Origin: a virus | IMG/VR virus record: IMGVR_UViG_3300046816_000434 | Length of the DNA: 64,000 nt | Strand: one strand, 5' to 3' | Part shown: positions 1-64,000 of the stretch, one piece after another | Layout of the letters: each line of letters opens with the position of its first letter | How positions within the stretch are numbered: the stretch's first letter is position 1 | Position numbers and translations under genes: made by a program | Notes under the pieces: generated by a model | Database searches by the model: none | What the model was told of the DNA's origin: nothing | The model's input: only the letters and a program-made list of their open reading frames with translations

Positions 1-422
1 CACTGCTTCTGCTGCCCGATGCCCAGCCCAGCCATAGGCACCTCCACCGCGAACCCCCGGCACTTGAGCGCCGGAACCAGAAACTCGCGGTAGTCGCCCC
101 CGGCCAGGACGACCAGCCGTGCGCTTTCGGGAGCACAGTCGCGCAGGCAGCTTGCGGTGATGCGGCTCCAGGTCTGCCGCCGCACCCGGTCGTCCGGGTC
201 GGTCGGGTCGTCCTTCCTCCAGGTGAAGTCGTACGGCTCCACGATGCGGTCGGGGCGCATGATGCCATGCAGTGCGCTCAGGATGAACCAAGGGCGTCCG
301 GTGGCCTCGACGTAGGCTCTGGCCTTACTGAACCAGTCGGAGACGTACAGCATCCTGGCTGGCTGCGCTGTGGTCGCCTTCCCGGCGACGCAGGACACGA
401 GGAATACGCGGTTGTCTGCCAT
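1..422 (-). CDS. DUF6884-family protein, 3' end truncated by window edge
   Basis: Manual translation from ATG at 422: MADNRVFLVSCVAGKATTAQPARMLYVSDWFSKARAYVEATGRPWFILSALHGIMRPDRIVEPYD...LAGGDYREFL...VEVPMAGLGIGQQKQ. It matches the LVSCxxxK...LYxSxWFxKAR...WFILSAxHG...EPYD pattern. Absent from the ORF track. Confidence 0.75.
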   Translation of the reverse strand, partial: MADNRVFLVSCVAGKATTAQPARMLYVSDWFSKARAYVEATGRPWFILSALHGIMRPDRIVEPYDFTWRKDDPTDPDDRVRRQTWSRITASCLRDCAPESARLVVLAGGDYREFLVPALKCRGFAVEVPMAGLGIGQQKQ

Positions 423-425
423 AGG

Positions 426-674
426 CTAGAAGTTGTGCAGTTTGTGCTCAGGCCAGGACTCAGCGGCAGCGGCGTGAAGTTCTTCCGCCGTGGGTACGGC
501 GATGTTCAGCGTCTTCATGCGCTGGCGTAGCTTCTCAGCGTTCATCCGGTTGAGCGCACTAACCAGATTCTCATCCCAGCCTTCGGCGCGGAGATAGTAA
601 TACTTTGCGCCCTGGATGTAGTCAGAGCGGATCGACGCTGCCGATTCGGTGCTCTTCGTTGTCTGTCGTTTCAT
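426..674 (-). CDS. Hypothetical protein, 82 aa
   Basis: ATG preceded by GAGGAG Shine-Dalgarno; 3-nt gap to the next gene. Confidence 0.7.
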   Translation of the reverse strand: MKRQTTKSTESAASIRSDYIQGAKYYYLRAEGWDENLVSALNRMNAEKLRQRMKTLNIAVPTAEELHAAAAESWPEHKLHNF

Positions 675-736
675 GGTCTCCTCAGTGCCAGATTGACTGG
701 CAGACGGCGGTGCCTCCCGGCGTGGCCGTTTCGACC
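675..736 (-). ncRNA. Type II hammerhead ribozyme HH1
   Basis: Minus strand: GGUC-GAAA-CGGC..GCC-GGGA-GGC..GCCG-UC^UGCCAG-UCAAU-CUGGCA-CUGAGGA-GACC-AUG. Complete core (CUGANGA, GAAA, GUC cleavage triplet) and all three stems pair. Predicted cut between 703 and 702. Confidence 0.9.
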
Positions 737-739
737 TTG

Positions 740-949
740 TCAGGCAGCAGGCAGGTTTGCCGCCCAGTCAATCAGGCACAGCACAACCTTCAGCGCAACG
801 GCGATGAATGCCAGCCCAAAGCAAACGCCAACCGCGCCACAGATCCATTGCAGGATCAGCACCGCCAGAGGGCTAAAGCAGCATGCGACCAGCAGGAGGT
901 GGAAGGCGATAATTCCGGCCCATTCCAGGCGGTTCAGCTTATCGGGCAT
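740..949 (-). CDS. Small membrane protein, two predicted TM segments
   Basis: MPDKLNRLEWAGIIAFHLLLVACC...; hydrophobic and overlapping the upstream stop. Confidence 0.6.
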   Translation of the reverse strand: MPDKLNRLEWAGIIAFHLLLVACCFSPLAVLILQWICGAVGVCFGLAFIAVALKVVLCLIDWAANLPAA

Positions 950-1388
950 GGAACGCCTCCCGGATTGTGTGATTGATGTAGCCGTAGTTCCTGCGCTGGT
1001 CGTCCTGGTCCTGATACCCCTTACCCTGACATTGATGACAGACCCCGCCAAACTGCGGAGGCGCACCGTTGATGCAAGGCCCCCAGCGATACTCGCCAGA
1101 GCACTGGCAGTGGTCGCAGGCGCGGTACTGCAGGTCTGCAACCTCCCGCTTGTCATCGTCGCGCCCTACCGTCCTGACGGGCCAGCCGTTGCCCTGGAGC
1201 CGTGTCGCCGCAAGCTGCCGCGCTACCGCCTGGGCCTCAGCCAGCGTGCAGTGCAGGTACAACCTCCCGTCCGTGGTGAAGCCGTCCAGCACGCGGCGGT
1301 CTACCGTGCGCCAGACCTTGTGGGCGTTCGGGACGTGGACCGTCCAGCGCTGCATGTAGTCGTTCGTCTGTTCGTTCGTGTCGTTCAT
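939..1388 (-). CDS. Phage protein with C-terminal DnaJ-like CxxCxxxG zinc finger
   Basis: CDHCQCSG...CHQCQGKG motifs; ATG at 1388 after a purine-rich GAGAGA. Confidence 0.7.
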   Translation of the reverse strand: MNDTNEQTNDYMQRWTVHVPNAHKVWRTVDRRVLDGFTTDGRLYLHCTLAEAQAVARQLAATRLQGNGWPVRTVGRDDDKREVADLQYRACDHCQCSGEYRWGPCINGAPPQFGGVCHQCQGKGYQDQDDQRRNYGYINHTIREAFHAR

Positions 1389-1402
1389 GTTCAATCTCTC
1401 TA

Positions 1403-1461
1403 TGGCCTAGCTCATCAGCGTCACGCGGCCAGTCGTGACAGACGCCTTACGGCGTTTCGCT
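1403..1461 (-). ncRNA. Type II hammerhead ribozyme HH2 with pseudoknot
   Basis: Minus strand: AGC-GAAA-CGCC-GUAA-GGCG-UC^UGUCACG-ACUGGCCG-CGUGACG-CUGAUGA-GCU-A-GGCCA. Canonical CUGAUGA core; loop I UGGCC pairs with the 3' GGCCA. Predicted cut between 1441 and 1440. Confidence 0.92.
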
Positions 1462-2418
1462 TATCTGCACCAGTTGAGCCTGGATGAAAGCGCCGAACGG
1501 CTGCACGCTGTCGCCACGCTGGTAGGCTTCCTGGTAGTCGACAATCTCCTGCGGGGTGTCCGCCGTGATGCGGTCGACCTCGGCCTGCGCCAGGAGTCCG
1601 CCGTCCAGGATGAACTGGGTCATGGAGCCGGGGCGCTTCTTGCTGTCGCGGCCCCACAGTCCCTTCATCGCGGCAGTTTTGAACCGTGGCCGCGCTCGGG
1701 CCTCCAGGCGGACGATGCCGCGCAGTTGATCCGGTGCCAGTGCGGCGACTTCCTCCGGTTGCATGGCCGCGCAGAAGTAACACGAGGACTTGGGCGGAAC
1801 AGGCAGGCCAGCCAAGGCGATCTCCAGCTTGCAGCGGTCCCGGTTCCAGCCCCAGTCCTGCAGGGGATACCAGTACTCGTAATGCTCTTCCTCCACCTCG
1901 GCATTGCAGGCGTAGGTGCGAACCCGCTTCTGATCGGCGGAACTGTCGTCGTACCCGATGACCTTCAGCACCTTCTCTCCAGTCGCCCACCATTCCTTGG
2001 CTGGTGCCCACGCCTGGATGAACCGATGCTGGGGAGCGGCCTTCCATTTCTGGGAGCAGGACTTGAACTGGAAGCTAAAGCTGATCGACGGCAGCGTGCC
2101 GTTGGTCAGGCAGTTCTGCTCCAGGCTGTAGTACGGAGGCCAGTTCTTGAAGTTCTGGGGCACGTAGCGAACGACAGTGACCTCGGGCATGCCGTGGGCT
2201 ACCAGGAAGGCATTGATCGTCTCCAGGTAGGCGTAGGTTTCAGGGCGCTCCCCGCCAACGTCCGCGAACAGGATCAGATCCGGGACGATGCGGCGACGGG
2301 CAAACTCCACCAGCACTGCGGTAGAGTCAACGCCCATCCCGTAGGCGACGACCAGCGGCTGTCGCCGGGTGTAGGAACCGAACAGGTCCTCAGTGGTGAC
2401 GGTCTTCAGGGTACGCAT
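1447..2418 (-). CDS. Phosphoadenosine phosphosulfate reductase-like (PP-loop, adenine nucleotide alpha hydrolase) protein
   Basis: PP-loop variant AYGMGVDST, FADVGGERPETY, KSC, YPLQDWGW and PKSSCYFC Fe-S-type cysteines. Confidence 0.85.
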   Translation of the reverse strand: MRTLKTVTTEDLFGSYTRRQPLVVAYGMGVDSTAVLVEFARRRIVPDLILFADVGGERPETYAYLETINAFLVAHGMPEVTVVRYVPQNFKNWPPYYSLEQNCLTNGTLPSISFSFQFKSCSQKWKAAPQHRFIQAWAPAKEWWATGEKVLKVIGYDDSSADQKRVRTYACNAEVEEEHYEYWYPLQDWGWNRDRCKLEIALAGLPVPPKSSCYFCAAMQPEEVAALAPDQLRGIVRLEARARPRFKTAAMKGLWGRDSKKRPGSMTQFILDGGLLAQAEVDRITADTPQEIVDYQEAYQRGDSVQPFGAFIQAQLVQISETP

Positions 2419-2585
2419 TAGCGTGTCCTCCCGGTGAACATAAAGCTCCAGGCCCCGGCGTCAGGCCAGCGGGCGATACAGCAGCAGTGGGTCATGACGC
2501 TCTTCACCAGCACGGTGAAGGGGCCAGCCGCCTGAACGCGCTCAGCGTAGACGATGGCCTCCTGGGCAGAGTAGAAGGGGCGCAT
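2418..2585 (-). CDS. Small hypothetical protein
   Basis: ATG at 2585 overlaps the upstream TAA; stop overlaps the next start. Confidence 0.45.
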   Translation of the reverse strand: MRPFYSAQEAIVYAERVQAAGPFTVLVKSVMTHCCCIARWPDAGAWSFMFTGRTR

Positions 2586-3010
2586 TAGCGGCCCCCTTTC
2601 GACTTGGTCAGGATGAACGGCCCGATATTGCAGCGTCCGTCGCCGCAGACGCAGCATCCAGTGCTCTTGTCCGTCTGCACGGCGCCCATCGGCAGGCTGG
2701 CCTGAGAGCCGTGCAGGAAGGCGACAGGCTCGGCAGACTCATCCACGGCCCCGAACAAGCCACCCACGCTCTGCACGTCCGTGTCCTGCTTGGCAACCTC
2801 CACGTTGCGGACGACCAGCTTACGGCCCCGGCTCCACTTGGCGACTGGCTCAGTGACCGCGTCCAGGATCGAAGGCGCGGCGGGAGTGAACGGATCGACC
2901 AGTTCGCGGGTTTCCTCGACCATGTCATCCAGAATCGAGCGCTCACGGTAGACCGTGACGGCGGGTGCGTCGTTCGTAAGCTGCTTTGTTTGCTGCGGTG
3001 TGGTGTGCAT
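2585..3010 (-). CDS. Hypothetical protein, first gene of the early operon
   Basis: 141-aa ORF starting 6 nt after a -10-like hexamer; C-terminal CCVCGDGRC. Confidence 0.65.
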   Translation of the reverse strand: MHTTPQQTKQLTNDAPAVTVYRERSILDDMVEETRELVDPFTPAAPSILDAVTEPVAKWSRGRKLVVRNVEVAKQDTDVQSVGGLFGAVDESAEPVAFLHGSQASLPMGAVQTDKSTGCCVCGDGRCNIGPFILTKSKGGR

Positions 3011-3016
3011 GTCTGA

Positions 3017-3046
3017 ATCTTAACCAGCTAGCTGCATAAGGCGCAA
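3017..3046 (-). promoter_or_regulatory. Sigma70-like promoter giving a predicted leaderless mRNA
   Basis: TTGCGC-18 nt-TAAGAT-6 nt-ATG; the spacer contains the palindrome CAGCTAGCTG. Confidence 0.5.
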
Positions 3047-3339
3047 TACCAGTACCCAAAATCAGTACTAAAGTTGGGGTGAAATCACCCACATATGCGG
3101 GTACTGCGGCCCTCCTGCGCTGGTCCCCCGGCGCCCTGGCGCCACTGCGTCCCGGCTGGGCGGCAGTGCGTCCAGGCGCAACCGGACCAGCCGTCCAGGG
3201 CCGGCAACCAACGACCGGCCCAACGTTGCCGGCCAGCCCAGCATGTGAGCGCCTCACCTCCAGCCGCCTCACGAGTAGTGAGCGCCCAGCGGTGAGCGAT
3301 CAGAGCGGGACAGCAAGCGGGACAAGCGCAGATCGGTGT

Positions 3340-3870
3340 ATGCTGAGCACAGTGCCCAGACGTTGTACGGTTTGCCTCCATCCGGAACGTATCGCTATCG
3401 ACCGCAGCATAGCGGCAGGAACGGCCACATTCCGGGATATATCGAAACAACACGGCGTGACGACCAGCGCTTTGTCCCGGCATGTCGCCCAGCATTGGGC
3501 AAGTCCAGCCGTTTCAACGCCTGCAACCGTCGCCAACGAGGTTGTCCAGGCCGTCAGGGACCAGCAGGCCAAGGAACGGCGACAGACGATCAGCGTCTGG
3601 GAGCAGCGACTTCATACGACTTACACCGACGTAGCATCAGCATACGATATGGCGATAGGCGACGCTGATGGCATCGACGCCGCTGCAAAGTTCGCTATGG
3701 TGCGTGCTCGGCTCTGTGACACAGGCCTCCGGGCGGACGGCGTCCTGGCAGGTGGCGGGGAGACACGGGTAACCGTGAACGTGGAACAACTGATCGTTCT
3801 ACCCACGCCGCAGGCTCCCTCCAGGCCCACGCAAACCCCTGTAACCATTGACGTTAAGCAAACCGAATAG
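3340..3870 (+). CDS. Terminase small subunit-like HTH protein
   Basis: CTVCLHPERIAID...FRDISKQHGVTTSALSRH HTH, helical middle region and a C-terminal VTVNVEQLIVLP...TIDV tail typical of TerS. Start taken at ATG 3340. Confidence 0.6.
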   Translation: MLSTVPRRCTVCLHPERIAIDRSIAAGTATFRDISKQHGVTTSALSRHVAQHWASPAVSTPATVANEVVQAVRDQQAKERRQTISVWEQRLHTTYTDVASAYDMAIGDADGIDAAAKFAMVRARLCDTGLRADGVLAGGGETRVTVNVEQLIVLPTPQAPSRPTQTPVTIDVKQTE

Positions 3871-4110
3871 CCATAAGTTGACATAAACGCTGTTATCGGA
3901 AGTAAGTTGATAACTAACGACTTACAACATAAGACCTGCACGTCCTGTCGTACACCTTGACTTAGTGTATAACTAAGCTGCCCGGCGTGGCGTGGCCGTA
4001 GGCTCAGGCGTGGCTGTAGGCGTGGCCCCGTGGCGTGGGCGCAGGGCAGGCCCCTGCGTGCGCGAGGCCCCCCGGCACCCCTTTGCGTCGTGGGTCCCAT
4101 CGACGGCCTT

Positions 4111-4290
4111 GCTGGCTACATTCCTCTTGCGCACTTGTAGAACGGCGCAATACCGCACTGCGTTGGTCGCCCGCATTCCTCTTGCACATTGGCGGATCGC
4201 CGCGATTTCGTTGGTCGCTGGCTACATGTTTCTTGCACATTGGCTGATCCCTGCGGTTTGCGGTGGTCGCATTCCTCTTGCACACTATTA
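4111..4290. repeat. Four degenerate tandem repeats, core CATTCCTCTTGC(A/G)CA, period 45-55 bp
   Basis: Cores at about 4119, 4174, 4225 (variant) and 4270, mostly preceded by GGTCGC or GCTGGCTA. Confidence 0.8.
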
Positions 4291-4319
4291 GATCATGCCG
4301 ATTCGTTTGTCTCTCTGCG

Positions 4320-4510
4320 TTCTGCGCTCTGCGTTAGTCGTTGGCAGTTAGTCGTTAGTCGCTCAGCGTTCTGCGCGTGTTAGTTAGTGTCCTGCATATC
4401 GCTATGTCGCACACTTTCGTGTGATGCATAGTGCTATGTTACTGCCTTGCGCTGGTTGGTTCTGCGTTCTGCGTTGGTCAAGTTAGTTGCTGCACATAGC
4501 GTTTAGTTGC
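4320..4510. repeat. Low-complexity tract of GTTAG(T/C)CG and TTCTGCG short repeats
   Basis: Multiple copies of gttagtcg, gttagt and ttctgcg in non-coding DNA. Confidence 0.6.
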
Positions 4511-4540
4511 CTGTCAAGATTACGGCTGGGCGGCGCATCC

Positions 4541-4570
4541 TTGCCAAGAATCATGCGTGCATACTAGAAT
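4541..4570 (+). promoter_or_regulatory. Sigma70-like promoter giving a predicted leaderless mRNA
   Basis: TTGCCA-18 nt-TAGAAT-6 nt-ATG(4577); no Shine-Dalgarno. Confidence 0.55.
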
Positions 4571-4576
4571 GAACGG

Positions 4577-4960
4577 ATGGTTACCCGTATTTTTTCGTAC
4601 CTGATCCTGCTGGTTGCCGCCGCACAGGCGACTGACGAGCCCGGCTGGACGTTCTTCCCCGTCAATTCGGTGGAGGTGGCTAACGGCAAGACCGTCAGCG
4701 CACGTAGCGGTCTGGCCTTTTCTTTTTCCCAGCCCCCTGCCGAACGCGCCTTAATCACCGCCGAGGTGCTGGACCGTGGCGGGAGGCACACGTTTGCCGG
4801 CGAGGTCGATACGGACTCCGCTCGCGGCGACGCGCTTTTGAGGTTCCCCATTCAAAGCCTGGATCACTTTGAGGTGAAAAGCCTGACCGTTCAGGTGGGT
4901 CGCGCCGGTATCAAGACAATCGACCCGCATGCCGGGCAACGGTATCGCTACCAGCGTTAA
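4577..4960 (+). CDS. Secreted/periplasmic hypothetical protein
   Basis: N-terminal signal peptide MVTRIFSYLILLVAAAQA followed by a beta-rich domain. Confidence 0.65.
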   Translation: MVTRIFSYLILLVAAAQATDEPGWTFFPVNSVEVANGKTVSARSGLAFSFSQPPAERALITAEVLDRGGRHTFAGEVDTDSARGDALLRFPIQSLDHFEVKSLTVQVGRAGIKTIDPHAGQRYRYQR

Positions 4961-5178
4961 CGCGGCACCGCCATAATGCTGACCGTCCCGTCCTGGTCCG
5001 CCGCAAGCCAGTATTCAATCGCCTCTACCAGCCGGTCTTTGAACACTGTGATGGTGTCGCCGTCCAGCACGGCGTAACGGCGCTTCATCGCAGTTTCCGG
5101 AACGCGCACCAGGCGCAGATTAATATGCATAGAAGGTAGCCGGCGTAGAGAATCATTCTTCACCTTCCCGGCGCGCAA
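4957..5178 (-). CDS. Hypothetical protein
   Basis: 73-aa ORF; start uncertain (alternative ATG at 5130). Confidence 0.45.
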   Translation of the reverse strand: MRAGKVKNDSLRRLPSMHINLRLVRVPETAMKRRYAVLDGDTITVFKDRLVEAIEYWLAADQDGTVSIMAVPR

Positions 5179-5180
5179 GG

Positions 5181-5462
5181 TTAGTCATTGCGGCCCTCCT
5201 GGTTACGTTTGATGGTCTCGATCACCTGGCGCATGGTGGGGGTGTTGGCGCGGCGTTCTTCCCGGTGAAGCAGCAAGGCCCAGACCACGGCATTCACAAC
5301 CCAGATAAGGACCAGAAACACTTCTAGGCCGGGGTGTGTTAAGGTCACCCTGCCAACGTACATGCCCAGTATAAAAACGCTGGCGACAAGCATGACTTGC
5401 ATCATTCTGCGTAGCATCGGGCCTCTATATGCAAACTGAGTGAACACCGCCAGGTAGCTCAC
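5181..5462 (-). CDS. Membrane protein, two TM segments
   Basis: Two hydrophobic stretches with a charged C-terminus. Confidence 0.55.
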   Translation of the reverse strand: MSYLAVFTQFAYRGPMLRRMMQVMLVASVFILGMYVGRVTLTHPGLEVFLVLIWVVNAVVWALLLHREERRANTPTMRQVIETIKRNQEGRND

Positions 5463-5559
5463 CCAGTGAGCCTGCCCTGAGAATTAACATTGGGTCCCAT
5501 CCGGCTGTAGGCGCAGGGGTTTACAGGAAAGCGCTGTCTCATTTCGGCTACACTCTGCG

Positions 5560-5778
5560 TCACAGCCATACCTCCACAATGCACGGGTCGTCATCGGCCC
5601 AGCGCGGAATCGGCGTAAGGTTCATCTCTGCCAGTAGCTCGCGCAACGATTCCAGATCCGGCGCCACCACGATGGAGTCGGTGGGCTTCTCGCCGTGCCA
5701 CAGCCGGGCGACATAGCTGTTTGGATAGTCACGCGGCTGTTTATAGACCGTCCAGATTGGCGGTATGTTATTGCTCAT
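5560..5778 (-). CDS. Conserved phage hypothetical protein
   Basis: WTVYKQPRDYPNSYVARLW...DDDPCIVEVWL pattern; AAGGAG/GGGGAG upstream. Confidence 0.75.
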   Translation of the reverse strand: MSNNIPPIWTVYKQPRDYPNSYVARLWHGEKPTDSIVVAPDLESLRELLAEMNLTPIPRWADDDPCIVEVWL

Positions 5779-6202
5779 GAATGATGCTCCCCGGCTCCTT
5801 TCCTGCCTGAATGACGGCCATATCAATCACCTCGTCATCGGTGCCCACGCCATGGCTTTTCATGGATACGCGCGGCCAACTTGCGACTTCGATGTCCTGC
5901 TCGATCCCGCTTCCAATCCCGTGCCTGCCCTCGCTGCCTTCGGCATCACGGATCTGGCTTCGTTTCCTCCTGATGCTATCGTACGGTACGGCGACCCGCC
6001 GGATCGCATTGATCTGACCAATATCATAGAGGCGGTTACCTTCGCTGAGTCCTGGCCTGACCGTGTGCCGGCTCTCTTCTATGGGGTCCCTACTCATGTC
6101 ATCGGCCTCGCTGCCCTGGTCACGAACAAGCTGCAGTCGCGCCGCCTCAAGGATCACCTCGATGGCTTGCGGCTTCTCCAGATTGCACGGCAAGGGAACT
6201 AA
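5777..6202 (+). CDS. Minimal nucleotidyltransferase (DUF6036/AbiEii-like MNT fold)
   Basis: LVIGAHAMAFHGYARPTCDFDVL (GG/GA..DxD catalytic motif), PPDRIDL, LVTNK..RRLKD; followed by a terminator. Confidence 0.7.
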   Translation: MNDAPRLLSCLNDGHINHLVIGAHAMAFHGYARPTCDFDVLLDPASNPVPALAAFGITDLASFPPDAIVRYGDPPDRIDLTNIIEAVTFAESWPDRVPALFYGVPTHVIGLAALVTNKLQSRRLKDHLDGLRLLQIARQGN

Positions 6203-6204
6203 GG

Positions 6205-6253
6205 ACGGCCCGCTCTGAATAGCATCGGCCAGATGCCAGCGGGCCGTGCTTTT
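6205..6253 (+). terminator. Intrinsic terminator-like hairpin
   Basis: ACGGCCCGCT...AGCGGGCCGT stem with inner GCATC/GATGC hairpin, then GCTTTT. Confidence 0.5.
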
Positions 6254-6295
6254 GCTCTGGCTAATCTGTTCCGTCCTCCTTTCATTGAAATCGCA

Positions 6296-6676
6296 TTATT
6301 TCTCTGGCATCACCGAAGCGTTCCAGGCTTTCAGCACCCACCACACGGCCAGCTTGGTGCGGTTGTCCTTGCCGGTCTTCGCCAGGATGGTCGAGACCAT
6401 TACTTTGATCGTGCCCTCTCCCAGGCGCAGCAGTTGCCCGATTTCTTTGTTCACATCCCCGGCCGCGACGCGGTCGAGCACCTGCTTCTCGCGTGTCGTA
6501 AGCTCCTTGCCCAATAACAGCGAGGATGAGTAGCGCGGCGATTGCGGCTTGGGTCTCCTGCATTGCGCGCAGATACGCTGCATGGCCCGGTCGCTGAAGT
6601 CGGTGAAGTCCCGGCCGCAGCGGTAGCAGGTCTTCGGGACGCCCGTAACGACCGGCGCTTGCGCATGCAGGATCAT
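6296..6676 (-). CDS. LuxR-type HTH regulator with N-terminal zinc ribbon
   Basis: CYRC...CAQC, then LTTREKQVLDRVAAGDVNKEIGQLLRLGEGTIKVMVSTILAKTG..NRTKLA. Confidence 0.85.
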   Translation of the reverse strand: MILHAQAPVVTGVPKTCYRCGRDFTDFSDRAMQRICAQCRRPKPQSPRYSSSLLLGKELTTREKQVLDRVAAGDVNKEIGQLLRLGEGTIKVMVSTILAKTGKDNRTKLAVWWVLKAWNASVMPEK

Positions 6677-6843
6677 ACCGCTCCAGGTGCTATCTCCCCT
6701 TGATCTTCAAACCAGGCCTCGATGGCTAATTGGATCGTGCTCGCTAGTGTGTTGACCAGCCTCTCGTCGTAGAACACCCCGTATTCGTCGTCCAGAAACC
6801 ACCGCGCCAGCTCCACGCACTTGGGATCGTATTCGACCTTCAT
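6673..6843 (-). CDS. Small acidic hypothetical protein, 56 aa
   Basis: Manual translation MKVEYDPKCVELARWFLDDEY...; ATGA overlaps with both neighbours. Confidence 0.6.
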   Translation of the reverse strand: MKVEYDPKCVELARWFLDDEYGVFYDERLVNTLASTIQLAIEAWFEDQGEIAPGAV

Positions 6844-7274
6844 GCCTTCTCTTTTTCTACCGACCGGCGCTCAAAATCGCCGGCTAATTCCTTCTGCATT
6901 TCCTCCATGCGGTAGCTGCGAAAGTCACCGACCATTTTGGCCGCAATTTGGGGAGGTGCGTCCAGTTGTTCGCCCATGAACCGGAACAGCCACGATTCCG
7001 TGCGCGCGCTCGTCGCCCCCTCTACAAGGGAAAGCGCCAGATGCTGCGCGTCAAGGGGATCGAGTTGCGCCTCGTAATCGCCCAGCCTCACAACAACCTT
7101 GCCGCCGCTCTCTGACAAAATTGTTTCCACTTCAAACACGTTGGCGGGCGGCTTCAGTATGGCGGTGAGCAGATCCTTGATGCTATCCATGAACCGCTCG
7201 TTCAGCTTTGGGTCGTTCGGGCGCCACTGCCGGATGAATTCCTGCAGCGCGGCGTTGTAGCGCGGTTGACTCAT
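6840..7274 (-). CDS. Hypothetical protein
   Basis: 144-aa ORF coupled to the downstream gene. Confidence 0.7.
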   Translation of the reverse strand: MSQPRYNAALQEFIRQWRPNDPKLNERFMDSIKDLLTAILKPPANVFEVETILSESGGKVVVRLGDYEAQLDPLDAQHLALSLVEGATSARTESWLFRFMGEQLDAPPQIAAKMVGDFRSYRMEEMQKELAGDFERRSVEKEKA

Positions 7275-7356
7275 GCGGTACCTCGGCGGGCGGCGCTTTG
7301 CCTTGGCGACCCGGTGGCCGGGAAGTTACTGCCGCCCTTTGGCATCTTGGTTAGTC

Positions 7357-7869
7357 TCAGGCGCCTTGGCTTTGCACCACGGTGAAGGTGCGCGTGTTGA
7401 CCGTGATCGTGGCGGTCCGTGCCGCGCCCGTGTTGGCGGTGGTCGCGTAAGTCACGTCGCCGTCCACGGTCTGTGGAGTGGTCGGTGAGACTACGCTGAG
7501 CCAGCTCGGGACGTTACTGACGGCGGTCCAACTGCCGGGATCGGTAATCGTGACGCTGAAGCTACTGGTTTCGGCCGTGGCTGCGACCGAATCGCTGGTC
7601 GGAGCGATGCTGACGGTCGCCAGGTCGCCCGGCACGACCGGCGGGGTGGGTGGGTTCAGATGGATCTCGCGCGCGTCCATCATCTTGTCCGCGCAGTTGA
7701 CGGCCTTCGCTACGATCTCGTCTGCAGTGAGCCTTACCTCGCTCGATGCGCCCGACAGGGCGGCGAGGACGGCGGAATCCCAGAAGGCCAGATCTTCCGG
7801 GCTGGCCTCTTTGGCGGCGACCTCCTTGGGGGCGGTGGTTTTCGGGGCGGTCTTGGTGGCGGTGGACAT
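7357..7869 (-). CDS. BACON (Ig-like) domain protein
   Basis: C-terminal SFSVTITDPGSWTAVSNVPSWLSVVSP...GDVTYATTANTGAARTATITVNTRTFTVVQ is the BACON signature; strong AAGGAG SD. Confidence 0.8.
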   Translation of the reverse strand: MSTATKTAPKTTAPKEVAAKEASPEDLAFWDSAVLAALSGASSEVRLTADEIVAKAVNCADKMMDAREIHLNPPTPPVVPGDLATVSIAPTSDSVAATAETSSFSVTITDPGSWTAVSNVPSWLSVVSPTTPQTVDGDVTYATTANTGAARTATITVNTRTFTVVQSQGA

Positions 7870-7899
7870 CTTGGTTTCTCCTTTCCCGCGAAAGCGGGC

Positions 7900-8178
7900 T
7901 CAATTCATTTTGGGCCTCATCCGGATCTTTTGGGTGACCTTGTCAAGAAATTCCATCAGTTGGGGGTCGGCGTGGATCTCGGCCTGTTCCTTTTCAGTCA
8001 TCGCGCGCGGCTTCAGGCCGTCGTCAAACTTCATGACCGCGCCGCACCGGAAGCAGATCAGGAGGTTGCCCGGACGCGGACGGTCGTCGTGGTTTACCCC
8101 GGTTGCGGCATCCAGCTTGTAGCCGCAGTTCAGGCAGTGGGACTCGGGCGTGCGGGTGGCTTGTGGCTGTGGATTCAT
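7900..8178 (-). CDS. Zinc-ribbon protein
   Basis: CLNC...ICFRCG. Confidence 0.7.
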   Translation of the reverse strand: MNPQPQATRTPESHCLNCGYKLDAATGVNHDDRPRPGNLLICFRCGAVMKFDDGLKPRAMTEKEQAEIHADPQLMEFLDKVTQKIRMRPKMN

Positions 8179-8426
8179 ACCTCCCCCAGGTATTCATAGA
8201 TCATGATACTCGTGCCGGTGTCGTCGGCAAGCGCTTCCTTGTCTGGCCCCGTACGCCTGGCGATGAAGCCCACGTCGCCCATCGTAAACCAGACGAAGTC
8301 GTCCGATACACGGATGACCCACATGGTAACGAAGGCATTGCGGCCGTCCTTGTGCGTGATCACCACGGTCTCGGGCACTAGCTCGCTGACCTTCAGTGGG
8401 CGCCCGATTTCATCTGCCTGGTTCAT
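8175..8426 (-). CDS. Hypothetical protein
   Basis: MNQADEIGRPLKVSEL...; ATGA/TATGA overlaps. Confidence 0.6.
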   Translation of the reverse strand: MNQADEIGRPLKVSELVPETVVITHKDGRNAFVTMWVIRVSDDFVWFTMGDVGFIARRTGPDKEALADDTGTSIMIYEYLGEV

Positions 8427-8596
8427 AAGGCCTCGCGTATCCAGCGGCAGACATGCGCGAGCGCCTGCTCTACCGACAGCTCGGTGAGAAGGTAGCTGCC
8501 CCGCACGCCGTCTTTGATGTCGCGCGCGTAGATCTCGCCGGCATGCTGCTCGATGCGGTCGAGAACCTCGGCCAGGGCTGTCTCCGGTTGGGCCAT
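8423..8596 (-). CDS. Small hypothetical protein, 57 aa
   Basis: Manual translation MAQPETALAEVLDRIEQHAGEIYARD...; abuts both neighbours. Confidence 0.55.
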   Translation of the reverse strand: MAQPETALAEVLDRIEQHAGEIYARDIKDGVRGSYLLTELSVEQALAHVCRWIREAL

Positions 8597-9019
8597 TCAG
8601 TTTGCCTGCCCCGTTTTCTGACGGTGCCACGGCATCCATTCCACGCCCATCCGGTGTAGTAATTTACCTACATGATCGGGATGGTATTGGATGCCAAGCT
8701 GCTCCTGAATTGCATCTGCCAACATGGCTGTTGTCCAGCGGCTGCTGTCATACCCTGCGGCTTGCGGACCTCTCTCGCATAGCTGCTTGAGCTTCATCCG
8801 CTGCTGTTCATTCAGCCTGGAAGGACGGCCCGGCGCCACGCTCTTTTTTAGGGCGCGAATGCCCTCCTCGCGGAGCAACTGCTTCCAGCGGCCGGCTGAG
8901 TTACGGGAGACGTCGAACAGTTCCCCTACCTGTATGGCACTGGCTCCCGCTTTAAATAGCTTCGCGGCGGCAAGGCGCCGCGTCTCCATATCGTCGCGCG
9001 TGAGATTCATGCGATTCAC
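8597..9019 (-). CDS. IS630-family transposase N-terminal double-HTH domain without catalytic domain
   Basis: RRLAAAKLF..G....VGELFDVSRNSAGRW...GRPSRL...GPQAAGY...RWT...LADAI...GIQYHPDHVGKLLHRMG; stops before any DDE domain. Confidence 0.8.
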   Translation of the reverse strand: MNRMNLTRDDMETRRLAAAKLFKAGASAIQVGELFDVSRNSAGRWKQLLREEGIRALKKSVAPGRPSRLNEQQRMKLKQLCERGPQAAGYDSSRWTTAMLADAIQEQLGIQYHPDHVGKLLHRMGVEWMPWHRQKTGQAN

Positions 9020-9288
9020 TGTTTACTGGCCTCGCTTTCTTTGGGCTTATCCCTCAACGCATTCATCACGATCTGCATTCCCAACTTCATCCCTAACTCA
9101 AAGCTGTCTTCTTGCACTTTGTTGAGTGCTCTCGCAAACCGCATCGCGGTCTCTTCATCGTGTATAGGCAGAGGGCCATACTGCCGTACGGCATTTTCCA
9201 CGATAGCCATCAGCTCGGGCTGCGCCTTCTCTGTCATCGCGGTCGCCATTTTGATGGCCCGCTCCTGCCAATCGTCCAGGCCGGTCAT
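9016..9288 (-). CDS. Hypothetical protein
   Basis: 90-aa ORF with ATGA/GTGA coupling. Confidence 0.65.
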   Translation of the reverse strand: MTGLDDWQERAIKMATAMTEKAQPELMAIVENAVRQYGPLPIHDEETAMRFARALNKVQEDSFELGMKLGMQIVMNALRDKPKESEASKQ

Positions 9289-9899
9289 AAGTTCTCCGTC
9301 TTAGGCGGTTCCCATTCCGCGCCAAAGATTCCGCGCAGAACGGGCAGCGCTTCATCCAGCGCGATCTGCTTGCCGTGCCGCCAAAACTCGTAGCCCAGGA
9401 ACGGCCGCGACGGGCGCACGTAGGGCTGCAACTCACCAAACCATAGCGGGCGTCTTTGCGCCTCCACCTTGCCAGCGGCCACGGCGACAAAGACCTCGGG
9501 CCGCTCCGTGAGGATGGTCTCATCGAGTAGGATCTTCGCCTCCGTGGGCAGCTTGGATGGATCGGCCACGTCGATCCGCCCCAGGTATCTGGGTGCCGCG
9601 AGATAGGGGCAGGTAGCCAGCGCAAACTGTATGCACTCGTGATGCCCCGGCAGGTCGAGATACCAGCCGTGCTCGTCAAAGGCGCTCTTGGGACCCCCTG
9701 TGAACCATTTCCAGTTGCCCAGCTTCCCGCCGCAGATCGGGCAGAGGCCTTCCCGCAGCGCCCGCCAGGCTTTCCTGTCGTCGTTGACGGTAAAGAATGG
9801 CGTGCCGTCTTTCGCGCGCAACACGTTCCACGGGATCGGATAGCCGCGTGCGTCCGTGTCCAGGCGGGCGATGCGTTCCGGCATGACAAGCGCGCTCAC
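9285..9899 (-). CDS. Conserved phage protein with Cys/His metal-binding motif
   Basis: DARGYPIPW...CPICG...FTGGP...PGHHEC..FAL..CPYL; GTG start overlapping the upstream TAG. Confidence 0.7.
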   Translation of the reverse strand: MSALVMPERIARLDTDARGYPIPWNVLRAKDGTPFFTVNDDRKAWRALREGLCPICGGKLGNWKWFTGGPKSAFDEHGWYLDLPGHHECIQFALATCPYLAAPRYLGRIDVADPSKLPTEAKILLDETILTERPEVFVAVAAGKVEAQRRPLWFGELQPYVRPSRPFLGYEFWRHGKQIALDEALPVLRGIFGAEWEPPKTENL

Positions 9900-10216
9900 T
9901 ATATCTTCACCTCGTCGCTCCGCCAGAAAAGCGAGGTGGCCTGGTCCGGGCGGTCGATCTTGCGCTGCGTGCGCATGCCCAGGCGGAAACACATGCGCGC
10001 GGTCTGGTAGACATAATGCGGCAGCTCCGTGCCTTGAGGCACGCCCATGGCTCTGGCGATGTCGGCAACGTAGCCGGGCAGCTCCTGGTCGATCTCGCCG
10101 TATTCCTTGCGCAGGCAATCCTTGGACAGCGCGTCGAAGGCGCGGTCTGTCCGCGCGCGCACTGCTTCCGCGTCGTACTCGTCCGATATGGCCCGGATGG
10201 CTTCGGTGATATTCAT
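9899..10216 (-). CDS. Hypothetical protein
   Basis: 105-aa coupled ORF. Confidence 0.65.
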   Translation of the reverse strand: MNITEAIRAISDEYDAEAVRARTDRAFDALSKDCLRKEYGEIDQELPGYVADIARAMGVPQGTELPHYVYQTARMCFRLGMRTQRKIDRPDQATSLFWRSDEVKI

Positions 10217-11139
10217 ACCTTGATCTCGATCTCCCTTGCCGGTGCGTCCTTGCCCCTGGTCCCGCGCACCGTCATCGGTGTCCAGACCAACTGCTTGTAC
10301 TTGCCGAACAGGCCCTTGCCCTCGCGGTAATCGCGGAAATGCCCTCTACAGATATGCATGGCTTTGGCTAGACCCACTTCACCGCTTCTGCCTTCATGGC
10401 GCAGGATCTGCTTGAGCGGCTCAATCACCAGCGTCTTATACGCCGTGGGCCACTGCCCGGTCCTGGCATGGTGCTTCCTGGCGAGCGGCTTGGGCACGCT
10501 CTCGTCGGTGACGGTGACATTCTTACAGTGCAGGAAACAGATCGCAAGCAGCGCGGGATGCAGCCATGTCATCAGGCTCTTCATCACCTCGTCCGATCCT
10601 GCAGGCGCATAGTTCTGCATCTGCGGCGCGCCCAGGATATGGCCTTCCGCGTCCACCGCGAACAGGATGGCGCCGTGCGGGCCGTGGGCGCGTTCGCCGT
10701 GCACGTGGTCGTACTGGATGAAAATATCCGCCCAGTAGAGCCAGCGCGCATTCTCCGGGATGTCTTTGCCCTGCGCGTCTTGCGGGTCGATTGCCATGAA
10801 CACCGCGCCCAGGCGGGCCTCCTTGCCCAGCACCGACGACATATCGGTATCGCCCTTAGTGTCAGAGTGGATGCGGCGGGTCAGGCGGTGCTCCGCCCAG
10901 AAGCACTCATAGGGCGGCGCGAGATTGGGGAAGTCTCGCTCCAGGCTCCAATACTCCTGGCCGGTGCCGACGTAGTAATAATCGGCCACGTTGTCGATCA
11001 GTAGCACCGGCAGCTTCGGTTCGGTGAGCACCTGCATCACGCTCTTGGCATACTTCAGCCATTGCGCTTCCCACTCGGGCGCGACAAACACCGGCATCTG
11101 CACGCCGCGCACGCGGATGTCATCAATCAGCCGGGGCAT
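10213..11139 (-). CDS. Conserved phage protein with C-terminal HxCRGHFR motif
   Basis: AMHICRGHFRDYREGKGLFGKY..LVW.P..RG; AAGGAGG SD before ATG 11139. Confidence 0.75.
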   Translation of the reverse strand: MPRLIDDIRVRGVQMPVFVAPEWEAQWLKYAKSVMQVLTEPKLPVLLIDNVADYYYVGTGQEYWSLERDFPNLAPPYECFWAEHRLTRRIHSDTKGDTDMSSVLGKEARLGAVFMAIDPQDAQGKDIPENARWLYWADIFIQYDHVHGERAHGPHGAILFAVDAEGHILGAPQMQNYAPAGSDEVMKSLMTWLHPALLAICFLHCKNVTVTDESVPKPLARKHHARTGQWPTAYKTLVIEPLKQILRHEGRSGEVGLAKAMHICRGHFRDYREGKGLFGKYKQLVWTPMTVRGTRGKDAPAREIEIKV

Positions 11140-11290
11140 CTGCCTCCTTCTTCTCCACTTCTTTCTTGGCCGTGGCGCACGCCTCCTGGATGATGCGCAG
11201 CACTTCGCAGCCGGGCTTGTGCCTGGGCGTGCCTCCCACAAGAGTGGTCGTATGGCAGAAATAGCAGTAGTAGTAGGCGGACAGTTGCAT
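11123..11290 (-). CDS. Small Cys/His protein, 55 aa
   Basis: Manual translation MQLSAYYYCYFCHTT...HKPGC...; fills the gap between neighbours. Confidence 0.45.
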   Translation of the reverse strand: MQLSAYYYCYFCHTTTLVGGTPRHKPGCEVLRIIQEACATAKKEVEKKEADAPAD

Positions 11291-11575
11291 CTAGTTACGG
11301 CTCCTGCGCAGGTTGGGCTGGGCGCGGCGCGCTTCGTCAAATACTTCGTCTATCGTTCCGGCGGGGAGGATTTCATCGTCGGGCTGAACGTGGCTTTCAA
11401 AGCAACGCTCGCAGACGATGGAGAGCGCGTCCATGGTCGCAAGCATGCGTTGCCCTGTGGGCGCGACCATCACCTGGCGTCCGCACACCGTGCAGTGATG
11501 ACTGAAGATCGACCCAGGCACAACCTGCGGCGCGTCCGCCAGAGCGCAGACTAAGATGGCTGGCTGTTCGTTCAC
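11291..11575 (-). CDS. Zinc-ribbon protein
   Basis: CTVCG...CERC. Confidence 0.7.
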   Translation of the reverse strand: MNEQPAILVCALADAPQVVPGSIFSHHCTVCGRQVMVAPTGQRMLATMDALSIVCERCFESHVQPDDEILPAGTIDEVFDEARRAQPNLRRSRN

Positions 11576-12129
11576 TGATTCCCTCCAAACGCGCGTTGCG
11601 GCGCCAGGGCCTCGTCGCTATCGAACACACGGCGCTCATTGTTGCCTACTTTGATCCGCCGGATGCCGGGAAAGGCCCAGAGCGTGTAGTAATTCGACGG
11701 GTCCAGCAGCCGGCTCTCGGCCGGGTATAGCTCAAAGGCTTCGCACTCTTCGCCCGCGATCTGATTCTTGATCCACTGAAACTCCCGCCAGTCATGCCGC
11801 GCCGTGCCGTCGTTAGTGTGAATGCCGATCTGGATCATGCCGCCGTCCGTGCCGAACACCGGGTCTTTCGACCAGCGGCGTACGACCACCTGGTAGACAT
11901 CGCTCTGCCAATACTCCGGGCTCTCGGCATCATCCATTTTGCCGGCGCTAACCAAATCGAGCGCATGATGCGTGGGGCTGGTTTCCCCGGCCGCGTCCGG
12001 GTGGGCCGCGCGCCACGCCGCCACCAGTTTGGCGCGCGCCGCGACGAAGTCCTTGGCATCGTAATCGCCCTGGCGTTTCTGGATCTCGCGCATCATGCGG
12101 TTGAGAATGGGGTGGTCGTTGTTGGGCAT
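11572..12129 (-). CDS. Conserved phage protein (HDWRxFQxIKN...ELYPAESRL family)
   Basis: RHDWREFQWIKNQIAGEECEAFELYPAESRLLDPSNYYTLW. Confidence 0.75.
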   Translation of the reverse strand: MPNNDHPILNRMMREIQKRQGDYDAKDFVAARAKLVAAWRAAHPDAAGETSPTHHALDLVSAGKMDDAESPEYWQSDVYQVVVRRWSKDPVFGTDGGMIQIGIHTNDGTARHDWREFQWIKNQIAGEECEAFELYPAESRLLDPSNYYTLWAFPGIRRIKVGNNERRVFDSDEALAPQRAFGGNQ

Positions 12130-12560
12130 TACGCTCTCTCGATTGCCTCTTTCAGCTCGCTCCACGCCCGGCCCCAGGTCTCCTGTGCCTGGCGCAGATA
12201 GTGCGCGAAAATCAAACGCGGCGAACTGACCTCGCGCACCATGCGCTCGTGCATCCGTTCCGCCTGTAGCCAGGTGCTGCAACGGTCCTGCTCCTCGCCG
12301 TGCCCTTCCCAGAAAACCATGGTCTCAAACAGCAAAGGCGGACCCCCGCGCCAGGAACAGAAATTGTGATCGAGCCCCAGGAACACCGTCGAGACGACTG
12401 CGATATCGAGCACGCGGGTCACGGCGACGTGGCGGTCGTTCTCCTCAAACCACCGCGCCCACGTCAGCGTGTCAGGCTCCGCGACCGGCGTCTGTCCTAT
12501 CAGGATGTATCCTCCCGGCAGACCGCCCATTTGGTCGCGCATACGTGGGATGGTTGGCAT
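12129..12560 (-). CDS. Conserved phage hypothetical protein
   Basis: VSTVFLGLDHNF...PLLFETMVF motif. Confidence 0.75.
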   Translation of the reverse strand: MPTIPRMRDQMGGLPGGYILIGQTPVAEPDTLTWARWFEENDRHVAVTRVLDIAVVSTVFLGLDHNFCSWRGGPPLLFETMVFWEGHGEEQDRCSTWLQAERMHERMVREVSSPRLIFAHYLRQAQETWGRAWSELKEAIERA

Positions 12561-12805
12561 TACACCTCTCTGATCTTCTCTAGAATCCGGCGCATCTTAT
12601 CCACCACGCGGACCAGGTCGGCATGCAGGCCGATGGTTTTTTGCACGCCGGCAACCAGCCATTCCGCGACCTGGCTTGCGCTTATTGTGTGCCCTTCCCG
12701 CAGTGATAACTGACGTGCACGGCGTTCCAGTGAGCGACGTGCCGCCCCATGAAACTGAAGCTTCTCACCTACAAATCGGATTTCGCCTTCCCGGATTGCC
12801 CGCAT
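12560..12805 (-). CDS. Small putative DNA-binding protein
   Basis: 81-aa basic, helical ORF at the head of the operon. Confidence 0.55.
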   Translation of the reverse strand: MRAIREGEIRFVGEKLQFHGAARRSLERRARQLSLREGHTISASQVAEWLVAGVQKTIGLHADLVRVVDKMRRILEKIREV

Positions 12806-12997
12806 GCATCCCCCAAAGAATCAGGTCGTGGATTATTGTACAGCACGCAGCGTATCGTACGGCACCATGTCGACTATACTTACTACTGAGTCCAGTGAAA
12901 ATTTAACTGATAAAAAGCGCGCGCCCGATGCACTGAAAAGAAATACCTACGTGTGGTTGTAATAGCCATCATGTTACTTTCTCTCAGAAGCTGACTT

Positions 12998-13027
12998 ACT
13001 ATAGCGCAACTCTTGCGCTCTGCTCAA
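12998..13027 (-). promoter_or_regulatory. Sigma70-like promoter with operator-like palindrome in the spacer
   Basis: TTGAGC-18 nt-TATAGT; the spacer contains GCGCAA-GAG-TTGCGC. Confidence 0.55.
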
Positions 13028-13048
13028 TAGCCTGCTAGGCGGTTAAAC

Positions 13049-13111
13049 AAAAAAACCGCCACCGCGTTGGGGTGCATTGGACGGAATCGTCCTTCCCGGT
13101 GCGATGGCGGT
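13049..13111 (-). terminator. Intrinsic terminator with competing alternative pairings
   Basis: ACCGCCAUCGC (13111-13101) pairs with GCGGUGGCGGU (13065-13055), followed by a U run; inner GGACG/CGUCC hairpin. Confidence 0.55.
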
Positions 13112-13224
13112 GCGATGGAAGTAGCATCACCCCAATAGCTTGGGTTGCCTCCAGTTTACGGCGCAGGCGGGCGGTCGCTCAAGGGCTGAGGCACGCCGCT
13201 GCCCTGTCCAGATCTGCCGGTAAT

Positions 13225-13803
13225 TCAGGCACCGCCTTTGGGTTCGGGAACGGGAGACGGCTTGCTGAAGTCGGGCGGATTGAAGATAAACCCCCACAGA
13301 GGTGGATGCGGTTTGCCTCCGGGGCAGACCGGCCCCCCTACGCCCCAGTCCGGGTCGGTGGGAATCCAGATTCCGCCGGGCAGATGGATCGGTCCGCCGT
13401 TGATGACTGGCGGCAGGACCGGGCCTCCACCGACATGGACTGGCGGTTGCGCGGGTCCGCCGCCGATGTGCACGGGCGGTCCAACCCCGAAACCGGGATC
13501 GACGGGGAAAAACGCCCAGAGAGGAGGCATGCCGTATCCAGGATCGACCGGCTCCCAGTGGCCGGGAACCCAGGGGTGTGGCGGTTCGGTTCCGCCTCCG
13601 GGAGGCAGGCCGTTATCGGGACGGGGCGGCAGAATCGGCCGGCCGGGGGGTTTGTTGCCGGGGCGGACGGGTGCCCACGGCAGGCTGTTGTCGGGGTGGC
13701 CTCCGCCGCCGTGTCCGTAATCTGGGTCGGTGGGCCGGCCGGGAAGAACGGGTCCCGTGCTCGGGTGTCCGGATGCGTCAATCGGAATAATGTATGCGAA
13801 CAT
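13225..13803 (-). CDS. Pro/Gly-rich low-complexity phage protein
   Basis: Repeated PDNSLP/PDNGLP, VDPG(Y/F)G, PVHIGGGP and PPLW motifs; AAAGGA upstream. Confidence 0.75.
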   Translation of the reverse strand: MFAYIIPIDASGHPSTGPVLPGRPTDPDYGHGGGGHPDNSLPWAPVRPGNKPPGRPILPPRPDNGLPPGGGTEPPHPWVPGHWEPVDPGYGMPPLWAFFPVDPGFGVGPPVHIGGGPAQPPVHVGGGPVLPPVINGGPIHLPGGIWIPTDPDWGVGGPVCPGGKPHPPLWGFIFNPPDFSKPSPVPEPKGGA

Positions 13804-13877
13804 CGCTTGTCCTTTGTCCTCTTCTCTGAAATTAAGCTCGTCGGGTCACAACAACGTGAATCGCGGGGAATTTTATA

Positions 13878-13939
13878 CGCTTAGCGTTAGAGCATAGTCG
13901 CTTAGCGTTAGACTACATAGCGTTAGACTACATAGCGTA
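13878..13939. repeat. Tandem TAGCGTTAGA(CTACA) repeats
   Basis: TAGCGTTAGA at 13882, 13903 and 13918, partial at 13933; exact 15-mer TAGCGTTAGACTACA twice. Confidence 0.85.
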
Positions 13940-14697
13940 TTAATAGGTTGGAGCCAGTCGTTGGCGTCAGGCGTTCCAGCGTTGTCCTGGGGTTTATCAG
14001 GGCTATTTCGACCTGCGCCAGCGCTATCCTGCCGCTTTCCCCGCCCTTTTGCGCCTGCCTCCGGTGGGGGGCATGGCTGCTGGGGCGGTAAGGAGAGTGG
14101 AAGGACGCCTGCATTTTTTTGGTGAATGCGCGTGAGCCGGGCGCAGGAGGACCTGCTTTCCAGTCCCCCTTCAAAACGTGATTCGGTGCCTTTTTTTGGA
14201 GCCACGCTGCGATTCACGGTTCGATCAGCCTTGGTTTCGATTATTGGCGGCTGACGGCCAGTTCCTCTTCCCTCAGATCTGGAGTTTCACCTGACGAAGT
14301 CTGAGGACGTTAACGCAGGGCGCTTTGGGTTCAGACTCTTGTTCCGGTCACCCGCAAGCTGGGGTTCAATCCAGTGATTCGCCTGCGTCCCGCAGCCACT
14401 GCCTCACGGCATGAGCCTCTTGCGCGACGGTAACGTCTGCTTCTCCGGAAGGCTCCGCGAGAACTGCACGGCGCCAACAACAGCAGCATAGCGCCGTTTC
14501 GCCTGGTTGCACCCTTTTTTTCGCCCCCTGTTCTCTTCGTTCTGTGGGTTTTATTACTTCTGATACATGTATGCGTTTCGGTCTTGAGGTGGCCGGCCAG
14601 GCGATATCCTACATACTTGCCTAAAAATGGTTTACGTGATAAGACATCTGTACGGCACGGATTGGATTGACGATGCAGGGAGAAGCATAAGAAAGGC

Positions 14698-15372
14698 ATG
14701 CCACAGCGAATGAAAACAAGACGGACATGGTCCGACCAGGACAAGGAAGCCTTGATCCGGCAAGCAGCCTCGTATCAAGGTTTGCATAAAGAGTTTTACG
14801 CCAAGATGGGCATCAGTGGTGCCTGGTTCCGCGATATGCGCGAGAAGTTCTTGAAGGCTCATCCGGAGATTGACCTCACTGTTCCGGTAGTAAAGATGGC
14901 TAGCGGTTGGCCCGCCGATCCTGAGGAGCGCAAGCGGGAGATGCTGCGGCGCCAGGCAAAGGCGAGATTGAACAAATCGTCAGGGCTTAAACCCAAGCCT
15001 AAACCCAAGGCTTCGCCTGGCTCTGCTGTTCTCGATCCCGCCGTAGCTTCTGCCCTGGCTGCGTACCGGGAACTTCCTAAGCTTGAAAAAGCTCCCTGGC
15101 GCAAGGCTCATCGTCTGACTGGTTCTCAAATCACCAAGATCAACCTTGGCATTGCCGGCCCTGGCGTTGTTGCCCGAGTCCTATCTTTCAACGGCAATCG
15201 CGACCAGCGCCTGGCGCGTATCCCGGACCCAATTTCCCTGATTCCCGACAGCGCTCCTCAGCCGGCCGGGGTTCCCGTCACTCTCGATGACGCTATTCTG
15301 GCCTTTGAGGTGAAGCAAGACCATATGAGGGAATTTATCGACCAGCTCAAACGCATGCGCAGCGGACGGTAA
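14698..15372 (+). CDS. DNA-binding protein with N-terminal HTH (HTH_Tnp_1-like)
   Basis: RRTWSDQDKEALIRQA...FYAKMGISGAWFRDMR; basic middle region; AAAGG SD. Confidence 0.65.
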   Translation: MPQRMKTRRTWSDQDKEALIRQAASYQGLHKEFYAKMGISGAWFRDMREKFLKAHPEIDLTVPVVKMASGWPADPEERKREMLRRQAKARLNKSSGLKPKPKPKASPGSAVLDPAVASALAAYRELPKLEKAPWRKAHRLTGSQITKINLGIAGPGVVARVLSFNGNRDQRLARIPDPISLIPDSAPQPAGVPVTLDDAILAFEVKQDHMREFIDQLKRMRSGR

Positions 15373-15411
15373 TGCTTCGTGCGACGAACGACTTAAAACA
15401 AGAAGGTATCC

Positions 15412-15744
15412 ATGCTTGAAACCAACGAAAAGAAGCCGCTTCAGAACCTCAGCCGCCTGCAATACGGCGACCTGAAATACATCCACCACAACCGCGTCAC
15501 GATGGGTCATCTGCGCCGCGCCAACCTCACCACCCTGACCTCGCTTGCCTATCGCGGCTACCTGCGCCGTGTCGGTGTGAGCGACAGCGCGGAGATCTTC
15601 CTTACCCCGGAAGGCGAGGAGGCTCTCAATGCTTACGAGAGCGCGACTTTGAACACCAAAGCCCGCGAGAGCGACCTGACGGAGCGTTGCCTGCGCCTCT
15701 TGCGCCACTCCCGCCGCGTGGTCGCCATGCAAAAAAGCGCCTGA
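15412..15744 (+). CDS. Hypothetical protein, possible winged helix
   Basis: TLTSLAYRGYL...IFLTPEGEEAL resembles a wHTH wing; GAAGG SD. Confidence 0.65.
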   Translation: MLETNEKKPLQNLSRLQYGDLKYIHHNRVTMGHLRRANLTTLTSLAYRGYLRRVGVSDSAEIFLTPEGEEALNAYESATLNTKARESDLTERCLRLLRHSRRVVAMQKSA

Positions 15745-15926
15745 CCGTGCAAAAAACTGCCTGAGTGAGAATCCCTTTATCTGCGTAGCATTTAGCCTGG
15801 GGCGATTTCGATTGTTAGCACGGAACGGTTGACCGCCCGCACGGTTAGTGACAGGATTGTGCTTTCTAGAAGTACTGCCCCGCCGGTACGCGGCCGGAAC
15901 TGCTCTTTTTGGTCTCGGCGGTGGTC

Positions 15927-16331
15927 ATGAGTACCGGCTGTGGGCCGCTCGATGAGCGCACCACCGCATCTCAGAGCGCGATTGCCCTCCGTGTGCCCCG
16001 CCTTAAATCCCGCTTAACCGCCATCCTCAACGCCTTACCGAACCAGGCCCGCTACACCTCCGCCAAGAATGCCGAACGCCTGGTGCGTCGCGGCCTCGCC
16101 ACGCTCACACACGCGGGCATCACCCTTCTTCCGGTCGAGCAGATCCGCCGCCTGGACGCGCTGCAAGCGCTGAGCCAGGCGGATGACCGGATGATCCAGG
16201 AGCGGGGCGGAGTGCTGTGGTGGAACGGTTGCGACCATCATCCGGCTGCGGCTCACCGTCCCGGTGAGAACGTAAATCTGCCCCGCACGGATCGCGCCAA
16301 AGCATATTTTGCCTGCCTGGAGGAGCGCTGA
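15927..16331 (+). CDS. Hypothetical protein
   Basis: ORF abutting the head-spike gene; start uncertain. Confidence 0.5.
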   Translation: MSTGCGPLDERTTASQSAIALRVPRLKSRLTAILNALPNQARYTSAKNAERLVRRGLATLTHAGITLLPVEQIRRLDALQALSQADDRMIQERGGVLWWNGCDHHPAAAHRPGENVNLPRTDRAKAYFACLEER

Positions 16332-18833
16332 GTGCCCACCACTCCTTATACCTCCGTCAGCGCAATTCTCACTCTGCAGTGCGCGACCTGCGGCTTCTAC
16401 CAGAAGACGACCAACCCGGCCATCGCGAGTCTGCTCGCGGCCAAGCACCAGGCGGGCTGGGGTTCTGCGCATGTGGTAACCACCACTGGCGCCTCCTTCC
16501 TTGATTTCACCACCGGCACCCTTCCCCCCGGAGTGACCTTCACCCGCGCCAGCACCGGCACCTACAACAACAGTTCCAACATCCTGGCAACCGCCGGGGT
16601 GAATGTGGCCCGCTTTAACTATGTAGCTGGGGTGGCGAATCTGCTGATTGAGCCCAGTGCGACGAATCTACTGCTGGGCTCCAATGACTTCTCCATTACC
16701 TATTGGGCTCCGAATACCTGCACGATTACAGCCGCGCAGTTCACAGGCCCCGATGGCATCAATAGTGGCTGGGTGCAGGCCAATACCGCCTTGAATGGGT
16801 ATATGAGCCAGACGTTTGTGTACTCCAATATTCCGTACACGGCATCAATCTGGGCAAAACGGATTAGCGGTACAGCTGATTTCCAGTTTTACTTAAGCAA
16901 CATATTTCTGGCGATTACGCTCACCGCAACCCTGACGAGAATATCCGCCACTCTCACTCCCTCGCCAGCAGGGAGCGGTCCTACTCTTCTTTTCGACTTA
17001 GGAGCTTCCGGGGCCAGCAACGGCATTTTCGGAGTCCAGTTAGAAACCGGCTCCAAGATGACCTCCTACATCCCCACCACCACAGCAGCCGTCACCCGTG
17101 CCATAGATCAAGCCACCTTCACCATCCCCGCTGGAGTAACTCAGCTTAAATACACCTTTGACGACAACTCCACCCAAACGGTAAGTGTCTCCCCAGGCTC
17201 TTACACAATCCCCGCCACCCTGAACCGCGCCAATATCAAGACCATCGATACCATTTCAGGTTCCGCCTCCATCAACTTCGACTTCACGGGCGGAGTCCTC
17301 CCAGGAGCCATCACCTTCACCCGCGCCTCTATAGGCACCTACAACTCCAGCGGGAATCTGCTGATTACGGCGACGAATGACGTGGCGCGGTTCAACTACG
17401 TCGCAGGCGTGGCGAATCTGCTGATTGAGGGCAGCGCGACGAACTTACTGGTGCAGTCGAACGCCTTTACAACTGCTCCTTGGATTAGGACTCAAGCTTC
17501 GATTGCCACAGCCGCGCAATTCGTTTCCCCGGACGGAACCAACAATGGCTGGTCTGTCTCTAGCTCCACTGCGGCAGGGAATCGCGGCGGATGTGCAGAC
17601 CGCGTTGACTTCTCCAATATCCCGTATACGATGTCAATCTGGGCGAAAAACATCACTGGCACCGCTCCAACGAAGTATCAGCTATACACCGTGGTGTCCA
17701 GTTCGCTCCCTACCAGCACCACACTGACGCGGTTATTTGCCACCATGACTCCACCAGCTATAGCTGGTCAGTATGCGAATTTTCTGGTTGACGACATAAG
17801 CGGCACAGGAAGCGCAATAGTAAACGGCTATTACGGAGCCCAACTGGAAACCGGCTCTGTAATGTCGTCCTACATCCCAACCGGAGCCACCACAGTCACC
17901 CGCGCTGCAGATAGCGCCACCTTCACCATCCCCACCGGCATCAACCAGCTTGTCTACACCTTTGATGACAACTCCACGCAGACCGTAGCCGTCTCTCCCG
18001 GCTCCTACACCATACCCACCACCTTGAACAGGCCGAATATCAAATCCGTGGTGGGCCGGTACGCCTTCGACTTTACGGGCGGGAGCCTGCCAGCGGGGAT
18101 GACGTTCACGCGGCCCTCGATTGGGACGTATGTGAATGCGGGCGGGACGCTGATCACGGCGGGGAATGACGTGGCGCGGTTTAACTATGTGGCTGGGGTG
18201 GCGAACCTGCTGATCGAGGGGAGCGCGACGAATCTTGCTTTGCAATCCAATAATTTCTCTACCGCCCCTTGGTCAGCCTATAACGGTTCTGTTCTCACCG
18301 CCTCGCAATTTACCAGCCCAGATGGGACCAATAATGGCTGGGCATTCACTTCTGGCGGCAATTTCGGGGGACTTCTCCAGCCAGCCAACTATTCCAATAC
18401 GGCGTATACGACATCAGTCTGGGCAAAGTTTATTGTTGGCACGTCGCCCATACTTGTTCAGATAGGCGGCACAAATTATACTATTGCTGCCACCACATCT
18501 ACACTAACAAGATTGTCAGTTACTGCAACCGCCGCAGCGGGGAATGCGAATGCTCTAGTTGGCGTGACCGGAACAACCGCTACCGATAAAGATGGTATCT
18601 ACGGATTCCAGCTTGAAACCGGCTCTGTAATGACGAGCTATATCCCCACCACCACCACAGCCGTCACTAGAGCCGCCGATAGTGCCACCTTTACCATCCC
18701 CGCAGGCATCGGCCACCTCACCTACACATTCGACGACAATTCCACCCAATTAGTGACCGTTAGCGCGGGCAGCTACACGGTCCCGACTACGCTGAACCGG
18801 CCCAACATCAAGAGCATTGTGGGTAGCGCATGA
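16332..18833 (+). CDS. Virion fibre/decoration protein with three tandem head-spike-fibre-like repeats
   Basis: Three ~270-aa units: DFTxGxLPxGxTFTRxSxGTY...ARFNYVAGVANLLIExSATNL...QLETGSxMxSYIPTxxxxVTRAxD.ATFTIPxG...TFDDNSTQ...TLNRxNIK. Confidence 0.85.
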   Translation: MPTTPYTSVSAILTLQCATCGFYQKTTNPAIASLLAAKHQAGWGSAHVVTTTGASFLDFTTGTLPPGVTFTRASTGTYNNSSNILATAGVNVARFNYVAGVANLLIEPSATNLLLGSNDFSITYWAPNTCTITAAQFTGPDGINSGWVQANTALNGYMSQTFVYSNIPYTASIWAKRISGTADFQFYLSNIFLAITLTATLTRISATLTPSPAGSGPTLLFDLGASGASNGIFGVQLETGSKMTSYIPTTTAAVTRAIDQATFTIPAGVTQLKYTFDDNSTQTVSVSPGSYTIPATLNRANIKTIDTISGSASINFDFTGGVLPGAITFTRASIGTYNSSGNLLITATNDVARFNYVAGVANLLIEGSATNLLVQSNAFTTAPWIRTQASIATAAQFVSPDGTNNGWSVSSSTAAGNRGGCADRVDFSNIPYTMSIWAKNITGTAPTKYQLYTVVSSSLPTSTTLTRLFATMTPPAIAGQYANFLVDDISGTGSAIVNGYYGAQLETGSVMSSYIPTGATTVTRAADSATFTIPTGINQLVYTFDDNSTQTVAVSPGSYTIPTTLNRPNIKSVVGRYAFDFTGGSLPAGMTFTRPSIGTYVNAGGTLITAGNDVARFNYVAGVANLLIEGSATNLALQSNNFSTAPWSAYNGSVLTASQFTSPDGTNNGWAFTSGGNFGGLLQPANYSNTAYTTSVWAKFIVGTSPILVQIGGTNYTIAATTSTLTRLSVTATAAAGNANALVGVTGTTATDKDGIYGFQLETGSVMTSYIPTTTTAVTRAADSATFTIPAGIGHLTYTFDDNSTQLVTVSAGSYTVPTTLNRPNIKSIVGSA

Positions 18834-18834
18834 T

Positions 18835-19017
18835 ATGCCGGCCGTTAGCCAGAAACAAAGACGTCTGATGGGTCTTGCCGAACACCACCCCGAAGAGTTG
18901 AACCCGGAGAACCGGGGCGTGCTCAAGATGACTCACCAGCAGCTCCATGACTTCGCCTCCACCAAAGAGAAGGGCTTGCCAGTGTCCAAAATGAAGTACC
19001 GCCGCAAGGGCGAATGA
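18835..19017 (+). CDS. Small basic protein, DUF3008-like
   Basis: MPAVSQKQRRLM...MTHQQLHDFASTKEKGLP. Confidence 0.7.
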   Translation: MPAVSQKQRRLMGLAEHHPEELNPENRGVLKMTHQQLHDFASTKEKGLPVSKMKYRRKGE

Positions 19018-19026
19018 GTCTTATAA

Positions 19027-20874
19027 GTGCCTCCCCGCAAATCTGAACCCGTGCGCGCCGCTTTCGCGCGCCAGGACGATCCTATCCCGCCCGGTGTCAA
19101 CGTTCTGTTCCGTCCGCATCCTGGGCCACAGACCGAAGCGCTGTTGTTGGAAGAGGATGAGATCTGCGCAGGCGGTGCCAAGGGCGGCGGCAAGACCCAG
19201 TTGGGCATCGCCTGGCTGATGAAAGGCAATCCGTATCATCCGCCAGAGCGTGAGTTGCCGTGGGATATCACTTACCTGAACCATCGTCATTACCGTGCTC
19301 TGGTTCTGCGTAAAAACGTCATCGACTTAGGCGACTGGATCGACAAGGCGCGGCGCATGTATGAGCCGTTCGGCGGCGTCTTCCGCGAGCGCCCTTCTCC
19401 GCTCTTTGAATTCCGGACCGGCGCCAAGATCGTGCTTGGGCACTTAGACGACGCGGACACTTATACCAAGTATCAGGGCCAGGAATACCAGCGCTTCTTA
19501 TTGGAAGAGGCAACCTTGGTCCCTGATCTCAAGAGTTATCTGATGGTGCGTTCCTGCATCCGCAGCACTGATGCCGACTTACATTGTCAGACCTTACTCA
19601 CATGCAACCCTGGAGGTTGCGGGCATCAGTGGGTACGCGACCGCTTCATCAAACCCAAAGACAAAGACGGCCGCATCATTCCGCCTAACACGCGGATTGT
19701 CGATCCTCTGACTGGTGAGACGCGGATTTTCCTTCCAATGAAACTCAAGGACAATCCTTCCTTGGCCTGTGATCCCAGCTACGTGAAGAAGTTGATGGGC
19801 TTGCCGGAAGCGGAGAGGCGTGCGTTCTTAGATGGTGATTGGGATAGTTTAAGTGGCATTTTTTTCAGCGAATTCAGACCTTTGGGTCCTTTAACCGGCG
19901 ATCCCGAAGAAGCCTGTCATGTGATCCCAGCCAAACCGCTCAAGCCGTGGCTGAACCGCCTGATCGGCATGGACTGGGGCTTTGCGCACGAGGGCGCCGC
20001 GTACTGGGGCTGCGACAACGACGACGGCCGCTTCCATGTCTATCGCGAGCTGGTGCGCTCACGCCTGGGCGCGGAGGCGTGGGGCGTGGAGATTGCGCTG
20101 GCTTCCATGGAGGACCTGAAGGGCCTGGAGCAAAACACCATGACCCTGTATCTGTCGCCCGACGCCTGGGAGAAGCGCTCCGATACGCGCACCATCGCGG
20201 ACCAGATCGCGGCCGGCATCCGCCGTGTCTTAGGTCCCAACAGTGTCTTGTTGACGGAAGAAGAGACCGGCGACCCTGACGAGGTGGAGCGCATGCGGCG
20301 GCAGCAGCGCTACGGCATCATGGTGCGCCGCGCGCCCAACCAGCGTGTCGCCGGGGCGCAGTACATCCGTTCGCAACTGCGCTGGTGGCCGCTCACCAAA
20401 GTGGCGAAGGAGTCTTTCAGCCACGAGCTGTTCCTGCGCCTGCTGCGCGCCGATCCCTCGCGCGCCATGGAATACAAGGACGCCTTTGAGAGCCGCCAGA
20501 ACCAGGAGGTTCTGCCTGGCCTTCTGATCCATGATTCCTGCCCGCGCATCATCGAGGTCCTGCAGAACGTGGTGCACTCTCTCACCAACCCGGAGGACGT
20601 GGAGAAGCGCGATGGCGACGACCCCTACGACGGTTTCCGCTACCTGGTCTTCGCCCACTCCAAGGAGAAGCGCCGCGAGCCGTTTGAGGAACACTTCGCC
20701 CGGCGGCTGGAGCAGGTTGCGGCCATGCATGGCGGCATGCTGGACGGCAACACGCGCGTCCAGGTCGCGCGCAAGGCGGAAGAGGACTACAACCAGGCGT
20801 CTGAGGCGATAAGCGCTCCGGTCCACTTCCCGCGCCTCGCCTCGCGCCGCGCCAAGGAAGGCTGGAGGAACTGA
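19027..20874 (+). CDS. terL: Terminase large subunit
   Basis: Walker A GGAKGGGKT, YQGQEY..LLEEAT Walker B, TCNPGG coupling motif, nuclease GMDWGFAH and DDPYDGFRY. Confidence 0.95.
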   Translation: MPPRKSEPVRAAFARQDDPIPPGVNVLFRPHPGPQTEALLLEEDEICAGGAKGGGKTQLGIAWLMKGNPYHPPERELPWDITYLNHRHYRALVLRKNVIDLGDWIDKARRMYEPFGGVFRERPSPLFEFRTGAKIVLGHLDDADTYTKYQGQEYQRFLLEEATLVPDLKSYLMVRSCIRSTDADLHCQTLLTCNPGGCGHQWVRDRFIKPKDKDGRIIPPNTRIVDPLTGETRIFLPMKLKDNPSLACDPSYVKKLMGLPEAERRAFLDGDWDSLSGIFFSEFRPLGPLTGDPEEACHVIPAKPLKPWLNRLIGMDWGFAHEGAAYWGCDNDDGRFHVYRELVRSRLGAEAWGVEIALASMEDLKGLEQNTMTLYLSPDAWEKRSDTRTIADQIAAGIRRVLGPNSVLLTEEETGDPDEVERMRRQQRYGIMVRRAPNQRVAGAQYIRSQLRWWPLTKVAKESFSHELFLRLLRADPSRAMEYKDAFESRQNQEVLPGLLIHDSCPRIIEVLQNVVHSLTNPEDVEKRDGDDPYDGFRYLVFAHSKEKRREPFEEHFARRLEQVAAMHGGMLDGNTRVQVARKAEEDYNQASEAISAPVHFPRLASRRAKEGWRN

Positions 20875-20875
20875 T

Positions 20876-21364
20876 ATGCCATTCAACATTGGAGTCGTGA
20901 GCGGCCCCGCGCCGCGCAAAAAGAGCGCCCTGCCGCCCAAAGTAGGCGGTGACAAGCCGCACATGGCGGTGATGATTGCCGCCATTCCCAAGGGCAAACC
21001 TTCTCCTGGTGGTCCCCCGCCATTAAAGCGCAAGCCTATCCGTCCGCCCGTGACCGAGCCGGATGAGCCGCCGGATATGGACCTGCCGGATACGGATGAC
21101 CTGCCGGGCGGTGGCGGGGAAGGCGAGGATCATCCGATCCTGCCTGAAGCGGTCAGTTACCGCAGCGAGGCGGAGACCTGCGCTCACTGCGTCCATATGC
21201 AGGACGACGGTGAGTGCGCGCGTCTGCATATCCCGGTCTCTCATGGCGACGGCTGCAACCTGTTCACCGACGCGAGCGGCCGCGACGCGGACGAGAGCGC
21301 CGAACAGTACGAGCCGGAAGAAGCCGGCGAAGAGGAAGAAGAGAATGTACCGGCTTATCGTTGA
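20876..21364 (+). CDS. Protein with HiPIP-like four-Cys domain between Pro-rich and acidic segments
   Basis: AVSYR...CAHC-x8-C-x12-CNLF. Confidence 0.65.
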   Translation: MPFNIGVVSGPAPRKKSALPPKVGGDKPHMAVMIAAIPKGKPSPGGPPPLKRKPIRPPVTEPDEPPDMDLPDTDDLPGGGGEGEDHPILPEAVSYRSEAETCAHCVHMQDDGECARLHIPVSHGDGCNLFTDASGRDADESAEQYEPEEAGEEEEENVPAYR

Positions 21365-21749
21365 GCTGCGCCGCCGCCTGGCGGTCTGGCTCTTCCCCCA
21401 ATTCGGCAACGACTGGCAGGACCTGCGCATGCGTCTTGCTCAAGAGACCGCGCTCAAGATTGAGGCGCAGGACAAGATGCGCGATCTGGAAGCGCAGCTC
21501 CGCAAGACCACCGACGAGCTGGCCGCGTCCCGCCAGGAGACCACCCACGCCGTCATGCATGTGAGCGACTGGTTCGCCCAGCAGATGTTCGGCCGCAAGA
21601 TCTTCGCGGGCGCACCCGATCTCCCTGAACCCAAGATGGCACCTGAAATGGTGGCGAAGCGGCAGCAGGGCCGCGCCGTGGTCGAGGAGATGGAGCGCCA
21701 GTTCTTTGAGAAGTACAACCAGTCCGGTAACGAGACTCCCGCCGCATGA
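21345..21749 (+). CDS. Coiled-coil hypothetical protein
   Basis: MYRLIVELRRRLAVWLFP followed by heptad-rich helix; GAGGAAG SD. Confidence 0.65.
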   Translation: MYRLIVELRRRLAVWLFPQFGNDWQDLRMRLAQETALKIEAQDKMRDLEAQLRKTTDELAASRQETTHAVMHVSDWFAQQMFGRKIFAGAPDLPEPKMAPEMVAKRQQGRAVVEEMERQFFEKYNQSGNETPAA

Positions 21750-22000
21750 TGACGGAACGCGAAGTAGATATTTCAGAAATCCGCACAAGCCTGATCGAAG
21801 TCCTGACGGGCGGCAACCATCTGGCTTCCGTTCTGATAAACAGATTGGGCGCCGGGCCAGAACTACTTCCTCCTTATCAGACTGACCTCGATTCCGCCAG
21901 GCTCATCGTGAAAGACCCTGAAACGCTTGATGTCTGGATTGCATGGAGAGCCATCATGCGAATGCGGGACCGGCTCATGGGAATTGGGGCATACGAATGA
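21746..22000 (+). CDS. Hypothetical protein
   Basis: 84-aa coupled ORF. Confidence 0.6.
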   Translation: MMTEREVDISEIRTSLIEVLTGGNHLASVLINRLGAGPELLPPYQTDLDSARLIVKDPETLDVWIAWRAIMRMRDRLMGIGAYE

Positions 22001-22016
22001 ACGAGGTTCCCGCCGC

Positions 22017-24413
22017 ATGATCGACTTAGGACCGGCCAAACCCGCGCCATCCAAACAGCAGCTTCTGGAGGCTCTCAAGCCGGATCTGACCAACATGGTC
22101 AAGCTTGATGTGCGCGGCGATGCCGATCCGGAGAAGACCTACCAGTACAATCAGGCGCGGCGTTTTGAGTATTACGACCGGGGCCATCAGTACCTGGCGC
22201 CGCAGATGGTGGACGGGCAGATTGCGGACTGGACGCCGATAGGCACGGTGCGCTACACGGATCGTGGCGCCACCACCGGGCGTTATGACTATGTGCTCAA
22301 CCTGATGCGCGGCGACAAGCGCAAGTTCGTTGCGGTGCTGGGGCAGCGCGCTCCCGTGGTCAAGTGCATGCCTGACCGGAGCGACGACGAGACCGCGACC
22401 AGGCTCGCGCGCCGCGCCGACCTGGAGGCGCGCAAGCTCTACTTTGCCTGGGACGTGGAGCGCAAGCAGCGCAACCTGGCAAACAGCATGTGGAAGGCCG
22501 GCACCACCTTCGGTTACACCGCCTTCGTCACCGACAAGAGCAAGTACGGTACGGTGGACGAGCCCATTCTCGGCCTGGAGGACCAGCAGGACGGGGAAGG
22601 GTATTACCGTTGCCTGCAGTGTGGCGCGGAGATCCCGGAAGAGCAGGCCCAAGAGGCCGGCAACATCTGCCCCAACTGCGCGGCACCGCTCGGTCCGGAA
22701 TCCTACATGGCCCCGCAGACCTCGCAGATCCCGCAGAAGCAGGGGACCAAGAGCTACGCCAAGGGCACGGTGGAATTCAATCTCTGCACCATCTTTGAGG
22801 TCACCACGCCCTTCTACGCGCGCGACATCAAGGACCTGCCGTGGCTGCTCTACGAATACGACGAGCACAAGGGGCGTCTGCTCGCGCTCTATGGCGACGA
22901 CAGAGACATCCGCGAGCGTCTGGTCGCCAACGACTCGCCGTATCCCGCCTTGGGCGCGGGCGGCGGATCGAGCAGCGCGGGCACGGTGGCGCGCGAAGCC
23001 GCCATGTCGCCCACCAGCGTGCAGATGACCTCGCGGCGCAACCGCATGCTCTTCACGCGCATTTGGCTGGAGCCATTGATGTACCAGCTTCTGGCCGACG
23101 ACGAGAAGCGCAAGCTGCTGACGGAGAATTTCCCCAAAGGCTGTAAGCTCACCCTGATTGCGGACGAGCTGGTGGATATTGAAGAGGAAAAGCTCGCGGA
23201 GCACTGGGCGCTATGCAAGCCCGATGTCTCCGACTATATCTTTGCCGACCCGATCTGCCAGGACTTCGTGGGCATTCAGGACCTGGTCAACGATATGCAC
23301 AATATCGCGGTCGAGACTTTTGAACGGGCCATCCCCTGGTTCCTCTTCGACCCCATGATCCTGGACCCGGCGCAGATGCGCCAGCACGCTTTACTGCCCG
23401 GCGAAGGCGTCCCGGCGCGTCCGGGCGTGGGGCAGCAGCTCGCCAACTCCATCTGGAAGGCACCGACCGCCAGTATGGACTCGCAGATTGCCCAGTGGGT
23501 GGCGGGGCTGCGCGAGACCGGCCGCGAGATCACGGGCGTGCTGCCGGCCATCTTTGGCGGCGAGGGACCCAGCCAGACGGCGAGAGAGGCGGAGTTACGG
23601 CGCAACCAGGCGCTGATGCAACTGGGTGTCACCTGGGCGGAGATGAGGGGCTTCTGGGCCAAGGTCTTTGAAAATGGCATCCGTCTGAAGGCGAAGTATG
23701 CAGCCGCCTCTGGCGGCGACGAGGAGGGAGCGGCCGAAGAGCAGCTCGCCTCGCTCGCTGAATTGGCGGACGGCAAATGGCATTGCGAGACGGAAGAAGC
23801 GATGCCCATGACCTGGGGCCAGCGGCGCGACTTCCTCATGTTCCTGATGGACAAGCCGCAGACCTGGCAGCTCTTTGGAATCCAGCACCCCAACAACCTG
23901 CCGCAGGTGCAGCAGGTCTTTGGCATGGATAACTGGACGGTCCCCAACCTGAACAACCGCGACAAAGTCTATGCGGTGATTGCGCAGCTCTTGAAGGGCC
24001 AGCCCATCAACAACCCGCAGACGCAGAAAGTGGAGCCGTCCGTCCCGGTGGATGTCTGGGAGGACGACCATACTTTCTGTGCGGCCACAACCAAGGAATG
24101 GTGCCAGAGCGAGACCGGCCGTACCGCGAAGGACACTAATCCGCAGGGTTATCAAAACGTCATTGCATGGGGCATGGCGCATCTGGATCTGACCATGCCG
24201 CCTCCGGGCATGCCTCCCGGTCCTCCTCCAGGTCCGGGCGGTCCCGGTCCCGGCCCAGGTCCAGCGGGGCCTGGTCCAGGCGGTCCGCCTCCCAAGGCTT
24301 CCGCAGGGAAGCCAGGTCCGCCGCCGCCTTCCGGTGCTGCGCCGGGCACCGTCCCGGCCGCGCCGCATCTTTCCGGAACCGCACCGCCCGAAGGCATGGG
24401 CGGTCCCGGATAA
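22017..24413 (+). CDS. Portal protein with zinc-ribbon insertion and Pro/Gly-rich tail
   Basis: About 800 aa, helical, between terL and scaffold/capsid genes; TGVLPAIFGG..QTAREA portal-like segment. Confidence 0.8.
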   Translation: MIDLGPAKPAPSKQQLLEALKPDLTNMVKLDVRGDADPEKTYQYNQARRFEYYDRGHQYLAPQMVDGQIADWTPIGTVRYTDRGATTGRYDYVLNLMRGDKRKFVAVLGQRAPVVKCMPDRSDDETATRLARRADLEARKLYFAWDVERKQRNLANSMWKAGTTFGYTAFVTDKSKYGTVDEPILGLEDQQDGEGYYRCLQCGAEIPEEQAQEAGNICPNCAAPLGPESYMAPQTSQIPQKQGTKSYAKGTVEFNLCTIFEVTTPFYARDIKDLPWLLYEYDEHKGRLLALYGDDRDIRERLVANDSPYPALGAGGGSSSAGTVAREAAMSPTSVQMTSRRNRMLFTRIWLEPLMYQLLADDEKRKLLTENFPKGCKLTLIADELVDIEEEKLAEHWALCKPDVSDYIFADPICQDFVGIQDLVNDMHNIAVETFERAIPWFLFDPMILDPAQMRQHALLPGEGVPARPGVGQQLANSIWKAPTASMDSQIAQWVAGLRETGREITGVLPAIFGGEGPSQTAREAELRRNQALMQLGVTWAEMRGFWAKVFENGIRLKAKYAAASGGDEEGAAEEQLASLAELADGKWHCETEEAMPMTWGQRRDFLMFLMDKPQTWQLFGIQHPNNLPQVQQVFGMDNWTVPNLNNRDKVYAVIAQLLKGQPINNPQTQKVEPSVPVDVWEDDHTFCAATTKEWCQSETGRTAKDTNPQGYQNVIAWGMAHLDLTMPPPGMPPGPPPGPGGPGPGPGPAGPGPGGPPPKASAGKPGPPPPSGAAPGTVPAAPHLSGTAPPEGMGGPG

Positions 24414-24451
24414 ATTAACCGCGCCCCAGCGGGGGCGATGAAAGGTTCACT

Positions 24452-25837
24452 ATGGCAACGTCTGTAACTACCCCTACATCTTCAGGTCCTGTGATTCCGC
24501 CCTCCGTGTCCACTTCCGGCACGAGCGCGGCGCCCTCCAGCCGTGACATGATCAACGCCGATCTGGGACTGACCAACGGCAGCGACTCCCAGTCGACAAC
24601 GTCCACGGTATCGGAGGAAGTCAATAACGAAGTCAACGCGATCCCTGATGACAGCGAACCTTCTTTTGAGGCGCAGGAGCAGCAAGCCCCTGCCGCCGAA
24701 GAGTCCGCGCAGGAGGAGGCCATCGAGGACGACGGGCAGAGGCCTGAAATCCCCAACCTCACGGAATCGCGCTGGAAGACGGTCCACGCAGGCTATAAGT
24801 ACACGCAGGAAATCGGGCGTGCGCTGGGCCTGGTGGGCGAAGACGGCCGCGTGGACATCAGCATGTTCCCGCCCGCGCAGGAAGTCCAGGCTATGCGCGA
24901 GGCGTACAGCGACCGCATTGCGATGGAGCACGATTTTGCATCCGGCGATCCGCAGAACGCGGAGCAGTGGCTGCAAAACTGGCACGGCTTCTCCGATAAA
25001 GGAATGGGCGCGGTGGCGGCGGCTATGCCGCGATTCCTCGCCGCCAATCAGCCGCAGGCCTATCAGGCCATGGCGACGCCCGTCCTGCACAGCTTCCTGG
25101 ACTACATGTATCGCATGGGCACGCAGCAGGAAGACCCGCAGGTGCGGGACTACATCCTGAACGGCGCCCGCGCCGCCGAATGGTGGCTCAAGGGAGGTCC
25201 CAACGGCGGGACCTACCGCACTGACCAGGACATTCTCAAGCCCCAGGCACCGCAGCCCTCGCCGCTTGAGCGCGAGCTGGCGTCTTCCCGCCAGCAGCTT
25301 GCCCAGATCCAGCAACGCAGTCAGCAGGCCCAGCAGGCGCACTTTGCCGATAGCGTGAACGGAGTCATCGGTACTCAGATGGACAGTTCCATCGACCAGG
25401 CGCTCTCGCCCCTCAAGGCCTTCTATCCCAACCCCGTCAGCTTTACCGCCGTGCGCAATGAATTCATCAACCGGCTGCAGCAGCAGCTCCAGGGCGATGC
25501 AATCGGCCGGCGGCAATTCGCTATCGCGATGGAGCGCGCCCAGGCGACGCGCAACCAGGAGGATCAGCAGGCATTGGTCAGTCACTACATGACGATGGCG
25601 CGGCGCGCAGTCAATGCCGTGCGCGGCAAGTTCATCTCCGAAGCCAGCAAAGGCATCGTACAGAACAGCAACGCCCGTCATGAGCAGTTAGCCGCAGCCG
25701 CGTCCAAGGTGGGTCCCACCTCCGCAGGCACGCCGCACCGCCAGAGCATCGTCACCAAGCTGGAACGCCGGCCCGACGAGACCACGGCGGACTTCCAGCG
25801 GCGTATGATTGCCCGCGATCTGGGAATCCCCGGCTGA
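24452..25837 (+). CDS. Capsid scaffolding protein, putative
   Basis: Acidic disordered N-terminus, Gln/Ala-rich helices, located between portal and capsid genes. Confidence 0.65.
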   Translation: MATSVTTPTSSGPVIPPSVSTSGTSAAPSSRDMINADLGLTNGSDSQSTTSTVSEEVNNEVNAIPDDSEPSFEAQEQQAPAAEESAQEEAIEDDGQRPEIPNLTESRWKTVHAGYKYTQEIGRALGLVGEDGRVDISMFPPAQEVQAMREAYSDRIAMEHDFASGDPQNAEQWLQNWHGFSDKGMGAVAAAMPRFLAANQPQAYQAMATPVLHSFLDYMYRMGTQQEDPQVRDYILNGARAAEWWLKGGPNGGTYRTDQDILKPQAPQPSPLERELASSRQQLAQIQQRSQQAQQAHFADSVNGVIGTQMDSSIDQALSPLKAFYPNPVSFTAVRNEFINRLQQQLQGDAIGRRQFAIAMERAQATRNQEDQQALVSHYMTMARRAVNAVRGKFISEASKGIVQNSNARHEQLAAAASKVGPTSAGTPHRQSIVTKLERRPDETTADFQRRMIARDLGIPG

Positions 25838-25880
25838 TGCGAAAACCGTAACCCTTCTATTCCTTCTCTAAGAGGTTCTT

Positions 25881-27248
25881 ATGCCCGCTCCTAACCCGGC
25901 GATGTCGTCGGATGTATTGCAGTCGCAGATCGAAAAGGTACGCAACAAGCTACAGGTGTACTTTGAGACCAGCGACCAGATCTCGGGCGTCATTGGACGT
26001 GCCGCAGAAGTGGAAACGATTTCCCGAAAGCTGTACCGCATTCCCATCATGTTGTATCGTGGCGGCGCCTACCAGAAGTTCAACGCCGACGCAGGAGACA
26101 TGGGGAGCGGGACCGGCATGAAAATCAACGCGCTTACGGCTGGTTATGTGTACAGCGACTACGTGGTAGAAATCTCGCTGGACGCAATTGAGACCACCAG
26201 TAAGCCTGGACAGGCAGTTGTCAACGTCTTCTCTAAGCAGCTTGCGGAAGCCATGACGGAGATGAAGTGCTATGACGACATCTGCCTGCACGGCGACGGC
26301 ACCGGCAAGTTGACCGGCGCCAGTTCCGCCGTGGGCGCGGGCGGTTGGGCAGGCGGCGACACCATGACTTTTGCGACTGCGGGCGATACCTTGGGAATCG
26401 GCCGCTTGCGTGAAGGTATGGCGGTCAACGTCTGGAACACGGCCGGCACCACCAAGCGGGTCTCTAACCCGACCCCGACGATCATCGATCACATCGATTA
26501 CTCGGGCAAGGTGGTCTACTTACAAGGCACCACCACCGGCCTGATTGCGGGCGACGTATTGGCGGTTGCCAACCTGACCAGCGATACCACGCTGACCAGT
26601 TTCAGCTCCGCTTGGCCCGGCACTCCCGGCACGCCTGGTCCGCTATCCGGCGACACCTGGCGGCACGGCATGTTCTACGCCAACGACGCGACCCCGACCA
26701 ATTACTACCTGGGGCAGCTCAAGAGCAACATCACCCAGCTTCTGCCCTCGCGCGTCAACGCTTCCGCCTCCGCTCTCACCTTCGCCATGGGCCTCCAGAT
26801 GCTCGATCAGATCGTGCAGCGCCGCGACGCGGACGTGACCAAAGGCATGATGGGGATTGCGCACATGTCTCAGCGCGCCGCCGTCCATGCGCTGGGTATC
26901 GCCATCAGCGAATGGCATCGTGGACCGCGTGACGCCATGATCGACATCATGCCCAGCAACATTGGGTATGACCAGACCTTCATCTTCTGTGGCGTCAAAT
27001 GCTACCTGTCCAAACGTGAGGACCGGGCGCGTTTCGACTTCATCGTTCCCAAGGTCTGGGGCAGAGCCCAGTTGCACGACACCAAGTTCCACGAGGTGGG
27101 GGGCAAGACCGTCTTTGAGAGCCGCACCGCAAGCGGCACACTCAAGGCGGCGCAGCACTTCATCATTACGCAGGCGTATGACTTCGTCTGCTACGACCCC
27201 GGCTGTCAGGGCTACATCGACGGCCTACTTTTGCCTGCGGGCTATTGA
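25881..27248 (+). CDS. Major capsid protein
   Basis: 455 aa, position after scaffold, GAGG SD, HK97-fold-like composition, followed by a terminator. Confidence 0.85.
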   Translation: MPAPNPAMSSDVLQSQIEKVRNKLQVYFETSDQISGVIGRAAEVETISRKLYRIPIMLYRGGAYQKFNADAGDMGSGTGMKINALTAGYVYSDYVVEISLDAIETTSKPGQAVVNVFSKQLAEAMTEMKCYDDICLHGDGTGKLTGASSAVGAGGWAGGDTMTFATAGDTLGIGRLREGMAVNVWNTAGTTKRVSNPTPTIIDHIDYSGKVVYLQGTTTGLIAGDVLAVANLTSDTTLTSFSSAWPGTPGTPGPLSGDTWRHGMFYANDATPTNYYLGQLKSNITQLLPSRVNASASALTFAMGLQMLDQIVQRRDADVTKGMMGIAHMSQRAAVHALGIAISEWHRGPRDAMIDIMPSNIGYDQTFIFCGVKCYLSKREDRARFDFIVPKVWGRAQLHDTKFHEVGGKTVFESRTASGTLKAAQHFIITQAYDFVCYDPGCQGYIDGLLLPAGY

Positions 27249-27270
27249 CGCAGTTCCTAACGGCCGGAAC

Positions 27271-27321
27271 GCAGGCACCGGGTTTTCTGCTTAACCGGGT
27301 GCCTGCTTCTTCCCTCTTTTC
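27271..27321 (+). terminator. Intrinsic terminator after the capsid gene
   Basis: GCAGGCACC..GG / CC..GGTGCCTGC stem followed by TTCTTCCCTCTTTT. Confidence 0.65.
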
Positions 27322-27322
27322 T

Positions 27323-27658
27323 ATGCCTGTTCAAAAGGGCGACCTCACTATTTATCAGGGCGATGATTATACGGCGCAGGTGTATGTCAGCCAGGAAGGC
27401 ATCCCGCCAGGTTCGGTTCTGACCGGCTACACGGCGAAGGCGCAGATCCGCGATGGCTATGCGGACGACAATCCTGTTGTCGTTGTGGAGATTGCGACCG
27501 CCGTGTTGTCGCCCTACATCAATCTGACCATCCCTAAAACCCTGACCCTGGACCTGGAAGGCGAATACCGCTGGGATTTGCAGGTGACAAGCGCTAGCGG
27601 CGGGGTTACCACCATTCTTTACGGCAGCGCGACCGTGCTCAAGGAGGTAACCCGCTAG
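27323..27658 (+). CDS. Small beta-sandwich virion protein (fibre adaptor-like)
   Basis: DLTIYQGDDY...LTGYTAKAQIR...YRWDLQVT...TILYGSATVLKEVTR pattern common before tail fibres. Confidence 0.7.
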   Translation: MPVQKGDLTIYQGDDYTAQVYVSQEGIPPGSVLTGYTAKAQIRDGYADDNPVVVVEIATAVLSPYINLTIPKTLTLDLEGEYRWDLQVTSASGGVTTILYGSATVLKEVTR

Positions 27659-29776
27659 GTGGCGAACAACCAGAGTTTTATCGTCAAGCTCACAGAGCCT
27701 CGCCTGAACGCGGTGCTCGACACGGTGGTTCCGGTGCTTGGCCCCGCCGGTCCGCCCGGCCCTCCCGGTCCCACCGGCCCGACCGGCCCTGTCGGTCCGC
27801 CTGGCCCCGTCACTCCGTGGACGCAGAACGAAGATGCGGCGGGCTGGAACCTGTCCAATGTCGGCCAGCTTACCGTGCAGGGCAGCGCTACTGCGGGCAA
27901 TATGGTCATCAACCAGCCCGCCGGCACGGGGTCTGTGCTTCATCTGGAGTCAGCGCTCTCCGACCGTTGGACCGTCGCGAAAGACGCCATCGCCGAAACC
28001 GGATCAAACGCGGGGTCTAATTTCTTTATCTCCCGGTACAGCGACAGCGGTGTGCTTCTTGGCACCCCACTGACTATCGCCCGTTCCACCGGGGTGGTGA
28101 ACTTTGCGCAGACACCGACCATCGCTGGTCTGCCGATCATCAGTGTTTCGCAGACGCCGTGGTTGAGCGATATCGACGGGGCTGGCTTTGCGCTTAAGAA
28201 TGCCGGCGCCGTGGCGGTTGGTAACAGCCTGGCTACTCTGCCTTCTCCCGTCGCGTCGGCGGATTATATTGTTGCCGGGGGGGTCGCCACCGGCAGTCAC
28301 ATAGGTATTCTGGCCGCATGTTGCAATGCTTCCACGGTGGGGGGCGGAGGGGTTGGCCTCCTGGCGTTTACCAATTATGCAATTGGTGGTGCGGAGAAGC
28401 GGATTGCACAGATCTATGCGGTCATGAACGGGGCGATCAACTCAGGCGACCTGGGCTTTTATACATCTAATTTGGGTACGTTTACGCAGAAGATGGCTAT
28501 TACCGCCACGGGCCGGGTGGGCATCAATACCGCTGCGCCGGGATACACGCTGGATGTGCAGGGCGGTGACTGTAATATTACTGGCACCTACCGGGTCAAC
28601 GGCGTGCCGATCTCGACGGGTGGCGCAGCGCAGACACCGTGGACGAGCGATATCGACGGCGCGGGGTTCCGGCTGATCAATACGGGCAACGTCGGCATCG
28701 GGACGGCGAGTCCGCAGGCGCTGTTGCATCTTGCTCCTGGAGTTAGCGGCGAAGCTTTACGGTTAGCTTGTACGGCGGGGGGCGTGGGAGACGGACCAGC
28801 TATCGGGTTTTATTTTGCCGCCAATAATTATGCGGCTCGCATCTCATCTTATGGAATTAACGTTAACGCAGGCGATTTGGTGTTCAGTACTGCTAACGGT
28901 AGTGCGCCTGTTGAGCGCATGCGCATTAATTACCTCGGTAACGTCGGCATCGGGACGACGGGTCCGGGTAACGTCCTTACCGTAGCGGGAGCGGCTTCGG
29001 CTACTCCTCAGCTACGGTTGGGCACCACTAGTAGTCCAACATATTATTGGGATATCGGTAGAGAGAACCTGACCACCGGAGATTTTGTCTTTAATAATGC
29101 GAATGGAGGAGGTGCAAGCGAGAGGATGCGGATTAGCGTGGGAGGCAACGTCGGCATCGGAAACTCCTCGCCTGCATACCCGCTTCACGTCCTTAACGCA
29201 ACGGCTTCTATTGGGGCTTCTGCTGGGTCAATAGTGGGACTCGCTCAATTCCAGTTCACTGACCCGAATGCGGACCAACTTAGATTCTATGGAAACCGAA
29301 CACTAGCAAATGGAGACTGGTCTGGATGTCAGTGGGTGATTCAGCGCATCGTAGACAGCACAGCAATGGCGTATATCACCCTTGGAAGCAACGTCGGTAT
29401 TGGCAAATCCTCTGCCGCATATACCCTCGATGTCGGTGGCGACGTGAATTCTTCGACCGTGTATCGGGTGCAGGGTTTGCCGTGCGCTCGTGTGATTGCT
29501 TATCTGGATCAAACTGGCGCTCGTGCTCTGAATACCGTTTACCAGAACACCCAGCTCTCCGCGCTATTCGTAGCAGTGACGTTGACCATCAACGCAGGGC
29601 AATTCGCGCAGTTATTGACCGATCTTGGCAACCCGCCGGTTAATGTGACTTGCGCGCAGACTAACGCAAGCGGGTCCACGGTTAACCAGACTTGCAACGG
29701 ATGGGTCATGCCTAACCAGTATTACAAGATCAATGCGCCAAGCGCGACGTTAATCAAATGGTTTGAATGGCAATAA
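27659..29776 (+). CDS. Tail fibre protein
   Basis: Collagen-like GPxGPx run, three TPWxxD(I/E)DxAGxxLxNxG repeats and several ERMRI..GNVGIG repeats. Confidence 0.85.
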   Translation: MANNQSFIVKLTEPRLNAVLDTVVPVLGPAGPPGPPGPTGPTGPVGPPGPVTPWTQNEDAAGWNLSNVGQLTVQGSATAGNMVINQPAGTGSVLHLESALSDRWTVAKDAIAETGSNAGSNFFISRYSDSGVLLGTPLTIARSTGVVNFAQTPTIAGLPIISVSQTPWLSDIDGAGFALKNAGAVAVGNSLATLPSPVASADYIVAGGVATGSHIGILAACCNASTVGGGGVGLLAFTNYAIGGAEKRIAQIYAVMNGAINSGDLGFYTSNLGTFTQKMAITATGRVGINTAAPGYTLDVQGGDCNITGTYRVNGVPISTGGAAQTPWTSDIDGAGFRLINTGNVGIGTASPQALLHLAPGVSGEALRLACTAGGVGDGPAIGFYFAANNYAARISSYGINVNAGDLVFSTANGSAPVERMRINYLGNVGIGTTGPGNVLTVAGAASATPQLRLGTTSSPTYYWDIGRENLTTGDFVFNNANGGGASERMRISVGGNVGIGNSSPAYPLHVLNATASIGASAGSIVGLAQFQFTDPNADQLRFYGNRTLANGDWSGCQWVIQRIVDSTAMAYITLGSNVGIGKSSAAYTLDVGGDVNSSTVYRVQGLPCARVIAYLDQTGARALNTVYQNTQLSALFVAVTLTINAGQFAQLLTDLGNPPVNVTCAQTNASGSTVNQTCNGWVMPNQYYKINAPSATLIKWFEWQ

Positions 29777-29788
29777 AAGGGAGATGAG

Positions 29789-30076
29789 ATGACATACGAG
29801 GAAACGGCAGTATTGATCAACGATATCGAGCTTCGCGGGCGGATCAAGGTGAGTGCTTTGAAATATGCGGATAGCATCATGATCGAGTCGAATACCGTGA
29901 CGGGACACAACACTCGTGTGCGCTGGGCGCAGAGCACGATGCTTAACCCGGAGCAGACGGCAACGCAGCTCCAGCCACCCGTATGCATGGACAGCGCCGT
30001 GCAGTCGGATGGCAAAGCCATCACCGACTTCGCCCTGCAAGGCGCGGTGGAATCGACTGTCAACAAAATGTTATGA
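29789..30076 (+). CDS. Tail fibre-associated hypothetical protein
   Basis: 95 aa directly after the fibre; AAAAGGGAG SD. Confidence 0.7.
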   Translation: MTYEETAVLINDIELRGRIKVSALKYADSIMIESNTVTGHNTRVRWAQSTMLNPEQTATQLQPPVCMDSAVQSDGKAITDFALQGAVESTVNKML

Positions 30077-30429
30077 CACTATTCTTAGATCACCAACAAC
30101 GGCTGAATCTGATTGTGCTGATGGGAGCACAGAAGGGGAGCCTGGCGGAAATTCGTCAGCTTTGGCGCATGCAGGACCGTCTGGAGCTGAACGACGAAGA
30201 GAGGCGCAGTATCAACCTGCGCTCTGTTTATCAGCCTAACGGCGGGGAGGCTACCGTTTGGGATGTCGATAAGACGCTGGTGCCCACTGGTTTTGACTTC
30301 ACGCAGGTGGAGCTGGACCGATTGCGCAAACTGATCGAGGAGTGGCCGCTCTTTAGCGGCGCGGACCGTATCTGGGTCGAGAGCCTTCTAGAGCAGTTCC
30401 ATTCCTTTTCCGTCATTCCCAGCAGTTAA
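30073..30429 (+). CDS. Hypothetical protein
   Basis: ATG 30073 overlapping the upstream TGA. Confidence 0.65.
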   Translation: MTLFLDHQQRLNLIVLMGAQKGSLAEIRQLWRMQDRLELNDEERRSINLRSVYQPNGGEATVWDVDKTLVPTGFDFTQVELDRLRKLIEEWPLFSGADRIWVESLLEQFHSFSVIPSS

Positions 30430-30456
30430 CCGTTTTCCCCATACAAAACTAAATTT

Positions 30457-31062
30457 ATGGATATACCCGCCTGGCTGCGGCGCGAAGTCGCACGCCTCAA
30501 CGACGAGTTAGGTCGTGTATTAGGGCGCACTGAGGATGGCCATCCGCTTTATGCCTGGATCGACAGCGAGGATACCCGGCTGCTTCACCCGATGTGGACC
30601 GGGCAGTTCGATTACAAGGCAGACCCGCAGTCCGGTATCCTGCGCGCGGAGCCCATTTATACCCTGCGTAAGATGTGCCTGACGGCGGAGAACCAGTGGG
30701 TCCTCTGTCACTACATCGCTTCGCCCTCTGAGGAGGAGTGGCGGGAACAGTTCGGCTGTTCATTAGAGTGGCCGCGCAAAGGGCAGTATTACCCGACCAG
30801 TGTGGCGCTCGATCCGGGCGCCTGGCCGGAAGCGAGCATCAACCAGGCCGCGATAGAGAGCATCAACCAGAACCGCAGCAAGAGCCCGCGCGAGGTCGCG
30901 GACGCAGCCGCCGCCGCCATGGACAAAGGCGAGCGCCAGGAGAAAGAGCGTCTCTACGAGACCATCCGCGAGGCGTGCACGACTTACGACCATGTCCCTG
31001 GAAGCCATGACCAGGTCAGCTATCCCAGCATCAAAAAGGATGAACCATGCCAGCCAGTATGA
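30457..31062 (+). CDS. Hypothetical protein, virion module
   Basis: 201-aa ORF with phage-typical codon usage. Confidence 0.7.
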   Translation: MDIPAWLRREVARLNDELGRVLGRTEDGHPLYAWIDSEDTRLLHPMWTGQFDYKADPQSGILRAEPIYTLRKMCLTAENQWVLCHYIASPSEEEWREQFGCSLEWPRKGQYYPTSVALDPGAWPEASINQAAIESINQNRSKSPREVADAAAAAMDKGERQEKERLYETIREACTTYDHVPGSHDQVSYPSIKKDEPCQPV

Positions 31063-31853
31063 CCGCATCGAGCGCCCTGCTCGTCAGCATCTTTCCGATT
31101 GAAGTGGAGTGTCCGCGCAACCACAACGGGTTTGTCAACTACATGCACCCGGCCGCGCGCAAGGACACCATTATCGAGCGCACCTTCAACACCGACATCC
31201 TGAGCACTATCGGACGTTCGCCGGATAACCCGCCCTTCTGGAAGGACGAGAAGCGCACCGTGGAACTGGGCGCCGGCTACGTGCTGATGCGTGTCTGGGA
31301 TACCTTCATCTGGACGCGCGATTTCACGCAGGAGCAGGAGCGCTACATCCCGCATCCGATAGGCTCGCTGGACGTGGCGAACGACCTGGTGCGCCACTGG
31401 ACGAGCGACGTGATCCGCCCGGCGGCGGCGTTTGGTCCAGGCATGAAAGTGATCAAGACCGAGGCGCCTACGTCCGACGACCTGGCGGAACTGCGTCAGG
31501 TGCAGGAAGGTTACTTCCGTTCGCTGATCACCGACGCCCACAACAAGCACGCACGCGGCGAGATGAAGGACATCAGCGACCTGCACCGCGCTGCCGCCAA
31601 GTGGATGGGGGCGAACAATCTGCCGTGGGTCCCCCGCATCGAGGAGGTGACGATGAAGACCTGCGTCGCCTGCAATAACCAGATCCGTTCGCTCGCCCTG
31701 CGCTGCGAGCATTGCAACGTCGACCTGCCTGACTTCTACCGCAAGTACGGCATCGAGCCCGACCCGCTTAACGACGCGGCCGTGCTCGCCGTGTTCCAGC
31801 GCATGGTAAACAGCAAGCCCGACACGAAGGGCGCGGCGGCAATGAGGCAGTGA
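31047..31853 (+). CDS. Hypothetical protein with C-terminal zinc ribbon
   Basis: CVACNNQ...CEHCN. Confidence 0.75.
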   Translation: MPASMTASSALLVSIFPIEVECPRNHNGFVNYMHPAARKDTIIERTFNTDILSTIGRSPDNPPFWKDEKRTVELGAGYVLMRVWDTFIWTRDFTQEQERYIPHPIGSLDVANDLVRHWTSDVIRPAAAFGPGMKVIKTEAPTSDDLAELRQVQEGYFRSLITDAHNKHARGEMKDISDLHRAAAKWMGANNLPWVPRIEEVTMKTCVACNNQIRSLALRCEHCNVDLPDFYRKYGIEPDPLNDAAVLAVFQRMVNSKPDTKGAAAMRQ

Positions 31854-31854
31854 C

Positions 31855-32784
31855 ATGATCCCCACTAAACTGCAGGTATTCCAGACCGCGCAGTTTCATC
31901 TGGGCGATGAGCAGGGCCAGATCTTCAACTACCAGCTTTTGGAGCAGCCTTTCCAGCTTGCCAACCGGGAGCTGGCGCGGGTGCTGGCGAATCTCGCCAT
32001 CCCGCGCGTGCAGACAGAGCGCTTCTACGACCTGCCGCCCAACACCAGCGTGCTCGACCCGGCGACCGCCGGCATCACCGATTTCAAAGAACCGGAACGC
32101 CTGGAAGAGCGCTCCGTGCAGGCCAGCGTGCCGGTCTCTAACGTGGTCACGGGACCTGGTTACGTCACCGTTACTACTTCCGCGCCGCATCCCTTTCAAA
32201 CCGGCGACCTGGCGGTGCTGTGGGGCATTGCCGGGATGAACGGGATCAACGGCAGCTTCGCGGTCACGGTGGTCGACAACCTCAACTTCAAGGCGAACGG
32301 TGTGACTGCAACCGGCCTCTATACGTCAGGCGGAAACGCGAGCAAGGGCAGCGAAGGCTTCCGGCCCCTGACTTCACGCGACCATATCGAGGATCTCAGC
32401 CTGACCAAGGCGAGCACGCTGGGCGAGTACTGCTGGCGCGAGGGGCGCTTCTGGTTTATTCCCAACGCGGGCGTGCGCGAGCTGCGCATCATGTATATCT
32501 CTAGCGCCGGCATCGTCACTAAGCTCAACGACACCACCGGCTACGATGATTCGCTCGACTACCTGGCGCTGCGCACGGCGGCATATGCGGCCGGTTCGCG
32601 CGGTGCCCCGACGCGCGCCCAGGCGCTCAACCTTTTGGCGCTGGGACCCAACCTGCAGGCGGACGGATCGGGCGGCGTGCTGCATGACCTGGTGGTCGCG
32701 GCCGTGCGCGCTCTGCAGGCGACTCCGACCCGCCGGCCTCCCTTCCGGCAGCGCATCAATAGCGACGTTACTTACTACAGCTAA
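31855..32784 (+). CDS. Head-tail adaptor-like protein with inserted FCCH-like beta domain
   Basis: VTVTTSAPHPFQTGDLAVLWGIAGMNGING.F.VTVVD...YTSGG insertion within a helical adaptor-like frame. Confidence 0.6.
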   Translation: MIPTKLQVFQTAQFHLGDEQGQIFNYQLLEQPFQLANRELARVLANLAIPRVQTERFYDLPPNTSVLDPATAGITDFKEPERLEERSVQASVPVSNVVTGPGYVTVTTSAPHPFQTGDLAVLWGIAGMNGINGSFAVTVVDNLNFKANGVTATGLYTSGGNASKGSEGFRPLTSRDHIEDLSLTKASTLGEYCWREGRFWFIPNAGVRELRIMYISSAGIVTKLNDTTGYDDSLDYLALRTAAYAAGSRGAPTRAQALNLLALGPNLQADGSGGVLHDLVVAAVRALQATPTRRPPFRQRINSDVTYYS

Positions 32785-34952
32785 TGTCTCTTCTGACCGA
32801 TTGGAAAAACCGGGAGCTGGGCAGCTTTGGCGGCGCCTGGCTGAACCGCGACCGCAGCATGATCACTCCGCAGGGGGCGATCCTGTCGCAGAACGTGGAG
32901 TACCAGACGGGCAGCGTGGGCACGCGCCACGGCTTCCAGGAGATCACCGACTTCACGACCAACTTCTTTCAGACGCTGGAGATGTATAGCTGGCTGGCCC
33001 CTTTCAGCGCGATCAATGCGGCTTATAGCGACAACGCGCTGGTGGTGATTTATGTGAATGGGGACACCATCCCGCATGTGACGGTGCAAAACCTCCACGT
33101 CACGCTCGCGAACGGCGTCATGGGCAGCTTTACCCTGGCGCGGCCAACGGGCTTCACCTTTCCTGTGCCGTGGGTGGGCGGCGGCTCTACCGCGCTCTCC
33201 GTGGGCATGAACCTGTTTATCACGGTCTTCGATCAGAATCAGGGCGGTGTCTGCCCTGCGACCGTAGTGCGTATGTTTGAGGACCCGGCGAATCCCGGCT
33301 CTCCCCTGATTGCCGGCGTAGGCGGCAGCAGCGCTCCTGGCGGCGATCCGGACCAGAATGCGGCTTTTCCCGGACCCAGCACTTATGCCCCGCCGGTCAG
33401 CCTGGTTGCGGGCAGTTTCACCACGCCCGGCGTGCACCGTTTCGGTTATCTGATCGAATATCAGACCGGCTTCACCACCCGCGTCTCTCCCGACTCCAAT
33501 ACGACCATCATCCCCACGGTGACGACCTTTGCGCCGATGGTAGCCACGGTTACAGCCGGCAACAAGGTTCGGTTTGCGTTCGCGGCGAACTGGGCGAGCC
33601 TGGAGCTGGGCGGCATCACCGCCATCTCCATGGTGGCGACGACGACCACCAACCTGAACCAGTATTACGTGGTTCCCGGCTCGCGCACGCTGAACGACGG
33701 CAAGCTGGCGGTGACTATCGATGTCGATATCTCGGACGGCGACCTGAGCAGCCGGGGCACGGATGCGTCCCCTTATCTGTATTGGCTGACGATGACGGCG
33801 GATAATGCCTCTTCCGCGACCTCTCAGCCTTTTGCGGTCCGTCATCTGGCGTTGTGGGCGGACCGCATGACTTACCTGGCGACCGTGCCTGACAACCGGG
33901 GCAACCTGATCGACGCGCTCTATGTCAGCGAGCGCAACAACTATCAGGCGATCACGGCGGACCAGCATGTGCTGCAGCTTCCCGGCCAGAAGATGATGGT
34001 CACCATGTTCCGCATGGGCAGCGTGAACTACATCGTGGGGCCGCATGAAATCTGGGGCATGAGCGACAACGGCGACGTCCCGGTGACCTGGGCGGCACCC
34101 GGCCTGGTGGACGGCCGGCACGGCACGCTGGCGATTCACGGCGCGGAGGTGGCGCCCAGTGGCGACCGCACCTGGATTGCGGATCAGGCGGGGCTCTTCC
34201 TGTTTACCGGCGGACCCATGCTGGATTTGCCTCTCAGCTACTACCAGACCCCCGACTGGGGCCGGATCAACTGGCGGGCGGGATATGCGGTGCGCATCAA
34301 GGACGATTCGGCCAGCCGGCGGGTCTGTATTACCGTCCCCCTGGACGGCGCGCTGCAGGCGACCCATGTCATGACCTGGGACTACACCGATGGCCTGACT
34401 CCCGATACGGTGCGCTACTCGCTCAATTTCATCGCTGTATCCGGCGGCACGTTGCCGCAGCAGCCGATTGGTGCCATCGAGCTGGTCCCTAACGATCTGG
34501 CGAATCAGGGCGGCAACACCGGGCGGGTGGAGTTGTGGCTGGGTCTATGGTTTGCGAACGCCGACCTGGGCACCGCGCACGTTCTGCGTCATATGTCGGA
34601 GCTGGACGCCACTCCTTTCCGCGACCTGAATTACGGCATCGACAGCAAGTGGAGCGGGCCTCCCCTTCCCGGCCGCGATATGGGGCAGAGCATCATTCAG
34701 CACCACCATGGTTTCCATGCGCGGCTGCGCGGGATCGGCACGGTGAATCCGGTCATCTGGGACATCGACCAGAAGAACAGTTTTCCCTGCCGCTCCGTCA
34801 CCCTGAACGAGGGTCCCGACCAGGATGAGCTGGTGCTGGCGGACCTGATCAACGAGCTGGCGTACGTCACGCTGGAAACCAAGCTGGTCGACAGCTACTT
34901 CCGGCTCGCCTTTTTGCGTTGGTATTACACTCCCTACATCATGCAGCGCTAG
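32784..34952 (+). CDS. Tail nozzle/stabilisation protein (T7 gp12/P22 gp10-like)
   Basis: 722 aa, beta-rich, N-terminal FGGAWLN...SQNVEYQTGSVGTRHG pattern, position after the adaptor. Confidence 0.65.
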   Translation: MSLLTDWKNRELGSFGGAWLNRDRSMITPQGAILSQNVEYQTGSVGTRHGFQEITDFTTNFFQTLEMYSWLAPFSAINAAYSDNALVVIYVNGDTIPHVTVQNLHVTLANGVMGSFTLARPTGFTFPVPWVGGGSTALSVGMNLFITVFDQNQGGVCPATVVRMFEDPANPGSPLIAGVGGSSAPGGDPDQNAAFPGPSTYAPPVSLVAGSFTTPGVHRFGYLIEYQTGFTTRVSPDSNTTIIPTVTTFAPMVATVTAGNKVRFAFAANWASLELGGITAISMVATTTTNLNQYYVVPGSRTLNDGKLAVTIDVDISDGDLSSRGTDASPYLYWLTMTADNASSATSQPFAVRHLALWADRMTYLATVPDNRGNLIDALYVSERNNYQAITADQHVLQLPGQKMMVTMFRMGSVNYIVGPHEIWGMSDNGDVPVTWAAPGLVDGRHGTLAIHGAEVAPSGDRTWIADQAGLFLFTGGPMLDLPLSYYQTPDWGRINWRAGYAVRIKDDSASRRVCITVPLDGALQATHVMTWDYTDGLTPDTVRYSLNFIAVSGGTLPQQPIGAIELVPNDLANQGGNTGRVELWLGLWFANADLGTAHVLRHMSELDATPFRDLNYGIDSKWSGPPLPGRDMGQSIIQHHHGFHARLRGIGTVNPVIWDIDQKNSFPCRSVTLNEGPDQDELVLADLINELAYVTLETKLVDSYFRLAFLRWYYTPYIMQR

Positions 34953-34959
34953 CGTCTTT

Positions 34960-35490
34960 ATGCCCCGGCAACAATCGGAGGTTCTCGGTTCGGTAGCCAG
35001 CCTGCGCGGCGCGGCGAGCATTCTGCGCTCCGCGATCAAGGAGAGGCAACCCGACGCGCTGGACAAGATTGCGAATGCGGCGGCGACCGCCTTTGAAGGC
35101 ACGCAGACCGCAATTGAGAATTTGGAGGCGCGTCTCAGGCGGCTGGGCGAGCCTAACGTGTTCGACCCGGTCCACCGCTCTCCGCTATTGGTTTCGGGCG
35201 ACCGGATTCGCGACGGCGTCAACATCCAGGGACCGTTGGGCACGGTGCGCGGGCAGAGCCTGGACCTGACCTTTCAGAACCAGATTGGCACGGTGGCGAG
35301 CTACGACCATGTGGCGGGCAAATACCTGCAGCTCATGTTGAGCGGTGCTGGCGTGGTCTTCGACACGCACACCACCGCGCCCGCAAACAGCGCCGCTCCG
35401 GGCATTGACGGCGAGATTCGCATGGACAGCGGCTACATCTACATACATTCCGGCGGTTCCTGGCGCAGGGCCGCGCTGACCACCTTCTGA
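34960..35490 (+). CDS. Tail-associated protein
   Basis: C-terminal TAPANSAAPGIDGEIRMDSGYIYI...WRRAALTTF motif seen in phage fibre proteins. Confidence 0.65.
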   Translation: MPRQQSEVLGSVASLRGAASILRSAIKERQPDALDKIANAAATAFEGTQTAIENLEARLRRLGEPNVFDPVHRSPLLVSGDRIRDGVNIQGPLGTVRGQSLDLTFQNQIGTVASYDHVAGKYLQLMLSGAGVVFDTHTTAPANSAAPGIDGEIRMDSGYIYIHSGGSWRRAALTTF

Positions 35491-35503
35491 CGGAGCGTGA
35501 ATC

Positions 35504-37546
35504 ATGACTTACCAACAAATGCTGGATGCGGGTTACACCTTTAACTCACTCGGGCAACCTATCCCTCCCGGCTCCTCATCCTATGCTGCCTCTCCGCAGA
35601 ACCCATACAACGTAGTCCCTCAAGCGCCGACCGGGCCATACGCAGTCACTCCCTCCTCTGGGAATCCGTTCCCGACGATTGGTTCCACGATTCCAACAGA
35701 CACCGCCTTCATCAATACCGGCACTCCTCCGCCCGCAACGAATACTCCGCCAGCCGGCACAACTCCACCTGGAACAACCGCTCCGCCTGGAACGACTACC
35801 CCACCTGGAACAACCACTCCGCCCGCAGCGAGGGCTCAGGCCCAAACAACCGTACCGGATGTAACGCCCGGTCCTAATACCGGCGGCGTCTATACCAGCA
35901 GCTATCCCGGTGTAGGCAATCCGACCGGCATGCCGTATGGCACTGGCGCCATAGGCGGTTTCCCAACCACGGCGCAGCTCGATGCGAATGGAAATCCCGT
36001 CAAGGACGCGAACGGGAATACGGTCATGGTTCCCTCGTGGAGCTATAACCCCTCCAACAATGTGGGCGACATGCTCGCAAACGCGCAGGGTTATGCGTAC
36101 ACGCAGGGTGGCGAGCTAATTACTAATTACGGCTCCCTGATGGCGCAGCAGCAACAGCGTGCAGGGCAGCTTGGCGCGACCGGCGACAGCATGTATGCGT
36201 TCCTGCAGGCGCATCCCGGTTACACACCGGAACAAGCCCAGGCCATCATGAACCAGGGCGGTCTCGATGCTCTGCAATGGAACCAGGGTATGGCGGACCA
36301 GAATTTCCTGACCGGCGGCGAGCAAACCGCCATGCAGGGGGACCCGTACGCGGCGTATCGGGGGTATGCGCAGACCGGCACCGTTCCGCAGTATGACGCG
36401 CAGGGCAATCCGATTCTAGACGCGCAGGGCAATCAGGTGATGCAGAGCCAGGCGGATTACCTGAACCAGCTCTCGCGCCAGTATCAGGGCACGGTGCAGG
36501 GGACTTACGATACCGGTGCCACCGCGATCAATAGCGGGTTGGGTGCGATGGGCGCCGGGCTCGATAAAGCTATCGATCCCACACAGCTTGGTCTCAGCGG
36601 TCAGTTCACGCAGAACTACAACTGGACGCCCGAAGATTCGCAGAACATTATCAACGCGGCCGGGCGCAACGTGGGCATGCAGACCGCCGCGATCCAGGAC
36701 CAGCTCCAGCGCCAGGCTAATGCGGCAGGCGCTAACGCGCCGCTCGCTCTCTCCGCTGCGCTCGCGCGGCAGCGTCAGACCGGCGACGTGGCGAGCGCCG
36801 ATGCCATGACGCAGGCTGCGATCCAGGCGAAGCAGATGGGGCTGAGCGTACAGCAGGTATTGGAGCAGATGCGGTTAGGCACCGCGCAAGATGTCTCTAA
36901 TCGCCGTATGCAGGCAGCGACCACGCTGGGGCAGAGCGATATCGCCGCGCAGGAATACCTGACCACCGGACGGGCGAACGCCAATCTGCAGACCGGCCTG
37001 GAACAGATCAACGAGCAAAATACCATCGCGGGAAAGGAAGCGGATCTCACTCAATCGGGCGAGATGGCGGCGCAGCAGCGCGCGCAGGCGATGGCGCAGA
37101 ACCGGCAGCAGATCTCGCAGGCGAACCAGGCCGCGCAGTTCTCAAGGGGCAGCTATGTTGATCAGGCCGAGAGTCAGCGCGCCACCCAGGAAGCGACCGC
37201 CACGCGCGCCGATCAGACCCAGGCACGGCAGGACGTGCGAAACGAAGAGCAGACTGCGTACAACGAATCTAACAGCGGCATGGCGGGCCAGCTCCAGGCG
37301 TTCAGCGGAGTGACCGGCGCGGGGCAGGCGAGCGACGCTAACGCGATTCGCGCCGCGCAGCTTCCAACCTCACTCGACAAGGTGATTGGGGGCGCGGCCA
37401 CGGCACTCAGCGCGAAGGGCGACATCTTCAATAAACCCACAAAAGCGCGGATTGGCGAGAGCGGCCCGGAGATCGTAATCAAACTCAAGCATATGGGAGG
37501 CAGTCCTATGTCGTATCGACGGAAACACGAGGCGGCGTATGCCTAA
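35504..37546 (+). CDS. Internal virion/DNA ejection protein, putative
   Basis: Q/A/G/T-rich, 680 aa; C-terminal KPTKARIGESGPEIVIKL motif. Confidence 0.7.
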   Translation: MTYQQMLDAGYTFNSLGQPIPPGSSSYAASPQNPYNVVPQAPTGPYAVTPSSGNPFPTIGSTIPTDTAFINTGTPPPATNTPPAGTTPPGTTAPPGTTTPPGTTTPPAARAQAQTTVPDVTPGPNTGGVYTSSYPGVGNPTGMPYGTGAIGGFPTTAQLDANGNPVKDANGNTVMVPSWSYNPSNNVGDMLANAQGYAYTQGGELITNYGSLMAQQQQRAGQLGATGDSMYAFLQAHPGYTPEQAQAIMNQGGLDALQWNQGMADQNFLTGGEQTAMQGDPYAAYRGYAQTGTVPQYDAQGNPILDAQGNQVMQSQADYLNQLSRQYQGTVQGTYDTGATAINSGLGAMGAGLDKAIDPTQLGLSGQFTQNYNWTPEDSQNIINAAGRNVGMQTAAIQDQLQRQANAAGANAPLALSAALARQRQTGDVASADAMTQAAIQAKQMGLSVQQVLEQMRLGTAQDVSNRRMQAATTLGQSDIAAQEYLTTGRANANLQTGLEQINEQNTIAGKEADLTQSGEMAAQQRAQAMAQNRQQISQANQAAQFSRGSYVDQAESQRATQEATATRADQTQARQDVRNEEQTAYNESNSGMAGQLQAFSGVTGAGQASDANAIRAAQLPTSLDKVIGGAATALSAKGDIFNKPTKARIGESGPEIVIKLKHMGGSPMSYRRKHEAAYA

Positions 37547-38681
37547 AAGACAAGCTGGCTTGCCGGATCTCAAGACCCGTTTCGGCTGGTTGCCCGGCGC
37601 GAACAAGGTCGACCCGCAGATTTACACGCAGCTTGACCCGACTGCCAAGAAGCCGCTTCCCGACTTTCCCGCGCAGGACGTACAGGCGCCGCAATCGGAT
37701 AGCCCCATCCTCTTCAAGCCACCTAAGCCCCAGCCTCCGCCAGGCGGAGGTGGCGGAGGTACTTTCCTTCCTCCCCCCGTCAAACTTCCACCGCCACCTC
37801 CGCCACCACCCCCTCCCCCCCCACCGCCTCCTCCTCCAGAACGAATCGGTGTAGGGCAGACCCACACTCTTCCGCCGCGCACGCCTCCGATTGGCGTGGG
37901 GCAGGAACACAAGCCTCCTCCGCCTACCGTGCCTCCTGGGTCAGGGACAGAATGGGTTCCTCCGGTGGTTACGCCTCCAATTGGTTCGGGACAGACCCGG
38001 AATCCTCCTCCGCGTACGCCAATCGGGGGCGTAGGACAGACCCGGAATCTTCCTCCGCGTACGCCTCCAATTGGTTCAGGCCAGACCTGGAATCCTGTGC
38101 CGCCTACCCCGCCCCTGCCTCCTTTCCCAACGGTGAATATGGGGCCTGAACCACCGCAACCTCCTCCTCCGCCGATTATTCCGGTTCCGCCAACTCCAAC
38201 TTCAATTGACCCGAACTTGAATACAACTACTGTCACTTATCCGCCTGAAGGAACTGGAGGTGGCGAAGGCGAAGGCGGAGGCGGCGGTGGTGAAGGTGAT
38301 CGTGGCGGCGGCGGGGTTGTGGATGGCGGTGGTGGTGGCTTTATCACGTCTCCTGGCAACGATGGCGATGGCGATGGCGATGGTGGCGGTGAGCCCCCAG
38401 GCCCCAGCGGCGGTCGCAGCGGCACTGGTGTCGACGAAACGATTGATTGGGGTGAAGACGGGGGCAAGGATTTCGTTGGCGGTGTTGATTTTGGCAGACC
38501 GTACGACTACGCTCGTGGCGGCATCATCATGAAGCCGCGTATCGGGCGCGTAGGCGAGCGCGGGCCGGAAGCCATCATGAAATTGGGGCCGCGCATGCCA
38601 GGCGGCTGGGAAGTCCCCATGCGTCCCGGCAAGCTGCCGTACCAGTCAATGCGCTACACGCGGAGATCAGAGGTTGTATAA
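37539..38681 (+). CDS. Pro/Gly-rich protein with GGxxxxPxxxxxGExGPE motif
   Basis: Poly-Pro run, five IG(V/S)GQ repeats, ARGGIIMKPRIGRVGERGPEAIMKL. Confidence 0.7.
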   Translation: MPKRQAGLPDLKTRFGWLPGANKVDPQIYTQLDPTAKKPLPDFPAQDVQAPQSDSPILFKPPKPQPPPGGGGGGTFLPPPVKLPPPPPPPPPPPPPPPPPERIGVGQTHTLPPRTPPIGVGQEHKPPPPTVPPGSGTEWVPPVVTPPIGSGQTRNPPPRTPIGGVGQTRNLPPRTPPIGSGQTWNPVPPTPPLPPFPTVNMGPEPPQPPPPPIIPVPPTPTSIDPNLNTTTVTYPPEGTGGGEGEGGGGGGEGDRGGGGVVDGGGGGFITSPGNDGDGDGDGGGEPPGPSGGRSGTGVDETIDWGEDGGKDFVGGVDFGRPYDYARGGIIMKPRIGRVGERGPEAIMKLGPRMPGGWEVPMRPGKLPYQSMRYTRRSEVV

Positions 38682-39117
38682 GCGGCGCTGGACCGCGCCT
38701 ACGATTGGCCGCAGCAGGCGGGGGCCTCCCTGGCCCATAGGCCGGCTCAAGCGGCCGGTGCCGAACGTGCGCGGCGGCGGTCCGGTTCCCAACGGCCTGA
38801 CCGATTCACCCGGCGGAGATCTGGGCGGTCAGCCGGTTCCGTTCACCGACCCGAACGCGAACTACGCGAACTACGGCATGCCCAATCCATCGCTGCCGCA
38901 GCAGTTGCGGCAATTGCCGCCAGAGGAGTTGCAGCAGTTAGAACGGTTGCCGCCACAGCAGCTACAGCAGTTTCTGCAACAGATGCCGCCGCAGCTACCA
39001 GAGCAGATGGCGTGCGGCGGCGTAGTGACCAAACCGACTGTAGCAGTGGTGGGCGAGCGTGAGCCGGAAGCGGTAGTCAAGCTGCGTCCGCGTATGAGTT
39101 ATCAGAGAAAGGAGTAA
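38674..39117 (+). CDS. Gln/Pro-rich protein with GGxxxxPTxxxxGExxPE motif
   Basis: ACGGVVTKPTVAVVGEREPEAVVKL; TTG start uncertain. Confidence 0.65.
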   Translation: MYKRRWTAPTIGRSRRGPPWPIGRLKRPVPNVRGGGPVPNGLTDSPGGDLGGQPVPFTDPNANYANYGMPNPSLPQQLRQLPPEELQQLERLPPQQLQQFLQQMPPQLPEQMACGGVVTKPTVAVVGEREPEAVVKLRPRMSYQRKE

Positions 39118-39121
39118 GTCT

Positions 39122-39901
39122 ATGCCGTTTGATTGGCTAAGTGCGTTGAAGGGTGTGGGGGCTGCAGGCCGTGGTTATGAGAATGCAAAGTATGGACGGC
39201 CGCAGCAGGGAGGTGGCGCACCTGGTGCGGCGCCTGGTGGAGGCGGAGGCGGAGGTGGGCTTTTGAGCGCGCTGGCGGCGCGGCGGAAACCTTTCGGCCA
39301 ACCCACCCGCCCGTTCACGCCGCCACCGGCTCAGGCACAGGGAGCGCCATCACCGATGGCTGAGCCACCAGTTCCGCAGCCAGGTGCTCCGCCAGCGGGT
39401 ATGCCGCTCGATCTGATGCGTCCGGTTCCGGGCGGTAGTCCGATGCAGGGTCCCCCGCCGCCTGCCATGCCTCCGCCTGGAATGGGCGGTCCTCCTCCCG
39501 GCGGTATGCCTCCTATGCCTCCGCCCAGCGGCAGCGGTCCGCCTCCTGGAGCGGGCGGTCCTTCTCCCATGCCCCCACCCGATGGCGGTCCTGGACCTGG
39601 AGGCCCTACGCCGCCGACCAATCCTTATCCGGGGCTGCAAGGCGACAATGACGACGACGACAATCCCGATCAGCGTATGGCGAACGGCGGCGTGGTCAAT
39701 AAGCCGACGACTGCATTGCTGGGCGAGGACGGGCCGGAAATGGTGGTCCCGCTCAACCGGCGACCCGGCAACAGGGTCAGCCTCGCGAACCTGCCAGGAC
39801 AGCGTCCGGGTCTTCCGCCTGCCATGCCCGGTGGCGGGGTTCCGCCGCCGCGTGCGCCGATGCTCAGCCCCGCCATGCGCTACCGTTCCCGCTTTCGTTA
39901 A
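39122..39901 (+). CDS. Pro/Gly-rich protein with GGxxxxPTxxxxGExGPE motif
   Basis: ANGGVVNKPTTALLGEDGPEMVVPL; AAGGAG SD. Confidence 0.7.
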   Translation: MPFDWLSALKGVGAAGRGYENAKYGRPQQGGGAPGAAPGGGGGGGGLLSALAARRKPFGQPTRPFTPPPAQAQGAPSPMAEPPVPQPGAPPAGMPLDLMRPVPGGSPMQGPPPPAMPPPGMGGPPPGGMPPMPPPSGSGPPPGAGGPSPMPPPDGGPGPGGPTPPTNPYPGLQGDNDDDDNPDQRMANGGVVNKPTTALLGEDGPEMVVPLNRRPGNRVSLANLPGQRPGLPPAMPGGGVPPPRAPMLSPAMRYRSRFR

Positions 39902-39919
39902 TCCTTCTAAGGAGGTCTT

Positions 39920-41818
39920 ATGGGCGGCTATTACGTGCCTAACATCCAGCGGCCTGGTTTCGGCTATCAGCGCCGCAGCGAGGATGACGAAGACGAATTC
40001 GATGGCTCTGGCTTTGGTGATCCCGGCGACTGGGGCGGCAGTGCAGGCACGCCTGCGTCTGACGGGCCGGATGCATCGGGCGCGACCGGCGGCTATTCTC
40101 CGTTGGCTGCAAATTCGCCCGCGCAAGGCATGCAGAGCATGTCCGCTCCTGCTCCCGCCGTCCAGAATCCGGATTGGCTGAGCGGGATGGATTGGACGGG
40201 CTCTTCGCAACAAGACAACCCGCCGATACCGTACGCATCTCCCTCGCGCGGCGGGGCGGACACGGCGCCTACCGAAACGGAGGCGAATCTGTCCCGGCCG
40301 GCTGGACCGGAAGGCCGTTATCTTCCCGAGCCTCCCGAGCCGCAGGACGCTGAGACAACTCCCACCAGCACTGGCATACCCGGTATAGGCCAGCCGCCCA
40401 TGGGGAGGCCTTCCAAGGTTCCTCCGCCGGTCTCTTCCCACGCCGAACAGGAAAAGCTCAAACAGATGATCAAGGCGGGACCGAAGCGCAGCGTCCTGGG
40501 CACGATTCTGGCGGGAGCGGCGGGATTTGGCGCGGGCTACGTGAATGCGGCAAGCCGCACGCGGAACCCGGTTCCGGTTCCGCAACAGGCGATGCGCAAC
40601 CTGACCTGGCGTGCGCCCGGCGGCGGAGCGTGGGACACCAAGCTTGCGCGGCAGAAGGAGCTGGCGGAGCAGGAGCAAGGCGAGGAGAAGCGCGCACTGA
40701 GCGCACAGCAGATCCAGGCGCAGGCGGAGGAACGTCAGGCGCAGGCGAAGGAGATTGCGCAGCGCGGCGACTATCTGAGTCAGATCGCGAAGACGGGAGC
40801 TAAGGCGGAGGAGGACCGGCAGAAACAGCAGCAGTTGCAGCGCATCACTCAGATGGGTGGAAGAACGCCGCAGATCCGCTACTACCCGGCGGACAATCCT
40901 CCCGCCGAGGTGGCAAATTCCAGTGACTGGTATGTGAAGCCCGATCCTTACGATCCGCATTCTATGATTGCGGTGCGTCCTGATCCAGGCCAGAAGATCG
41001 ATGACGAGACGGCCGACCTTCTGGGCATTGCGCGTGGTTCTACTGTCTCTCCGTCTACTCTTAATGCGGCAACGCGAGCGAAGATATCGGCGGTGAACGC
41101 GGCTCAAGCCTCTTCCGACAGGGAACTGGAGAGGTTGCGCAGGGAAGCGGCCGACAAGAACACGGTCAGGCATCAGACCGAAATGGAAGGCATAGCCGCC
41201 GGGGGTGCAGCGGATCGGACGGAGGCGAGGGAGCAGCGGCGTACGGATGCGCAGAACAAGGCGCTGCAGGGCGCGGAAGACTCAAAAAAGAACTTACTGA
41301 TTGGGGCAGAGAGATGGGGTGACAACGAGCGCAATAAGGTGCGAACGTCGTTGGGTTACATTTCTGACGCTGAAGAGGCGCGCATCAAGAAGGCAGTGCT
41401 CGCGCAAAAGCAGGCTGCATATAACAGCTACGCAGCAGCCAGCCGGCAATATGGCGGCGCAGCGTATGATGTGAAGCTCGATGAAAACGGCGATCCGATC
41501 CCGATCACGGAAGGGTATCTGAAGGGGCAGAAGCCGACTTACCTTCCTGGCGAAACCGCACCGACACCGACGGCACCAGCCGCTACTCCCGCTCGCGCGC
41601 CCACGGGCGGCGGCAGAGGCGGACGCGGAAACGTGCCGCCTCCAGTGAACACGAGCGCGCAGACGCAGGTTCCGCCTGCTGAAAAGGCCCCTCCCACAGC
41701 GCCGCAGGGCGAAGGGGTGACCGTCCCCATTCCCAACAATCCAAGCAAAAGTATGCACTTTGCCAGCAGGGAAGCGGCCGTGAAGTTCTTTAAAGACCGT
41801 GGCTACGATCTCAAATAA
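39920..41818 (+). CDS. Internal virion/DNA ejection protein, putative
   Basis: AAGGAGG SD; Gly-rich amphipathic segment LGTILAGAAGFGAGYV followed by long coiled coils. Confidence 0.7.
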   Translation: MGGYYVPNIQRPGFGYQRRSEDDEDEFDGSGFGDPGDWGGSAGTPASDGPDASGATGGYSPLAANSPAQGMQSMSAPAPAVQNPDWLSGMDWTGSSQQDNPPIPYASPSRGGADTAPTETEANLSRPAGPEGRYLPEPPEPQDAETTPTSTGIPGIGQPPMGRPSKVPPPVSSHAEQEKLKQMIKAGPKRSVLGTILAGAAGFGAGYVNAASRTRNPVPVPQQAMRNLTWRAPGGGAWDTKLARQKELAEQEQGEEKRALSAQQIQAQAEERQAQAKEIAQRGDYLSQIAKTGAKAEEDRQKQQQLQRITQMGGRTPQIRYYPADNPPAEVANSSDWYVKPDPYDPHSMIAVRPDPGQKIDDETADLLGIARGSTVSPSTLNAATRAKISAVNAAQASSDRELERLRREAADKNTVRHQTEMEGIAAGGAADRTEAREQRRTDAQNKALQGAEDSKKNLLIGAERWGDNERNKVRTSLGYISDAEEARIKKAVLAQKQAAYNSYAAASRQYGGAAYDVKLDENGDPIPITEGYLKGQKPTYLPGETAPTPTAPAATPARAPTGGGRGGRGNVPPPVNTSAQTQVPPAEKAPPTAPQGEGVTVPIPNNPSKSMHFASREAAVKFFKDRGYDLK

Positions 41819-44800
41819 TGCCCGACGTTCTTGAACCTGAAGTAGCCGATCCTACTACCGACCCCGATACAATCGACTGGGAGCAGGAAGCCAAACAGGC
41901 TGGTGCGGCTGTTATCCCGACACCCCAACCCCCTAAGCCGCCGGTTGATGATTGGGAGGCGGAAGCGAAGAGTGCCGGGATAAGCGTCACCCCGACGCCC
42001 AAGCGTCAGGCGCAGCCTGCGCAACCCGCGCGCGCTATCGACTGGGAAGCGGAAGCCAAACAGGCGGGAGCGACCATCCAGGATAATGTTTACGCCGGTC
42101 CCCAGATTGGCTTTGAGATCCCTCCGCACCAGTTAGATCTGGGCCGCAGGATACCGGCGGGCCTGGCTCCTCAGGCTCCTGCTACGCCTGCACCCGCTGT
42201 TCCGCCGCCGGTTGCCGTTCCACAACCGACCGTCTACGGCGGGCCGCAGCTTGGTCCGATCACGCCGCCGCCTGCGCCAGCACAAATCACGCCTGTTCCG
42301 CTTGAGCCTGGCCTTCAACGCCCGGCGCCTGCTCCTCAGTTGCCAACGGGTGCCGGCGGTATTGCGCAGGCGGTCAGCAATGTGATGGGCGAGTCGCCGC
42401 GCCTGGATGTGCAGGCAGCTCGCGCCTACGGCCTGCTAACTTCGCCAGGCCAATTCATTGAGCGGCCGGCGAATGACGTGCCAACGGCGGATCACATCGT
42501 GTATGCGATTCGCCAGATGGCGGCGAACCAGGCTTCGCCCGTAGAAGTCGGCAAGATGCTGGCGTTCGGCTTGGGCGGCAAAGGAATCGGTCTCCTGCAG
42601 AAGGGACTCGCTAATTCCGGAATGCTGGCTTCGCTACCTGGCTTGAGCAAGGCGCTTGACGTTGCTTCGCGCGCCGCGATCCCTGGCTATATCGTTGGCA
42701 GCGGTAGCAAGAATGTCTATGAGCAGGCGCAGGCAGCTCAAGCAGCGAAGGAGCGCGGAGATACCGGCGCCGAGGTGGAAGCGCGGACGCAGGAAGTGGT
42801 CAGTGCGTTGATGGCGTTGGCGGGTGCGTATGGCGTCCGCCAGGCCTGGCAGGTCAAGGGCGCGTATCCGCCTTCTCCGACCGCCGCCGAGAAGGCGACA
42901 GCCGAGAAGATAGGCGGCATTGCTACTCCCAAGGTCTCATCCGAAGCCGCAGGCGCGATTGCAGAGCGGCTGCGCCAGCAGGGTGCTCCATTGGCGGCGC
43001 AGGCATGGGAGCAGCTCGACCGTAGCCGTCCGGTTGAGCTGAATATTGGGGGCAGGAAGGCCTACCTCACGGATACCTGGACCGGAGGGCGTCCGGGCGT
43101 GGGGAACATGATCCAGTATGTCTTCGATGAAGACGGCGATGTACTGACGGGCGGTTCGCCGGATGCCGTGAAGGGCTGGCTCGATCAGCAGACCAGCACA
43201 CGGCGAGGCATGCGATCCGGTACTGCTGCTGCCGGTGTTCCGGGCGTTACTTATGAGCCCGCGTTAGAACAGGGCGAGGCACTCACTGGGACCAGGCCGG
43301 CTCCTCCTGGGACTGGCGCGTCCATCCCCCCACGGGTTGGTTCTCAGGTTCCAGGAGAAGGAGTGCCGCCTGGCGAAGGCGGCGGGGCACCTTCCGGTCC
43401 TGACGTTCCCGACGTTCCCGACGTTCCTGGCACATCCGTAGTCCCTCCGTCCGTTGGCGTTCCGTCCATGGACCCGCAGTTGCGTGACCAACTGCATGAG
43501 ATGAGCGCGGAAGACATTGCGCGGTACAACAGTCCAGACATCAACACGATGTTGCGCATGCTGGGCCTTCCCCTGACCGGCAATAAGCTGGACCGTGCCA
43601 CGGCCATCAAGGAAGCAATCGCCAGGCAGCAGGCTGGTGAAGTGGCACCAGCGTCCGTAGGGGCGGAGCCGGAAGGCCCTCCCGAGCCGAAAGCGGAAGT
43701 CACTTCCGGCGGGCCGCAGGCGCCTGAGGAGGATGTCAGTGGTGGCCGCAATGCGGTGACACTCGATCCCGCCAAGATGGACGAGGAGACGTTCGATCAA
43801 TACGTGCGTCTTCGCGAGCTGCTTAAGAACGCCGGCAACCTGGGCTTTGAGAGAATCGGAGATGCGGTCAAAGCCATTCTGACGCACCAGGACTGGGCAA
43901 CCCGCTGGGACGTGGGAGGGGGACCCGATGGCGCGGAGCTAATCCGGCTGGGCAACAAGTTTGGCGGCTGGCAAGAGCAATTGCCTGCGCCTGCCCAGAA
44001 CGCGCTGCCTCCGCCGGTTGGTACAATAGGCCCCTATGGGCGACCCGTCAGATCTGAGGAACCAGAAGGAAAGGTGGGAGAAGCAGCAGCGGCTCCGGAG
44101 GAATCTCGACCGCTGGGCGGGGTTGGTGGAGGGGAAAGCTGGCGACAAACCAGCATCATCATCCCCGGAGCCGACGAAGAGCTTGGAGCCCAATACAGAC
44201 TTGCCGAGTTAAAGGACGTATTCCCCTCCCACCATCCCTTCAGCCTTCAGGCGCAGCCCGAACACCCGTGGGGCAATGAGCGCAATTACAACACGCCGGA
44301 AGGCAGGGCGCGTCTCTATAAGCAGGCGACCAGATTCAAGCACCGCCTGATGGTCACCGACAACGCGGACAACGTCAACGGTCCGTCCGTGGTCGCGCGC
44401 AATCCCGCGAATCCCAACGATCCGAGGCTCTACGTGCTGGGCGGCAACAGCCGCATCATGACCATCCACCGCGTGGCGGCGGACCACCCGGAGGCGTACC
44501 GCGCCTACGTGCAGTACCTCGCGGACCGCGCGCCGTTGTACGGCTACACGCGCGAGCAGGTGCTGGGCATGGAGAACCCGGTTCTGGTGCGCGAGCTGGA
44601 TCAGACCGAGATTCCAAAGTACCGCCAGATCATCAGCGACCTGAACAAGACCGGGACCGCCGCGCTCGATCCGTTTGAGCAGGCGATCAGCGATTCGCAG
44701 CGCGTCAGCCAGGACACGCTCGACCACATCCACTACGCCATCGAGAAGCTGGGGTCGAAGGGCACGCTCGCCAAGGCCCTTGAGGGCGCCCTGGGTCCTG

Positions 44801-47800
44801 AGATCGTGCAGAACCTGGTTAAAGACGGATTGATCACCGAAAGCGGGCGTCCTGCTTATCTGGACCCACGGTCGCAGAAGGTGACCGCAGAGGGCAAGGC
44901 GCGCATCTTGCGTCTCATGCTGGGGCGCTTCTTTGACTCTGTGCCGCAGATGTTGAGCACCAACCCGATCTACCAGGCTCGCCTGGAACGCATGGCGGCG
45001 CCACTGGTGCGCCTGGAGGGCAGGCCCGACTGGGATGTCCTGAACGCGCCGATCCGCGAGGCGCTGGAAATCCTGTACCAGTCGGAGATCCGGGACATGC
45101 CGGTCCTGGAGGATCTGAACGCACAGGAAGACATGTATGAGGGGAGCAAGTACAGCCCGGAGGGCATTGCCTGGGCGTACGTTCTCCGGAGCAATGGTGC
45201 CGACCGGCTGGGCACCGCAGCCAGGCAGTATCTGGAGATGGAGGCCCCGTCGCGTCCCGGCCAGGACGTGGACATGTTCGCGCCGCCGCCGGTAGACCAG
45301 GCGGAGGCCTTCGCCAAGGCATTCGGTGACCTGAGAACAGGCAAGGGCAAGGGGACCGTAAGCAAGGAGTATCCAAAGCTGGGCGAGCCAGTGGCGCAGC
45401 CCGGAGAGCTGCAATCGCTCAGGCGGCGCGGTCACGGAACGGGAGAGCTGGGGTTTGATCAACCCGCCCGGACCGGGGGAGCAGATAGGCAGGAGTCGTT
45501 CTTTAGCTCAGAGGATGAAGCCGCGTCCCAGGCCCTTGAGGAATCGCGCCAAAAGAAGCTTCTGGGCGAGCGCCTCACTGCGCAGTTTCACTCCGGACAG
45601 GCGGTGCGGCCGGCCGGCCTGAAGCCCGCACAACAGCGTGGCATGTTTGAGGAGGAGGGGCCGGAACAGGGAGGGCTTGACCTTTCTGAAGCGGCGCCCA
45701 CGTCTTCGTATTCGGCCCAGTTCCCTCCATCGCCAGCGCAGAAGGCACCAGAGAAGCGCGGCGCTGCATCCCAGCGCAACATGCGTATCGCGGACCTGGA
45801 ACGCCAGGCGACTCAGATGCGCCTCACGCCTGAGGAGCAGGACGAGCTGACAAACCTGCGGCGGGAGCGGGCGACGCGCATGGCTGAGCGCCGCACCCAG
45901 TTTGAACGGGGACAGGCTCCGCTGTTTGCGGAACAGATCCCGGAGGCTAAGCCAGAGGACTTCATTCGTGCTGATGAAGAAAGGGAGCGGAGCAGGCGGG
46001 AGAGCGACCAGGGCAGCGAGCAAAAGGCGCGCAACTACCGGGAAGCCATTGCCGGGGCCGTGTCGCCGGAACGGCTGGATGAGCTGGACAGAGGGTGGGA
46101 AAGCTTCAAGGGGCCGCATAAACCTGCGTATCACGCGGACTACTGGCTGCAGCACTACCGTGATGTCTTTAAGCGCAACCCGATGGACGTGTACCGTGGA
46201 GGTGAGCCGTGGCCTCTACCTAAGACTGAAGGGGAGGAGCGGGCAAAGCAGGCTGGCCTGACCGAAGAGGAGTACCTGGAGCTGAAGGCTCCGCATGAGG
46301 GCGAGGGAGAGGTACAGGCGCTGCGCCGTGTGCCGCCCGACCAGCTTCCGCCTGTCAGGCGCGGCCTGAACGACGTGCAGGAGATCCTGCATGACCAGGT
46401 GCGGAAGAAGATCAAGGCGGATGCGCCCGATGCGCTTCAGCAACACCGCCTGGTTACGGAGTCGCGCAAGGAAGTCCAGGAGCAGCTCGCTAAGCCTGTG
46501 AGTGGCATTGGCTGGTATGACGCCGATACGCCGCTCGCCAATACCGATCTGACCAAAGCCTTTCCTGAGCTGAAGACGAATCCCGAAAAGCTGGTCCTGC
46601 TCAACGCCATGTCGGCGGTGACCTCTTCCAGCCATGAGGCGGAACGGGAGTCGGAGCAGGCCGCGTACATCTACGAGCAGTACCGCAAGACGGGGCGCAT
46701 CCCGCTTTCCCGTACAAAGGGCACCAAGTGGGTGGGGCAGGGCGCGGCCGTTGGGCTCGATAAGCTGAACCGTCTGTTGCGGCATTTCGGCGGTAAGACT
46801 CCCTTTGCCGGCGAGAAGAAGCTGGCGGATTTCCTCACCACCAAGCAGACTGCAGACAGCATCCGTGCGCTGGGCCGCAAGCTGGGCTATACGGACGGGA
46901 CCATCCGCTCCTGGCTGGAGAAGCGCGACGAGATGCTGGGGGCTGCGGTCCTGGGCGAGAAGATGTCCCGCTATTTCGCGGGCATCATGGGCCTGGACAT
47001 GGACGGGTCGACCGTCGATGTCTGGATGGCGCGCGCGGGTTACCGCCAGCTTGGGCGCCTAGTGAAGGAAGGCGAGCCCAAGGGTCCGGAGGCGCCGCGT
47101 TCGCCGCGCGACCGCCAGCTCTTCATGAAGACGGATGAAACCCTGGCGAAGGAGTTTAGGCTACCTACGCGCGACATCCAGGCGGTACGCTGGTTCTACG
47201 AGAAAGAGCTGTACCGCAGCCTGGGGTTTAACACCGCCGATGGCTGGCGGTCGCACGGTACGCTAAAATACCTGGAAGACAATGGCATTGCAACAGCGTA
47301 CACCCGCAATCGACGTCGCCGAATTGATCTCAGCGCTGCAGAGAATGCAGCTCAAAGCGAAGGCGGAGGGGCGCGACCCGACACTTCGGCAACTCCTGGA
47401 CGAGGCGCACGAGCAACTGCGCAAGGACCAGGCGAAGAGGAAGTAAGCGCCCGGCGTAGACCTACCGGACCGGGCGAGGGGCAGTTCTCGCTTCCCTTCG
47501 ACCAGCCTCACGAGACGGCCATCGAGGACCTGCAGGAAGCGGCTGGCCGTCCGCACATCATCAGCATCGATCCCAATGCTATCCGCCGCCTGACAGACCC
47601 GCCGCGACCGGCTGTTGCAAGTCAGCAGGCGAGCGAGCAGTTCTTTAAGGGGGCCGACTCCTACGTCACCAAGGTGGGCGATGTTCCGGCTGTGTTCATG
47701 AACCAGCCGATGATGGACATTCTGCTGCATGCCAAAGGTACTTGGGCGGTTGACAAGAATGGCTCTCATGTTGGCGGGCTGGCGGTTCCGCCCTCCCAGT

Positions 47801-50800
47801 GGAAAGCCGTTTTACGTACGGAGCTAGCGAGCTGGGCTCGCACCGAGAACGGGACGGCCAACATTTCCGATCCCGCCATCTTAAAGCTTGCCGGTCAGAT
47901 CCGTCAGGCGCTGGGGCTTCCCAGCCTGCAGGACCAGTTACAGAGCGTGGGTGCGCGCGCGATGACGGGGCATGCCGCTTTGCGGCAGATCCAGAGCGAG
48001 TGGGACTCGCCGCGTTTCAATCGTCAGATCATTGTGGCCCAGGTGGGCGACAGCCTTGCGCCGGCCGAAATCAAATCGTTGATCGAGGAAGAATACGACC
48101 ACATCCAGCACTTTGGTTTGCCTGGCGGCATGGCCGCGCTGCCGATTCACATCACCGAAAATTCGCCAGTGGCACGCAAGGCGGTCCAGCACCTGGCGCA
48201 ACTTGGGTATCCCGACCTGCTTGCGCCCGGTGATCCGGGGCGCATGGCGAGCAACGCCATCATGACCAGCGAGGTCATCGTGCGCCTGATGCGCCCTGAG
48301 CGGTGGCAGGAATTGGGCATCTCCCGGCGCGAGGCGCGGGAGCTGGCGCTGCACTACATCACGGGGCTGGCATCGCTGGGTCAGCACGCGGATGTTATCA
48401 TTGAGCAGTTAAACCATGCCCTCCCCAATCAAACCCAAGCACACCTCCCGGCAGGAAGCGAAACCGGCCTTCGACCGTTTGAAGGAGCTGGTGAAATTGG
48501 CGCAAGAGGACCCCCAGGCGCTAGAGAGGGAGATGGACAAGATGTTTCAGACCCCGAAATCCAAGCCCTAGCGCCGGTCCGCAGGGCAGCGGAACGCGCG
48601 GCGACAGCAGCGAAGACCACCAAAGCCGGCCGCGCGCTGGGTATCGGTCCTACCGTTGAGCGCCAGGTTATCCCCTTCATCGACAACCTGGAAAAGGCTA
48701 TCGATCAGATCCTCTACACGGTCAGTCCCAGCAGCCGTGGCCCTTATGCCGAGAAGGCCGCGCTGTCCATGCGCGCGGATGCGGCGCATATGGACCGTGT
48801 AATCAAGCAGGCGAGCACTGCGCTGGAGGAGCTGCGCAAGCCCTTGGGCAAGCTCTCTCAGGCGCAGCAGCGGCGATTCATCATTCGCTCCGAATCCAAC
48901 CGCCCGCAGGTGGATGCCACCCTGCCCAACGGCGAAGTGATTCCGGCGGCGGAGATGAACCGCATCGCGGCCGAATTCAAGAAGGTCAACGACTACATCC
49001 GCGCCGAGGTGGAAGACGCGGACGGCCCGGCGACCCAGCGTATCTGGCGCGAAGTGTATTTCCCGAATTTCTGGAAGGAGACGTCGAACGTCAGGCCAGG
49101 CACTACCGGCATGCCGTCTGGTTTGGGGAAGGCGCCGTTTGCCGGCCCGCGAGGCTTTGAGAAGCGGAAGGTCTTTGATACTTTTGTCGATGGTCTCCGC
49201 GCAGGCTACACGCCGCTCTTTGATAACCCCGTCGACTTCTGGCAGGCCAAGACGCGGGAGATGGCGAAGTTCGCCATGTTCACCCGGCTGAAGGCCGACA
49301 TCGAGCCGCTCGCCAAATTCAAAGGCTTCACTGAGAAGATGCCGGATGGCTACGACAAGGTCAACGACCCCTTCGCCCGAGTCCTGCAGTACAGCAAAAC
49401 CGAAAAGGGATTCATCGCGCGCGGCGACTGGGTGTATCCGCGAGAGGCCGCAAGAATTATCAACAACTACCTGTCGCCCGACCCGAGGCAGACCATGCCG
49501 GTCTGGAAGCTGATCACCGACATCGGCAATCTGTGGCTGCGCTGGAAACTGAGCGGCTTTTATCACTTCGGCGCGACCGCGCTCAACGGCATCTATTCCC
49601 ATGCGGCACTCGCTGCGCGCATGGCTGCGGCCGGCGATATGAAGGGCGCGGCCGAGCATTTAGTGAAAGCTTCGGTCTCTCCGGTTGCGGATGCGATTCG
49701 TGGAGGCCGTCTCAAGCGCGAATTCTTAGACATCAACGGCACGCAGACCGCTGCGTTCCAGGCGCTGGAGGAAGGCGGATTCCGCGCGGGGCAGGACCCG
49801 TTTTTCCAAAGCAACATGCGCCAGCGCGTGAAGGAAATGTGGAAAGCAGGCGAGAGGATCACGCCGATTTTGGCAAGCCCCTTCGCGGCCATTGAGTGGA
49901 TCACCGTGCCCCTGATGGAGCATTACGTCCCGGCGATGAAAATGGCGGCGGCGCACGACCTGGCGCGGTTTGAGCTGGAGCAATACCAGAAGCGCAACGC
50001 GGGGATGATGCCTAACCCGCCGCGCATGCGCAAGATCATGTCCGACGCGGTCGACAGCATCGACAATCGTTTTGGGCAGTTGACCTATTCCAATATCTTC
50101 TGGAACGCCGCGCTGAAAGCCGCCCTGATGAGTGTGATCATGAGCGTGGGCTGGAACCTGGGAACCGTGCGCGAGCTGGGCGGCGGCATCAAGGATATTG
50201 TGAGTGCGGTAGCCAAGGGCGGCGGCGGCATGACCAACCGCATCGCGTATCTTGCCGCGCTGATTGCCCTGCACACGATAGGCGCCGCGATCTACCAGAA
50301 GCTGGCAACCGGGAAGAACCCTTCTTCCGCGAAGGACGTGGTCTACCCTCAGGACGGCGGCGTCGATGAACGCGGCCATCCCACGCGCGTCTCCTTCCCC
50401 GACTACATGAAGGAGCTGTGGAACTGGACTAACGATCCGGTGGGGTCCGCTGTCAACAAGACACACCCCATGCTCAGCTTCCTGCTGAAGTACATCCAGA
50501 ACCGCGACTACTGGGGCAGCAAGATTCACAACCCGGAGGATGACTGGCGCGACCAGCTCAAACAGTTTGGGAGCTACGCCCTGCGTGAGGAGCTGGCGCC
50601 GCTCTCTGTCAGCAATCTGCTGAAGATGAAACAGCGCCAAGGCGAAGACTGGGGCAAGATGCTCACCGAGCAGCCCGGCAAGTCGGTTATGTCGCAGGTG
50701 GGCTTCTCTCCGACTCCCGCCTGGATCGGGCTCACCGATGCCGAGAAGCTGCTCGCGGGATACCAGCGCGAGCGTCAGCCAGTCGGTGGCCGTGACGTGG

Positions 50801-51213
50801 AAGAGGCGCAGCGGACAACAGCGCGTGCCGCGATTACACGCGCGATCCGCCTGGGGCAGGACTCGCAGCCGGCTGTCGAGAACGCGCTGCGTCAGGGACT
50901 GATCACCGGCAAGGACCTGGCGAGACTGCATAAGGCGGCGGCGGTCAGCCCTCTGCAGGCCGGGCTGAATCACGACATGCTGAACCCTGGCGAGGTTCTG
51001 CGCATCTGGGAAGCGGCGAACCCGGATGAGCGCAGGCAGATCCAGGGCCTGGTGAAGCTGCGCCTGGCGCGCATGGCACACAAGCCCAACGTGCACTGGG
51101 AAGACTGGTCGCGTGAGGCGGCGGAGAAGTATTTCGGCATCCAGGCACGGCCGCGTCTCGCGATCCCTCCTGGCTATGGTGTCCTGCCCCCGGCAGTCGG
51201 CGCCAGTCAGTAA
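41818..51213 (+). CDS. Large polyvalent virion protein, 3131 aa
   Basis: N-terminal DWExEAKxAG repeats, SAP-like motif, ddrB-like ParB domain, helical glycosylase-like region and LPD38-like C-terminus. Confidence 0.85.
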   Translation: MPDVLEPEVADPTTDPDTIDWEQEAKQAGAAVIPTPQPPKPPVDDWEAEAKSAGISVTPTPKRQAQPAQPARAIDWEAEAKQAGATIQDNVYAGPQIGFEIPPHQLDLGRRIPAGLAPQAPATPAPAVPPPVAVPQPTVYGGPQLGPITPPPAPAQITPVPLEPGLQRPAPAPQLPTGAGGIAQAVSNVMGESPRLDVQAARAYGLLTSPGQFIERPANDVPTADHIVYAIRQMAANQASPVEVGKMLAFGLGGKGIGLLQKGLANSGMLASLPGLSKALDVASRAAIPGYIVGSGSKNVYEQAQAAQAAKERGDTGAEVEARTQEVVSALMALAGAYGVRQAWQVKGAYPPSPTAAEKATAEKIGGIATPKVSSEAAGAIAERLRQQGAPLAAQAWEQLDRSRPVELNIGGRKAYLTDTWTGGRPGVGNMIQYVFDEDGDVLTGGSPDAVKGWLDQQTSTRRGMRSGTAAAGVPGVTYEPALEQGEALTGTRPAPPGTGASIPPRVGSQVPGEGVPPGEGGGAPSGPDVPDVPDVPGTSVVPPSVGVPSMDPQLRDQLHEMSAEDIARYNSPDINTMLRMLGLPLTGNKLDRATAIKEAIARQQAGEVAPASVGAEPEGPPEPKAEVTSGGPQAPEEDVSGGRNAVTLDPAKMDEETFDQYVRLRELLKNAGNLGFERIGDAVKAILTHQDWATRWDVGGGPDGAELIRLGNKFGGWQEQLPAPAQNALPPPVGTIGPYGRPVRSEEPEGKVGEAAAAPEESRPLGGVGGGESWRQTSIIIPGADEELGAQYRLAELKDVFPSHHPFSLQAQPEHPWGNERNYNTPEGRARLYKQATRFKHRLMVTDNADNVNGPSVVARNPANPNDPRLYVLGGNSRIMTIHRVAADHPEAYRAYVQYLADRAPLYGYTREQVLGMENPVLVRELDQTEIPKYRQIISDLNKTGTAALDPFEQAISDSQRVSQDTLDHIHYAIEKLGSKGTLAKALEGALGPEIVQNLVKDGLITESGRPAYLDPRSQKVTAEGKARILRLMLGRFFDSVPQMLSTNPIYQARLERMAAPLVRLEGRPDWDVLNAPIREALEILYQSEIRDMPVLEDLNAQEDMYEGSKYSPEGIAWAYVLRSNGADRLGTAARQYLEMEAPSRPGQDVDMFAPPPVDQAEAFAKAFGDLRTGKGKGTVSKEYPKLGEPVAQPGELQSLRRRGHGTGELGFDQPARTGGADRQESFFSSEDEAASQALEESRQKKLLGERLTAQFHSGQAVRPAGLKPAQQRGMFEEEGPEQGGLDLSEAAPTSSYSAQFPPSPAQKAPEKRGAASQRNMRIADLERQATQMRLTPEEQDELTNLRRERATRMAERRTQFERGQAPLFAEQIPEAKPEDFIRADEERERSRRESDQGSEQKARNYREAIAGAVSPERLDELDRGWESFKGPHKPAYHADYWLQHYRDVFKRNPMDVYRGGEPWPLPKTEGEERAKQAGLTEEEYLELKAPHEGEGEVQALRRVPPDQLPPVRRGLNDVQEILHDQVRKKIKADAPDALQQHRLVTESRKEVQEQLAKPVSGIGWYDADTPLANTDLTKAFPELKTNPEKLVLLNAMSAVTSSSHEAERESEQAAYIYEQYRKTGRIPLSRTKGTKWVGQGAAVGLDKLNRLLRHFGGKTPFAGEKKLADFLTTKQTADSIRALGRKLGYTDGTIRSWLEKRDEMLGAAVLGEKMSRYFAGIMGLDMDGSTVDVWMARAGYRQLGRLVKEGEPKGPEAPRSPRDRQLFMKTDETLAKEFRLPTRDIQAVRWFYEKELYRSLGFNTADGWRSHGTLKYLEDNGIATAYTRNRRRRIDLSAAENAAQSEGGGARPDTSATPGRGARATAQGPGEEEVSARRRPTGPGEGQFSLPFDQPHETAIEDLQEAAGRPHIISIDPNAIRRLTDPPRPAVASQQASEQFFKGADSYVTKVGDVPAVFMNQPMMDILLHAKGTWAVDKNGSHVGGLAVPPSQWKAVLRTELASWARTENGTANISDPAILKLAGQIRQALGLPSLQDQLQSVGARAMTGHAALRQIQSEWDSPRFNRQIIVAQVGDSLAPAEIKSLIEEEYDHIQHFGLPGGMAALPIHITENSPVARKAVQHLAQLGYPDLLAPGDPGRMASNAIMTSEVIVRLMRPERWQELGISRREARELALHYITGLASLGQHADVIIEQLNHALPNQTQAHLPAGSETGLRPFEGAGEIGARGPPGAREGDGQDVSDPEIQALAPVRRAAERAATAAKTTKAGRALGIGPTVERQVIPFIDNLEKAIDQILYTVSPSSRGPYAEKAALSMRADAAHMDRVIKQASTALEELRKPLGKLSQAQQRRFIIRSESNRPQVDATLPNGEVIPAAEMNRIAAEFKKVNDYIRAEVEDADGPATQRIWREVYFPNFWKETSNVRPGTTGMPSGLGKAPFAGPRGFEKRKVFDTFVDGLRAGYTPLFDNPVDFWQAKTREMAKFAMFTRLKADIEPLAKFKGFTEKMPDGYDKVNDPFARVLQYSKTEKGFIARGDWVYPREAARIINNYLSPDPRQTMPVWKLITDIGNLWLRWKLSGFYHFGATALNGIYSHAALAARMAAAGDMKGAAEHLVKASVSPVADAIRGGRLKREFLDINGTQTAAFQALEEGGFRAGQDPFFQSNMRQRVKEMWKAGERITPILASPFAAIEWITVPLMEHYVPAMKMAAAHDLARFELEQYQKRNAGMMPNPPRMRKIMSDAVDSIDNRFGQLTYSNIFWNAALKAALMSVIMSVGWNLGTVRELGGGIKDIVSAVAKGGGGMTNRIAYLAALIALHTIGAAIYQKLATGKNPSSAKDVVYPQDGGVDERGHPTRVSFPDYMKELWNWTNDPVGSAVNKTHPMLSFLLKYIQNRDYWGSKIHNPEDDWRDQLKQFGSYALREELAPLSVSNLLKMKQRQGEDWGKMLTEQPGKSVMSQVGFSPTPAWIGLTDAEKLLAGYQRERQPVGGRDVEEAQRTTARAAITRAIRLGQDSQPAVENALRQGLITGKDLARLHKAAAVSPLQAGLNHDMLNPGEVLRIWEAANPDERRQIQGLVKLRLARMAHKPNVHWEDWSREAAEKYFGIQARPRLAIPPGYGVLPPAVGASQ

Positions 51214-51269
51214 GCTCGCCCTGCGCGAAAGCGATGGGCTAGCAGTACCCGGCTCCGAAAGGGGCCGGT

Positions 51270-51470
51270 ATGAATTCACCTCTTCCGCCTTTATCCCGCA
51301 GCCCTGCGGTGTTACTATCTCACTCTATGATTGGTGTCGTCCTGTTCGTGATTCTGGCTCCGGTGGCGCATGTGCTGACTTCCGCCATCTTCTCTCCGGT
51401 GTACGCGCCCTACGCGGTCGGACTGACGTTCCTGGTTTTTGCGGTGGGCTGCAGCGACTGGGACTATTGA
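51270..51470 (+). CDS. Small two-TM membrane protein, holin candidate
   Basis: 66 aa, two hydrophobic segments, at the end of the late operon. Confidence 0.4.
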   Translation: MNSPLPPLSRSPAVLLSHSMIGVVLFVILAPVAHVLTSAIFSPVYAPYAVGLTFLVFAVGCSDWDY

Positions 51471-51503
51471 GTTGTATTTAATACTGAGTTATATTTAATA
51501 CTG
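51468..51503. repeat. 17-bp AT-rich tandem repeat TGAGTT(G/A)TATTTAATAC
   Basis: Copies at 51468-51484 and 51485-51501 with one mismatch. Confidence 0.9.
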
Positions 51504-51549
51504 GATCTGCCCCGCCGGTTGCGCGACCGGCACTGGGCTTGCAAGCAAG

Positions 51550-51587
51550 GCGGTGTCGCTCTGAAGGCGGCACCGCTTTTGTGTTTT
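51550..51587 (+). terminator. Intrinsic terminator ending the late operon
   Basis: GCGGTGTCGC-TCTGAAG-GCGGCACCGC then TTTTGTGTTTT, between convergent genes. Confidence 0.8.
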
Positions 51588-51590
51588 AGG

Positions 51591-51818
51591 CTATCGCTTC
51601 AGCAGCGAGGTTCTCTCTTCCAGGCGCGTGATGCGTTCGGAGTGGTCGCCCAGCTTGTTCTCGATCCGGGTCAGGCGCTGGATGATGTCGGTCAACTGAG
51701 CCTGGATGGATTGCTGGCTCATCAACAGTGGCCGCGTGACCACCGCGTAGATGCCAGCGAACAGAGCGGCGAAGGCCGCTACCACACCGCCGATTGTCTG
51801 CCATGTCTGGATATTCAT
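51591..51818 (-). CDS. Single-TM coiled-coil protein
   Basis: MNIQTWQTIGGVVAAFAALFAGIYAVV...RITRLEER. Confidence 0.7.
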   Translation of the reverse strand: MNIQTWQTIGGVVAAFAALFAGIYAVVTRPLLMSQQSIQAQLTDIIQRLTRIENKLGDHSERITRLEERTSLLKR

Positions 51819-51828
51819 ATCGCTGCCC

Positions 51829-52038
51829 TCACTCGCCGTGTTCCTTCTTCTCTCTCTCGCGTTCTCTCTCGGCCAGCCACTGCTGAACGACCTCCAACTT
51901 GTCCAGGCGCGATTCATGCGCGACCGCTGTCTCGCGCAGTTTCTCGGTGGCGACGACCAGGTTCTGAGTGGCGTCGTACAAGCGGCCTAGCGACTTCCAG
52001 AATTCTTCTTTATCAAAGCTGTTCAGTTCGCCGTTCAT
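51829..52038 (-). CDS. Small coiled-coil protein
   Basis: 69 aa, ATVAHESRLDKLE-type heptads. Confidence 0.7.
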   Translation of the reverse strand: MNGELNSFDKEEFWKSLGRLYDATQNLVVATEKLRETAVAHESRLDKLEVVQQWLAEREREREKKEHGE

Positions 52039-52265
52039 GCTGCTTTATTGTACTCTTTTGTGCCGTACGGAACAGGAGCCACGCGGTGGAAGCTTGGCGT
52101 TGTGATATGCTCCTTGTCGGAGACGGTTCTCCGCGTGCCAGCGTCCACCAGCTCACAGGCGAGCAGCGAGTAGCGAGTGTCGAGCCTCCCGCGCGGGAGC
52201 AGTGACCAGGGCTCAGGGCTCAGTGCCTTAAATTGGTGGCCGGAACCGTCTCCCGCGTTCACCAC
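52035..52265 (-). CDS. Hypothetical protein
   Basis: 76-aa ORF filling the gap between neighbours. Confidence 0.35.
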   Translation of the reverse strand: MVNAGDGSGHQFKALSPEPWSLLPRGRLDTRYSLLACELVDAGTRRTVSDKEHITTPSFHRVAPVPYGTKEYNKAA

Positions 52266-52567
52266 TTCTGTGCTCCGCCAAACTTCTCCAGGTCCGTTTT
52301 GGACAAGAGACGGTTCGTCAATTTCTCCATGTCTTCTGGTAAGGGAACCGAGGGACTCAGGCGCATACCTTTTACTTCGCCGCCTGGGTTGATGCCCAGC
52401 CGGTTGGCTTCCTCCACGGCGCTCATGATGCCCCGCGCCTGGACCACCACGGCGCCCTTAAACTTGCGATCCGCGAACGAGAGATACCACCAGGCGAGAG
52501 GCAGCTTCATCTCTGCCTCTTGGATGGCGGCGAGGCATGCGTGCCAGGCGGGGCTACCGGGTTTCAT
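52259..52567 (-). CDS. Conserved phage hypothetical protein
   Basis: WWYLSFAD..FKGAVVVQA...ANRLGINPGGEV; GAGGA SD. Confidence 0.7.
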   Translation of the reverse strand: MKPGSPAWHACLAAIQEAEMKLPLAWWYLSFADRKFKGAVVVQARGIMSAVEEANRLGINPGGEVKGMRLSPSVPLPEDMEKLTNRLLSKTDLEKFGGAQKW

Positions 52568-52573
52568 TTCCTC

Positions 52574-52751
52574 TGTACCATTCCTGTACCACCATCTAGC
52601 GCATGTTGCCCATCTTGCCCTTTTTGCCCTATCGCAACAAACACAAACCATTTGTTTTCAGTTGCTTAGGAGTACTCGTGAACGCGCATATATTTGATTG
52701 TTTTCAACAACTTAGACGTAGTACTTTAGTTTGTGTACCATTTTTGTACCA
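52574..52751. other. attP-like phage attachment site
   Basis: Arm-type pairs TGTACCA-N4-TGTACCA at 52574/52585 and 52734/52745; IHF-like sites TTTCAGTTGCTTA (52656) and TTTCAACAACTTA (52702) flanking a 28-bp core; AT-rich and immediately upstream of int. Confidence 0.75.
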
Positions 52752-52774
52752 CTTTGTGCTAGACTCATCCCACT

Positions 52775-54133
52775 ATGTTATCCATTTTTGTGCGCCACAC
52801 CAGCAAATGTTTGCAGGGTGACGGCACCGCCAAAAACCCCGGCCTCGCCAGCAAGAAACTGTCGCCCGCTGAATTGCGCACCTACCGGCGCTGCCAGTGC
52901 CCGAAGTACTTCACTGGCACCTACGATGGCCGGTGGTATCCACGCACCTCTTGTGACGCCTGCACCTGGGAAGCCGCCGAAAGAGCCGTGGCACGCGTAC
53001 GCAGCTTGCAGGATCTCAATATCACGCCCGCCCAGGCCGCGCCGCCCGCTCCCGGCCCCCCAAGGATTGAGACTCCGCGCGCCACCTTGCTGGTCGATGC
53101 CGTGCGCAGTTGGGTTACGGAGTGCCGCACCGATGGGTTGCGTGGCATGCGGATGTGGGAGCACCTCGGTGAAATTCTCCTCCTGCGCGCCAAGCAGAAG
53201 CATGTCGCCACAGTAGAAGGGATTACCCCGCTCTTTATTAATGAGTGGCGCGCTGCCTGGGCGAACGAACAGTCGCCGCGCAAGAAAACACCTGGCCTCA
53301 TGCCTAACACGCGCAAGTCGCGCCTGCGCCGTTTGAGTCACTTCCTGAACCATTGTGTCCGCATGCAATACATCAAGGAAACCCCCATGCGTCTGATTAA
53401 ACCTGCGGGGCGCCGCAAGCAGAAACGGGTTGCCGGCAGCGCACAGCGTCAGGATGAAGGTATTGCCACTCTGCCGATTGATGAGCGTGGCGATGCCAAC
53501 TACCGTCGCATCATCGCCTACCTTCCCGAATTCTTTGCGCCCAAACGGATTGACGGCCAGGTGATAAGCCGCCGCGCCGCGCTCGGTTCGCGACCTGATA
53601 ATTTCGGTGCCCTGCTGCAGTTGATGTATACCACCGGGCTGCGCGTCAGCGATGCCATCCTCTTTGAGGTTGACGCCGTGTACGACACGGGACACGGCTG
53701 GGGCTCCTACACCACCACACAATATAAAACTGGCGGCAATGTCACCGTGGTCATCGAACCCTGGTTGCTGACCAAACTGCGTTGCCTGCCGTACATTGCC
53801 GCACGTTACCTTTTTTGGGACGGACACCGGGCAATCGACAGATATGAATGCACCCAGGTGGGCGCGTATCTGCGTGAGATCGGCACCAAGCTCGGTATCG
53901 AGAAACTGCACGCGCACCGCTTTCGGGATTCGTTCGCCGTCAACAAGCTGAACGAAGGCTGGAAGATCCAGGATGTCAGTAAGGCGCTTGGGCACAAGAG
54001 TGTCGCCATTACCGAAATGTATTACTCGCCATGGGTACGCTCCCGCGAGGAAGCCCTGATCCATACCTGGATTACCACGCCCATTAAGTTGCCTGCGAAT
54101 GTAATGGAGCCGTCTCAGACCCGGCCCAACTAG
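52775..54133 (+). CDS. int: Tyrosine recombinase/integrase
   Basis: TGLRVSDA (R), HAHRFRDSFA (HxxR), LGHKSVAITEMYY (H/Y), plus N-terminal arm-binding and core-binding domains. Confidence 0.95.
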   Translation: MLSIFVRHTSKCLQGDGTAKNPGLASKKLSPAELRTYRRCQCPKYFTGTYDGRWYPRTSCDACTWEAAERAVARVRSLQDLNITPAQAAPPAPGPPRIETPRATLLVDAVRSWVTECRTDGLRGMRMWEHLGEILLLRAKQKHVATVEGITPLFINEWRAAWANEQSPRKKTPGLMPNTRKSRLRRLSHFLNHCVRMQYIKETPMRLIKPAGRRKQKRVAGSAQRQDEGIATLPIDERGDANYRRIIAYLPEFFAPKRIDGQVISRRAALGSRPDNFGALLQLMYTTGLRVSDAILFEVDAVYDTGHGWGSYTTTQYKTGGNVTVVIEPWLLTKLRCLPYIAARYLFWDGHRAIDRYECTQVGAYLREIGTKLGIEKLHAHRFRDSFAVNKLNEGWKIQDVSKALGHKSVAITEMYYSPWVRSREEALIHTWITTPIKLPANVMEPSQTRPN

Positions 54134-54348
54134 CGCTGCTGCCATTCGGCGCGCACCTGCGCCAGGACGCTATCGGGCACCAGCATCATGGTGTAGCGGC
54201 GCCGCCGGCTACTGCCCCGGTGCCCGATCAGCTCCACTCCCGGCCGGTCCTCAAAGATCCGCCGCACGGAGCGGCGGCTCAATCCCAATAACGCCACCAG
54301 CTCCCCGGTGCGCCAGGATTTTTCTTGTGTGTCCATCACCCGCATCAT
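54130..54348 (-). CDS. xis: Excisionase-like wHTH protein
   Basis: WRTGELVALLGLSRRSVRRIFEDRPGV...RRY..MLVPDSV; convergent with int. Confidence 0.65.
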   Translation of the reverse strand: MMRVMDTQEKSWRTGELVALLGLSRRSVRRIFEDRPGVELIGHRGSSRRRRYTMMLVPDSVLAQVRAEWQQR

Positions 54349-54512
54349 CTCTTTTTGCCCTCCTTCAGCAGCCTGCGTAGCTCCGCCACAAAGCGCTGGT
54401 AGCGGAGCCGCTCCTCCTTCTGGGGTTCCGGCCCCCACCAGATAACCAGAACCGTGACCATGTCGTTGTCGTGCAGGCTCACGTCACGCATTGTGAGGTT
54501 CGGGTCGCTCAC
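54345..54512 (-). CDS. Small hypothetical protein
   Basis: GTG start coupled to the upstream stop. Confidence 0.45.
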   Translation of the reverse strand: MSDPNLTMRDVSLHDNDMVTVLVIWWGPEPQKEERLRYQRFVAELRRLLKEGKKR

Positions 54513-54856
54513 GTCTTCTCCTTCTCCAGCTCCTTTACCGCCGTCACCACTTCCGGCCGCGCCGCGTACAGGCCGCAACGGCACCCGCTCCTGGTCTTGC
54601 CGTCCCCAATTCTGTAGATCAATCCATCGGCTTTCAGCTCCGTCATTCTGGCGCCGCACGTCTGGTGCTTCATCCCGGTGATGGCTTCCACGCCGTCGCT
54701 GGAGATGCCTGGAGCCGGGCTGTGGCGGACGACCAGGCGCAGCACCAGGAAGCGCTGGTTGCTCTTGAATGGCGTGACGTCCTGGTTGGCCTCCACACTG
54801 TACGGCTCGCCGCCGTGATAGTTAGATGTGATGTCGTCCGCTTCATTGCGCTCCAC
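54509..54856 (-). CDS. Winged-helix DNA-binding protein
   Basis: DITSNYHGG...S.DGVEAITGMKHQTCGARMTELKADGLI...KTRSG. Confidence 0.7.
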   Translation of the reverse strand: MERNEADDITSNYHGGEPYSVEANQDVTPFKSNQRFLVLRLVVRHSPAPGISSDGVEAITGMKHQTCGARMTELKADGLIYRIGDGKTRSGCRCGLYAARPEVVTAVKELEKEKT

Positions 54857-55184
54857 TTGGCTCCTCCGGTTCAGGCCCGTAGTCCTCCACGTTCCACCTG
54901 ATATACTTTGCCGTCGCGTAGTCGTTGCCCTTGTGCTGCTGGATTTGCCATTCAAAGATGTGGCCGCACTCGCCTTCAAAGACGATCACCAGGCAGGCAC
55001 GTCGTTCGTGGAGAGTTGCGCCTCTTGCAATCGTGCCTTGATAAGGCCTCCCTCCTTCGACGGGATCGATTCCCAGCCTGGTGAAGACCTCCCGGATGTG
55101 CGAATAATTGTGGCCGCATTTCGGACAGATGACCGAATGCTCCACCGGGTCGATCAGTAGATCCAGGCGTACTTTATATTCCAT
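54843..55184 (-). CDS. Zinc-ribbon hypothetical protein
   Basis: ICPKCG...YSH...FEGECGH...HKG. Confidence 0.7.
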   Translation of the reverse strand: MEYKVRLDLLIDPVEHSVICPKCGHNYSHIREVFTRLGIDPVEGGRPYQGTIARGATLHERRACLVIVFEGECGHIFEWQIQQHKGNDYATAKYIRWNVEDYGPEPEEPSGAQ

Positions 55185-55386
55185 CAGGGTCCTCCAATTT
55201 ATAGGGCGCGTCCGGTTCCCAGTCGCCCCGGTTGCCGGGATACTTCCAGGTAGGAGACTCCTCCCTGGCGGCGGCGACGGTGATGATGAGCGGCTCCTGC
55301 AGCCTGCGCTGGTCGCGCACCAGGACGCGGGCGGGTCCGTGGCAGTACGCCTTCAGCCATCGCTCATCCCAGCTTGTCCACTCCAC
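55174..55386 (-). CDS. Hypothetical protein
   Basis: 70-aa ORF within the coupled operon. Confidence 0.5.
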   Translation of the reverse strand: MEWTSWDERWLKAYCHGPARVLVRDQRRLQEPLIITVAAAREESPTWKYPGNRGDWEPDAPYKLEDPDGI

Positions 55387-55389
55387 GGC

Positions 55390-55575
55390 TCATTCCCCGG
55401 TGCGTTTCCACTCCGCCAGCGTCTGGTGGTGTTCCGCCAGATCCACCACAGGCTCACGGTGAGCGCACCAAGTCCTGGCCTGACAGATGAAGCATGGCCG
55501 CGCCTGATACAGCGCGGTGAGAAAGGCGCGCTGCCGCCACCTGGAATCGGCCGTCATCAATTGGGGCTCAGTCAT
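55390..55575 (-). CDS. Small Cys-containing protein
   Basis: CFIC...WCAHRE; AAGGAG-like SD. Confidence 0.6.
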   Translation of the reverse strand: MTEPQLMTADSRWRQRAFLTALYQARPCFICQARTWCAHREPVVDLAEHHQTLAEWKRTGE

Positions 55576-55918
55576 CTTTCTTCTCCTCTCCGCTGGCCGG
55601 CTCCATCTCGTGTATGAAGGCGTGCAAGTCGCTCAGCCGGTCGACATCGCAGTCCCCGAAGACCGGCTGGTTGCGGTACAGGAAGTGCTGCCGCACCCAC
55701 CTCAGCTCCTCCATCTCGACCGCCTGCCAGGCGATGCGCACCAGCTCGCTCCTGGTCAGGGTGTTGCTTACATACCAGCGCTGGCCGCGCTGCTCTTCGC
55801 CGTCGCGCCGCCAGCTCCATTGCAGCCAGAAGGCGCCGTTGGTGTAAGTCCCCAGTAACGGTTCCCAGTGGTGGTAGCGGACCTCGGAGAGAATCTTGCG
55901 CACTTCAATCGTGTTCAC
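55568..55918 (-). CDS. Conserved phage hypothetical protein
   Basis: GQRWYVS..LTRSELVRIAW...E.R..RQHFLYR..PVFG; AAGGGAGG SD. Confidence 0.7.
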   Translation of the reverse strand: MNTIEVRKILSEVRYHHWEPLLGTYTNGAFWLQWSWRRDGEEQRGQRWYVSNTLTRSELVRIAWQAVEMEELRWVRQHFLYRNQPVFGDCDVDRLSDLHAFIHEMEPASGEEKKDD

Positions 55919-56051
55919 CGGCCCTCCCTTTTTCCAAATTGGATCTTGAAGCCCAAACAGGGCACGGGCAAGAGGTAAAGGCTGCGGGAGCTGCGGTCCC
56001 AGTAAGCCCCTACCCACAGGTCGTACCAAGCCACCACAAGAGTGATCCGCA

Positions 56052-56855
56052 TTAGAAGTCTGGCTCCTGTTTCTCCCTGCGCCGCACTTCCGCCTCTACT
56101 TCCGCGAGGCGTTCCGGCGTCCAGCCATCCCGTTTGGCGCGCGCCACTGTCAGCGCCTGGTTGATTTGCTCCTGCGTGATGGGCGCGGCGAAGGCACGCG
56201 GGCGCGCGCCGCCAGGAGGACGGTAAAAGAGGAGGACTTCCTCCGACAGTTGTGCCACCGCTTCCGCCGCCTCATCCGGGCTCATGTTCTCGCGGTCCTC
56301 CAGGCCCTCCACCAGCGAGGCGTAATCATAGACCGCAAAGCACGCCTTGCGGTTGGACGCCATCACGGCGACGCCGATCATGGCATCGTCATGCTTGCTC
56401 TCTAGAGCCAGCAGATCGAGGTGCTCCACGTCAATCCACGCGCGCATCTCCTGGCGCCGCTTCTCGGCGGGGCTGAACTTGTTGCGCGCCGCCCACGCCT
56501 TGCCGATAGCTTCCAGCTCTTCCTTGGGCCAGCCCTCAAACTTCCCGGCCGGCAGGGCGAGGCGCGGCAACGCGGGATCGGGCGGCACGCCATCGGTATA
56601 GATGGCACTGGTGGTCTCGATCCCGTCGCCCGGATAGTAGCGCGAGCAGTAGATGGCACGCAGCTCCCTGATCCCCTCCCACTTGTTCCACAGATTGACG
56701 GCACGGCGGATCAGCCAGTCCAGGGCCTCTTCGTCCTTCACCATCTCTGACAGGGTGCGCAGGATCATCAGGCGCGCGTCCTGGTCGTAGGGGAAGCGCG
56801 GCAATACGGACAGCTCCGCCACCTTCTGGGCCAGGTACTCGGCGCGGATACTCAT
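56052..56855 (-). CDS. Replication-region protein, two-domain fusion
   Basis: N-half helical (helicase-loader-region-like); C-half DDAMIG...AVYDY..LVE resembles 61421..61738. Confidence 0.7.
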   Translation of the reverse strand: MSIRAEYLAQKVAELSVLPRFPYDQDARLMILRTLSEMVKDEEALDWLIRRAVNLWNKWEGIRELRAIYCSRYYPGDGIETTSAIYTDGVPPDPALPRLALPAGKFEGWPKEELEAIGKAWAARNKFSPAEKRRQEMRAWIDVEHLDLLALESKHDDAMIGVAVMASNRKACFAVYDYASLVEGLEDRENMSPDEAAEAVAQLSEEVLLFYRPPGGARPRAFAAPITQEQINQALTVARAKRDGWTPERLAEVEAEVRRREKQEPDF

Positions 56856-57262
56856 ACCTTGCCCTCCTTGAGATAGCGGTCCAGCGCCGCCGTGTACAGG
56901 CGTTCGGCCTGGGTGGGCTGGTGCGGCGAGATATGGCCGACGTCATCGAGCCAGCGGCGGTGACGCAGCCAGGTCCCCGGATGCGGGACGAACGGTCCGT
57001 TCTGCGCCAGCACCGGGATCTGGGCGCGCAGGCCTTTCAGAATCTCGTCAGGCTTGACTTTGGGGTCCTTCATCAGCTTGTCCCAGGCCTGCCGCGCCTG
57101 GTACTTGTCCACCTTGCGCGGGTAGGCGTTCCAGAACTGCTCCCAGTCCTTGTCCTCAGCCGGTATCTTGCGCGCCGGGGTCTCCACCAGGTCCATGCCT
57201 TCCAGCGCCATCTGCCCCGGCGGTTTGGTTTTGAAGCGAACCTTCTTGGACGTTCCGGACAT
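56852..57262 (-). CDS. Replisome organiser C-terminal-type domain protein
   Basis: WEQFWNAYPRKVDKYQARQAWDKL...FVPHPGTWLRHRRWLD. Confidence 0.75.
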   Translation of the reverse strand: MSGTSKKVRFKTKPPGQMALEGMDLVETPARKIPAEDKDWEQFWNAYPRKVDKYQARQAWDKLMKDPKVKPDEILKGLRAQIPVLAQNGPFVPHPGTWLRHRRWLDDVGHISPHQPTQAERLYTAALDRYLKEGKV

Positions 57263-57712
57263 TTACATCCTCACCTTCTGCCACTCGCCGTTCTTCAGCC
57301 GCCATACAAAATACACCGGTAGCGGGAAGTGGGCGCTGACGCTGCGCGCCTTGACGATGGCATCGTCCTCGGCGCGATACTTGTCGCCCTTGGTCCCCTT
57401 GCAGTCATGCAGCTCCAGGTGCCCGTCGCGGTATTGCACCAGGTAATCGGGTGTGTACCAGCAGCGCACACCAATCCGGATTTTGATGGCCTCAAAGGCA
57501 AACCAGGCCACGCATTCTTTCTTCGGCAATCCGCCCAGATTGCGCGCCCGGTCTTCTGCGGGTATCCATGCGAGCTGTTTCAGATAGACGCCGTACGCGG
57601 ACTCAGTCTTATTCGGTCCGCGTACAATGGTCCCGGCCGGATCGACCGGGGAACGCGGCTTGCGATCCGGCTGTCCTACCCGTGCGAGATCTTGTTCGGT
57701 CCAATTGCCCAC
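57263..57712 (-). CDS. PD-(D/E)xK nuclease, DUF1064-like/putative Holliday junction resolvase
   Basis: NKTESAY...FEAIKIRI...WYTPDY...LELHDCKG. Confidence 0.75.
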   Translation of the reverse strand: MGNWTEQDLARVGQPDRKPRSPVDPAGTIVRGPNKTESAYGVYLKQLAWIPAEDRARNLGGLPKKECVAWFAFEAIKIRIGVRCWYTPDYLVQYRDGHLELHDCKGTKGDKYRAEDDAIVKARSVSAHFPLPVYFVWRLKNGEWQKVRM

Positions 57713-57825
57713 GGCACCCTCCACTTAGTCAGGCAGCGGCGGCAGGTGTAAGTCGGCCCGCCGCTCCACCGGACACTTCGCGCGTCGTGATGCATCAGGC
57801 GGCACCACCAGCGCCGTAACTTCAT
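57676..57825 (-). CDS. Small zinc-binding protein
   Basis: WCRLMHH...YTCRRC..W.VPW; overlaps the nuclease gene start. Confidence 0.5.
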   Translation of the reverse strand: MKLRRWWCRLMHHDARSVRWSGGPTYTCRRCLTKWRVPWAIGPNKISHG

Positions 57826-58013
57826 TCCGTTCCTGTCAGGGGCATTGCCTGGGCAGGGCGCGGCGCGCGTCTGCGCATCACTGCCTTCTTGATCTGGTCG
57901 CGGTCCCACTCACAGCCCTTCATCATCAGTTCTAAAGAGCGTCTCTGTTCCGCGTTCAGGTTCAGCCACAACTGGAAGACCTTTTCTTCCGGGGGGGTAT
58001 CCTTTCTCGGCAT
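57822..58013 (-). CDS. Small basic hypothetical protein
   Basis: AAGGAG SD; coupled to the downstream gene. Confidence 0.55.
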   Translation of the reverse strand: MPRKDTPPEEKVFQLWLNLNAEQRRSLELMMKGCEWDRDQIKKAVMRRRAPRPAQAMPLTGTE

Positions 58014-58308
58014 ATTTTTTTTGTCTCCTTCCTTTACCTTTTCCTCTTGGTCCGTCGTCGTAACTTCCCTTGTTATCGAGCAGGTGCAGGAGCCCGTTGC
58101 GCCTGAGCCAGCTCAGGAACAGCACGCGCTCCCCTTTGGTGAGCGTGGCCTCTATCGCCATGCCGGCCGCAAAGCGCGCCCTGCCTTCCTTCGCATAGCG
58201 CGGGAACAGGTAGATTGCCGCCGACTGCAGGTCGAAGATGCTCCCGCCAGTCTCCGCCAGGTCGATGCGCAGGCGGTAAAACTCGCGCAACTGGAGTTGT
58301 TCGCTCAC
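57910..58308 (-). CDS. Hypothetical protein
   Basis: 132 aa; its 3' end overlaps the next gene by about 100 nt. Confidence 0.55.
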   Translation of the reverse strand: MSEQLQLREFYRLRIDLAETGGSIFDLQSAAIYLFPRYAKEGRARFAAGMAIEATLTKGERVLFLSWLRRNGLLHLLDNKGSYDDGPRGKGKGRRQKKYAEKGYPPGRKGLPVVAEPERGTETLFRTDDEGL

Positions 58309-58311
58309 TCA

Positions 58312-58590
58312 TCACTCATGCGCCAGTCTTGCGCCCAGCCAGGCCAGCTTGTCGCGGTCCAGCCGGGTGCGTTGGCTCAGCCGGTTCAAGCGGTTGTGTA
58401 TGTCCCGTTCGCCCAGCCGCAGGCGCCGGGAGATCTCCAGCACCGTCAACCCCCCGCCCATCAGGACCAGGATCTGGTACTGGCGTTCGGTCAGGCGGAT
58501 CTCCGCCCCTACCTCCAGCGCCAGGACATGGTGGATCGGGTTGGCGCGCTTGGTGTAGGGCGACCTTGGTTTCTTGGTGGTTGCCATCAT
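58312..58590 (-). CDS. LuxR-type HTH protein
   Basis: LTERQYQILVLMGGGLTVLEISRRLRLGERDIHNRL. Confidence 0.75.
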   Translation of the reverse strand: MMATTKKPRSPYTKRANPIHHVLALEVGAEIRLTERQYQILVLMGGGLTVLEISRRLRLGERDIHNRLNRLSQRTRLDRDKLAWLGARLAHE

Positions 58591-59312
58591 CGCCGCTCCA
58601 CCCGGTCGTCCTTGACCCACTCCGCGCCTGCAACCGCCATCCCGCTTTTGAGTTGCGGCGCTAGCGCGGAGAGCATCACGTCGTCGGTGATCGTGTACTG
58701 GCCGCGCAGGCGCGGCAGGAAGTCCTCAGGCACGGCGTTCAACAGGTCGAACCAGAGCTGCATCGTCATCTTGATCGTGGCCCTCCGCCATATGGGCGGG
58801 ACCGCCTCCTGGTTGGTCACGTGGACGCGGCCGGGATTAGAGACCAGCACCAGGCTGCTGTTGCTCCCCTCCAGCTCGCGTGGCCCATGCAGCGGCTTGG
58901 GCAGTAAGTGCAGCGCGTAGTGCGCCGCGCCCAGCATGCGCTGGATGATCGTATCCGCCGCGCGTTTCCGGGCCGTGAGGCGGCTGACTTCCCGCACCAG
59001 CGCGTCACGCTGCCCCTCCAGGTAGGCGAGCATTCCGGTATAGCGGTCGACCTTGCGGCTGATTGCCAGCTCTTCGGCGTACTTGCGCAGTCCCAGCTCG
59101 GCCGCGTTCATCTCCGTGACGATGTCCGCTATTTCGTTGTCGTCTTGCATGACGGGACGCGGCGGGATTTGCGCGAGACGCATCTCCAGCCCCGCCAGGT
59201 TGCGCACCAGGGCGATCAGGCTGGGGTCGCGCTCCTGGACCTCGACGCTCAGCGCCGGGACCAGCTCCTCGGGCGCGGGATCAGGCACGGGTTCAGAATG
59301 GGATGTCTTCAT
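58587..59312 (-). CDS. Siphovirus Gp157-family protein
   Basis: KVDRYTGMLAYLEGQRDALVREVSRLTARKRA...; C-terminal L..G..VAGAE. Confidence 0.75.
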   Translation of the reverse strand: MKTSHSEPVPDPAPEELVPALSVEVQERDPSLIALVRNLAGLEMRLAQIPPRPVMQDDNEIADIVTEMNAAELGLRKYAEELAISRKVDRYTGMLAYLEGQRDALVREVSRLTARKRAADTIIQRMLGAAHYALHLLPKPLHGPRELEGSNSSLVLVSNPGRVHVTNQEAVPPIWRRATIKMTMQLWFDLLNAVPEDFLPRLRGQYTITDDVMLSALAPQLKSGMAVAGAEWVKDDRVERR

Positions 59313-59931
59313 CGGTCACCTCATCCTTGTACGGAGGCTGAGCAGCAGGCTGCACCCAAGTCTCCGGTGATTTCGGCGGCAGCGGCGGCTTGGGCAATAG
59401 ACCGGCCTGTTGCTGCCGCCTGCCGAATGGTGGCTGCTGCTGTGGGGCGCGCGGCTGCGACACCATCCCGCCGCCTTCCTGCGGGCGGTGGATTACCCGC
59501 ACGTAGCCATCGGGCTGGGGTGCCTCGTAGCCGTTGGGCATACGCATGACGGCGATGATGTTGGCGTAGATCTGCCCATCGTTGCCAGCTTGCTGCACAA
59601 CAGAGAGCAGGCAACCCACGCCCAGCACGTTCTCTAGATCAAACCCGTTTAGTTCCTCTGGTTTGAAGTCCTGTCCCCGCCAGCTTGACAAATCCTTACG
59701 AAGGCTGCTTTTCTCATGCAGCGACGCGGTATACATGCGCTGGACGAGGTACGGCCTGCCATCCGGCATGCGCTCGCTGACCTGCCACACCAGCCGGATC
59801 TTGTGCACCATCTCCTCCTTCCAGGGTGACTTCATGGCTCCCAGGTCGACCACATCCACGCAGACCGCAGGCCAGGTGCCGGCGGGGCATGGCTGAAAAT
59901 CGCCTTCTGTTCGTCTCACCACAATTGCCAT
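59293..59931 (-). CDS. Phage SSB-like protein (NGO0469 family) with acidic DIPF tail
   Basis: PAGTWPAVCVDVVDLG...YTASLHEKSSLRKDLSSWRG...FDLENVLG..C.L; ends DEDIPF. Confidence 0.8.
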   Translation of the reverse strand: MAIVVRRTEGDFQPCPAGTWPAVCVDVVDLGAMKSPWKEEMVHKIRLVWQVSERMPDGRPYLVQRMYTASLHEKSSLRKDLSSWRGQDFKPEELNGFDLENVLGVGCLLSVVQQAGNDGQIYANIIAVMRMPNGYEAPQPDGYVRVIHRPQEGGGMVSQPRAPQQQPPFGRRQQQAGLLPKPPLPPKSPETWVQPAAQPPYKDEVTDEDIPF

Positions 59932-60001
59932 CGTTTGCTCCTTTCAGACACACCAGACACACTCCGCGCGAGCGGAGTACCGGGGGAGGTAAAACCGTGC
60001 G

Positions 60002-60331
60002 TCAGTAGGCGGCGAATCCGTTGCGGCTGAACCCGCCGCCCTGCCGCCTGAGGAAGCGCATCACCGCCGTAATCACCGGGCGGTTGCGTTCAAACCCGCT
60101 CAAGGTGCGGCTCACCGCCGAATGGGCAACGCCGATCCCGCCGTCCCGCCGCCTGACGCGCGCGGCAATCTTGACGACGCTCCCACGGGTCGACCGTACG
60201 GCACGGGCAATCTGTGCCAGCTCAGCCGCCGTGGGGAAGTTGTTCTTCCTCTGTTTCCGCTTTTCGTTTTTGATATTTGGACTATACACCAGGATGAATA
60301 CTGGTACGCGTACGTGTTCCACTAGTCCCAT
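60002..60331 (-). CDS. Cro-like HTH regulator, putative
   Basis: GSVVKIAARV...GVAHSAVSRTLSG; divergent from the RHH gene; start uncertain. Confidence 0.45.
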   Translation of the reverse strand: MGLVEHVRVPVFILVYSPNIKNEKRKQRKNNFPTAAELAQIARAVRSTRGSVVKIAARVRRRDGGIGVAHSAVSRTLSGFERNRPVITAVMRFLRRQGGGFSRNGFAAY

Positions 60332-60492
60332 AGAAACAAACCGAATATAATTTTTTCCGTCAGATCGGATGTGCGCTGTTAAGAACTGTACTATTGTGGT
60401 ATAACCCACTAGTAGGTTATGGAGAACGTAAGGGAATACCGTCTGAGCGTTCTTCTAGGAGCAACGAGGAGACATTAACGAGGAGAACCACA

Positions 60493-60894
60493 ATGTCAGC
60501 ACAACGCGCATCGCCAAGCACGTCGTCAAGCAAGAAGCTAAATCCAAGAGAGAATTCAACAGACAAGGGTGTGGACGAGGACAAGGACAGGGACAAGAGT
60601 TTCATCGCAGTACGCTGGCCCAGCACTCTGAGAAAGCCGCTCAAGGTCGCAGCAGCGGGGAGTGATCCGCCCTTGACCATGACGGAATACCTGACTAATT
60701 GTTTCAACGCGATTGAGGACGAAGGTGGCTTAAGTAAAAGGAAAAAGTCCTCAGGGACAGAAGCGGCAAGCATTCGCCGCAGTGACAAAGAACAACGCAA
60801 GCGTTACCAGGAAGCTAGCGAGAAGCTCTTCCGAACCAACGACCGGCGCCTTATCGACCTCATGATCTCGCTGCTCGGGTACGCGACCCGCTGA
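60493..60894 (+). CDS. Ribbon-helix-helix-like regulator, putative repressor
   Basis: AGGAG SD; FIAVRWPSTLRKPLKVAAA...TMTEYLTNCF fits strand-helix-helix. Confidence 0.6.
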   Translation: MSAQRASPSTSSSKKLNPRENSTDKGVDEDKDRDKSFIAVRWPSTLRKPLKVAAAGSDPPLTMTEYLTNCFNAIEDEGGLSKRKKSSGTEAASIRRSDKEQRKRYQEASEKLFRTNDRRLIDLMISLLGYATR

Positions 60895-60931
60895 GCAGCT
60901 TTCTTAAACGCCCGCTTAGAGGCGTGCTCTT

Positions 60932-61174
60932 TTATTTCGTCGCCTGAGATGCGGCTGCTTTCTTGGAGATCCTCTCCCTCAGAGCAGCCGCATACACCCA
61001 CAGGCTGAGAACCTCGTTCATCAGATGGTCGGCCAGAGCTTCGTCGGTCAAGCTCCAGAGATTGCCGTCGCCTGCCTCCTCGCGCTCGTCGCAGCCCGCC
61101 TCATACATCTGGTACGCAGCGGCACCAAACTCCTGGATCAGCCGGCGGATATGTTCGTGCTGTAGTTGCGTCAT
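60932..61174 (-). CDS. Hypothetical protein
   Basis: 80-aa ORF. Confidence 0.55.
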   Translation of the reverse strand: MTQLQHEHIRRLIQEFGAAAYQMYEAGCDEREEAGDGNLWSLTDEALADHLMNEVLSLWVYAAALRERISKKAAASQATK

Positions 61175-61221
61175 ACAGTAAACTACTACACGTAACAGTT
61201 TGGCGATACAGGGAGGACTCG

Positions 61222-61404
61222 ATGGACATCATCCAGGTACTGGTGGTTCTCGTGATCGTGGGGGTGCTGCTGTGGCTCGTGCAAACTTACATTCCTATGG
61301 CCCAGCCGGTTCGGACCATTCTCACCATCGTGGTGGTGCTGTTTTTATGCATCTGGTTGTTGGGCGTGTTCGGCATAGGGCACTACTACATCGGCCCGCG
61401 TTGA
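61222..61404 (+). CDS. Thivi_2564-family small membrane protein
   Basis: LVVLVIVGVLLWLVQTYIPM..PVRTIL.IVVV...IWLLGVFGI; GGAGG SD. Confidence 0.8.
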   Translation: MDIIQVLVVLVIVGVLLWLVQTYIPMAQPVRTILTIVVVLFLCIWLLGVFGIGHYYIGPR

Positions 61405-61420
61405 GGAAGGAGAAGCGCGC

Positions 61421-61738
61421 GTGACCCCGGCTGAAATCAAAGAATCCCTGAGCGAGTACGACGAGGAGATCCTCACGGCGGACGGGTTTGACGACGCCCT
61501 GATCGGGCTGGCGGAGATTGCCTGCAAGCCGCCTGTCGCAGCCTACGACTACAACCGCTGCGTGGAGATTCTGGTAGCGCAGGGCATGGACGAAACCGAT
61601 GCCATAGAGCACATGAGCTTCAATGTAACCGGCGCGAACGTTGGGAAATACACGCCTGTCTTCATCCATGACTGGCGGAAGGAAGAGGGAGAGGACGAGC
61701 TGGAAGAGGTAGAGGAAAGCAAACGCGGCCAGGAGTGA
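61421..61738 (+). CDS. Conserved phage hypothetical protein
   Basis: ILTADGFDDALIG...AAYDY.RCVEILV.QGM...AIEHMSFNV.GA.VG..TPVF. Confidence 0.8.
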   Translation: MTPAEIKESLSEYDEEILTADGFDDALIGLAEIACKPPVAAYDYNRCVEILVAQGMDETDAIEHMSFNVTGANVGKYTPVFIHDWRKEEGEDELEEVEESKRGQE

Positions 61739-61803
61739 GCTATTCTCCCGGCCGCGCGCGCATGAACCAACAACGAACCTGCCCAGTATAGCTCAGCAAC
61801 GAG

Positions 61804-62046
61804 CTAAGCTGCCTGATCAGGCAGATTTGTCTTACGGCGCTTGCGGGCGGCGGCACAGCGCCCGCAGCGGCAACCCTTGAGCGCAGTGGGGACGTGCTTC
61901 GCCCAGCGACTGCCGCCCGATCTGGTCTTGCGCAGTCCGGAGATGCGGCGCTTGTATTCGCTCTGAATCTCTTCGTAGCTGGCTTCAGCTAAAGCCCGGA
62001 GAATGATTTCCTTCTGCATAGGTTCTTGATCCGTCTCTTGATCCAT
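61804..62046 (-). CDS. Small basic protein with GCRCxxC motif
   Basis: KGCRCGRCAAARKRR; directly downstream of the DUF4160-like gene. Confidence 0.6.
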   Translation of the reverse strand: MDQETDQEPMQKEIILRALAEASYEEIQSEYKRRISGLRKTRSGGSRWAKHVPTALKGCRCGRCAAARKRRKTNLPDQAA

Positions 62047-62388
62047 TTACAGTCTCACCAGAGTGTTCAAGGCGTCCTGCGTGTCGACCTCGCCTTCCCA
62101 GTATGCGACCAGGGTCGCGCGGTTTAACTCAATCCAAGTCTTGAGCAGGCCAAACGCGCGCGCGTCGATCTCGCCAGAGATCACTTCCACCTCAGGGCGT
62201 ATGCCCACGGTTGCCATCTCATCCGGCATGGCTTTGGCATTAGCGGAGACTTTGACGCGCACGTCATGGCGCGCCCCGCCGCGCACGGAGATCCAAACCA
62301 CAAACGGCAGTCCGGTGTGTTTCGGGAACAGGTTCGCCATCTCGTAAGGGGCCTCTAGGTCCACGTTCTCTTCCAGGTCGGTCTTCAT
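62047..62388 (-). CDS. DUF4160-like protein
   Basis: MANLFPKHTGLPFVVWIS..GGARHDVRVKV...LLKTWIELNR.TL..YW. Confidence 0.65.
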   Translation of the reverse strand: MKTDLEENVDLEAPYEMANLFPKHTGLPFVVWISVRGGARHDVRVKVSANAKAMPDEMATVGIRPEVEVISGEIDARAFGLLKTWIELNRATLVAYWEGEVDTQDALNTLVRL

Positions 62389-62470
62389 GCTTCAATACTC
62401 CGTTGGAATATCCGGTTGTGCGATAAGCAACAACCTGCTTATAGATTAACAGCTTAAACGGCTCCAGTGT

Positions 62471-62884
62471 TTACCGGGGGGTCTTGCGCTTCAGATCCTC
62501 AAGCCTCTTGCTGAAGCTCTCATGCGACGCGCGCGTGATCGCGCGGGTGACGATCTTCACGCGCACCGGACGCCCTGCGCACCGCCAGGTATGGGGGTCC
62601 ATGCTGCCGGCATGCCGCCTGAGGTAGGTCAATCGCCCCGGCGCTTCCGCCACAATCAGCAGCATCTCGTCGGTGCCCACCACGATGCCAGTGAACGCGC
62701 GCGTGCCGCCCGTGACCTCGATGCGGTCGCCTGCCTCTGGGTCGCGATCCGCCGCCGCCAGGGCTGGCTCCTCCCGGCAGGTGGTTTCCTGGTTCTCGTC
62801 CTCGGCCTGGACGGGAGCGGGGAAATCCCGCCCCTCGTCCCAGTCGATGTAGTCGCACGGCTCCAGCTCGTAGTTGTCGTTCAT
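62471..62884 (-). CDS. Hypothetical protein
   Basis: ATGA-coupled; acidic N-terminus and SH3-like core. Confidence 0.6.
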   Translation of the reverse strand: MNDNYELEPCDYIDWDEGRDFPAPVQAEDENQETTCREEPALAAADRDPEAGDRIEVTGGTRAFTGIVVGTDEMLLIVAEAPGRLTYLRRHAGSMDPHTWRCAGRPVRVKIVTRAITRASHESFSKRLEDLKRKTPR

Positions 62885-63063
62885 TTCGTCGTCCCTTTCG
62901 CCTTCTCCAGCGCAGCATAGCTCTCGGGCGTGCCTTGCTCGTAGTAATCCACCAGTGCGTTGCACCGCCTACAGATCGCCAGCGTACCCAGGCGCGGGTG
63001 TTCGCGCCTGAGTGTACCAGCCCGTGTGCATTTCAGAAACCACTGGCACTTCGGGTTCTTCAT
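62881..63063 (-). CDS. Small zinc-finger phage protein
   Basis: CQWFLKC...HP.LG...ICRRC. Confidence 0.7.
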   Translation of the reverse strand: MKNPKCQWFLKCTRAGTLRREHPRLGTLAICRRCNALVDYYEQGTPESYAALEKAKGTTK

Positions 63064-63069
63064 ATCGGC

Positions 63070-63528
63070 TTAGTCCTCCTCCGGAAGCATTACGGTGATG
63101 ACGGGTTCGCCCTTGTCGCCGGGGCCACAGACCGCCTTGAGCGTGACCAGCCGGGACTCTGCGCCCATGATGTAGATGCAGCGAAAGCGCATCGTGTTCT
63201 CGCCCACAGGCGCGGCCTTGATCGCGCGGCGCAGGCATTGCAGCGTGTCCCACAGCCTGCCGTCAATCGACTGCCCATGACCCATGTCGCCGGGGTCGAT
63301 GAAGCCATCCCAGACCGTGCGGGTGAAGGCAACCGGGAAGGTGAAGCCTGCCTCCCGCCCCAGCTTGCCAGCGTCCACCAGGACGCCATCCGCTAGCGCC
63401 TGGGCGCGGGTATACCGGAACACCTCCGCGCCGTCCCAGAAGCTCTGGCTGGGCGTGCGCGGCTGTGCTGGCCGTTCCTTCTCAAACAGTGGGCCGTAGC
63501 CCTTGGTTGGTTGTTCGTTGTTGCTCAT
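63070..63528 (-). CDS. DUF6573-family protein
   Basis: YTRAQALADGVLVD...AGF.FPVA.T..VW...GRLWD...LKAVCGPGD.GEPVITVMLPEED. Confidence 0.85.
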   Translation of the reverse strand: MSNNEQPTKGYGPLFEKERPAQPRTPSQSFWDGAEVFRYTRAQALADGVLVDAGKLGREAGFTFPVAFTRTVWDGFIDPGDMGHGQSIDGRLWDTLQCLRRAIKAAPVGENTMRFRCIYIMGAESRLVTLKAVCGPGDKGEPVITVMLPEED

Positions 63529-63536
63529 AAGCTCCT

Positions 63537-63755
63537 TTACTTGGTTTCGGTGATGGTGAAGGTGTGCGGGTCGGTGTCGCCATCGGCCTGCTCCCAGACG
63601 TGAAGCTGGATGCTCTCGGTTGCTCTGTTGTATTCAAACACCCCGGCCTGCTGTCCATTCAGGAGCAGCAGAAAGCCGGGATAGTCCGGGTCGTAATGCT
63701 GCATCACGGTCAGTTTGCCGATGGGCGTAGTCACGTTCAGTTCGCTGTTGCTCAT
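63537..63755 (-). CDS. Hypothetical protein
   Basis: ATG preceded by GAGGAG inside hammerhead HH3. Confidence 0.7.
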   Translation of the reverse strand: MSNSELNVTTPIGKLTVMQHYDPDYPGFLLLLNGQQAGVFEYNRATESIQLHVWEQADGDTDPHTFTITETK

Positions 63756-63807
63756 GGTCTCCTCAGTGCCGGAATTCACCGGACAGACGCCTCGCGGCGT
63801 TTCGACC
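63756..63807 (-). ncRNA. Type II hammerhead ribozyme HH3
   Basis: Minus strand: GGUC-GAAA-CGCC-GCGA-GGCG-UC^UG(U)CCGG-UGAAUU-CCGGCA-CUGAGGA-GACC-AUG. Predicted cut between 63786 and 63785. Confidence 0.88.
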
Positions 63808-63810
63808 TAC

Positions 63811-64000
63811 CTAAACGAGATCCACTCCGATAGTTGCCAGCACCTCCGCTGCCTGCTCGTAGATCCCGTAGGATTCGCCGTCGTTGCAGCCGTCCTCGCA
63901 GATGCCGTCGAAGTCCTCCATGCGTCCGTGCGGGTCGTTGGTGATCACGTTGCGACCATCACAGAAAGGGCAGCGCGCCCCGCACAGAATGGCGCTGGCT
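63811..64000 (-). CDS. Cys-rich protein, 5' end outside window
   Basis: Manual translation ...LCGARCPFCDGRNVITNDPHGRMEDFDGICEDGCNDGESYGIYEQAAEVLATIGVDLV*. Confidence 0.6.
   Translation of the reverse strand, partial: ASAILCGARCPFCDGRNVITNDPHGRMEDFDGICEDGCNDGESYGIYEQAAEVLATIGVDLV

Follow-up and report, generated by a model that had tools for sequence, protein, structure and literature searches.

The DNA analysed here, called the window below, is a stretch of 64,000 nt recorded in IMG/VR as IMGVR_UViG_3300046816_000434. It originates from a tailed, probably temperate phage of a soil metagenome, and codes for a terminase large subunit (19027..20874) and an integrase (52775..54133). In the structural region, an ORF of 3131 aa (41818-51213, plus strand) gave no Pfam match and a weak match to a PHROG of unknown function. 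The window sequence is present in identical form in several soil and rhizosphere DNA runs, which added no variation; the runs listed for it include none of RNA. A near-DNA search of the phage collection detected no related phage. Near the start of the window, the gap between two small minus-strand genes is filled by a type II hammerhead ribozyme, designated HH1. The genes and the parts of HH1 are as follows.

740..949, minus strand: upstream gene, 69 aa, hydrophobic product, stop codon UGA at 742..740
737 and 674, minus strand: conserved A residues flanking HH1
675..736, minus strand: HH1, complete type II hammerhead filling the intergenic gap, identified by core, fold and class-level covariation
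733..736, minus strand: stem II 5' strand, GGUC (positions 11.4-11.1)
729..732, minus strand: core GAAA (G12 A13 A14 A15.1)
704..729, minus strand: stem III hairpin (A15.1 to U16.1) with an internal loop and a GGGA-capped apex
702..703, minus strand: predicted cleavage site between C17 (703) and U1.1 (702), positioned from the motif
686..702, minus strand: stem I hairpin, 6 bp (UGCCAG/CUGGCA) with a 5-nt loop, UCAAU
679..685, minus strand: core strand CUGAGGA (C3-A9), the variable N7 being G681
678..683, minus strand: Shine-Dalgarno (SD) sequence GAGGAG, supported by anti-SD pairing and by comparative association
675..678, minus strand: stem II 3' strand, GACC (positions 10.1-10.4)
672..674, minus strand: AUG start codon of the downstream gene, directly 3' of stem II
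426..674, minus strand: downstream gene, 82 aa, opened by AUG 674, its N-terminus shared by homologues

On the minus strand, HH1 is arranged in the order GGUC-GAAA, stem III, GUC with the predicted cut behind it, stem I and CUGAGGA-GACC, followed by AUG. The conserved core is complete (C3 U4 G5 A6 N7 G8 A9, G12 A13 A14, H17 and the GUC triplet), and both the A15.1-U16.1 (U704) and G10.1-C11.1 pairs are present. The structural scan showed stems I and III to be loop-closed and stem II to be open, which is the type II order, and the three-way junction is the minimum-free-energy fold. A preliminary description of this DNA had noted that HH1 ends CUGAGGA-GACC-AUG with the start codon abutting stem II, in agreement with our reading of 685..672. 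The SD sequence, said there to be made from core nucleotides plus stem II, is composed of G5 A6 G7 G8 A9 and G10.1. A spacer of 3 nt separates its AGGAG from the AUG, the lower limit of the 3-10 nt range of the class. Ribozyme and start region overlap by six nucleotides; the A of AUG 674 itself occupies the position of the conserved A after GACC. By the consensus rule N7 may be any base, and is the sole free core position (Perreault et al. 2011, PMC3088659). That the G at this position creates the SD is borne out by pairing energies calculated with a generic anti-SD, which may not be that of the host: −9.2 kcal/mol for UGAGGAG (G7) and about −3 kcal/mol for U7, C7 and A7. The description was also right in naming the 4-bp stem II as the sole link between the cleavage products, since in the type II topology stem III stays on the 5' product and stem I on the 3' product. 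HH1 is thus confirmed as a hammerhead with an SD-forming core.

The structural scan of the whole window gave two further type II hammerheads, one of each of two designs.

63756..63807, minus strand: HH3, type II hammerhead of the HH1 design CUGAGGA-GACC, found in the structural scan, 16.1 bits in Rfam
63759..63764, minus strand: SD sequence of HH3
63753..63755, minus strand: AUG directly after GACC of HH3
63786, minus strand: C after which HH3 is predicted to be cut
63537..63755, minus strand: gene behind HH3, 72 aa
1404..1461 (1461..1409 in the scan), minus strand: HH2, type II hammerhead of contrasting design, 36.4 bits

HH3 repeats the layout of HH1, including the 3-nt gap between the upstream stop codon and GGUC and the placing of the A of AUG at the conserved position after GACC; no homologues of the 72-aa gene downstream of it were found. 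In contrast, HH2 carries CUGAUGA (U7), has a stem II of 3 bp and shows complementarity between its tail, AGGCC, and GGCC of loop I. A separate ribosome-binding region precedes its start codon, which is found at 1388..1386, about 20 nt further downstream. Both designs, U7 in HH2 and G7 in HH1 and HH3, are therefore found within the same window. Type I and type III hammerheads were not detected in the window by the scan. A weak match to Twister-P5 at 63667-63721 (plus strand, opposite to the coding strand; 16.2 bits, E = 0.36) is most likely due to chance.

The Rfam model Hammerhead_II (RF02276) covers HH1 over its full length with a score of 20.6 bits (E = 0.085, search of 401 bases). The scores of HH1, HH3 and HH2 are all below the Rfam gathering score of 37, and hence no match was obtained in the window at gathering thresholds, the hammerheads emerging only with E-value thresholds. 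The low scores of HH1 and HH3 could be taken to mean that the sequence resembles a hammerhead by chance or through decay, and that the gene initiates in another way. Two features on which the model is built, a short stem III and a pseudoknot tail, are missing in the subclass with stem II GGUC/GACC. The complete core and the presence of all three stems argue against chance or decay, as does the expected number of type II hammerheads per window, 0.003 against the 3 found (structural scan of 300 Markov-1 random windows). A homologous hammerhead, kept at the corresponding junction of locus L383 with compensatory differences in stem III, and a distribution of AUG spacings that fits an SD, both described below, point the same way. 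An inactive ribozyme or an unused SD is thus highly improbable.

Between the upstream gene and HH1, the stop codon UGA is followed by CAA and then by GGUC, leaving 3 nt between stop and stem II. The 82-aa ORF contains no alternative in-frame start before codon 46, and the two homologues of its product (82% and 67% identity) are equal in length and have the N-terminus MKRQ in common, indicating that initiation probably takes place at AUG 674, as the preliminary description had supposed, and not at another codon. The gene calls already existing in the collection begin at AUG 674 for the 82-aa gene and at AUG 63755 for the 72-aa gene. The gap ahead of the 82%-identical homologue is 65 nt, as in the window; no further orthologues of the 82-aa gene were found in the metagenome and viral contigs searched. 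SD-like motifs are also enriched ahead of other ORF starts of the window, for example GGGAGG before AUG 949 and AAGGAG before AUG 63528. The next gene, coding for a DUF6884 protein, starts at AUG 422, 3 nt past the stop UAG (428..426) of the 82-aa gene and without an SD, an arrangement resembling classical translational coupling in an operon that has hammerheads at other junctions.

The neighbours of the hammerheads are small minus-strand genes, including those for DUF6884, DUF6573 and a PAPS-reductase-like protein. In locus L383, the order 82-aa homologue, DUF6884, 62-aa ORF and DUF6573 (L383:1667-3257) corresponds to the start of the window (1-422) joined to its end (63811-64000), and the proteins of the window itself are recorded on a contig of 65,042 bp. 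Both observations suggest that the window ends are neighbours in the genome, which is probably circular or terminally redundant. HH2, HH1 and HH3 would then lie within one early operon of about 2.7 kb.

For the subclass with stem II GGUC/GACC, statistics were taken from 160 unique members (162 copies) among the matches listed (IMG/VR loci L223-L363). Pairs 2-5 of stem I and 3-5 of stem III show all pair types with 96-100% pairing in these 160 members among the matches listed. An A precedes GGUC in 161 of the 162 copies and follows GACC in 123 of them, again among the matches listed, and loop I is usually 5 nt long with the sequence U-NNN-G. No pseudoknot of loops I or III with the flanks was detected in the subclass, the complementarity not exceeding that of shuffled controls; the flanking A residues and the U-NNN-G loop I may instead form a tertiary contact unlike the loop I/tail pseudoknot described in 2011. 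A test for stem II having been lengthened by selection so as to cover the AUG was likewise negative, stem II never masking the start codon in this way in the subclass. A 2-bp extension present in the HH1 fold (C739-G672 and A738-U673) is best read as chance.

The stop codon of the upstream ORF is mostly located within −1 to +5 nt of GGUC, in G7 and non-G7 members alike. Together with a G7 core and an adjacent AUG, this makes the ribozyme the entire intergenic region. Such proximity of the stop codon, 3 nt before stem II at HH1 and −1 to +5 nt in most of the class, could mean that the ribosome controls cleavage: a terminating ribosome, or a 30S subunit captured by the SD, would prevent folding, and the translation status would decide whether the mRNA is cut. 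That the SD and the 3' strand of stem II are the parts of the ribozyme transcribed last is consistent with this idea. Since, however, the stop codon is equally close in copies having the SD outside the ribozyme, the proximity is not specific to the SD-in-core design, and we regard control of cleavage by the ribosome as quite improbable.

For a comparison of core position 7 with the position of the gene start, IMG/VR hammerheads with stem II GGUC/GACC and validated stems I and III were collected, and a start was scored as adjacent when an AUG opening an ORF of at least 40 codons was located 4-12 nt after A9. The count of G7 copies is complete (29 copies at 25 loci), whereas the 133 U7, C7 and A7 copies are those among the matches listed. 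An adjacent AUG was found in 21 of the 29 G7 copies as against 7 of the 133 U/C/A7 copies among the matches listed (Fisher's exact test, odds ratio 47, p = 2.7e-14). In the G7 copies the distance from A9 to AUG ranges from 4 to 11 nt with a mode of 6-7 nt, corresponding to AGGAG spacers of 3-10 nt with a mode of 5-6 nt. The typical distance from A9 to the start in U/C/A7 copies among the matches listed is about 21-23 nt, and of those with the start at least 15 nt downstream, 96 of 113 among the matches listed carry an SD-like motif of their own outside the ribozyme. Of the 7 U/C/A7 copies with an adjacent AUG, most seem to have it in frame by chance, ahead of a later start with an SD of its own.

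This association of G7 with the adjacent AUG supports, indirectly, that the SD in the core is put to use. We conclude that selection has favoured G7 in ribozymes directly adjoined by a gene start, and on comparative grounds we regard the dual use of the core, as ribozyme part and as SD, as established. The evolutionary independence of the G7 copies may be incomplete, though they stand at 25 loci beside different genes. The same tendency is seen outside this set. Of 61 type II hammerheads sampled without bias, 34 have U at N7, 18 have C, 5 have A and 4 have G, and the AUG-adjacent G7 copies of this sample carry other stem II sequences. Six copies validated in cellular MAGs, nearly all of Acidobacteriota, have AUG mostly 5-8 nt after A9. 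Loose matches to the G7 pattern, such as those at Brevibacterium, Achromobacter and Mycobacterium loci, were mostly due to chance and were removed by the stem validation.

The junction orthologous to that of HH1 was found in locus L383, where the 67%-identical 82-aa orthologue is preceded by a hammerhead homologous to HH1. Stem I (UGCCAG/CUGGCA) and the stem III apex (GCC-GGGA-GGC) are common to both, while the base of stem III differs and yet still pairs, the differences being compensatory. The L383 hammerhead has U7, a 3-bp stem II (GGC/GCU) and an enlarged loop I whose GGCC is complementary to the tail, AGGCC; like HH2, it belongs to the pseudoknot subclass. A separate, exposed AAGGA is located 6 nt before the start AUG AAA CGA CAG, which matches the start of the gene behind HH1. 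The two loci together show that the SD-in-core and the exposed-SD designs interconvert at one and the same junction. That the SD-in-core design is accompanied by loss of the pseudoknot tail makes structural sense, because the tail would sit in the place of the start codon. Other relatives, found through the PAPS-reductase-like neighbour (about 50% identity; L364-L382), have neither hammerheads nor orthologous junctions.

Two other gaps of L383 contain hairpins. Past the 62-aa ORF (L383:2336-2420), at the place taken by HH3 in the window, L383 lacks a hammerhead; a GC-rich hairpin, GGGCCGG-GAAAU-CCGGCCC, lies there ahead of an AAAGGA SD, and the gene that follows is an unrelated one. A long hairpin (AGCCGCUCA...UGAGCGGCU) lies in the gap at L383:995-1100. 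Junction elements appear to be swapped like cassettes, as do the genes behind them.

The interconversion of the two designs would also be expected if the overlap were a matter of compaction only, saving about 15-20 nt per junction, with processing and initiation independent of each other and without measurable mutual effect. Hammerheads with and without G7 alike abut the stop codon of the upstream gene, a sign of generally tight packing that fits this explanation, as does the weak occlusion predicted below. The same nucleotides, however, are not able to be in the catalytic core and in an SD:anti-SD helix at the same time, and some interference is unavoidable; furthermore, the coexistence of the HH2 design with that of HH1 and HH3 in one operon indicates that compaction is not uniform. 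Compaction without any functional consequence is therefore a possible explanation that we place short of an even chance.

Solved hammerhead structures show G5, A6, G8 and A9 to take part in the active core and G10.1 to be in a base pair. Since the SD is made of these core residues and of the G10.1 pair, the active fold and the SD:anti-SD helix should be mutually exclusive. From secondary structure only, the cost of opening the region from SD to AUG was predicted to be 1.8 kcal/mol in uncleaved and 0.9 kcal/mol in cleaved HH1, and 4.1 kcal/mol in uncleaved HH3 and 0.9 kcal/mol in its 3' product. The differences between the states before and after cleavage, 0.9 kcal/mol for HH1 and 3.2 kcal/mol for HH3, exclude tertiary energy and may underestimate the occlusion. 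With tertiary energy left aside, the predicted effect of masking on translation is modest, a few-fold at most. For the link between the products through stem II, cofolding gave −5.6 to −5.9 kcal/mol and a predicted Kd of about 1e-4 M, a weak value from which quick separation of the products is expected.

The preliminary description had gone on to propose that cleavage could switch translation on. In the strict form of this proposal, the folded, uncleaved ribozyme blocks initiation, so that downstream translation depends strongly on cleavage as a licence that needs no ligand. The composition of the SD, the position of the AUG against stem II with its A at the conserved flank, the weak link left after cleavage and the opening difference at HH3 are all in agreement with such a gate. 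At HH1, however, the opening difference is only 0.9 kcal/mol; no stem II extension or pseudoknot over the AUG has been selected; the SD is exposed in most members of the class and at the orthologous junction of L383; and a ribosome terminating 3 nt upstream would presumably open stem II in any case. A strong gate on translation by the ribozyme is thus a minority possibility, and its strict form is unlikely. Because self-cleavage is constitutive, the overlap would lead to an ordering of events rather than to a regulated switch, and cleavage followed by translation is the likely order.

The explanation we consider probable is that HH1, and likewise HH3, is a genuine hammerhead whose core is the ribosome-binding site of the next gene, and that cleavage and release, or melting of stem II, precede initiation with a modest effect that is partly a result of compaction. 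The ribozyme takes up all the space between two genes of a phage early operon, and the following gene uses the 3' core strand as its ribosome-binding site. The G at N7 turns CUGANGA-G into an SD pairing well with the anti-SD, and the AUG comes right after the 4-bp stem II. The polycistronic transcript would be cut after C703, and stem III would depart with the upstream message. U702, bearing a 5'-OH, would be the first nucleotide of the downstream message, in which the stem I hairpin would precede SD and AUG in single-stranded form. Because the SD resides in the folded core and in the first stem II pair, 30S binding would be incompatible with the active fold. On most transcripts, initiation would then take place after cleavage and product release, or after a ribosome terminating 3 nt upstream has melted stem II. 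The effect on yield is expected to be modest, and the overlap to reflect genome compaction at least in part. The data show the motif, its recurrence, the link of G7 with an adjacent AUG and the interconversion with the exposed-SD design; cleavage in vivo, the order of the events and the size of any effect are what we infer from them.

Type II hammerheads that occur in clusters and flank single genes in operons of prophages and phages were described in 2011 (Perreault et al. 2011, PMC3088659; RF02276). HH1, HH2 and HH3 share with those clusters the core consensus, the open stem II and the occurrence of several copies per operon among small phage genes, and the presumed cutting of polycistronic mRNA is likewise common to the clusters and to HH1 and HH3. 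Unlike the type described in 2011, HH1 and HH3 have an SD as the 3' strand of the core and an AUG abutting stem II. They also lack the pseudoknot between loop I and the 3' tail, a tertiary contact that speeds cleavage in type II hammerheads, and have instead the 4-bp stem II GGUC/GACC, the flanking A and the U-NNN-G loop I. The terms 'ribosome bind', 'translation' and 'Shine-Dalgarno' do not occur in the text of the 2011 paper (Perreault et al. 2011, PMC3088659). In full-text literature searches, with subscription journals outside their coverage, no natural hammerhead having an SD in its core was found. The SD-in-core layout recurs in phages, and a review in 2019 considered the purpose of bacterial hammerheads unresolved and in need of more work.

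The closest functional analogues are engineered switches based on the Schistosoma hammerhead, which mask the ribosome-binding site in a bacterial 5' UTR (review PMC12192606). In these, the SD is part of the ribozyme structure and is freed by cleavage, and HH1 would act likewise, as their natural counterpart. In the engineered switches, however, the SD is paired in an extended helix under control of an aptamer, whereas in HH1 it is located in the unpaired core plus one base pair, with no evident ligand domain and with weak predicted masking. A viral hammerhead immediately upstream of a start codon is also known from haloviruses HF1 and HF2, where HHphage is located 13 nt upstream of the helicase start and the 5' end of the transcript was mapped to the cleavage site (Perreault et al. 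2011). HHphage differs from HH1 in having an archaeal host and no overlap between ribozyme and start. The arrangement at HH1 has something in common, too, with ordinary coupling, since its ribosome-binding site is structured with sequence near the upstream stop codon and would be opened by the terminating ribosome. Translational coupling, in which a downstream ribosome-binding site is masked by upstream mRNA, is a general mechanism in bacterial operons. Unlike in ordinary coupling, the masking structure at HH1 is a self-cleaving ribozyme, which can remove itself irreversibly.

A hammerhead core that is also an SD physically couples RNA processing to translation initiation. The variable N7 allows the two functions to be separated genetically: G7U would lose the SD and keep the ribozyme consensus, while G12A or C17G would kill the ribozyme and yet keep the SD, by which the question becomes directly testable. 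A kinetic licence, in which early cistrons are translated only after self-cleavage or after an upstream ribosome has just terminated, is somewhat unlikely in our estimation. If it were true, a self-cleaving RNA without ligand would set the order and the ratio of processing and translation in phage early operons, and phage and bacterial hammerheads would gain a defined regulatory function. In genome annotation, CUGAGGAG with an AUG 3-10 nt behind it marks a ribozyme and a gene start together.

The validated genomic copies of CUGAGGA-GACC are almost all found in Acidobacteriota MAGs (Terriglobales, Acidobacteriaceae), at loci L384, L395, L397, L399, L409 and L412. This hints at Acidobacteriota as the host group of such phages, and perhaps of the phage of the window (61% G+C, soil). 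A second, unrelated contig from the same soils (runs X1 and X3) contains a similar stem I, core, GACC and AUG when compared with window positions 670-706; it differs in stem III and in the downstream gene, and represents another natural copy of the HH1 design.

Follow-up and report, generated by a model that had tools for sequence, protein, structure and literature searches.

Three type II hammerhead motifs at gene junctions of an uncultured soil phage and their possible role in transcript processing

Introduction

What do several self-cleaving ribozymes, set between consecutive genes of a single phage, do to the transcript that contains them? The role of bacterial and phage hammerheads has been a question since 2011, when Perreault et al. 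(PMC3088659) reported that multiple hammerheads in prophages frequently lie on either side of a single gene or a short block of genes and proposed that long phage transcripts are processed in this manner into operon- or gene-length mRNAs. Cleavage of clustered prophage hammerheads was demonstrated in vitro at three loci and, for a triple arrangement from Agrobacterium, in E. coli (PMC3088659). A review of 2019 still calls the processing role a suggestion, and for no bacterial or phage hammerhead has a benefit of cutting been proven (PMC6765202). Both the clustered arrangement and its explanation by processing have been in the literature since the work of Perreault et al. in 2011, and the locus described here is one more clean example rather than a new kind. 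Peripheral contacts bear on activity in this class: in most type II hammerheads, though not in all, loop I forms a pseudoknot of 4 bp or more with the nucleotides immediately 3' of stem II, a type II ribozyme deprived of it loses more than 100-fold in speed, and many hammerheads lack known contacts (PMC3088659).

The locus lies in a stretch of 64,000 nucleotides (IMG/VR record IMGVR_UViG_3300046816_000434), which at its full length is referred to below as the window. An earlier note, made from the letters of this window alone, had described three complete type II hammerheads on the minus strand at the gene junctions of one early operon, and had supposed that they serially cut a polycistronic transcript. 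Our analysis follows up the motifs themselves, the junctions that they occupy, their relatives in other genomes and the ways in which they might act.

Results

The window contains three complete type II hammerhead motifs, HH1, HH2 and HH3, all on the minus strand (Table 1). On this point the sequence agrees with a structural scan, that is, a script demanding the core and three helices, and the elements described before (CUGANGA, GAAA, a GUC triplet and a GNRA-capped stem III) are found in each copy. The core strand C3-U4-G5-A6-N7-G8-A9 is present in all three, as CUGAGGA in HH1 and HH3 and as CUGAUGA in HH2, and so are G12-A13-A14 followed by the A15.1-U16.1 pair and the N-U-H triplet (GAAA ... 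GUC). According to the scan, the core is surrounded by a stem II of 3-4 bp, a stem III of 5 bp and a stem I of 4-7 bp; the topology is that of type II in every copy, with loops capping stems I and III and with stem II open, and an unpaired A on either side of stem II is common to all of them.

HH1 reads, in order, GGUC, GAAA, stem III, GUC, stem I, CUGAGGA and GACC. Its stem II is formed by GGUC and GACC (736-733 with 678-675) and is followed by GAAA at 732-729; stem III consists of a CGGC/GCCG helix and an inner GCC/GGC helix with a 3x3 internal loop and a GGGA cap; the GUC triplet (705-703) sets C17 at 703 and the predicted cut at 703/702; and a stem I of 6 bp with the loop UCAAU (702-686) leads to CUGAGGA at 685-679. 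The same plan recurs in HH3 (stem II GGUC/GACC, 63807-63804 with 63759-63756; CUGAGGA at 63766-63760; C17 at 63786, predicted cut at 63786/63785), with a stem III of 5 bp (CGCC/GGCG) closed by a GCGA loop and a stem I unlike that of HH1. HH2 spans 1461-1409, with a tail reaching 1401, and is built from an AGC/GCU stem II (1461-1459 with 1411-1409), GAAA at 1458-1455, a stem III of 5 bp with a GUAA loop (1455-1442), C17 at 1441 with the predicted cut at 1441/1440, a stem I of 7 bp (1440-1419) and the core CUGAUGA at 1418-1412. It also has a pseudoknot of 5 bp, in which UGGCC of loop I (1431-1427) pairs with GGCCA (1407-1403), one base past stem II.

Table 1. Hammerhead motifs and adjoining genes, in coordinates of the window
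Feature	Coordinates	Strand	Description	Evidence or position
HH1	675..736	minus	type II hammerhead of the subclass that very probably carries a ribosome-binding site	structural scan, MFE fold, covariance model R1
HH2	1401..1462	minus	classical type II hammerhead	Rfam RF02276, structural scan, sequence
HH3	63756..63807	minus	second copy of the HH1 subclass	structural scan, MFE fold, covariance model R1
PAPS-reductase-like protein, 323 aa	1447..2418	minus	weak PF01507 match; relatives at 41-51% identity	upstream of HH2
149-aa protein	939..1388	minus	CxxC motifs; no family match	first gene of the 738-nt HH2-HH1 segment
69-aa protein	740..949	minus	hydrophobic	second gene of the HH2-HH1 segment; TGA 3 nt before HH1
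82-aa gene	426..674	minus		directly after HH1; ATG 674 abuts stem II
DUF6884 gene	3..422	minus	PF21818, E 6.5e-38	leaves the window and continues in contig L050
90-aa gene, 3' part	63811..64000	minus	gene calls on contigs L049 and L050	upstream of HH3
72-aa gene	63537..63755	minus	L049 gene 386-604 (HH3 = L049 334-385)	directly after HH3

The structural scan returned exactly 3 matches in the window and 0 in 200 Markov-randomised windows, whereas a loose pattern of the core only, with 4 matches against 1.9 expected, is by itself not significant; type I and type III hammerheads were searched for within the window and none was found. MFE folding yields a three-way junction for HH1 and HH3, with a z of -2.05 for HH1. 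The Rfam model RF02276 (Hammerhead_II), whose gathering threshold of 37 bits is a curated score and not a biological feature, gives 36.4 bits to HH2 (E 3.8e-5 in 2.5 kb, 9.7e-4 over the whole window), 20.6 bits to HH1 and 16.1 bits to HH3. At the gathering threshold Rfam therefore has zero matches in the whole window, and when the whole window is searched at an E-value threshold HH2 alone falls below E = 1, with no twister, pistol, hatchet or other ribozyme. The Rfam type II search that the earlier note had proposed as a check hence speaks for HH2, which comes near the cut-off, but carries no copy over it.

HH1 and HH3 share an exact pattern, GGUCGAAAC ... GUC ... CUGAGGAGACC, which leaves stems I and III outside. 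This pattern occurs in 33 copies in 29 IMG/VR stretches, and stems I and III pair in every one of them. Across the 31 unique copies, standard pairs make up 97.4% of cells (29-44% in slid controls), compensatory double changes are seen in 10 of the 12 variable pairs, and none of 500 shuffles reaches the observed pairing values. The claim that stems I and III vary and yet keep pairing, drawn before from the copies of one genome, can thus be extended to the whole family, where the covariation, as read from the compared sequences, shows that the hammerhead fold is under selection.

A covariance model of the HH1/HH3 subclass, R1, scores HH1 at 61.2 bits and HH3 at 51.1 bits, both within the true group, and found extra copies not forced by the pattern, in which stem II itself covaries (GGAC/GUCC, GAGC/GCUC, GAUC/GAUC) and the variable core position holds any base. 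Serial copies are common elsewhere as well: seven are packed into 5.6 kb at one locus (L028), all of them at gene junctions, three occur at another (L027) and two at each of several more. In representative bacterial genomes the pattern is present in 26 stretches, 20 of which do not fold and score at most 35.5 bits with R1; the other six fold, score 56-69 bits with R1 and all belong to Acidobacteriota assemblies. About 25 related copies in 13 loci all fall short of the RF02276 gathering score; the Rfam threshold misses the HH1/HH3 subclass, so that phage annotations under-count such ribozymes. Loop I of the subclass is conserved as U-N-A-N-G/U. A search for a pseudoknot found complementarity of loop I with either flank to equal the permuted background, HH1 and HH3 included, and fast cleavage at the Mg2+ concentrations of the cell is therefore not assured for this subclass.

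All neighbouring ORFs in the ORF list lie on the minus strand, and the motifs sit at their junctions. HH1 begins 3 nt past the TGA (742-740) of the 69-aa gene and ends immediately 5' of ATG 674 of the 82-aa gene, whose product had no match in an exact-protein look-up; HH3 begins 3 nt past the TAG (63813-63811) of the 90-aa gene and ends immediately 5' of ATG 63755 of the 72-aa gene, a start that an independent gene call, on contig L049, likewise sets immediately after stem II of HH3. HH2 overlaps the final five codons of the PAPS-reductase-like gene, the TAA of which (1449-1447) is within the stem III loop, and the next ATG (1388) follows 20 nt past its stem II. The described placement at stop/start junctions is accordingly confirmed, with HH1 and HH3 abutting the ATG and HH2 overlapping the stop.

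By window coordinates HH3 is 62 kb away from HH1 and HH2. A JGI metagenome contig, L050, reads as window 344..1, then 949 nt, then window 64000..63043, at 100% identity; since it bridges the two ends of the window over 949 nt, the genome unit is about 64,949 bp, circular or permuted, and after closure all three hammerheads fall within 2.7 kb. Their order on the minus strand is HH2, 738 nt with 2 genes, HH1, 1866 nt with five genes (82 aa, DUF6884, 156 aa, 93 aa and 90 aa) and HH3, and they are part of a co-oriented block of about 26 kb made of small non-structural genes. Phage marks are a terminase large subunit, tail and tail-fibre proteins and Sipho_Gp157, most other genes being without family, and the sequence also turns up in four DNA runs from soil or rhizosphere, across which the ribozymes are invariant, the search for runs having listed none of RNA; the source is an uncultured soil phage. 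No terminator-like site was found in L050, which has one promoter-like site, TTGCAA-17-TATACT (L050 395-423), between HH1 and HH3. Single transcription of the block is plausible on these grounds, and the position of the promoter-like site also means that the three ribozymes need not share one transcript. As to the one operon proposed before, the co-oriented block speaks for it, only because the genome closes via L050, and the internal promoter-like site speaks against it; the attribute "early" is suggested by gene content and orientation only.

Retention of the ribozymes at the same junctions of related phages, which the earlier note had put forward as a check, is not borne out by the distant relatives that were found. 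The PAPS-reductase-like gene has 19 IMG/VR relatives (Table 1), with 0 type II hammerheads; the DUF6573 gene has one distant locus and the 149-aa gene one partial metagenome relative, and the hammerhead is absent from both; the search for relatives of the DUF6884 gene gave none, and the phage collection holds no close relative of the window.

The abutment of HH1 and HH3 on start codons is a property of the subclass. An ATG stands 0-7 nt past GACC in 26 of its 31 unique copies (about 12% expected) and 1-4 nt past GACC in all six folded copies from bacterial assemblies, unlike in most of the 20 non-folding matches. Related copies with a base other than G at the variable core position number eight, six of which have a separate GGAG-type site and a start 9-16 nt past stem II, and at neighbouring genes of the phage GGAG-type sites precede the start by 4-11 nt. 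In HH1 and HH3 the GGAG is 3 nt from the ATG, a spacing at the short extreme, and HH2 has no embedded ribosome site. Taken together, the placement of the ATG, the separate GGAG in the copies without G and the GGAG usage of the neighbours indicate that the core and the stem II strand of the subclass (GAGGAG-ACC) very probably serve as a Shine-Dalgarno sequence. In the literature that we covered, which is not the whole of it, no paper was found on a natural hammerhead whose core is a ribosome site.

Discussion

The reading that we prefer, and that we hold to be probable though well short of assured, is that the three motifs are genuine type II hammerheads which cut polycistronic phage mRNA at gene junctions. 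As RNA polymerase passes a junction, the motif would fold and cut 3' of C17, at 1441/1440, 703/702 and 63786/63785. Hammerhead cleavage 3' of C17 leaves a 2',3'-cyclic phosphate on the upstream product and a 5'-OH on the downstream one. Because the type II layout caps stems III and I, the cut would be flanked by two hairpins: the upstream mRNA would end one base past the GNRA-capped hairpin of stem III, and the downstream mRNA would start with the hairpin of stem I and a 5'-OH. The products would be joined by the 3-4 bp of stem II only and should hence separate, which at HH1 and HH3 would free the ribosome site. The resulting pieces would be a two-gene mRNA of 738 nt (HH2-HH1), a five-gene mRNA of 1866 nt (HH1-HH3) and the flanking parts, each with its own stability and translation, and the net effect would likely be an uncoupling of neighbouring cistrons in both respects. 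Translation may in turn act on the ribozymes, in that a ribosome terminating on the upstream gene would occupy stems II and III or unwind them; since the stop codon at HH2 is within loop III, the folding of HH2 would have to wait for ribosome release.

Cleavage in vivo, co-transcription and the effects on stability and translation are what we infer from this anatomy. For the serial cutting of a polycistronic transcript that the earlier note had supposed speak the anatomy of the junctions, the placement on the sense strand and the selection for the fold, whereas the lack of a pseudoknot in HH1 and HH3 and the promoter-like site between them speak against it. The processing interpretation is a reasonable one, partly supported by the features of the sequence, and it is not new.

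The sole part of this locus that might be new is the subclass with the embedded ribosome site. We put forward, as a tentative proposal whose odds are lower than those of transcript cutting itself, that HH1 and HH3 stand for a widespread type II subclass of their own, missed by Rfam (stem II GGUC/GACC, G at the variable core position, no pseudoknot, loop I U-N-A-N-G/U), in which the next gene would have no ribosome-binding site other than the 3' strand of the ribozyme, and self-cleavage would unmask that site and so license translation. If true, soil phages would possess a compact cassette of stop, ribozyme, ribosome site and start, a natural counterpart of engineered ribozyme switches that sequester the Shine-Dalgarno sequence, and bacterial hammerheads would gain a testable function.

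One may go further and regard cleavage-licensed translation as the main function, at least of HH1 and HH3, a view that overlaps with transcript processing without excluding it and that we consider rather unlikely. The ribosome-binding site (G5-A9 plus the GACC of stem II) would be sequestered by the catalytic core and by pairing to GGUC, and the cut would free it as GGUC leaves with the upstream product. The distances from GACC to the ATG, far more often short than expected in the unique copies and short in all six folded bacterial ones, fit this view, as do the separate GGAG-type sites in six of the eight copies with another core base and the GGAG-type sites at neighbouring phage genes, and engineered hammerhead switches that sequester a Shine-Dalgarno sequence do work in bacteria (PMC5052635). 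The mask is, however, just 4 bp, which ribosomes could open without a cut, the gap of 3 nt between GGAG and ATG in HH1 and HH3 is short, and HH2 has no embedded site at all.

The remaining explanations dispense with a function in processing or add a further step to it. The motifs could be inherited or horizontally spread junction cassettes of little or no benefit to the phage, and slow or even inactive as ribozymes. The varying identities of the flanking genes, the absence of the motifs from relatives of those genes and the lack of a recognisable tertiary contact in HH1 and HH3 would all be expected of such cassettes; we nevertheless judge them improbable, as all cores are perfect, the stems covary strongly, loop I is conserved as U-N-A-N-G/U and the exact placement between stop and start recurs in many unrelated contigs. 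Less probable still, and indeed very unlikely, is that pairs of ribozymes excise RNA that is then circularised, for which the candidate would be the 1866-nt fragment between HH1 and HH3: it would begin with the 3' half of HH1 and end in the 5' half of HH3, and these halves, the stem II strands of HH1 and HH3 being identical (GGUC/GACC), could rebuild one hammerhead that would bring the ends of the fragment together for ligation. Those ends, a 5'-OH and a cyclic phosphate, would suit the reverse reaction or RtcB-type ligases, which counts in favour of circularisation. Perreault et al. 2011, however, saw neither circular nor spliced products when they looked for them in clustered hammerheads (PMC3088659). 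For the HH2-HH1 fragment the sequence itself discards a circular RNA made through a rebuilt hammerhead, as its chimeric stem II would set GCU against GGUC, which do not pair. That the motifs are chance look-alikes or ordinary hairpins, finally, can be regarded as effectively refuted: the three Rfam scores under the gathering score and the loose core pattern, found 4 times against 1.9 expected, could be cited for it, but not a single structured match arose in the 200 randomised windows, covariation is strong throughout the family, and with R1 the true copies (51-70 bits) are set clearly apart from pattern-only matches (at most 35.5).

Transcript cutting at gene junctions, which we continue to prefer, finds a convenient test case in this locus, where a classical copy with a pseudoknot stands beside two copies whose core appears to double as a ribosome site, and where the cut sites are precisely predicted. 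A G12A dead mutant would leave the ribosome site intact, G12 lying outside the ribosome-binding site of HH1, and would be useful to that end.

Among known systems, the closest in arrangement are the clustered prophage hammerheads, such as the A. tumefaciens triple around ardA: there as here several copies lie close together on one strand and flank genes, and the same role is proposed, the cutting of long phage transcripts to gene length. Those hammerheads have been shown to cleave, whereas the present ones are known from the sequence of an uncultured soil phage and flank genes that differ from the ardA-type examples. For HHphage of the haloviruses HF1 and HF2, a transcript 5' end has been mapped no more than 3 nt from the cut (PMC3088659), but this core variant, which requires high Mg2+ or salt, is present as a single copy in viruses of an archaeal host. 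When compared with RF02276, all three motifs share its core and topology and HH2 matches it end to end, pseudoknot tail included, whereas HH1 and HH3 depart from it by their fixed stem II of 4 bp (GGUC/GACC), the G in the core, the missing pseudoknot and the U-N-A-N-G/U loop I. The resemblance extends to synthetic biology, where RiboJ is an engineered ribozyme insulator. In engineered insulators and switches a self-cleaving ribozyme is set directly 5' of the ribosome-binding site and yields a hairpin leader with a 5'-OH, and in the switches (cited in PMC5052635) the ribosome site forms part of a ribozyme helix, as it appears to do here. The engineered parts are synthetic, built on type III or type I scaffolds and with the site in an extended stem I, whereas the present ribozymes are natural, of type II, and would hold the site in the core and stem II; the likeness is hence one of the way of working and not of family membership.

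Genome closure and a promoter-like site

The two ends of the window (1-344 and 63043-64000) are linked through 949 nt of L050, an independent JGI metagenome contig that matches both of them, and the genome unit therefore amounts to about 64,949 bp, either circular or permuted, of which some 1.5% is missing from the window. At its end, the structural block carries a single ORF of 3131 aa. L050 contains just one sigma-70-like promoter match, TTGCAA-17-TATACT, which falls beyond the window in the interval that separates HH1 from HH3, two of the type II hammerhead motifs of the window's minus strand; it is followed by a GC-rich hairpin, within a 52-nt gap downstream of the DUF6884 gene. This match may constitute an internal promoter, so that HH3 could be carried on a separate transcript of its own.

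Features of the window and of the compared loci
Feature	Sequence	Position	Strand	Content
Part absent from window	L050	345-1293		DUF6884 gene end, 156-aa gene, 93-aa gene, 90-aa gene start
Promoter-like match	L050	395-423
Large ORF	window	41818-51213	+
Hammerhead series	L028	5454-11029	-
Folded copies of HH1/HH3 pattern	L053, L063, L065, L067, L075, L078			Acidobacteriota assemblies

Distribution and genomic setting of the hammerheads

At its gathering threshold, the Rfam model for type II hammerheads (RF02276, 37 bits) reports none of the approximately 25 hammerheads in 13 loci (L020-L033), and the short, pseudoknot-free subclass to which HH1 and HH3 belong thus escapes standard annotation. 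Serial arrangement is evident in the IMG/VR contig 3300038441_000952 (L028), where seven type II hammerheads, each placed between two ORFs, occur within 5.6 kb and vary among themselves in both stem II sequence and variable core base; those copies that lack G at the variable position have a separate GGAG site farther downstream. In five unrelated contigs (L024, L038, L043, L047 and L048), the gene directly upstream of the hammerhead encodes a P-loop protein (GPPGTGKT) of about 430 aa, and in another four (L021, L030, L036 and L040) this position is taken by a family whose proteins have about 236 aa, which makes the junctions after these genes possible preferred sites for hammerheads.

Matches of the 23-base HH1/HH3 pattern in Brevibacterium (L056, L057, L059, L060, L068 and L074) proved to be conserved sequence with no hammerhead fold; these false positives served as a negative control. 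When representative bacterial genomes were searched with this pattern, all six properly folded copies fell within Acidobacteriota assemblies (Terriglobales, Acidobacteriaceae), a placement that hints weakly at which hosts this ribozyme subclass occurs in, and perhaps also at those of the soil phage itself.

Follow-up and report, generated by a model that had tools for sequence, protein, structure and literature searches.

The last codons of a phage gene and a hammerhead ribozyme share the same nucleotides in the DNA described here. In the window, the term used throughout this paper for the whole 64-kb stretch of viral DNA that was analysed, the gene of a PAPS-reductase-like protein (1447..2418, minus strand) ends inside HH2 (1403..1461, minus strand), which, judged from its sequence, is a complete type II hammerhead and probably an active self-cleaving ribozyme, with a predicted cleavage site. 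Set against about 200 phage hammerheads, the overlap looks like an infrequent side effect of close packing rather than a dedicated control device, and on present evidence it is ordinary compaction. The best explanation, to which a probability of about 0.7 is assigned, is that a type II hammerhead cuts the operon RNA, that it belongs to a module whose register is shifted by one base relative to the upstream gene, and that the overlap is a tolerated by-product of packing or recombination.

HH2, including its 3' pseudoknot tail, was recognized by the Rfam family Hammerhead_II (RF02276) and by a structural scanner, which demands GAAA, an A-U-closed stem III, a U-H site, stem I, CUGANGA and stem II, and which detects type II hammerheads only. 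All of its parts lie on the minus strand and follow one another in the order II-GAAA-III-GUC-I-CUGAUGA-II, forming a three-way junction in which stems I and III are closed by loops and stem II is open to the flanks. The sequence gives stem II as AGC (1461-1459) paired with GCU (1411-1409). Next to its 5' strand is the GAAA catalytic core (1455..1458; G12, A13, A14 and A15.1), seen in the sequence and in the Rfam match, and then the stem III hairpin A-CGCC GUAA GGCG-U (1442..1455), in which CGCC (1454-1451) pairs with GGCG (1446-1443) around the GUAA loop (1450-1447). Based on the Rfam alignment and the scanner, cleavage is predicted after C1441, the last base of the GUC triplet (1443-1441), and before U1440. 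Stem I is a 7-bp hairpin (1419..1440) with an 8-nt loop I, ACUGGCCG; its strands are UGUCACG (1440-1434) and CGUGACG (1425-1419), with a U-G pair at the base. The stem I and stem III hairpins were called by both Rfam and the scanner, and both are recovered in the minimum-energy fold. The second part of the catalytic core, CUGAUGA (1412..1418), is evident in the sequence and in the Rfam match, and the tail AGGCCA (1408-1403) follows stem II. The lengths of stems I, II and III given by the scanner are 7, 3 and 5 bp, and the invariant core is complete, with CUGANGA, GAAA and the NUH triplet (as GUC) all found in the sequence.

The full Hammerhead_II model matched 1462..1401 with 36.4 bits, 0.6 bit below the gathering score of 37, corresponding to E = 1e-3 for the whole window and all 4227 families, or 1.4e-5 locally; at gathering thresholds, Rfam gave no match anywhere in the 64-kb window. 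HH2 does not fold with a better energy than shuffled sequence does (z = -0.29), and it was reported that some hammerhead motifs may lack function (Perreault et al., 2011; PMC3088659). The score just under the threshold, the fold energy and this report would all fit an inactive relic or a chance look-alike, at which the RNA stays uncut. However, energy z-scores are not expected to single out short ribozymes, and a relic is contradicted by the intact invariant core and GUC site, by the modal lengths of all three stems and by a 5-bp pseudoknot whose register is correct. The scanner matched the window three times, always on the minus strand (63807-63756, 1461-1409 and 736-675), versus a chance expectation of 0.075 matches per window in Markov-randomised sequence of the same composition; with two sibling copies in the same operon, a relic or look-alike is extremely improbable. 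Among other RNA-like signals, a CRISPR-DR33 match at 1435-1471 (20.3 bits, gathering score 39) mirrors only the stem III hairpin and was rejected as being at chance level, as was a twister-P5-like match at 63667-63721 (16.2 bits). A terminator-like site on the plus strand (1432-1453) was also rejected: it is the mirror image of stems III and I, and is no terminator of the sense transcript.

The pseudoknot between loop I and the 3' tail is a hallmark of type II hammerheads, and deletion, mutation and rescue experiments revealed that fast cleavage needs it (PMC3088659). A preliminary description of this DNA had proposed a 5-bp pseudoknot of UGGCC with GGCCA past stem II, and this pairing is present in HH2 and in the register of the family. 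Its 5' strand UGGCC, in loop I (1427..1431, minus strand), is complementary to 1407-1403, and its 3' strand GGCCA (1403..1407, minus strand) begins one base past stem II (tail offset 1). In a first sample of 123 phage hammerheads, 31% had at least five contiguous pairs joining loop I to the tail within its first 10 bases, versus 11% with the tails permuted, and the pseudoknot helices had 31 different sequences, nearly all of them from tail offset 0 or 1. In a later sample, 49 of the 207 hammerheads carried the pseudoknot, and the dimensions of HH2 are modal among these bearers (stem II of 3 bp in 37/49, with 5 bp for stem III and 6-7 bp for stem I). Relatives built exactly like HH2 (7/3 bp stems and an 8-nt loop I), which were picked without regard to pairing, covary in the HH2 register, with UGACC/GGUCA, UAACC/GGUUA, UCACC/GGUGA, CGAGC/GCUCG and UGAUU/AGAUCA. 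Since the register is shared and covaries in phage relatives, the pseudoknot of HH2 is the pseudoknot of the family.

The upstream gene, taken from the ORF list, encodes 323 aa, and its product is a member of the PP-loop family (PHROG 424, E = 1.9e-18; the match to PF01507 is weak) with 1491 detectable homologues. The C-terminus of the protein reads ...Q-L-V-Q-I-S-E-T-P-stop, and its last codons are AGC (1461-1459), GAA (1458-1456), ACG (1455-1453), CCG (1452-1450) and UAA (1449-1447). The preliminary description had stated that HH2 overlaps these codons (AGC GAA ACG CCG UAA, 1461-1447, minus strand), that the stop lies within the stem III tetraloop and that the overlapping bases build stem II, the GAAA core and the GUAA loop, and the coordinates bear out all three statements. 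The last 15 nt of the ORF are inside HH2 and its last four sense codons double as ribozyme: the GAAA core (1455..1458) is made of parts of the codons GAA and ACG, and the UAA stop (1447..1449, minus strand) occupies positions 2-4 in the GUAA tetraloop. Cleavage at the predicted site, after C1441, would leave 6 nt (GGCGUC) past this stop on the upstream fragment.

A UAA triplet is also found at the usual stop position of the family, -5 from the GAAA core (1461..1463, minus strand; identified from the sequence and the family peak), and it lies one base out of frame, in A-UAA-GC-GAAAC, where the gene reads CAG AUA AGC. Because of this shift, the gene continues for another 14 nt before its frame meets a stop. 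Within HH2 the frame of the gene holds a single stop, the loop III UAA, and is otherwise open well into the next gene; therefore the loop has to satisfy two demands, that of a GNRA loop and that of a stop, and the overlap as a whole is a double constraint on about 15 nt. The AUA codon that forms the -5 UAA is the sole ATA among the 13 Ile codons of the gene, 11 of which are ATC, and ATA accounts for 8.5% of the Ile codons in the long ORFs of the window. The out-of-frame -5 UAA could be a coincidence, expected by chance in roughly 5-10% of cases.

HH2 is the second of three hammerhead copies in the window, each of which lies on the minus (sense) strand between a stop codon and the next start codon. 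The gene downstream of HH2 (939..1388, minus strand; ORF list) encodes 149 aa without a family match, and no relatives of this protein were found in viral contigs; its AUG (1388) is 58 nt past the upstream stop and is preceded by GAGAG, which resembles a ribosome-binding site. HH1 (675..736, minus strand; Rfam 20.6 bits and scanner) is a type II hammerhead with a CUGAGGA core, and the final base of the upstream stop codon is 3 nt ahead of its first base. HH3 (63756..63807, minus strand; Rfam 16.1 bits and scanner), also of type II, has a stem III as in HH2 with a GCGA loop, and the upstream UAG ends 3 nt ahead of the ribozyme. Both HH1 and HH3 lack the pseudoknot tail. In each of these two siblings, the CUGAGGA core and the GAC that follows it create a GAGGAG run resembling a Shine-Dalgarno sequence, and the next AUG comes directly after stem II (GGUC/GACC as called by the scanner). 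Between the 149-aa gene and HH1 there is a 69-aa ORF (740-949, minus strand) with two hydrophobic stretches (MPDKLNRLEWAGIIAF...) and no family match. This ORF begins 8 nt ahead of the point where the 149-aa gene has its stop codon, overlapping the end of that gene, and its stop codon comes to an end 3 nt short of HH1 (736 in the scanner call). The operon continues downstream with the gene of a DUF6884 protein (PF21818, E = 6.5e-38) at 3-422 (minus strand), which runs off the start of the window.

Loci homologous to the PAPS-reductase-like gene were scanned for ribozymes and for the ends of their genes. They comprised 19 viral, 80 metagenomic and 13 genome-contig loci (39-74% identity) and one GenBank phage, 113 loci and 531 kb altogether. 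The structural scanner found a type II hammerhead in 0/113 of these loci, and no Rfam ribozyme of any family reached the gathering score in the 20 closest of the scanned relatives. Among GenBank phages, relatives do not exceed 47% identity, and no hammerhead is present in Pseudomonas phage PARCL1pr. The conserved sequence of the homologues stops at QL(I/V)QI, and the SETP of the window belongs to the variable part. Past this motif, the closest homologues have unrelated tails of 3-9 residues (TEKTI, QEIIK, QRAKP, ATE, QGGIQ, QKTP and QSATV), and the nearest homologue protein, P0001 with 93% identity, ends in TEKTI-stop. The homologues thus end at different stops and without overlap, in 113 loci without a type II hammerhead, and this is the outcome that the preliminary description itself had named as counting against a regulatory meaning of the overlap. 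At one locus with 74% identity (L023:947-1045), the tail is longer (KETGVPNMNGAGHAAFTAAR, then a stop) and contains a GCGGCC-UUCAC-GGCCGC hairpin; there are frame breaks upstream, and the locus has no hammerhead.

Another relative, L020 (72% identity), bears on the history of the stop codon. Its gene ends ...QIQSATV-stop and is directly followed by the next ribosome-binding site, with a downstream gene that differs from the one in the window; it has ATC where the window has AUA, and its similarity to the window ends there. It could be imagined that the stop is ancestral and that the hammerhead was grafted onto an existing 3' end by microhomology (AAGCG...GUAAG), which would make the loop III UAA the original stop of the gene instead of a fallback. 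In this case the ribozyme-less tail of L020 (1320-1340), AGC GCG ACC GTG TAA, would correspond to AGC GAA ACG CCG TAA in the window; a pairwise alignment with 1447-1463 of the window matches 12/17 bases and puts the two stops in the same column, and some homologues have similar final residues (QKTP-stop, SATV-stop). The match was, however, not reproduced in a three-sequence alignment, the tails past QL(I/V)QI are highly variable, and the rough chance probability of the match is only about 0.01-0.05, before gap placement. Grafting onto an ancestral stop is considered unlikely. As to the likeness of the two tails itself, it may be junction microhomology, or chance.

To place HH2 among other phage hammerheads, the position of the upstream stop codon was recorded in type II hammerheads from pattern scans of IMG/VR, in which stem III was fixed as CGCC...GGCG and the GUAA/GUGA loop was either fixed or free, so that the sample is biased to the CGCC/GGCG stem III used in the search patterns. 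After removal of duplicates, the census contained 207 hammerheads from about 200 phage loci (L100-L357), and 159 of them had an upstream ORF of at least 70 aa on the same strand. The upstream stop is no more than 10 nt before the ribozyme in 60/159 and overlaps the 5' strand of stem II in 47/159, typically as UAG or UAA whose final base or bases start stem II; taken together, 107/159 stops are within 10 nt of stem II or overlap it. The stop is more than 10 nt upstream in 19/159, and apparent read-through, probably due to a wrong frame or an embedded motif, is seen in 26/159. In 2/159 the stop is the UGA of the CUGAUGA core, and in 5/159 it is in or overlapping loop III. A stop triplet at -7..-5 from the G of GAAA is present in 123/207 hammerheads, versus about 10/207 at control positions. 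The usual arrangement is a stop fused to stem II. Of the hammerheads with such a triplet, 97 have a long upstream ORF, and in 28 of these the triplet is not the stop of that ORF. The Rfam consensus has a conserved A at position 1, which may simply represent the middle base of the -7..-5 stop codons.

The five loop III cases are HH2, two at locus L179, and one each at L239 and L258. The first ORF at L179 ends ...LETP-stop in a UGAGUAUC loop and the second ends ...RNPC-stop at the edge of loop and stem, whereas the ORFs at L239 and L258 both end ...VETP-stop, in a GUAA loop and a GUGA loop, respectively. At L258 there is in addition an out-of-frame UGA at -7, the same pattern as in HH2. The genes concerned are unrelated, and they fit into tidy same-strand arrays. 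Among the 51 hammerheads that have both an upstream ORF and a GUAA or GUGA loop III, the loop's own stop is used in 3. The loop III stop is a minority variant (about 3%) with an 'ETP-stop' signature imposed by GAAAC-GCC, and the arrangement seen in HH2 is uncommon but recurrent. A deeper overlap was noticed in an element present at L272 (1172-1663, plus strand) and L288 (minus strand), in which a 164-aa ORF (...CETPANCPQWDGCWPGVAAWS, then a stop) reads through a type II hammerhead as a whole and has its stop at the UGA within the CUGAUGA core, with about 20 codons that are also ribozyme.

The footprint of the bacterial ribosome extends from about -15 to +15, counted from the P site, and the ribosome unwinds mRNA at about 11 nt past that site. 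With the UAA (1449-1447) in the A site, a ribosome would accordingly cover about 1467-1438, a span that would reach from the 5' strand of stem II through GAAA and the whole of stem III, past the scissile bond and into the first part of stem I, and folding of HH2 would be incompatible with the presence of this terminating ribosome. Since the last 15 nt of the ORF are ribozyme, termination would require stem II, the GAAA core and stem III to be unfolded. A ribosome at the -5 stop would likewise hold stem II and GAAA together with the initial bases of stem III. Because the footprint at the -5 stop also hits the ribozyme, the conflict between ribosome and ribozyme would be a property of most of the class and not specific to HH2.

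The preliminary description had gone on from the overlap to a control of cleavage by translation; the overlap does exist physically, but neither the homologues (0/113) nor the census (5/159) support a dedicated regulatory role. Such a role would make HH2 a selected device, in which ribosome traffic over the last codons keeps the ribozyme unfolded, and in which the cutting of the operon RNA, and hence the stability and translation of the downstream message, tracks the translation of the upstream gene. The geometry of the terminating ribosome, which follows from the coordinates and the known footprint, is real and counts in favour of this idea; the downstream ribosome-binding site and start codon are within about 20 nt of the pseudoknot tail, and the loop III stop recurs independently in L179 (twice), L239 and L258. 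Yet these stops are rare and scattered over unrelated genes, and the overlap is wholly absent from the scanned homologues of the PAPS-reductase-like gene. Even with the canonical stop at -5/-6, a terminating ribosome would lie over the ribozyme, so that a deeper stop brings no specific gain, and the out-of-frame canonical stop in both HH2 and L258 points to accident. Nor does the upstream coding sequence have above-chance anti-ribozyme pairing: the pairing of this sequence with the 5' half of HH2, seen in a 211-nt fold, was rejected as being at chance level because its duplex energy was equalled by 20% of codon-shuffled controls and by 16.5% of other window segments. Both that ribosome traffic was selected to hold HH2 unfolded and that downstream expression follows upstream translation in this way appear quite improbable.

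It is very doubtful, too, that the stop in stem III acts as a two-way coupling point, at which ribosomes delay cutting and the cut in turn shuts the enzyme off and frees the downstream gene. If it did, cutting would wait for gaps in translation, and slight 3' trimming of what remains past the stop, 6 nt and one half of a hairpin, would produce a non-stop message and call for ribosome rescue. Speculatively, and for HH2 in particular, having just 6 nt past the stop within a terminal hairpin could ease the conversion to a non-stop message.

The preferred reading, that of a packing by-product at a probable cleavage site, can be put as a sequence of steps. Phage type II hammerheads would be compact junction modules that consist of a stop codon, a ribozyme, a ribosome-binding site and a start codon, and the module's own stop triplet would normally be fused to stem II. 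At HH2, the module may have joined the upstream gene one base out of register; the gene would then skip the -5 UAA of the module, read 14 nt of it as S-E-T-P and terminate at the UAA of the GUAA tetraloop. After transcription, HH2 would cut the polycistronic RNA past C1441. The PAPS-reductase-like message would be left with an end in the stem III hairpin bearing a 2',3'-cyclic phosphate, and the message of the next gene would receive a 5'-OH start and the stem I hairpin. Finishing ribosomes would transiently unfold HH2, as they probably do for most members of the class.

The census gives the positions of upstream stops at phage hammerheads, about two thirds of them no more than 10 nt from stem II or overlapping it, and a few percent inside the ribozyme. 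Since stops cluster at and inside these hammerheads, models of their action at the cell level must allow for ribosomes that terminate on the ribozyme. HH2 and the hammerheads at L179, L239 and L258, whose stops are naturally set 14 nt deeper, are suited to tests of interference between translation and self-cleavage.

Type II hammerheads, their pseudoknot and their clustering in phages are already published, and HH2 adds one clean case. It agrees with the known members (RF02276; PMC3088659) in its permuted topology, open stem II, CUGAUGA and GAAA core and GUC site, and also in its 3-bp stem II, a pseudoknot 0-1 nt past stem II and the phage context (PMC3088659). No structural difference from the published type II hammerheads was seen; what differs is that the upstream gene runs 15 nt into the HH2 motif. 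The words 'overlap' and 'stop codon' are absent from the text of PMC3088659, and the searched parts of PMC3088659, PMC8782182 and PMC6765202 contain no mention of stop-codon placement. Hammerhead clusters were reported to flank single genes in prophage and phage operons, as in the triple arrangement at ardA of Agrobacterium tumefaciens, and it was proposed that they cut long phage transcripts into gene-length messages (PMC3088659, Figure 3 for the ardA arrangement). The window resembles these clusters in having three same-strand ribozymes at the gene junctions of one operon; the published clusters cleave in vitro and in E. coli (PMC3088659), whereas the cleavage of HH2, which comes from an uncultured phage, is predicted. 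Three type II hammerheads cleave in vivo in Desulfovibrio vulgaris (PMC8782182), and a review in 2019 still regarded the role of bacterial and phage hammerheads as open, with processing of polycistronic RNA only suggested (PMC6765202).

HH2 is like the majority of phage hammerheads, those with a fused stop, in the tight packing of stop, ribozyme and start and in the overlap of the terminating ribosome with the ribozyme. Engineered ribozyme insulators of the RiboJ type provide a further parallel, in that a self-cleaving ribozyme parts expression units on one transcript, as HH2 would; unlike HH2, they are synthetic, derive from other hammerhead types and do not overlap a coding sequence. Within its own class, HH2 is set apart by the depth of its stop, which usually lies at -5/-6, 0-2 nt into stem II, and here lies 14 nt deeper, in the loop of stem III.

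Follow-up and report, generated by a model that had tools for sequence, protein, structure and literature searches.

The described systems closest to the locus reported here are the tape measure proteins (TMPs) and the ejection proteins of podophages. [quoted passage not shown] On the grounds of helix similarity and a 5 A map, Bardy et al. (2020) likened it to the P22 needle gp26 (PMC7296036), an explicit bridge from long-tail TMPs to short-tail plug proteins. Their trimeric rod, whose beta region fills and blocks the tail channel, resembles the arrangement that we propose below, with the difference that their proposal does not name the motif and concerns a single protein rather than an array. 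In the F7 pyocin TMP, a C-terminal helix (residues 579-611) anchors in the tail tip (PMC12874032). Among the solved TMP-bearing particles compared, only the last 20-35 residues are modelled, the RcGTA map being limited to 5 A.

We analysed a 64 kb stretch of viral DNA (hereafter the window) in which four consecutive genes, P1 to P4, resemble both systems in part. P1-P4 occupy the same position after the nozzle (and needle) as the podophage ejection proteins (T7 gp14-gp16; P22 gp7, gp20 and gp16; cyanophage A4 gp26-gp29), lie like them in a single coupled operon, with genes for a membrane-type protein and a giant protein coming next, and would by analogy be expected to be ejected before the DNA. 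They differ in that they match no known ejection-protein family (PHROG, Pfam), contain neither a hydrolase nor a membrane segment, and carry a module that P22 lacks. With TMPs (RcGTA g11, NF058675; PyoF5, 25VF; phiCD508 gp59, 9G8S; PHROG families) they share this same module near the C-terminus, repeatable, preceded by extended or coiled bodies and placed near the end that, in TMPs, is held at the distal gate and is first out. In contrast to TMP-bearing phages, a nozzle but neither a tube nor a chaperone nor a TMP core domain was detected in the window phage; the neighbour of the array is a podophage nozzle gene instead of the tube/chaperone/hub module of long tails; P2-P4 are Pro/Gly-rich and unlikely to be helical rulers; a short M-x-Y-x-R-R motif stands in place of the 20-35-residue anchoring helix seen in F7 pyocin and JBD30 TMPs, which is missing from P1-P4; and the modules are spread over four genes. 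The crAss-like cargo proteins (Pfam crAss_CARG1) offer a likeness of idea, several extended cargos being stored along a short-tail exit path. P1 gives a weak language-model lead to this family (score 0.83), with no sequence or motif relation.

Four consecutive genes and their C-terminal module

According to the preliminary description, four consecutive plus-strand ORFs end in a common motif attached to unrelated low-complexity bodies, and both statements are borne out. All four quoted peptides are present, the composition of the bodies agrees, and BLASTP among P1-P4, run with the low-complexity filter on, finds nothing shared in the bodies and aligns only a module of 25-39 residues (E 8e-7 to 0.03). 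Deviations from the pattern first given are GD for GG in P1, PR for PT in P2 and GEREPE in P3. In alignments, all four copies fit a consensus of ~30 residues, [FMY]-A-x-G-G-[IV]-[IV]-x-K-P-T-x-A-x-[IV]-G-E-x-G-P-E-x-[IV]-[IV]-[KP]-L, with invariant G, P, G-E and P-E and flanking hydrophobic pairs. A six-frame search of the whole window finds the string GE.[GE]PE only at the four ORF ends, once in each, and a profile built from 18 copies retrieved P1-P4 from the window ORFs with E values of 2.9e-21 to 2.5e-17, the next best ORF being at E 1.2.

A second motif, M-[SR]-Y-x-[RS]-[RK], ends all four proteins, and this M-x-Y-x-R-R tail is specific to the clade of the window phage. The module is followed by 10-31 residues, mostly Pro, Gly and Arg, in P1-P3 (only 10 in P3) and by a 48-residue Pro-rich stretch in P4. 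The codons directly 3' of the P2 tail motif contain the GGAG ribosome-binding site for P3, and the Shine-Dalgarno site of P4 consists of the last codons of the P3 tail motif (AGA AAG GAG). Of the module types, that of P4, in which the motif runs on into L-N-G/R-R-P-x-x-[KR]-V-S, shows the highest conservation and the widest distribution. As to the bodies, Pro and Gly make up 24% and 19% of P2, in which 19 prolines follow one another and PPRTPPIGxGQT-like repeats occur, and 26% and 20% of P4; Pro, Gln and Leu abound in P3, and Ala, Gln, Gly and Thr in P1. The proline content of P2-P4 (17-26%) argues against helix, and the ~450-aa body of P1 could be helical. A Pfam search at E up to 0.1 returned no match for P1-P4, including no TMP core domain, and no membrane-spanning stretch was found in or near the module.

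P1-P4 are real genes. When P3 and P4 are compared with a related locus (L005), all indels are multiples of 3 and third codon positions are enriched in substitutions; the 8-nt start/stop overlaps and the ribosome-binding sites are conserved as well. It is scarcely credible that they are chance open frames in GC-rich, repetitive DNA, as the 63-65% GC of the region, its long ORFs on both strands and the splitting or omission of the genes by gene callers in L003 and L005 could suggest, since this reading is already contradicted by the L005 comparison, the overlaps, the ribosome-binding sites and the position-by-position conservation of the modules across five loci.

Table 1. Coordinates of the P1-P4 array and neighbouring genes in the window
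Feature	Coordinates	Strand	Details
Tail nozzle protein	32784-34952	+	722 aa; AlphaFold2 fold and Foldseek
Protein between nozzle and P1	34960-35490	+	176 aa; position of P22 needle gp26
P1	35504-37546	+	680 aa; ORF list; Pro/Thr-rich N-terminus, ~450-aa Ala/Gln-rich body, module, tail
Module copy 1 (GDIFNKPTKARIGESGPE), G...PE core	37418-37471	+	profile E 2.5e-17
P1 tail motif	37508-37525	+	M-S-Y-R-R-K (PMSYRRK)
P2	37539-38681	+	380 aa; start overlaps P1 end by 8 nt
Module copy 2 (GGIIMKPRIGRVGERGPE), G...PE core	38517-38570	+	profile E 8e-19
P2 tail motif	38649-38666	+	M-R-Y-T-R-R (SMRYTRR)
P3	38674-39117	+	147 aa; TTG start, overlaps P2 end by 8 nt
Module copy 3 (GGVVTKPTVAVVGEREPE), G...PE core	39016-39069	+	profile E 9e-20
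P3 tail motif	39094-39111	+	M-S-Y-Q-R-K (RMSYQRK)
P4	39122-39901	+	259 aa
Module copy 4 (GGVVNKPTTALLGEDGPE), G...PE core	39686-39739	+	profile E 2.9e-21
P4 tail motif	39875-39892	+	M-R-Y-R-S-R (AMRYRSR)
P5	39920-41818	+	632 aa; next in same operon; without module
Giant protein	41818-51213	+	3131 aa; last gene of the block; without motif copy

The ejection-protein position

The 722-aa protein upstream of the array was modelled with AlphaFold2 from a 39-sequence alignment (pLDDT 85.4, pTM 0.84), and the best 31 Foldseek matches of this model in the PDB are all podophage tail or portal-tail complexes, including SU10 (7z4b, E 9e-19), cyanophage A4 and HRP29. The entry titles of four of the matches name the chain, a nozzle protein each time: T7 gp12 (7boy), phiM1, P22 gp10 (8eap) and Sf6 gp8. 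On the strength of this structural model the phage is a podovirus (short-tailed), and the nozzle fold therefore places P1-P4 in the slot of the internal (ejection) proteins. Their position downstream of the nozzle in the late operon agrees with the P22 gene map, and the order nozzle, small protein, P1-P4, P5 and giant protein runs parallel to that of P22, gp10-gp26-gp14-gp7-gp20-gp16. The scan of the structural genes turned up no family of tube, sheath, chaperone or hub proteins.

The 176-aa protein, which is conserved upstream of P1 in relatives, aligns over its C-terminal 45 residues with the C-terminal ends of PHROG tail proteins 37350 and 17312. It could be a tail protein resembling a small fibre or a needle; the Atlas yields only a fibre-N-terminus lead for it. 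P5, an orthologue of which was found in L002, is probably an ejection protein that inserts into membranes; its sequence shows a hydrophobic stretch resembling a glycine zipper (aa 192-210) and, N-terminally, GYQRRSE. The counterpart of the 3131-aa protein in one relative carries Pfam ddrB-ParB.

The same module in tape measure proteins

Outside the window, the module is found in PHROG families 167, 1535, 10093, 12798 and 23574. In the TMP families the matches fall at identical profile positions close to the C-terminus (module copy 4 against the TMP family PHROG 167, E 1.3e-6), and the PHROG matches to P1-P4 cover only the 30-residue module. The NCBIfam model RcGTA_tape (NF058675) matches it at positions ~128-175 of 220; the module thus maps into the beta region of the RcGTA TMP by profile position and not via the RcGTA sequence itself. 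In the F7 pyocin TMP, the module (520-537) lies ~40 residues before the C-terminal helix. A profile search of the PDB returned the TMPs of an F-pyocin (25vf_5, E 3e-4) and of phiCD508 (9g8s_w), and in a tblastn search of cultured phages nearly all of the matches listed carry a TMP annotation. Copies also occur in an M15 peptidase and in a T4-like cyanophage protein that is annotated 'late control gene D protein'. The carriers infect Gram-positive and Gram-negative bacteria as well as archaea (Halorubrum phage Hardycor1). Among metagenomic proteins, 13,726 cluster representatives contain the module (E up to 1e-3); the best-scoring 150 of these all have 2-6 copies in one chain, the first at a median 62% of the length and the last at a median 68 aa from the end, and TMP Pfam domains were present on P0027 and P0031 among the multi-copy proteins scanned.

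We conclude from these profile comparisons that the module is the same ~30-residue element as in the C-terminal part of TMPs, where it is found one to six times in the distal, first-out part in long-tailed phages, a gene transfer agent and an F-type pyocin. No published description of the module and no structure resolving it were found, and it is a known but undescribed element of TMPs. The assignment of the motif to the TMP C-terminus in the preliminary description is thus supported by the PHROG TMP families and by the TMP-annotated matches in cultured phages, whereas its assignment to ejection proteins finds no support among characterised podophages, the P22 ejection proteins lacking the motif. 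A count of copies per phage genome gave about one in cultured phages (625 places in 619 records; 824 places in 814 records), so that the statement that the motif usually occurs once holds for these, but not for the best 150 metagenomic representatives.

Split and fused forms, and possible roles of the module

No cultured relative of the window phage was found in the phage collection searched. P1 is the best conserved carrier, with 21 homologues that are 29-87% identical (its own 100% record left aside). Related loci contain four module copies (L001, L003, L005) or three (L002). P3 occurs only in the window and L005, residues 8-60 at the N-terminus of P2 are conserved in L001 and L003, and these two loci have extra module carriers of 699 aa and 636 aa. 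The modules group by position (P4-type identity 74% within versus 51% between) and are therefore old paralogues, and the module is conserved better than the body, as in P4 compared with L001 (76% versus 27%). [quoted passage not shown] P1-P4 therefore look like a multi-module protein in split form, and are probably not the independently tagged cargos that had been envisaged. What stands of the modular, expandable cassette is that the module is better conserved than its carriers and that the carrier set varies. The inter-module segments of the fused proteins are of low complexity, so that homology to the P2-P4 bodies cannot be shown.

The explanation that we favour, tentatively and at somewhat under an even chance, is that P1-P4 are ejection proteins of an uncultured temperate podophage and represent a one-cistron-per-module form of a multi-module TMP-like protein, the module plugging the tail channel. 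Each protein consists of an extended, largely low-complexity body, a ~30-residue, presumably beta-forming module and the clade-specific tail. By analogy with the beta region of the RcGTA TMP, which as a trimer fills the tail channel immediately above the distal gate, each module might form a small oligomeric beta structure, located inside the portal-adaptor-nozzle channel or where this opens inwards. The C-terminal end would then be both the plug and the leading end for exit, and the Pro/Gly-rich bodies could pass out with no unfolding step and stretch across the envelope in advance of P5, the giant protein and the DNA. It is to be noted that the absence of a TMP-type C-terminal anchoring helix, and the absence of the module from P5 and the 3131-aa protein, which are expected to be ejected, speak against this explanation. 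No module copy was found in the P22 genome, and the module is therefore no general requirement for podophage ejection. A wider version we regard as rather doubtful; in it the module is the universal exit-end oligomeric beta plug of injected virion proteins, able to dock any extended protein in the distal tail channel, and a common inheritance of long-tail TMPs and a large, uncultured group of podophage ejection proteins.

Alternatively, and in line with the preliminary description, the module could be a capsid-loading tag that binds portal, scaffold or core during procapsid assembly; every protein bearing it would then be encapsidated and subsequently ejected, and the array would be an expandable cargo cassette. 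The location of P1-P4 in the ejection-protein slot, the retention of the module while bodies diverge, the variable carrier set described above and the C-terminal M-x-Y-x-R-R tail carried by each gene, which would suit a docking peptide, are consistent with such a role. We nevertheless consider it unlikely: the module is chiefly at home in TMPs, which become part of tails and never of capsids, so that its general conservation cannot be put down to a capsid-specific partner. Furthermore, several internal copies occur per polypeptide though one tag would suffice, and neither P5 nor the largest presumed cargo, the 3131-aa protein, has one.

That the module acts after ejection, either nucleating refolding or oligomerisation into a trans-envelope conduit or binding the cell wall, we also find improbable. 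The repeats would then be several anchoring or assembly points along the periplasm, and Pro-rich rods such as the 19-proline run of P2 would be well suited to spanning the periplasm. In TMPs the module is located in the first-exiting part, which often carries wall-degrading domains; it is present in PHROG families bearing the labels endolysin and peptidase, and the M15 peptidase and cyanophage copies point the same way. However, its carriers infect Gram-positive, Gram-negative and archaeal hosts, which have no common envelope component, and no membrane-spanning stretch lies in or near it.

It is very unlikely that the module or the basic tail marks a processing site at which a phage or host protease would cut multi-module proteins into units, gene boundaries having replaced the cuts in the clade of the window phage. 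Fused and split forms do coexist, each gene ends shortly after its module, a dibasic R-R or R-K follows the Tyr, and near-C-terminal TMP processing has been reported or proposed for T5 and JBD30 (PMC11445458). Yet in TMPs generally a Y-basic tail is not enriched after the module (19% of windows versus 16% of random windows), the internal copies of L007 are not followed by one, family scans of the neighbouring genes identified no protease gene near the array, and the invariant G, P, GE and PE would read more like the signature of a fold.

The storage, order and release of podophage internal proteins have been worked out for a few model phages only. In TMPs the module sits just above the resolved C-terminal helix, and it is very common, as the number of protein clusters given above indicates. 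Its presence on separate, mostly disordered podophage proteins and on their fused relatives links TMPs with podophage ejection proteins. Together with the tail it forms a small separable unit of 45-60 residues, by which, if the docking reading holds, proteins of choice could be loaded into phage particles. If the module were the universal exit-end plug, TMPs and podophage ejection proteins would be homologous at their business end, and it would offer a portable tag placing chosen proteins first in the ejection queue.

Four genes with a common C-terminal module

The preliminary description had reported four consecutive open reading frames, P1-P4, each ending in a GGxxxxPTxxxxGExGPE motif (hereafter the module), fused to unrelated low-complexity bodies. 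Both points were borne out. The four peptides are present and a six-frame scan of the whole window detected the GE.[GE]PE core four times, always in P1-P4. With a motif profile made from alignment A2, which holds 18 copies from the window phage and its relatives, P1-P4 scored between E 2.9e-21 and 2.5e-17, the next-best window ORF scored E 1.2, and the giant 3131-aa protein displayed no copy. Filtered BLASTP among the four proteins detected mutual similarity over the 25-39-residue module only, and the bodies are of low complexity (24% Pro and 19% Gly in P2, 26% Pro and 20% Gly in P4). The module is ~30 residues long when an upstream hydrophobic-Ala position is counted, and a second element, M-[SR]-Y-x-[RS]-[RK], is common to the four protein ends a few residues before the stop codon. 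P2 carries 19 consecutive prolines and about five PPRTPPIG-x-GQT-like repeats, as well as Gly/Asp/Glu-rich stretches (GGGEGEGGGGGGEGD, GDGDGDGDGGG).

Positions of the structural genes and the integrase gene in the window
Feature	Position	Strand	Description
Terminase	19027-20874		PHROG match
Portal	21927-24413		weak PHROG match
Fibre	27659-29776		PHROG match
309-aa protein	31855-32784		structural protein
722-aa protein	32784-34952		predicted nozzle fold; directly 5' of the 176-aa protein and the P1-P4 array
176-aa protein	34960-35490		between nozzle and P1
P1	35504-37546	+	680 aa, ends in the motif peptide
P2	37539-38681	+	380 aa, ends in the motif peptide
P3	38674-39117	+	147 aa, TTG start, ends in the motif peptide
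P4	39122-39901	+	259 aa, ends in the motif peptide
P5	39920-41818		632 aa, without module
Integrase, tyrosine type	52775-54133		PHROG 1, E 5e-23; downstream of the structural module

P1-P4 are real genes and separate cistrons. When P3 and P4 were compared to the related locus L005, every indel was a multiple of three and third codon positions were the richest in substitutions (P4: 56, 64 and 108), which excludes chance ORFs. The overlaps of P1 with P2 and of P2 with P3 both measure 8 nt and share one geometry, and 8-nt overlaps are seen again in relatives. The last codons of P2 and P3 contain the ribosome-binding sites of the genes that follow, P3 (GGAG, then TTG; window 38655-38681) and P4 (AGAAAGGAG, then ATG; window 39100-39124), and the C-terminal R-S-E and R-K-E are therefore doubly constrained. 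Each gene is in the +1 frame relative to the preceding one; no slippery site could be recognised in the P1-P4 junction sequences, so the four genes are not read as one frameshifted polyprotein, an idea also rejected because of their start codons with ribosome-binding sites.

An unnamed element of tape measure proteins

Several PHROG families of tail tape measure proteins (TMPs) match the module in their C-terminal part, P4 aligning with phrog_167 at profile positions 1410-1441 of 1555 (E 1.3e-6), and it also matches positions ~128-175 of 220 in NCBIfam RcGTA_tape. A PDB profile search returned the F-type pyocin TMP PyoF5 (25vf_5, residues 521-536 of 612, E 3e-4) and, weakly, the phiCD508 TMP (9g8s_w, 1293-1318 of 1424). 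By tblastn against 50,697 cultured phage records, the P4 copy was found at 625 places in 619 records and a typical TMP copy at 824 places in 814 records. Nearly all of the matches listed carry a TMP annotation and come from sipho- and myophages, whose hosts are Gram-positive and Gram-negative bacteria and one archaeon. A six-frame scan of P22 with the motif profile detected no copy.

The earlier statement that the motif usually occurs once is consistent with these figures for cultured phages, where it is a TMP feature with about one copy per genome, but fails for metagenomic proteins. When 1.84 billion cluster representatives were searched by profile, 13,726 had the module at E up to 1e-3, and the best 150 of these, a list skewed to multi-copy proteins because scores add up, carry two (109 chains), three (25), four (10), five (5) or six copies (1). 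In these 150 the median position of the first copy is 62% of the length, and the last copy has a median distance of 68 residues to the chain end. P0034 and P0057 are natural tandem-module proteins, with five and three copies. TMP Pfam domains were detected in two of the nine multi-copy proteins scanned (PhageMin_Tail in P0027; TMP_3 and Tape_meas_lam_C in P0031), and most of the other seven matched a TMP PHROG over the module only. We conclude that the module is a known but unnamed TMP element, which forms a repeat unit in the distal region of these proteins. P1-P4 themselves are not TMPs, as they display neither a long-tail module nor a TMP core domain nor a C-terminal anchoring helix.

Two copies per genome were observed in the T4-like cyanophages MW117965 (S-H38) and OP535465 (S-CREM1), on carriers without TMP annotation, one hypothetical and the other an M15 metallopeptidase; in a related phage, the protein that bears a copy is annotated 'late control gene D protein'.

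The second element, M-x-Y-x-R-R, was found at chain ends in the clade of the window phage. A Y-basic tail after the module was not enriched in TMPs generally (19% of 323 motif instances vs 16% of random windows), which rules it out as a general bipartite partner of the TMP module. From its distribution in sequences, this tail is clade-specific.

Split and fused forms among relatives

All 21 homologues of P1 originate from metagenomes or assemblies; no relative of the nozzle protein was found among viral contigs, and the 50,697 cultured phage records gave no tblastn match to P1, to the probable capsid protein or to the nozzle. The array is kept in four related loci, with four module copies in L005, in L001 (where a 699-aa protein bears one) and in L003/L004, and three in L002. 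P3 is present only in the window and L005, and the genes 3' of the array differ among relatives. Compared to L001, P4 is 76% identical in the module vs 27% in the carrier. P4-type copies share 74% identity within the group and 51% between groups, P1-type copies 64% and 52%. The modules therefore group by position across relatives, indicating that the paralogues are old and separately maintained and ruling out recent duplication or gene conversion.

On the 699-aa protein of L001 (15270-17369) and a 636-aa protein of L003 (11162-13066), a further module is followed by a conserved extension of ~60 residues (VRLHPM...RGAIFE...) that replaces the M-x-Y-x-R-R tail. Neither protein has a counterpart in the window.

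Three loci, more distant than those keeping the array, encode a P1-like body and several modules in one chain: three modules in 1051 aa in L007 (ending in RRPMSYQRRGEYAAR; 31% identical to P1 over 478 residues), four in 949 aa in L008, and two in 720 aa in L009, the last being of P4 type. The most fitting view of P1-P4 is therefore that of a multi-module protein in split form, with one cistron per module, no order of descent between split and fused forms being implied.

Podophage context and a possible role in the exit channel

The 722-aa protein had no sequence-family match, and PDB sequence searches with this protein, the 309-aa protein and the portal returned nothing useful. Its model reached pLDDT 85.4 and pTM 0.84 with a 39-sequence alignment (pLDDT 31 with only 4 sequences). 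The best 31 solved-structure matches are all podophage tail or portal-tail complexes, headed by SU10 (E 9e-19) and followed by cyanophage A4, HRP29 and others; in four, the entry title names the matched chain (T7 nozzle gp12, phiM1 nozzle, P22 gp10, Sf6 gp8). Judged by this predicted fold, the window phage is short-tailed, and it carries a tyrosine integrase and so is temperate. Most nozzle structural neighbours in the Atlas come from Acidobacteriota assemblies, hinting at the host group. For P1 and the 176-aa protein the Atlas offered no more than weak leads.

The order nozzle, 176-aa protein, P1-P4, P5 and 3131-aa protein resembles that of gp10, gp26, gp14, gp7, gp20 and gp16 in P22, and P1-P4 follow the nozzle as internal core proteins do in T7. 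P5 has a glycine-zipper-like hydrophobic stretch (aa 192-210, VLGTILAGAAGFGAGYVNA), recalling the Gly-rich C-terminus of P22 gp7, and is probably a membrane-inserting member of the ejection set. The parallel gene order and this stretch therefore place P1-P4 in the slot of internal (ejection) proteins; they belong to no described ejection-protein family.

Further observations concern the neighbouring proteins. The start of P5, FGYQRRSE, resembles the P1-P4 tail motif. The 176-aa protein, whose homologues are longer in L001 (278 aa) and L002 (378 aa), ends in G-x-D-G-E-I-R-x-D-x-x-Y-I-Y-I-x-x-G-G-x-W-R, a motif common to the extreme C-termini of PHROG tail proteins 37350 and 17312. Among PDB sequences, the FCCH beta-barrel of the ubiquitin-activating enzymes UBA6/UBA1 was matched by residues 92-162 of the 309-aa protein (E 2.6e-4), and three relatives have homologues of this protein that also carry a Pfam E1_FCCH annotation.

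The module is visible in no solved structure, and it is neither resolved nor mentioned in the structural papers on phiCD508, diffocin, F-type pyocin, RcGTA and JBD30. In F7 pyocin, JBD30, T5, 80alpha, diffocin and phiCD508 the TMP is modelled for its last 20-35 residues only, which anchor in the tail tip as a trimer of helices; the PyoF5 module lies ~40 residues upstream of the C-terminal anchoring helix. The most informative case is the RcGTA TMP, which consists of a 113-aa helix, 83 aa of beta strands with loops and a 20-aa helix. It is a trimer filling the tail channel at the level of the tube and distal tail protein, and the authors likened it to the needle that plugs the P22 nozzle (PMC7296036). 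Profile positions put the module in the beta region of this TMP. A complex prediction with three P4 modules (57 aa, 55-row alignment; score 0.02, partner pLDDT 37) speaks neither for nor against self-association.

The identification of the module is solid; from the channel-filling RcGTA trimer, the position of the module and the other tail-tip structures we infer a mechanism in three steps. The module would oligomerise into a small beta structure within the exit-channel lumen. P1-P4 would have their C-terminal ends placed inside the portal-adaptor-nozzle channel or directly at it, where these ends would act as plugs and lead the exit, and the Pro/Gly-rich bodies would traverse the channel without unfolding. 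The capsid-loading tag proposed in the preliminary description fits the modular pattern, but the TMPs, which are the main carriers of the module, never enter capsids, and neither P5 nor the 3131-aa protein has a copy, making this reading unlikely. We likewise doubt a role after ejection, in conduit assembly or wall binding, as the hosts of the carriers have no common envelope component, even though the module adjoins wall-degrading domains. Finally, a processing site at the module and tail would agree with the fact that fused and split forms both exist, but it gains no support from the tail-motif enrichment test (19% vs 16%) and is very improbable.

In the literature searched we found no published description of the motif, of a TMP C-terminal motif or of this arrangement. 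What is new is that a podophage clade without cultured member bears a TMP end module on several proteins of its ejection slot, three to four in number, encoded separately and for the most part disordered, and that relatives have fused versions.
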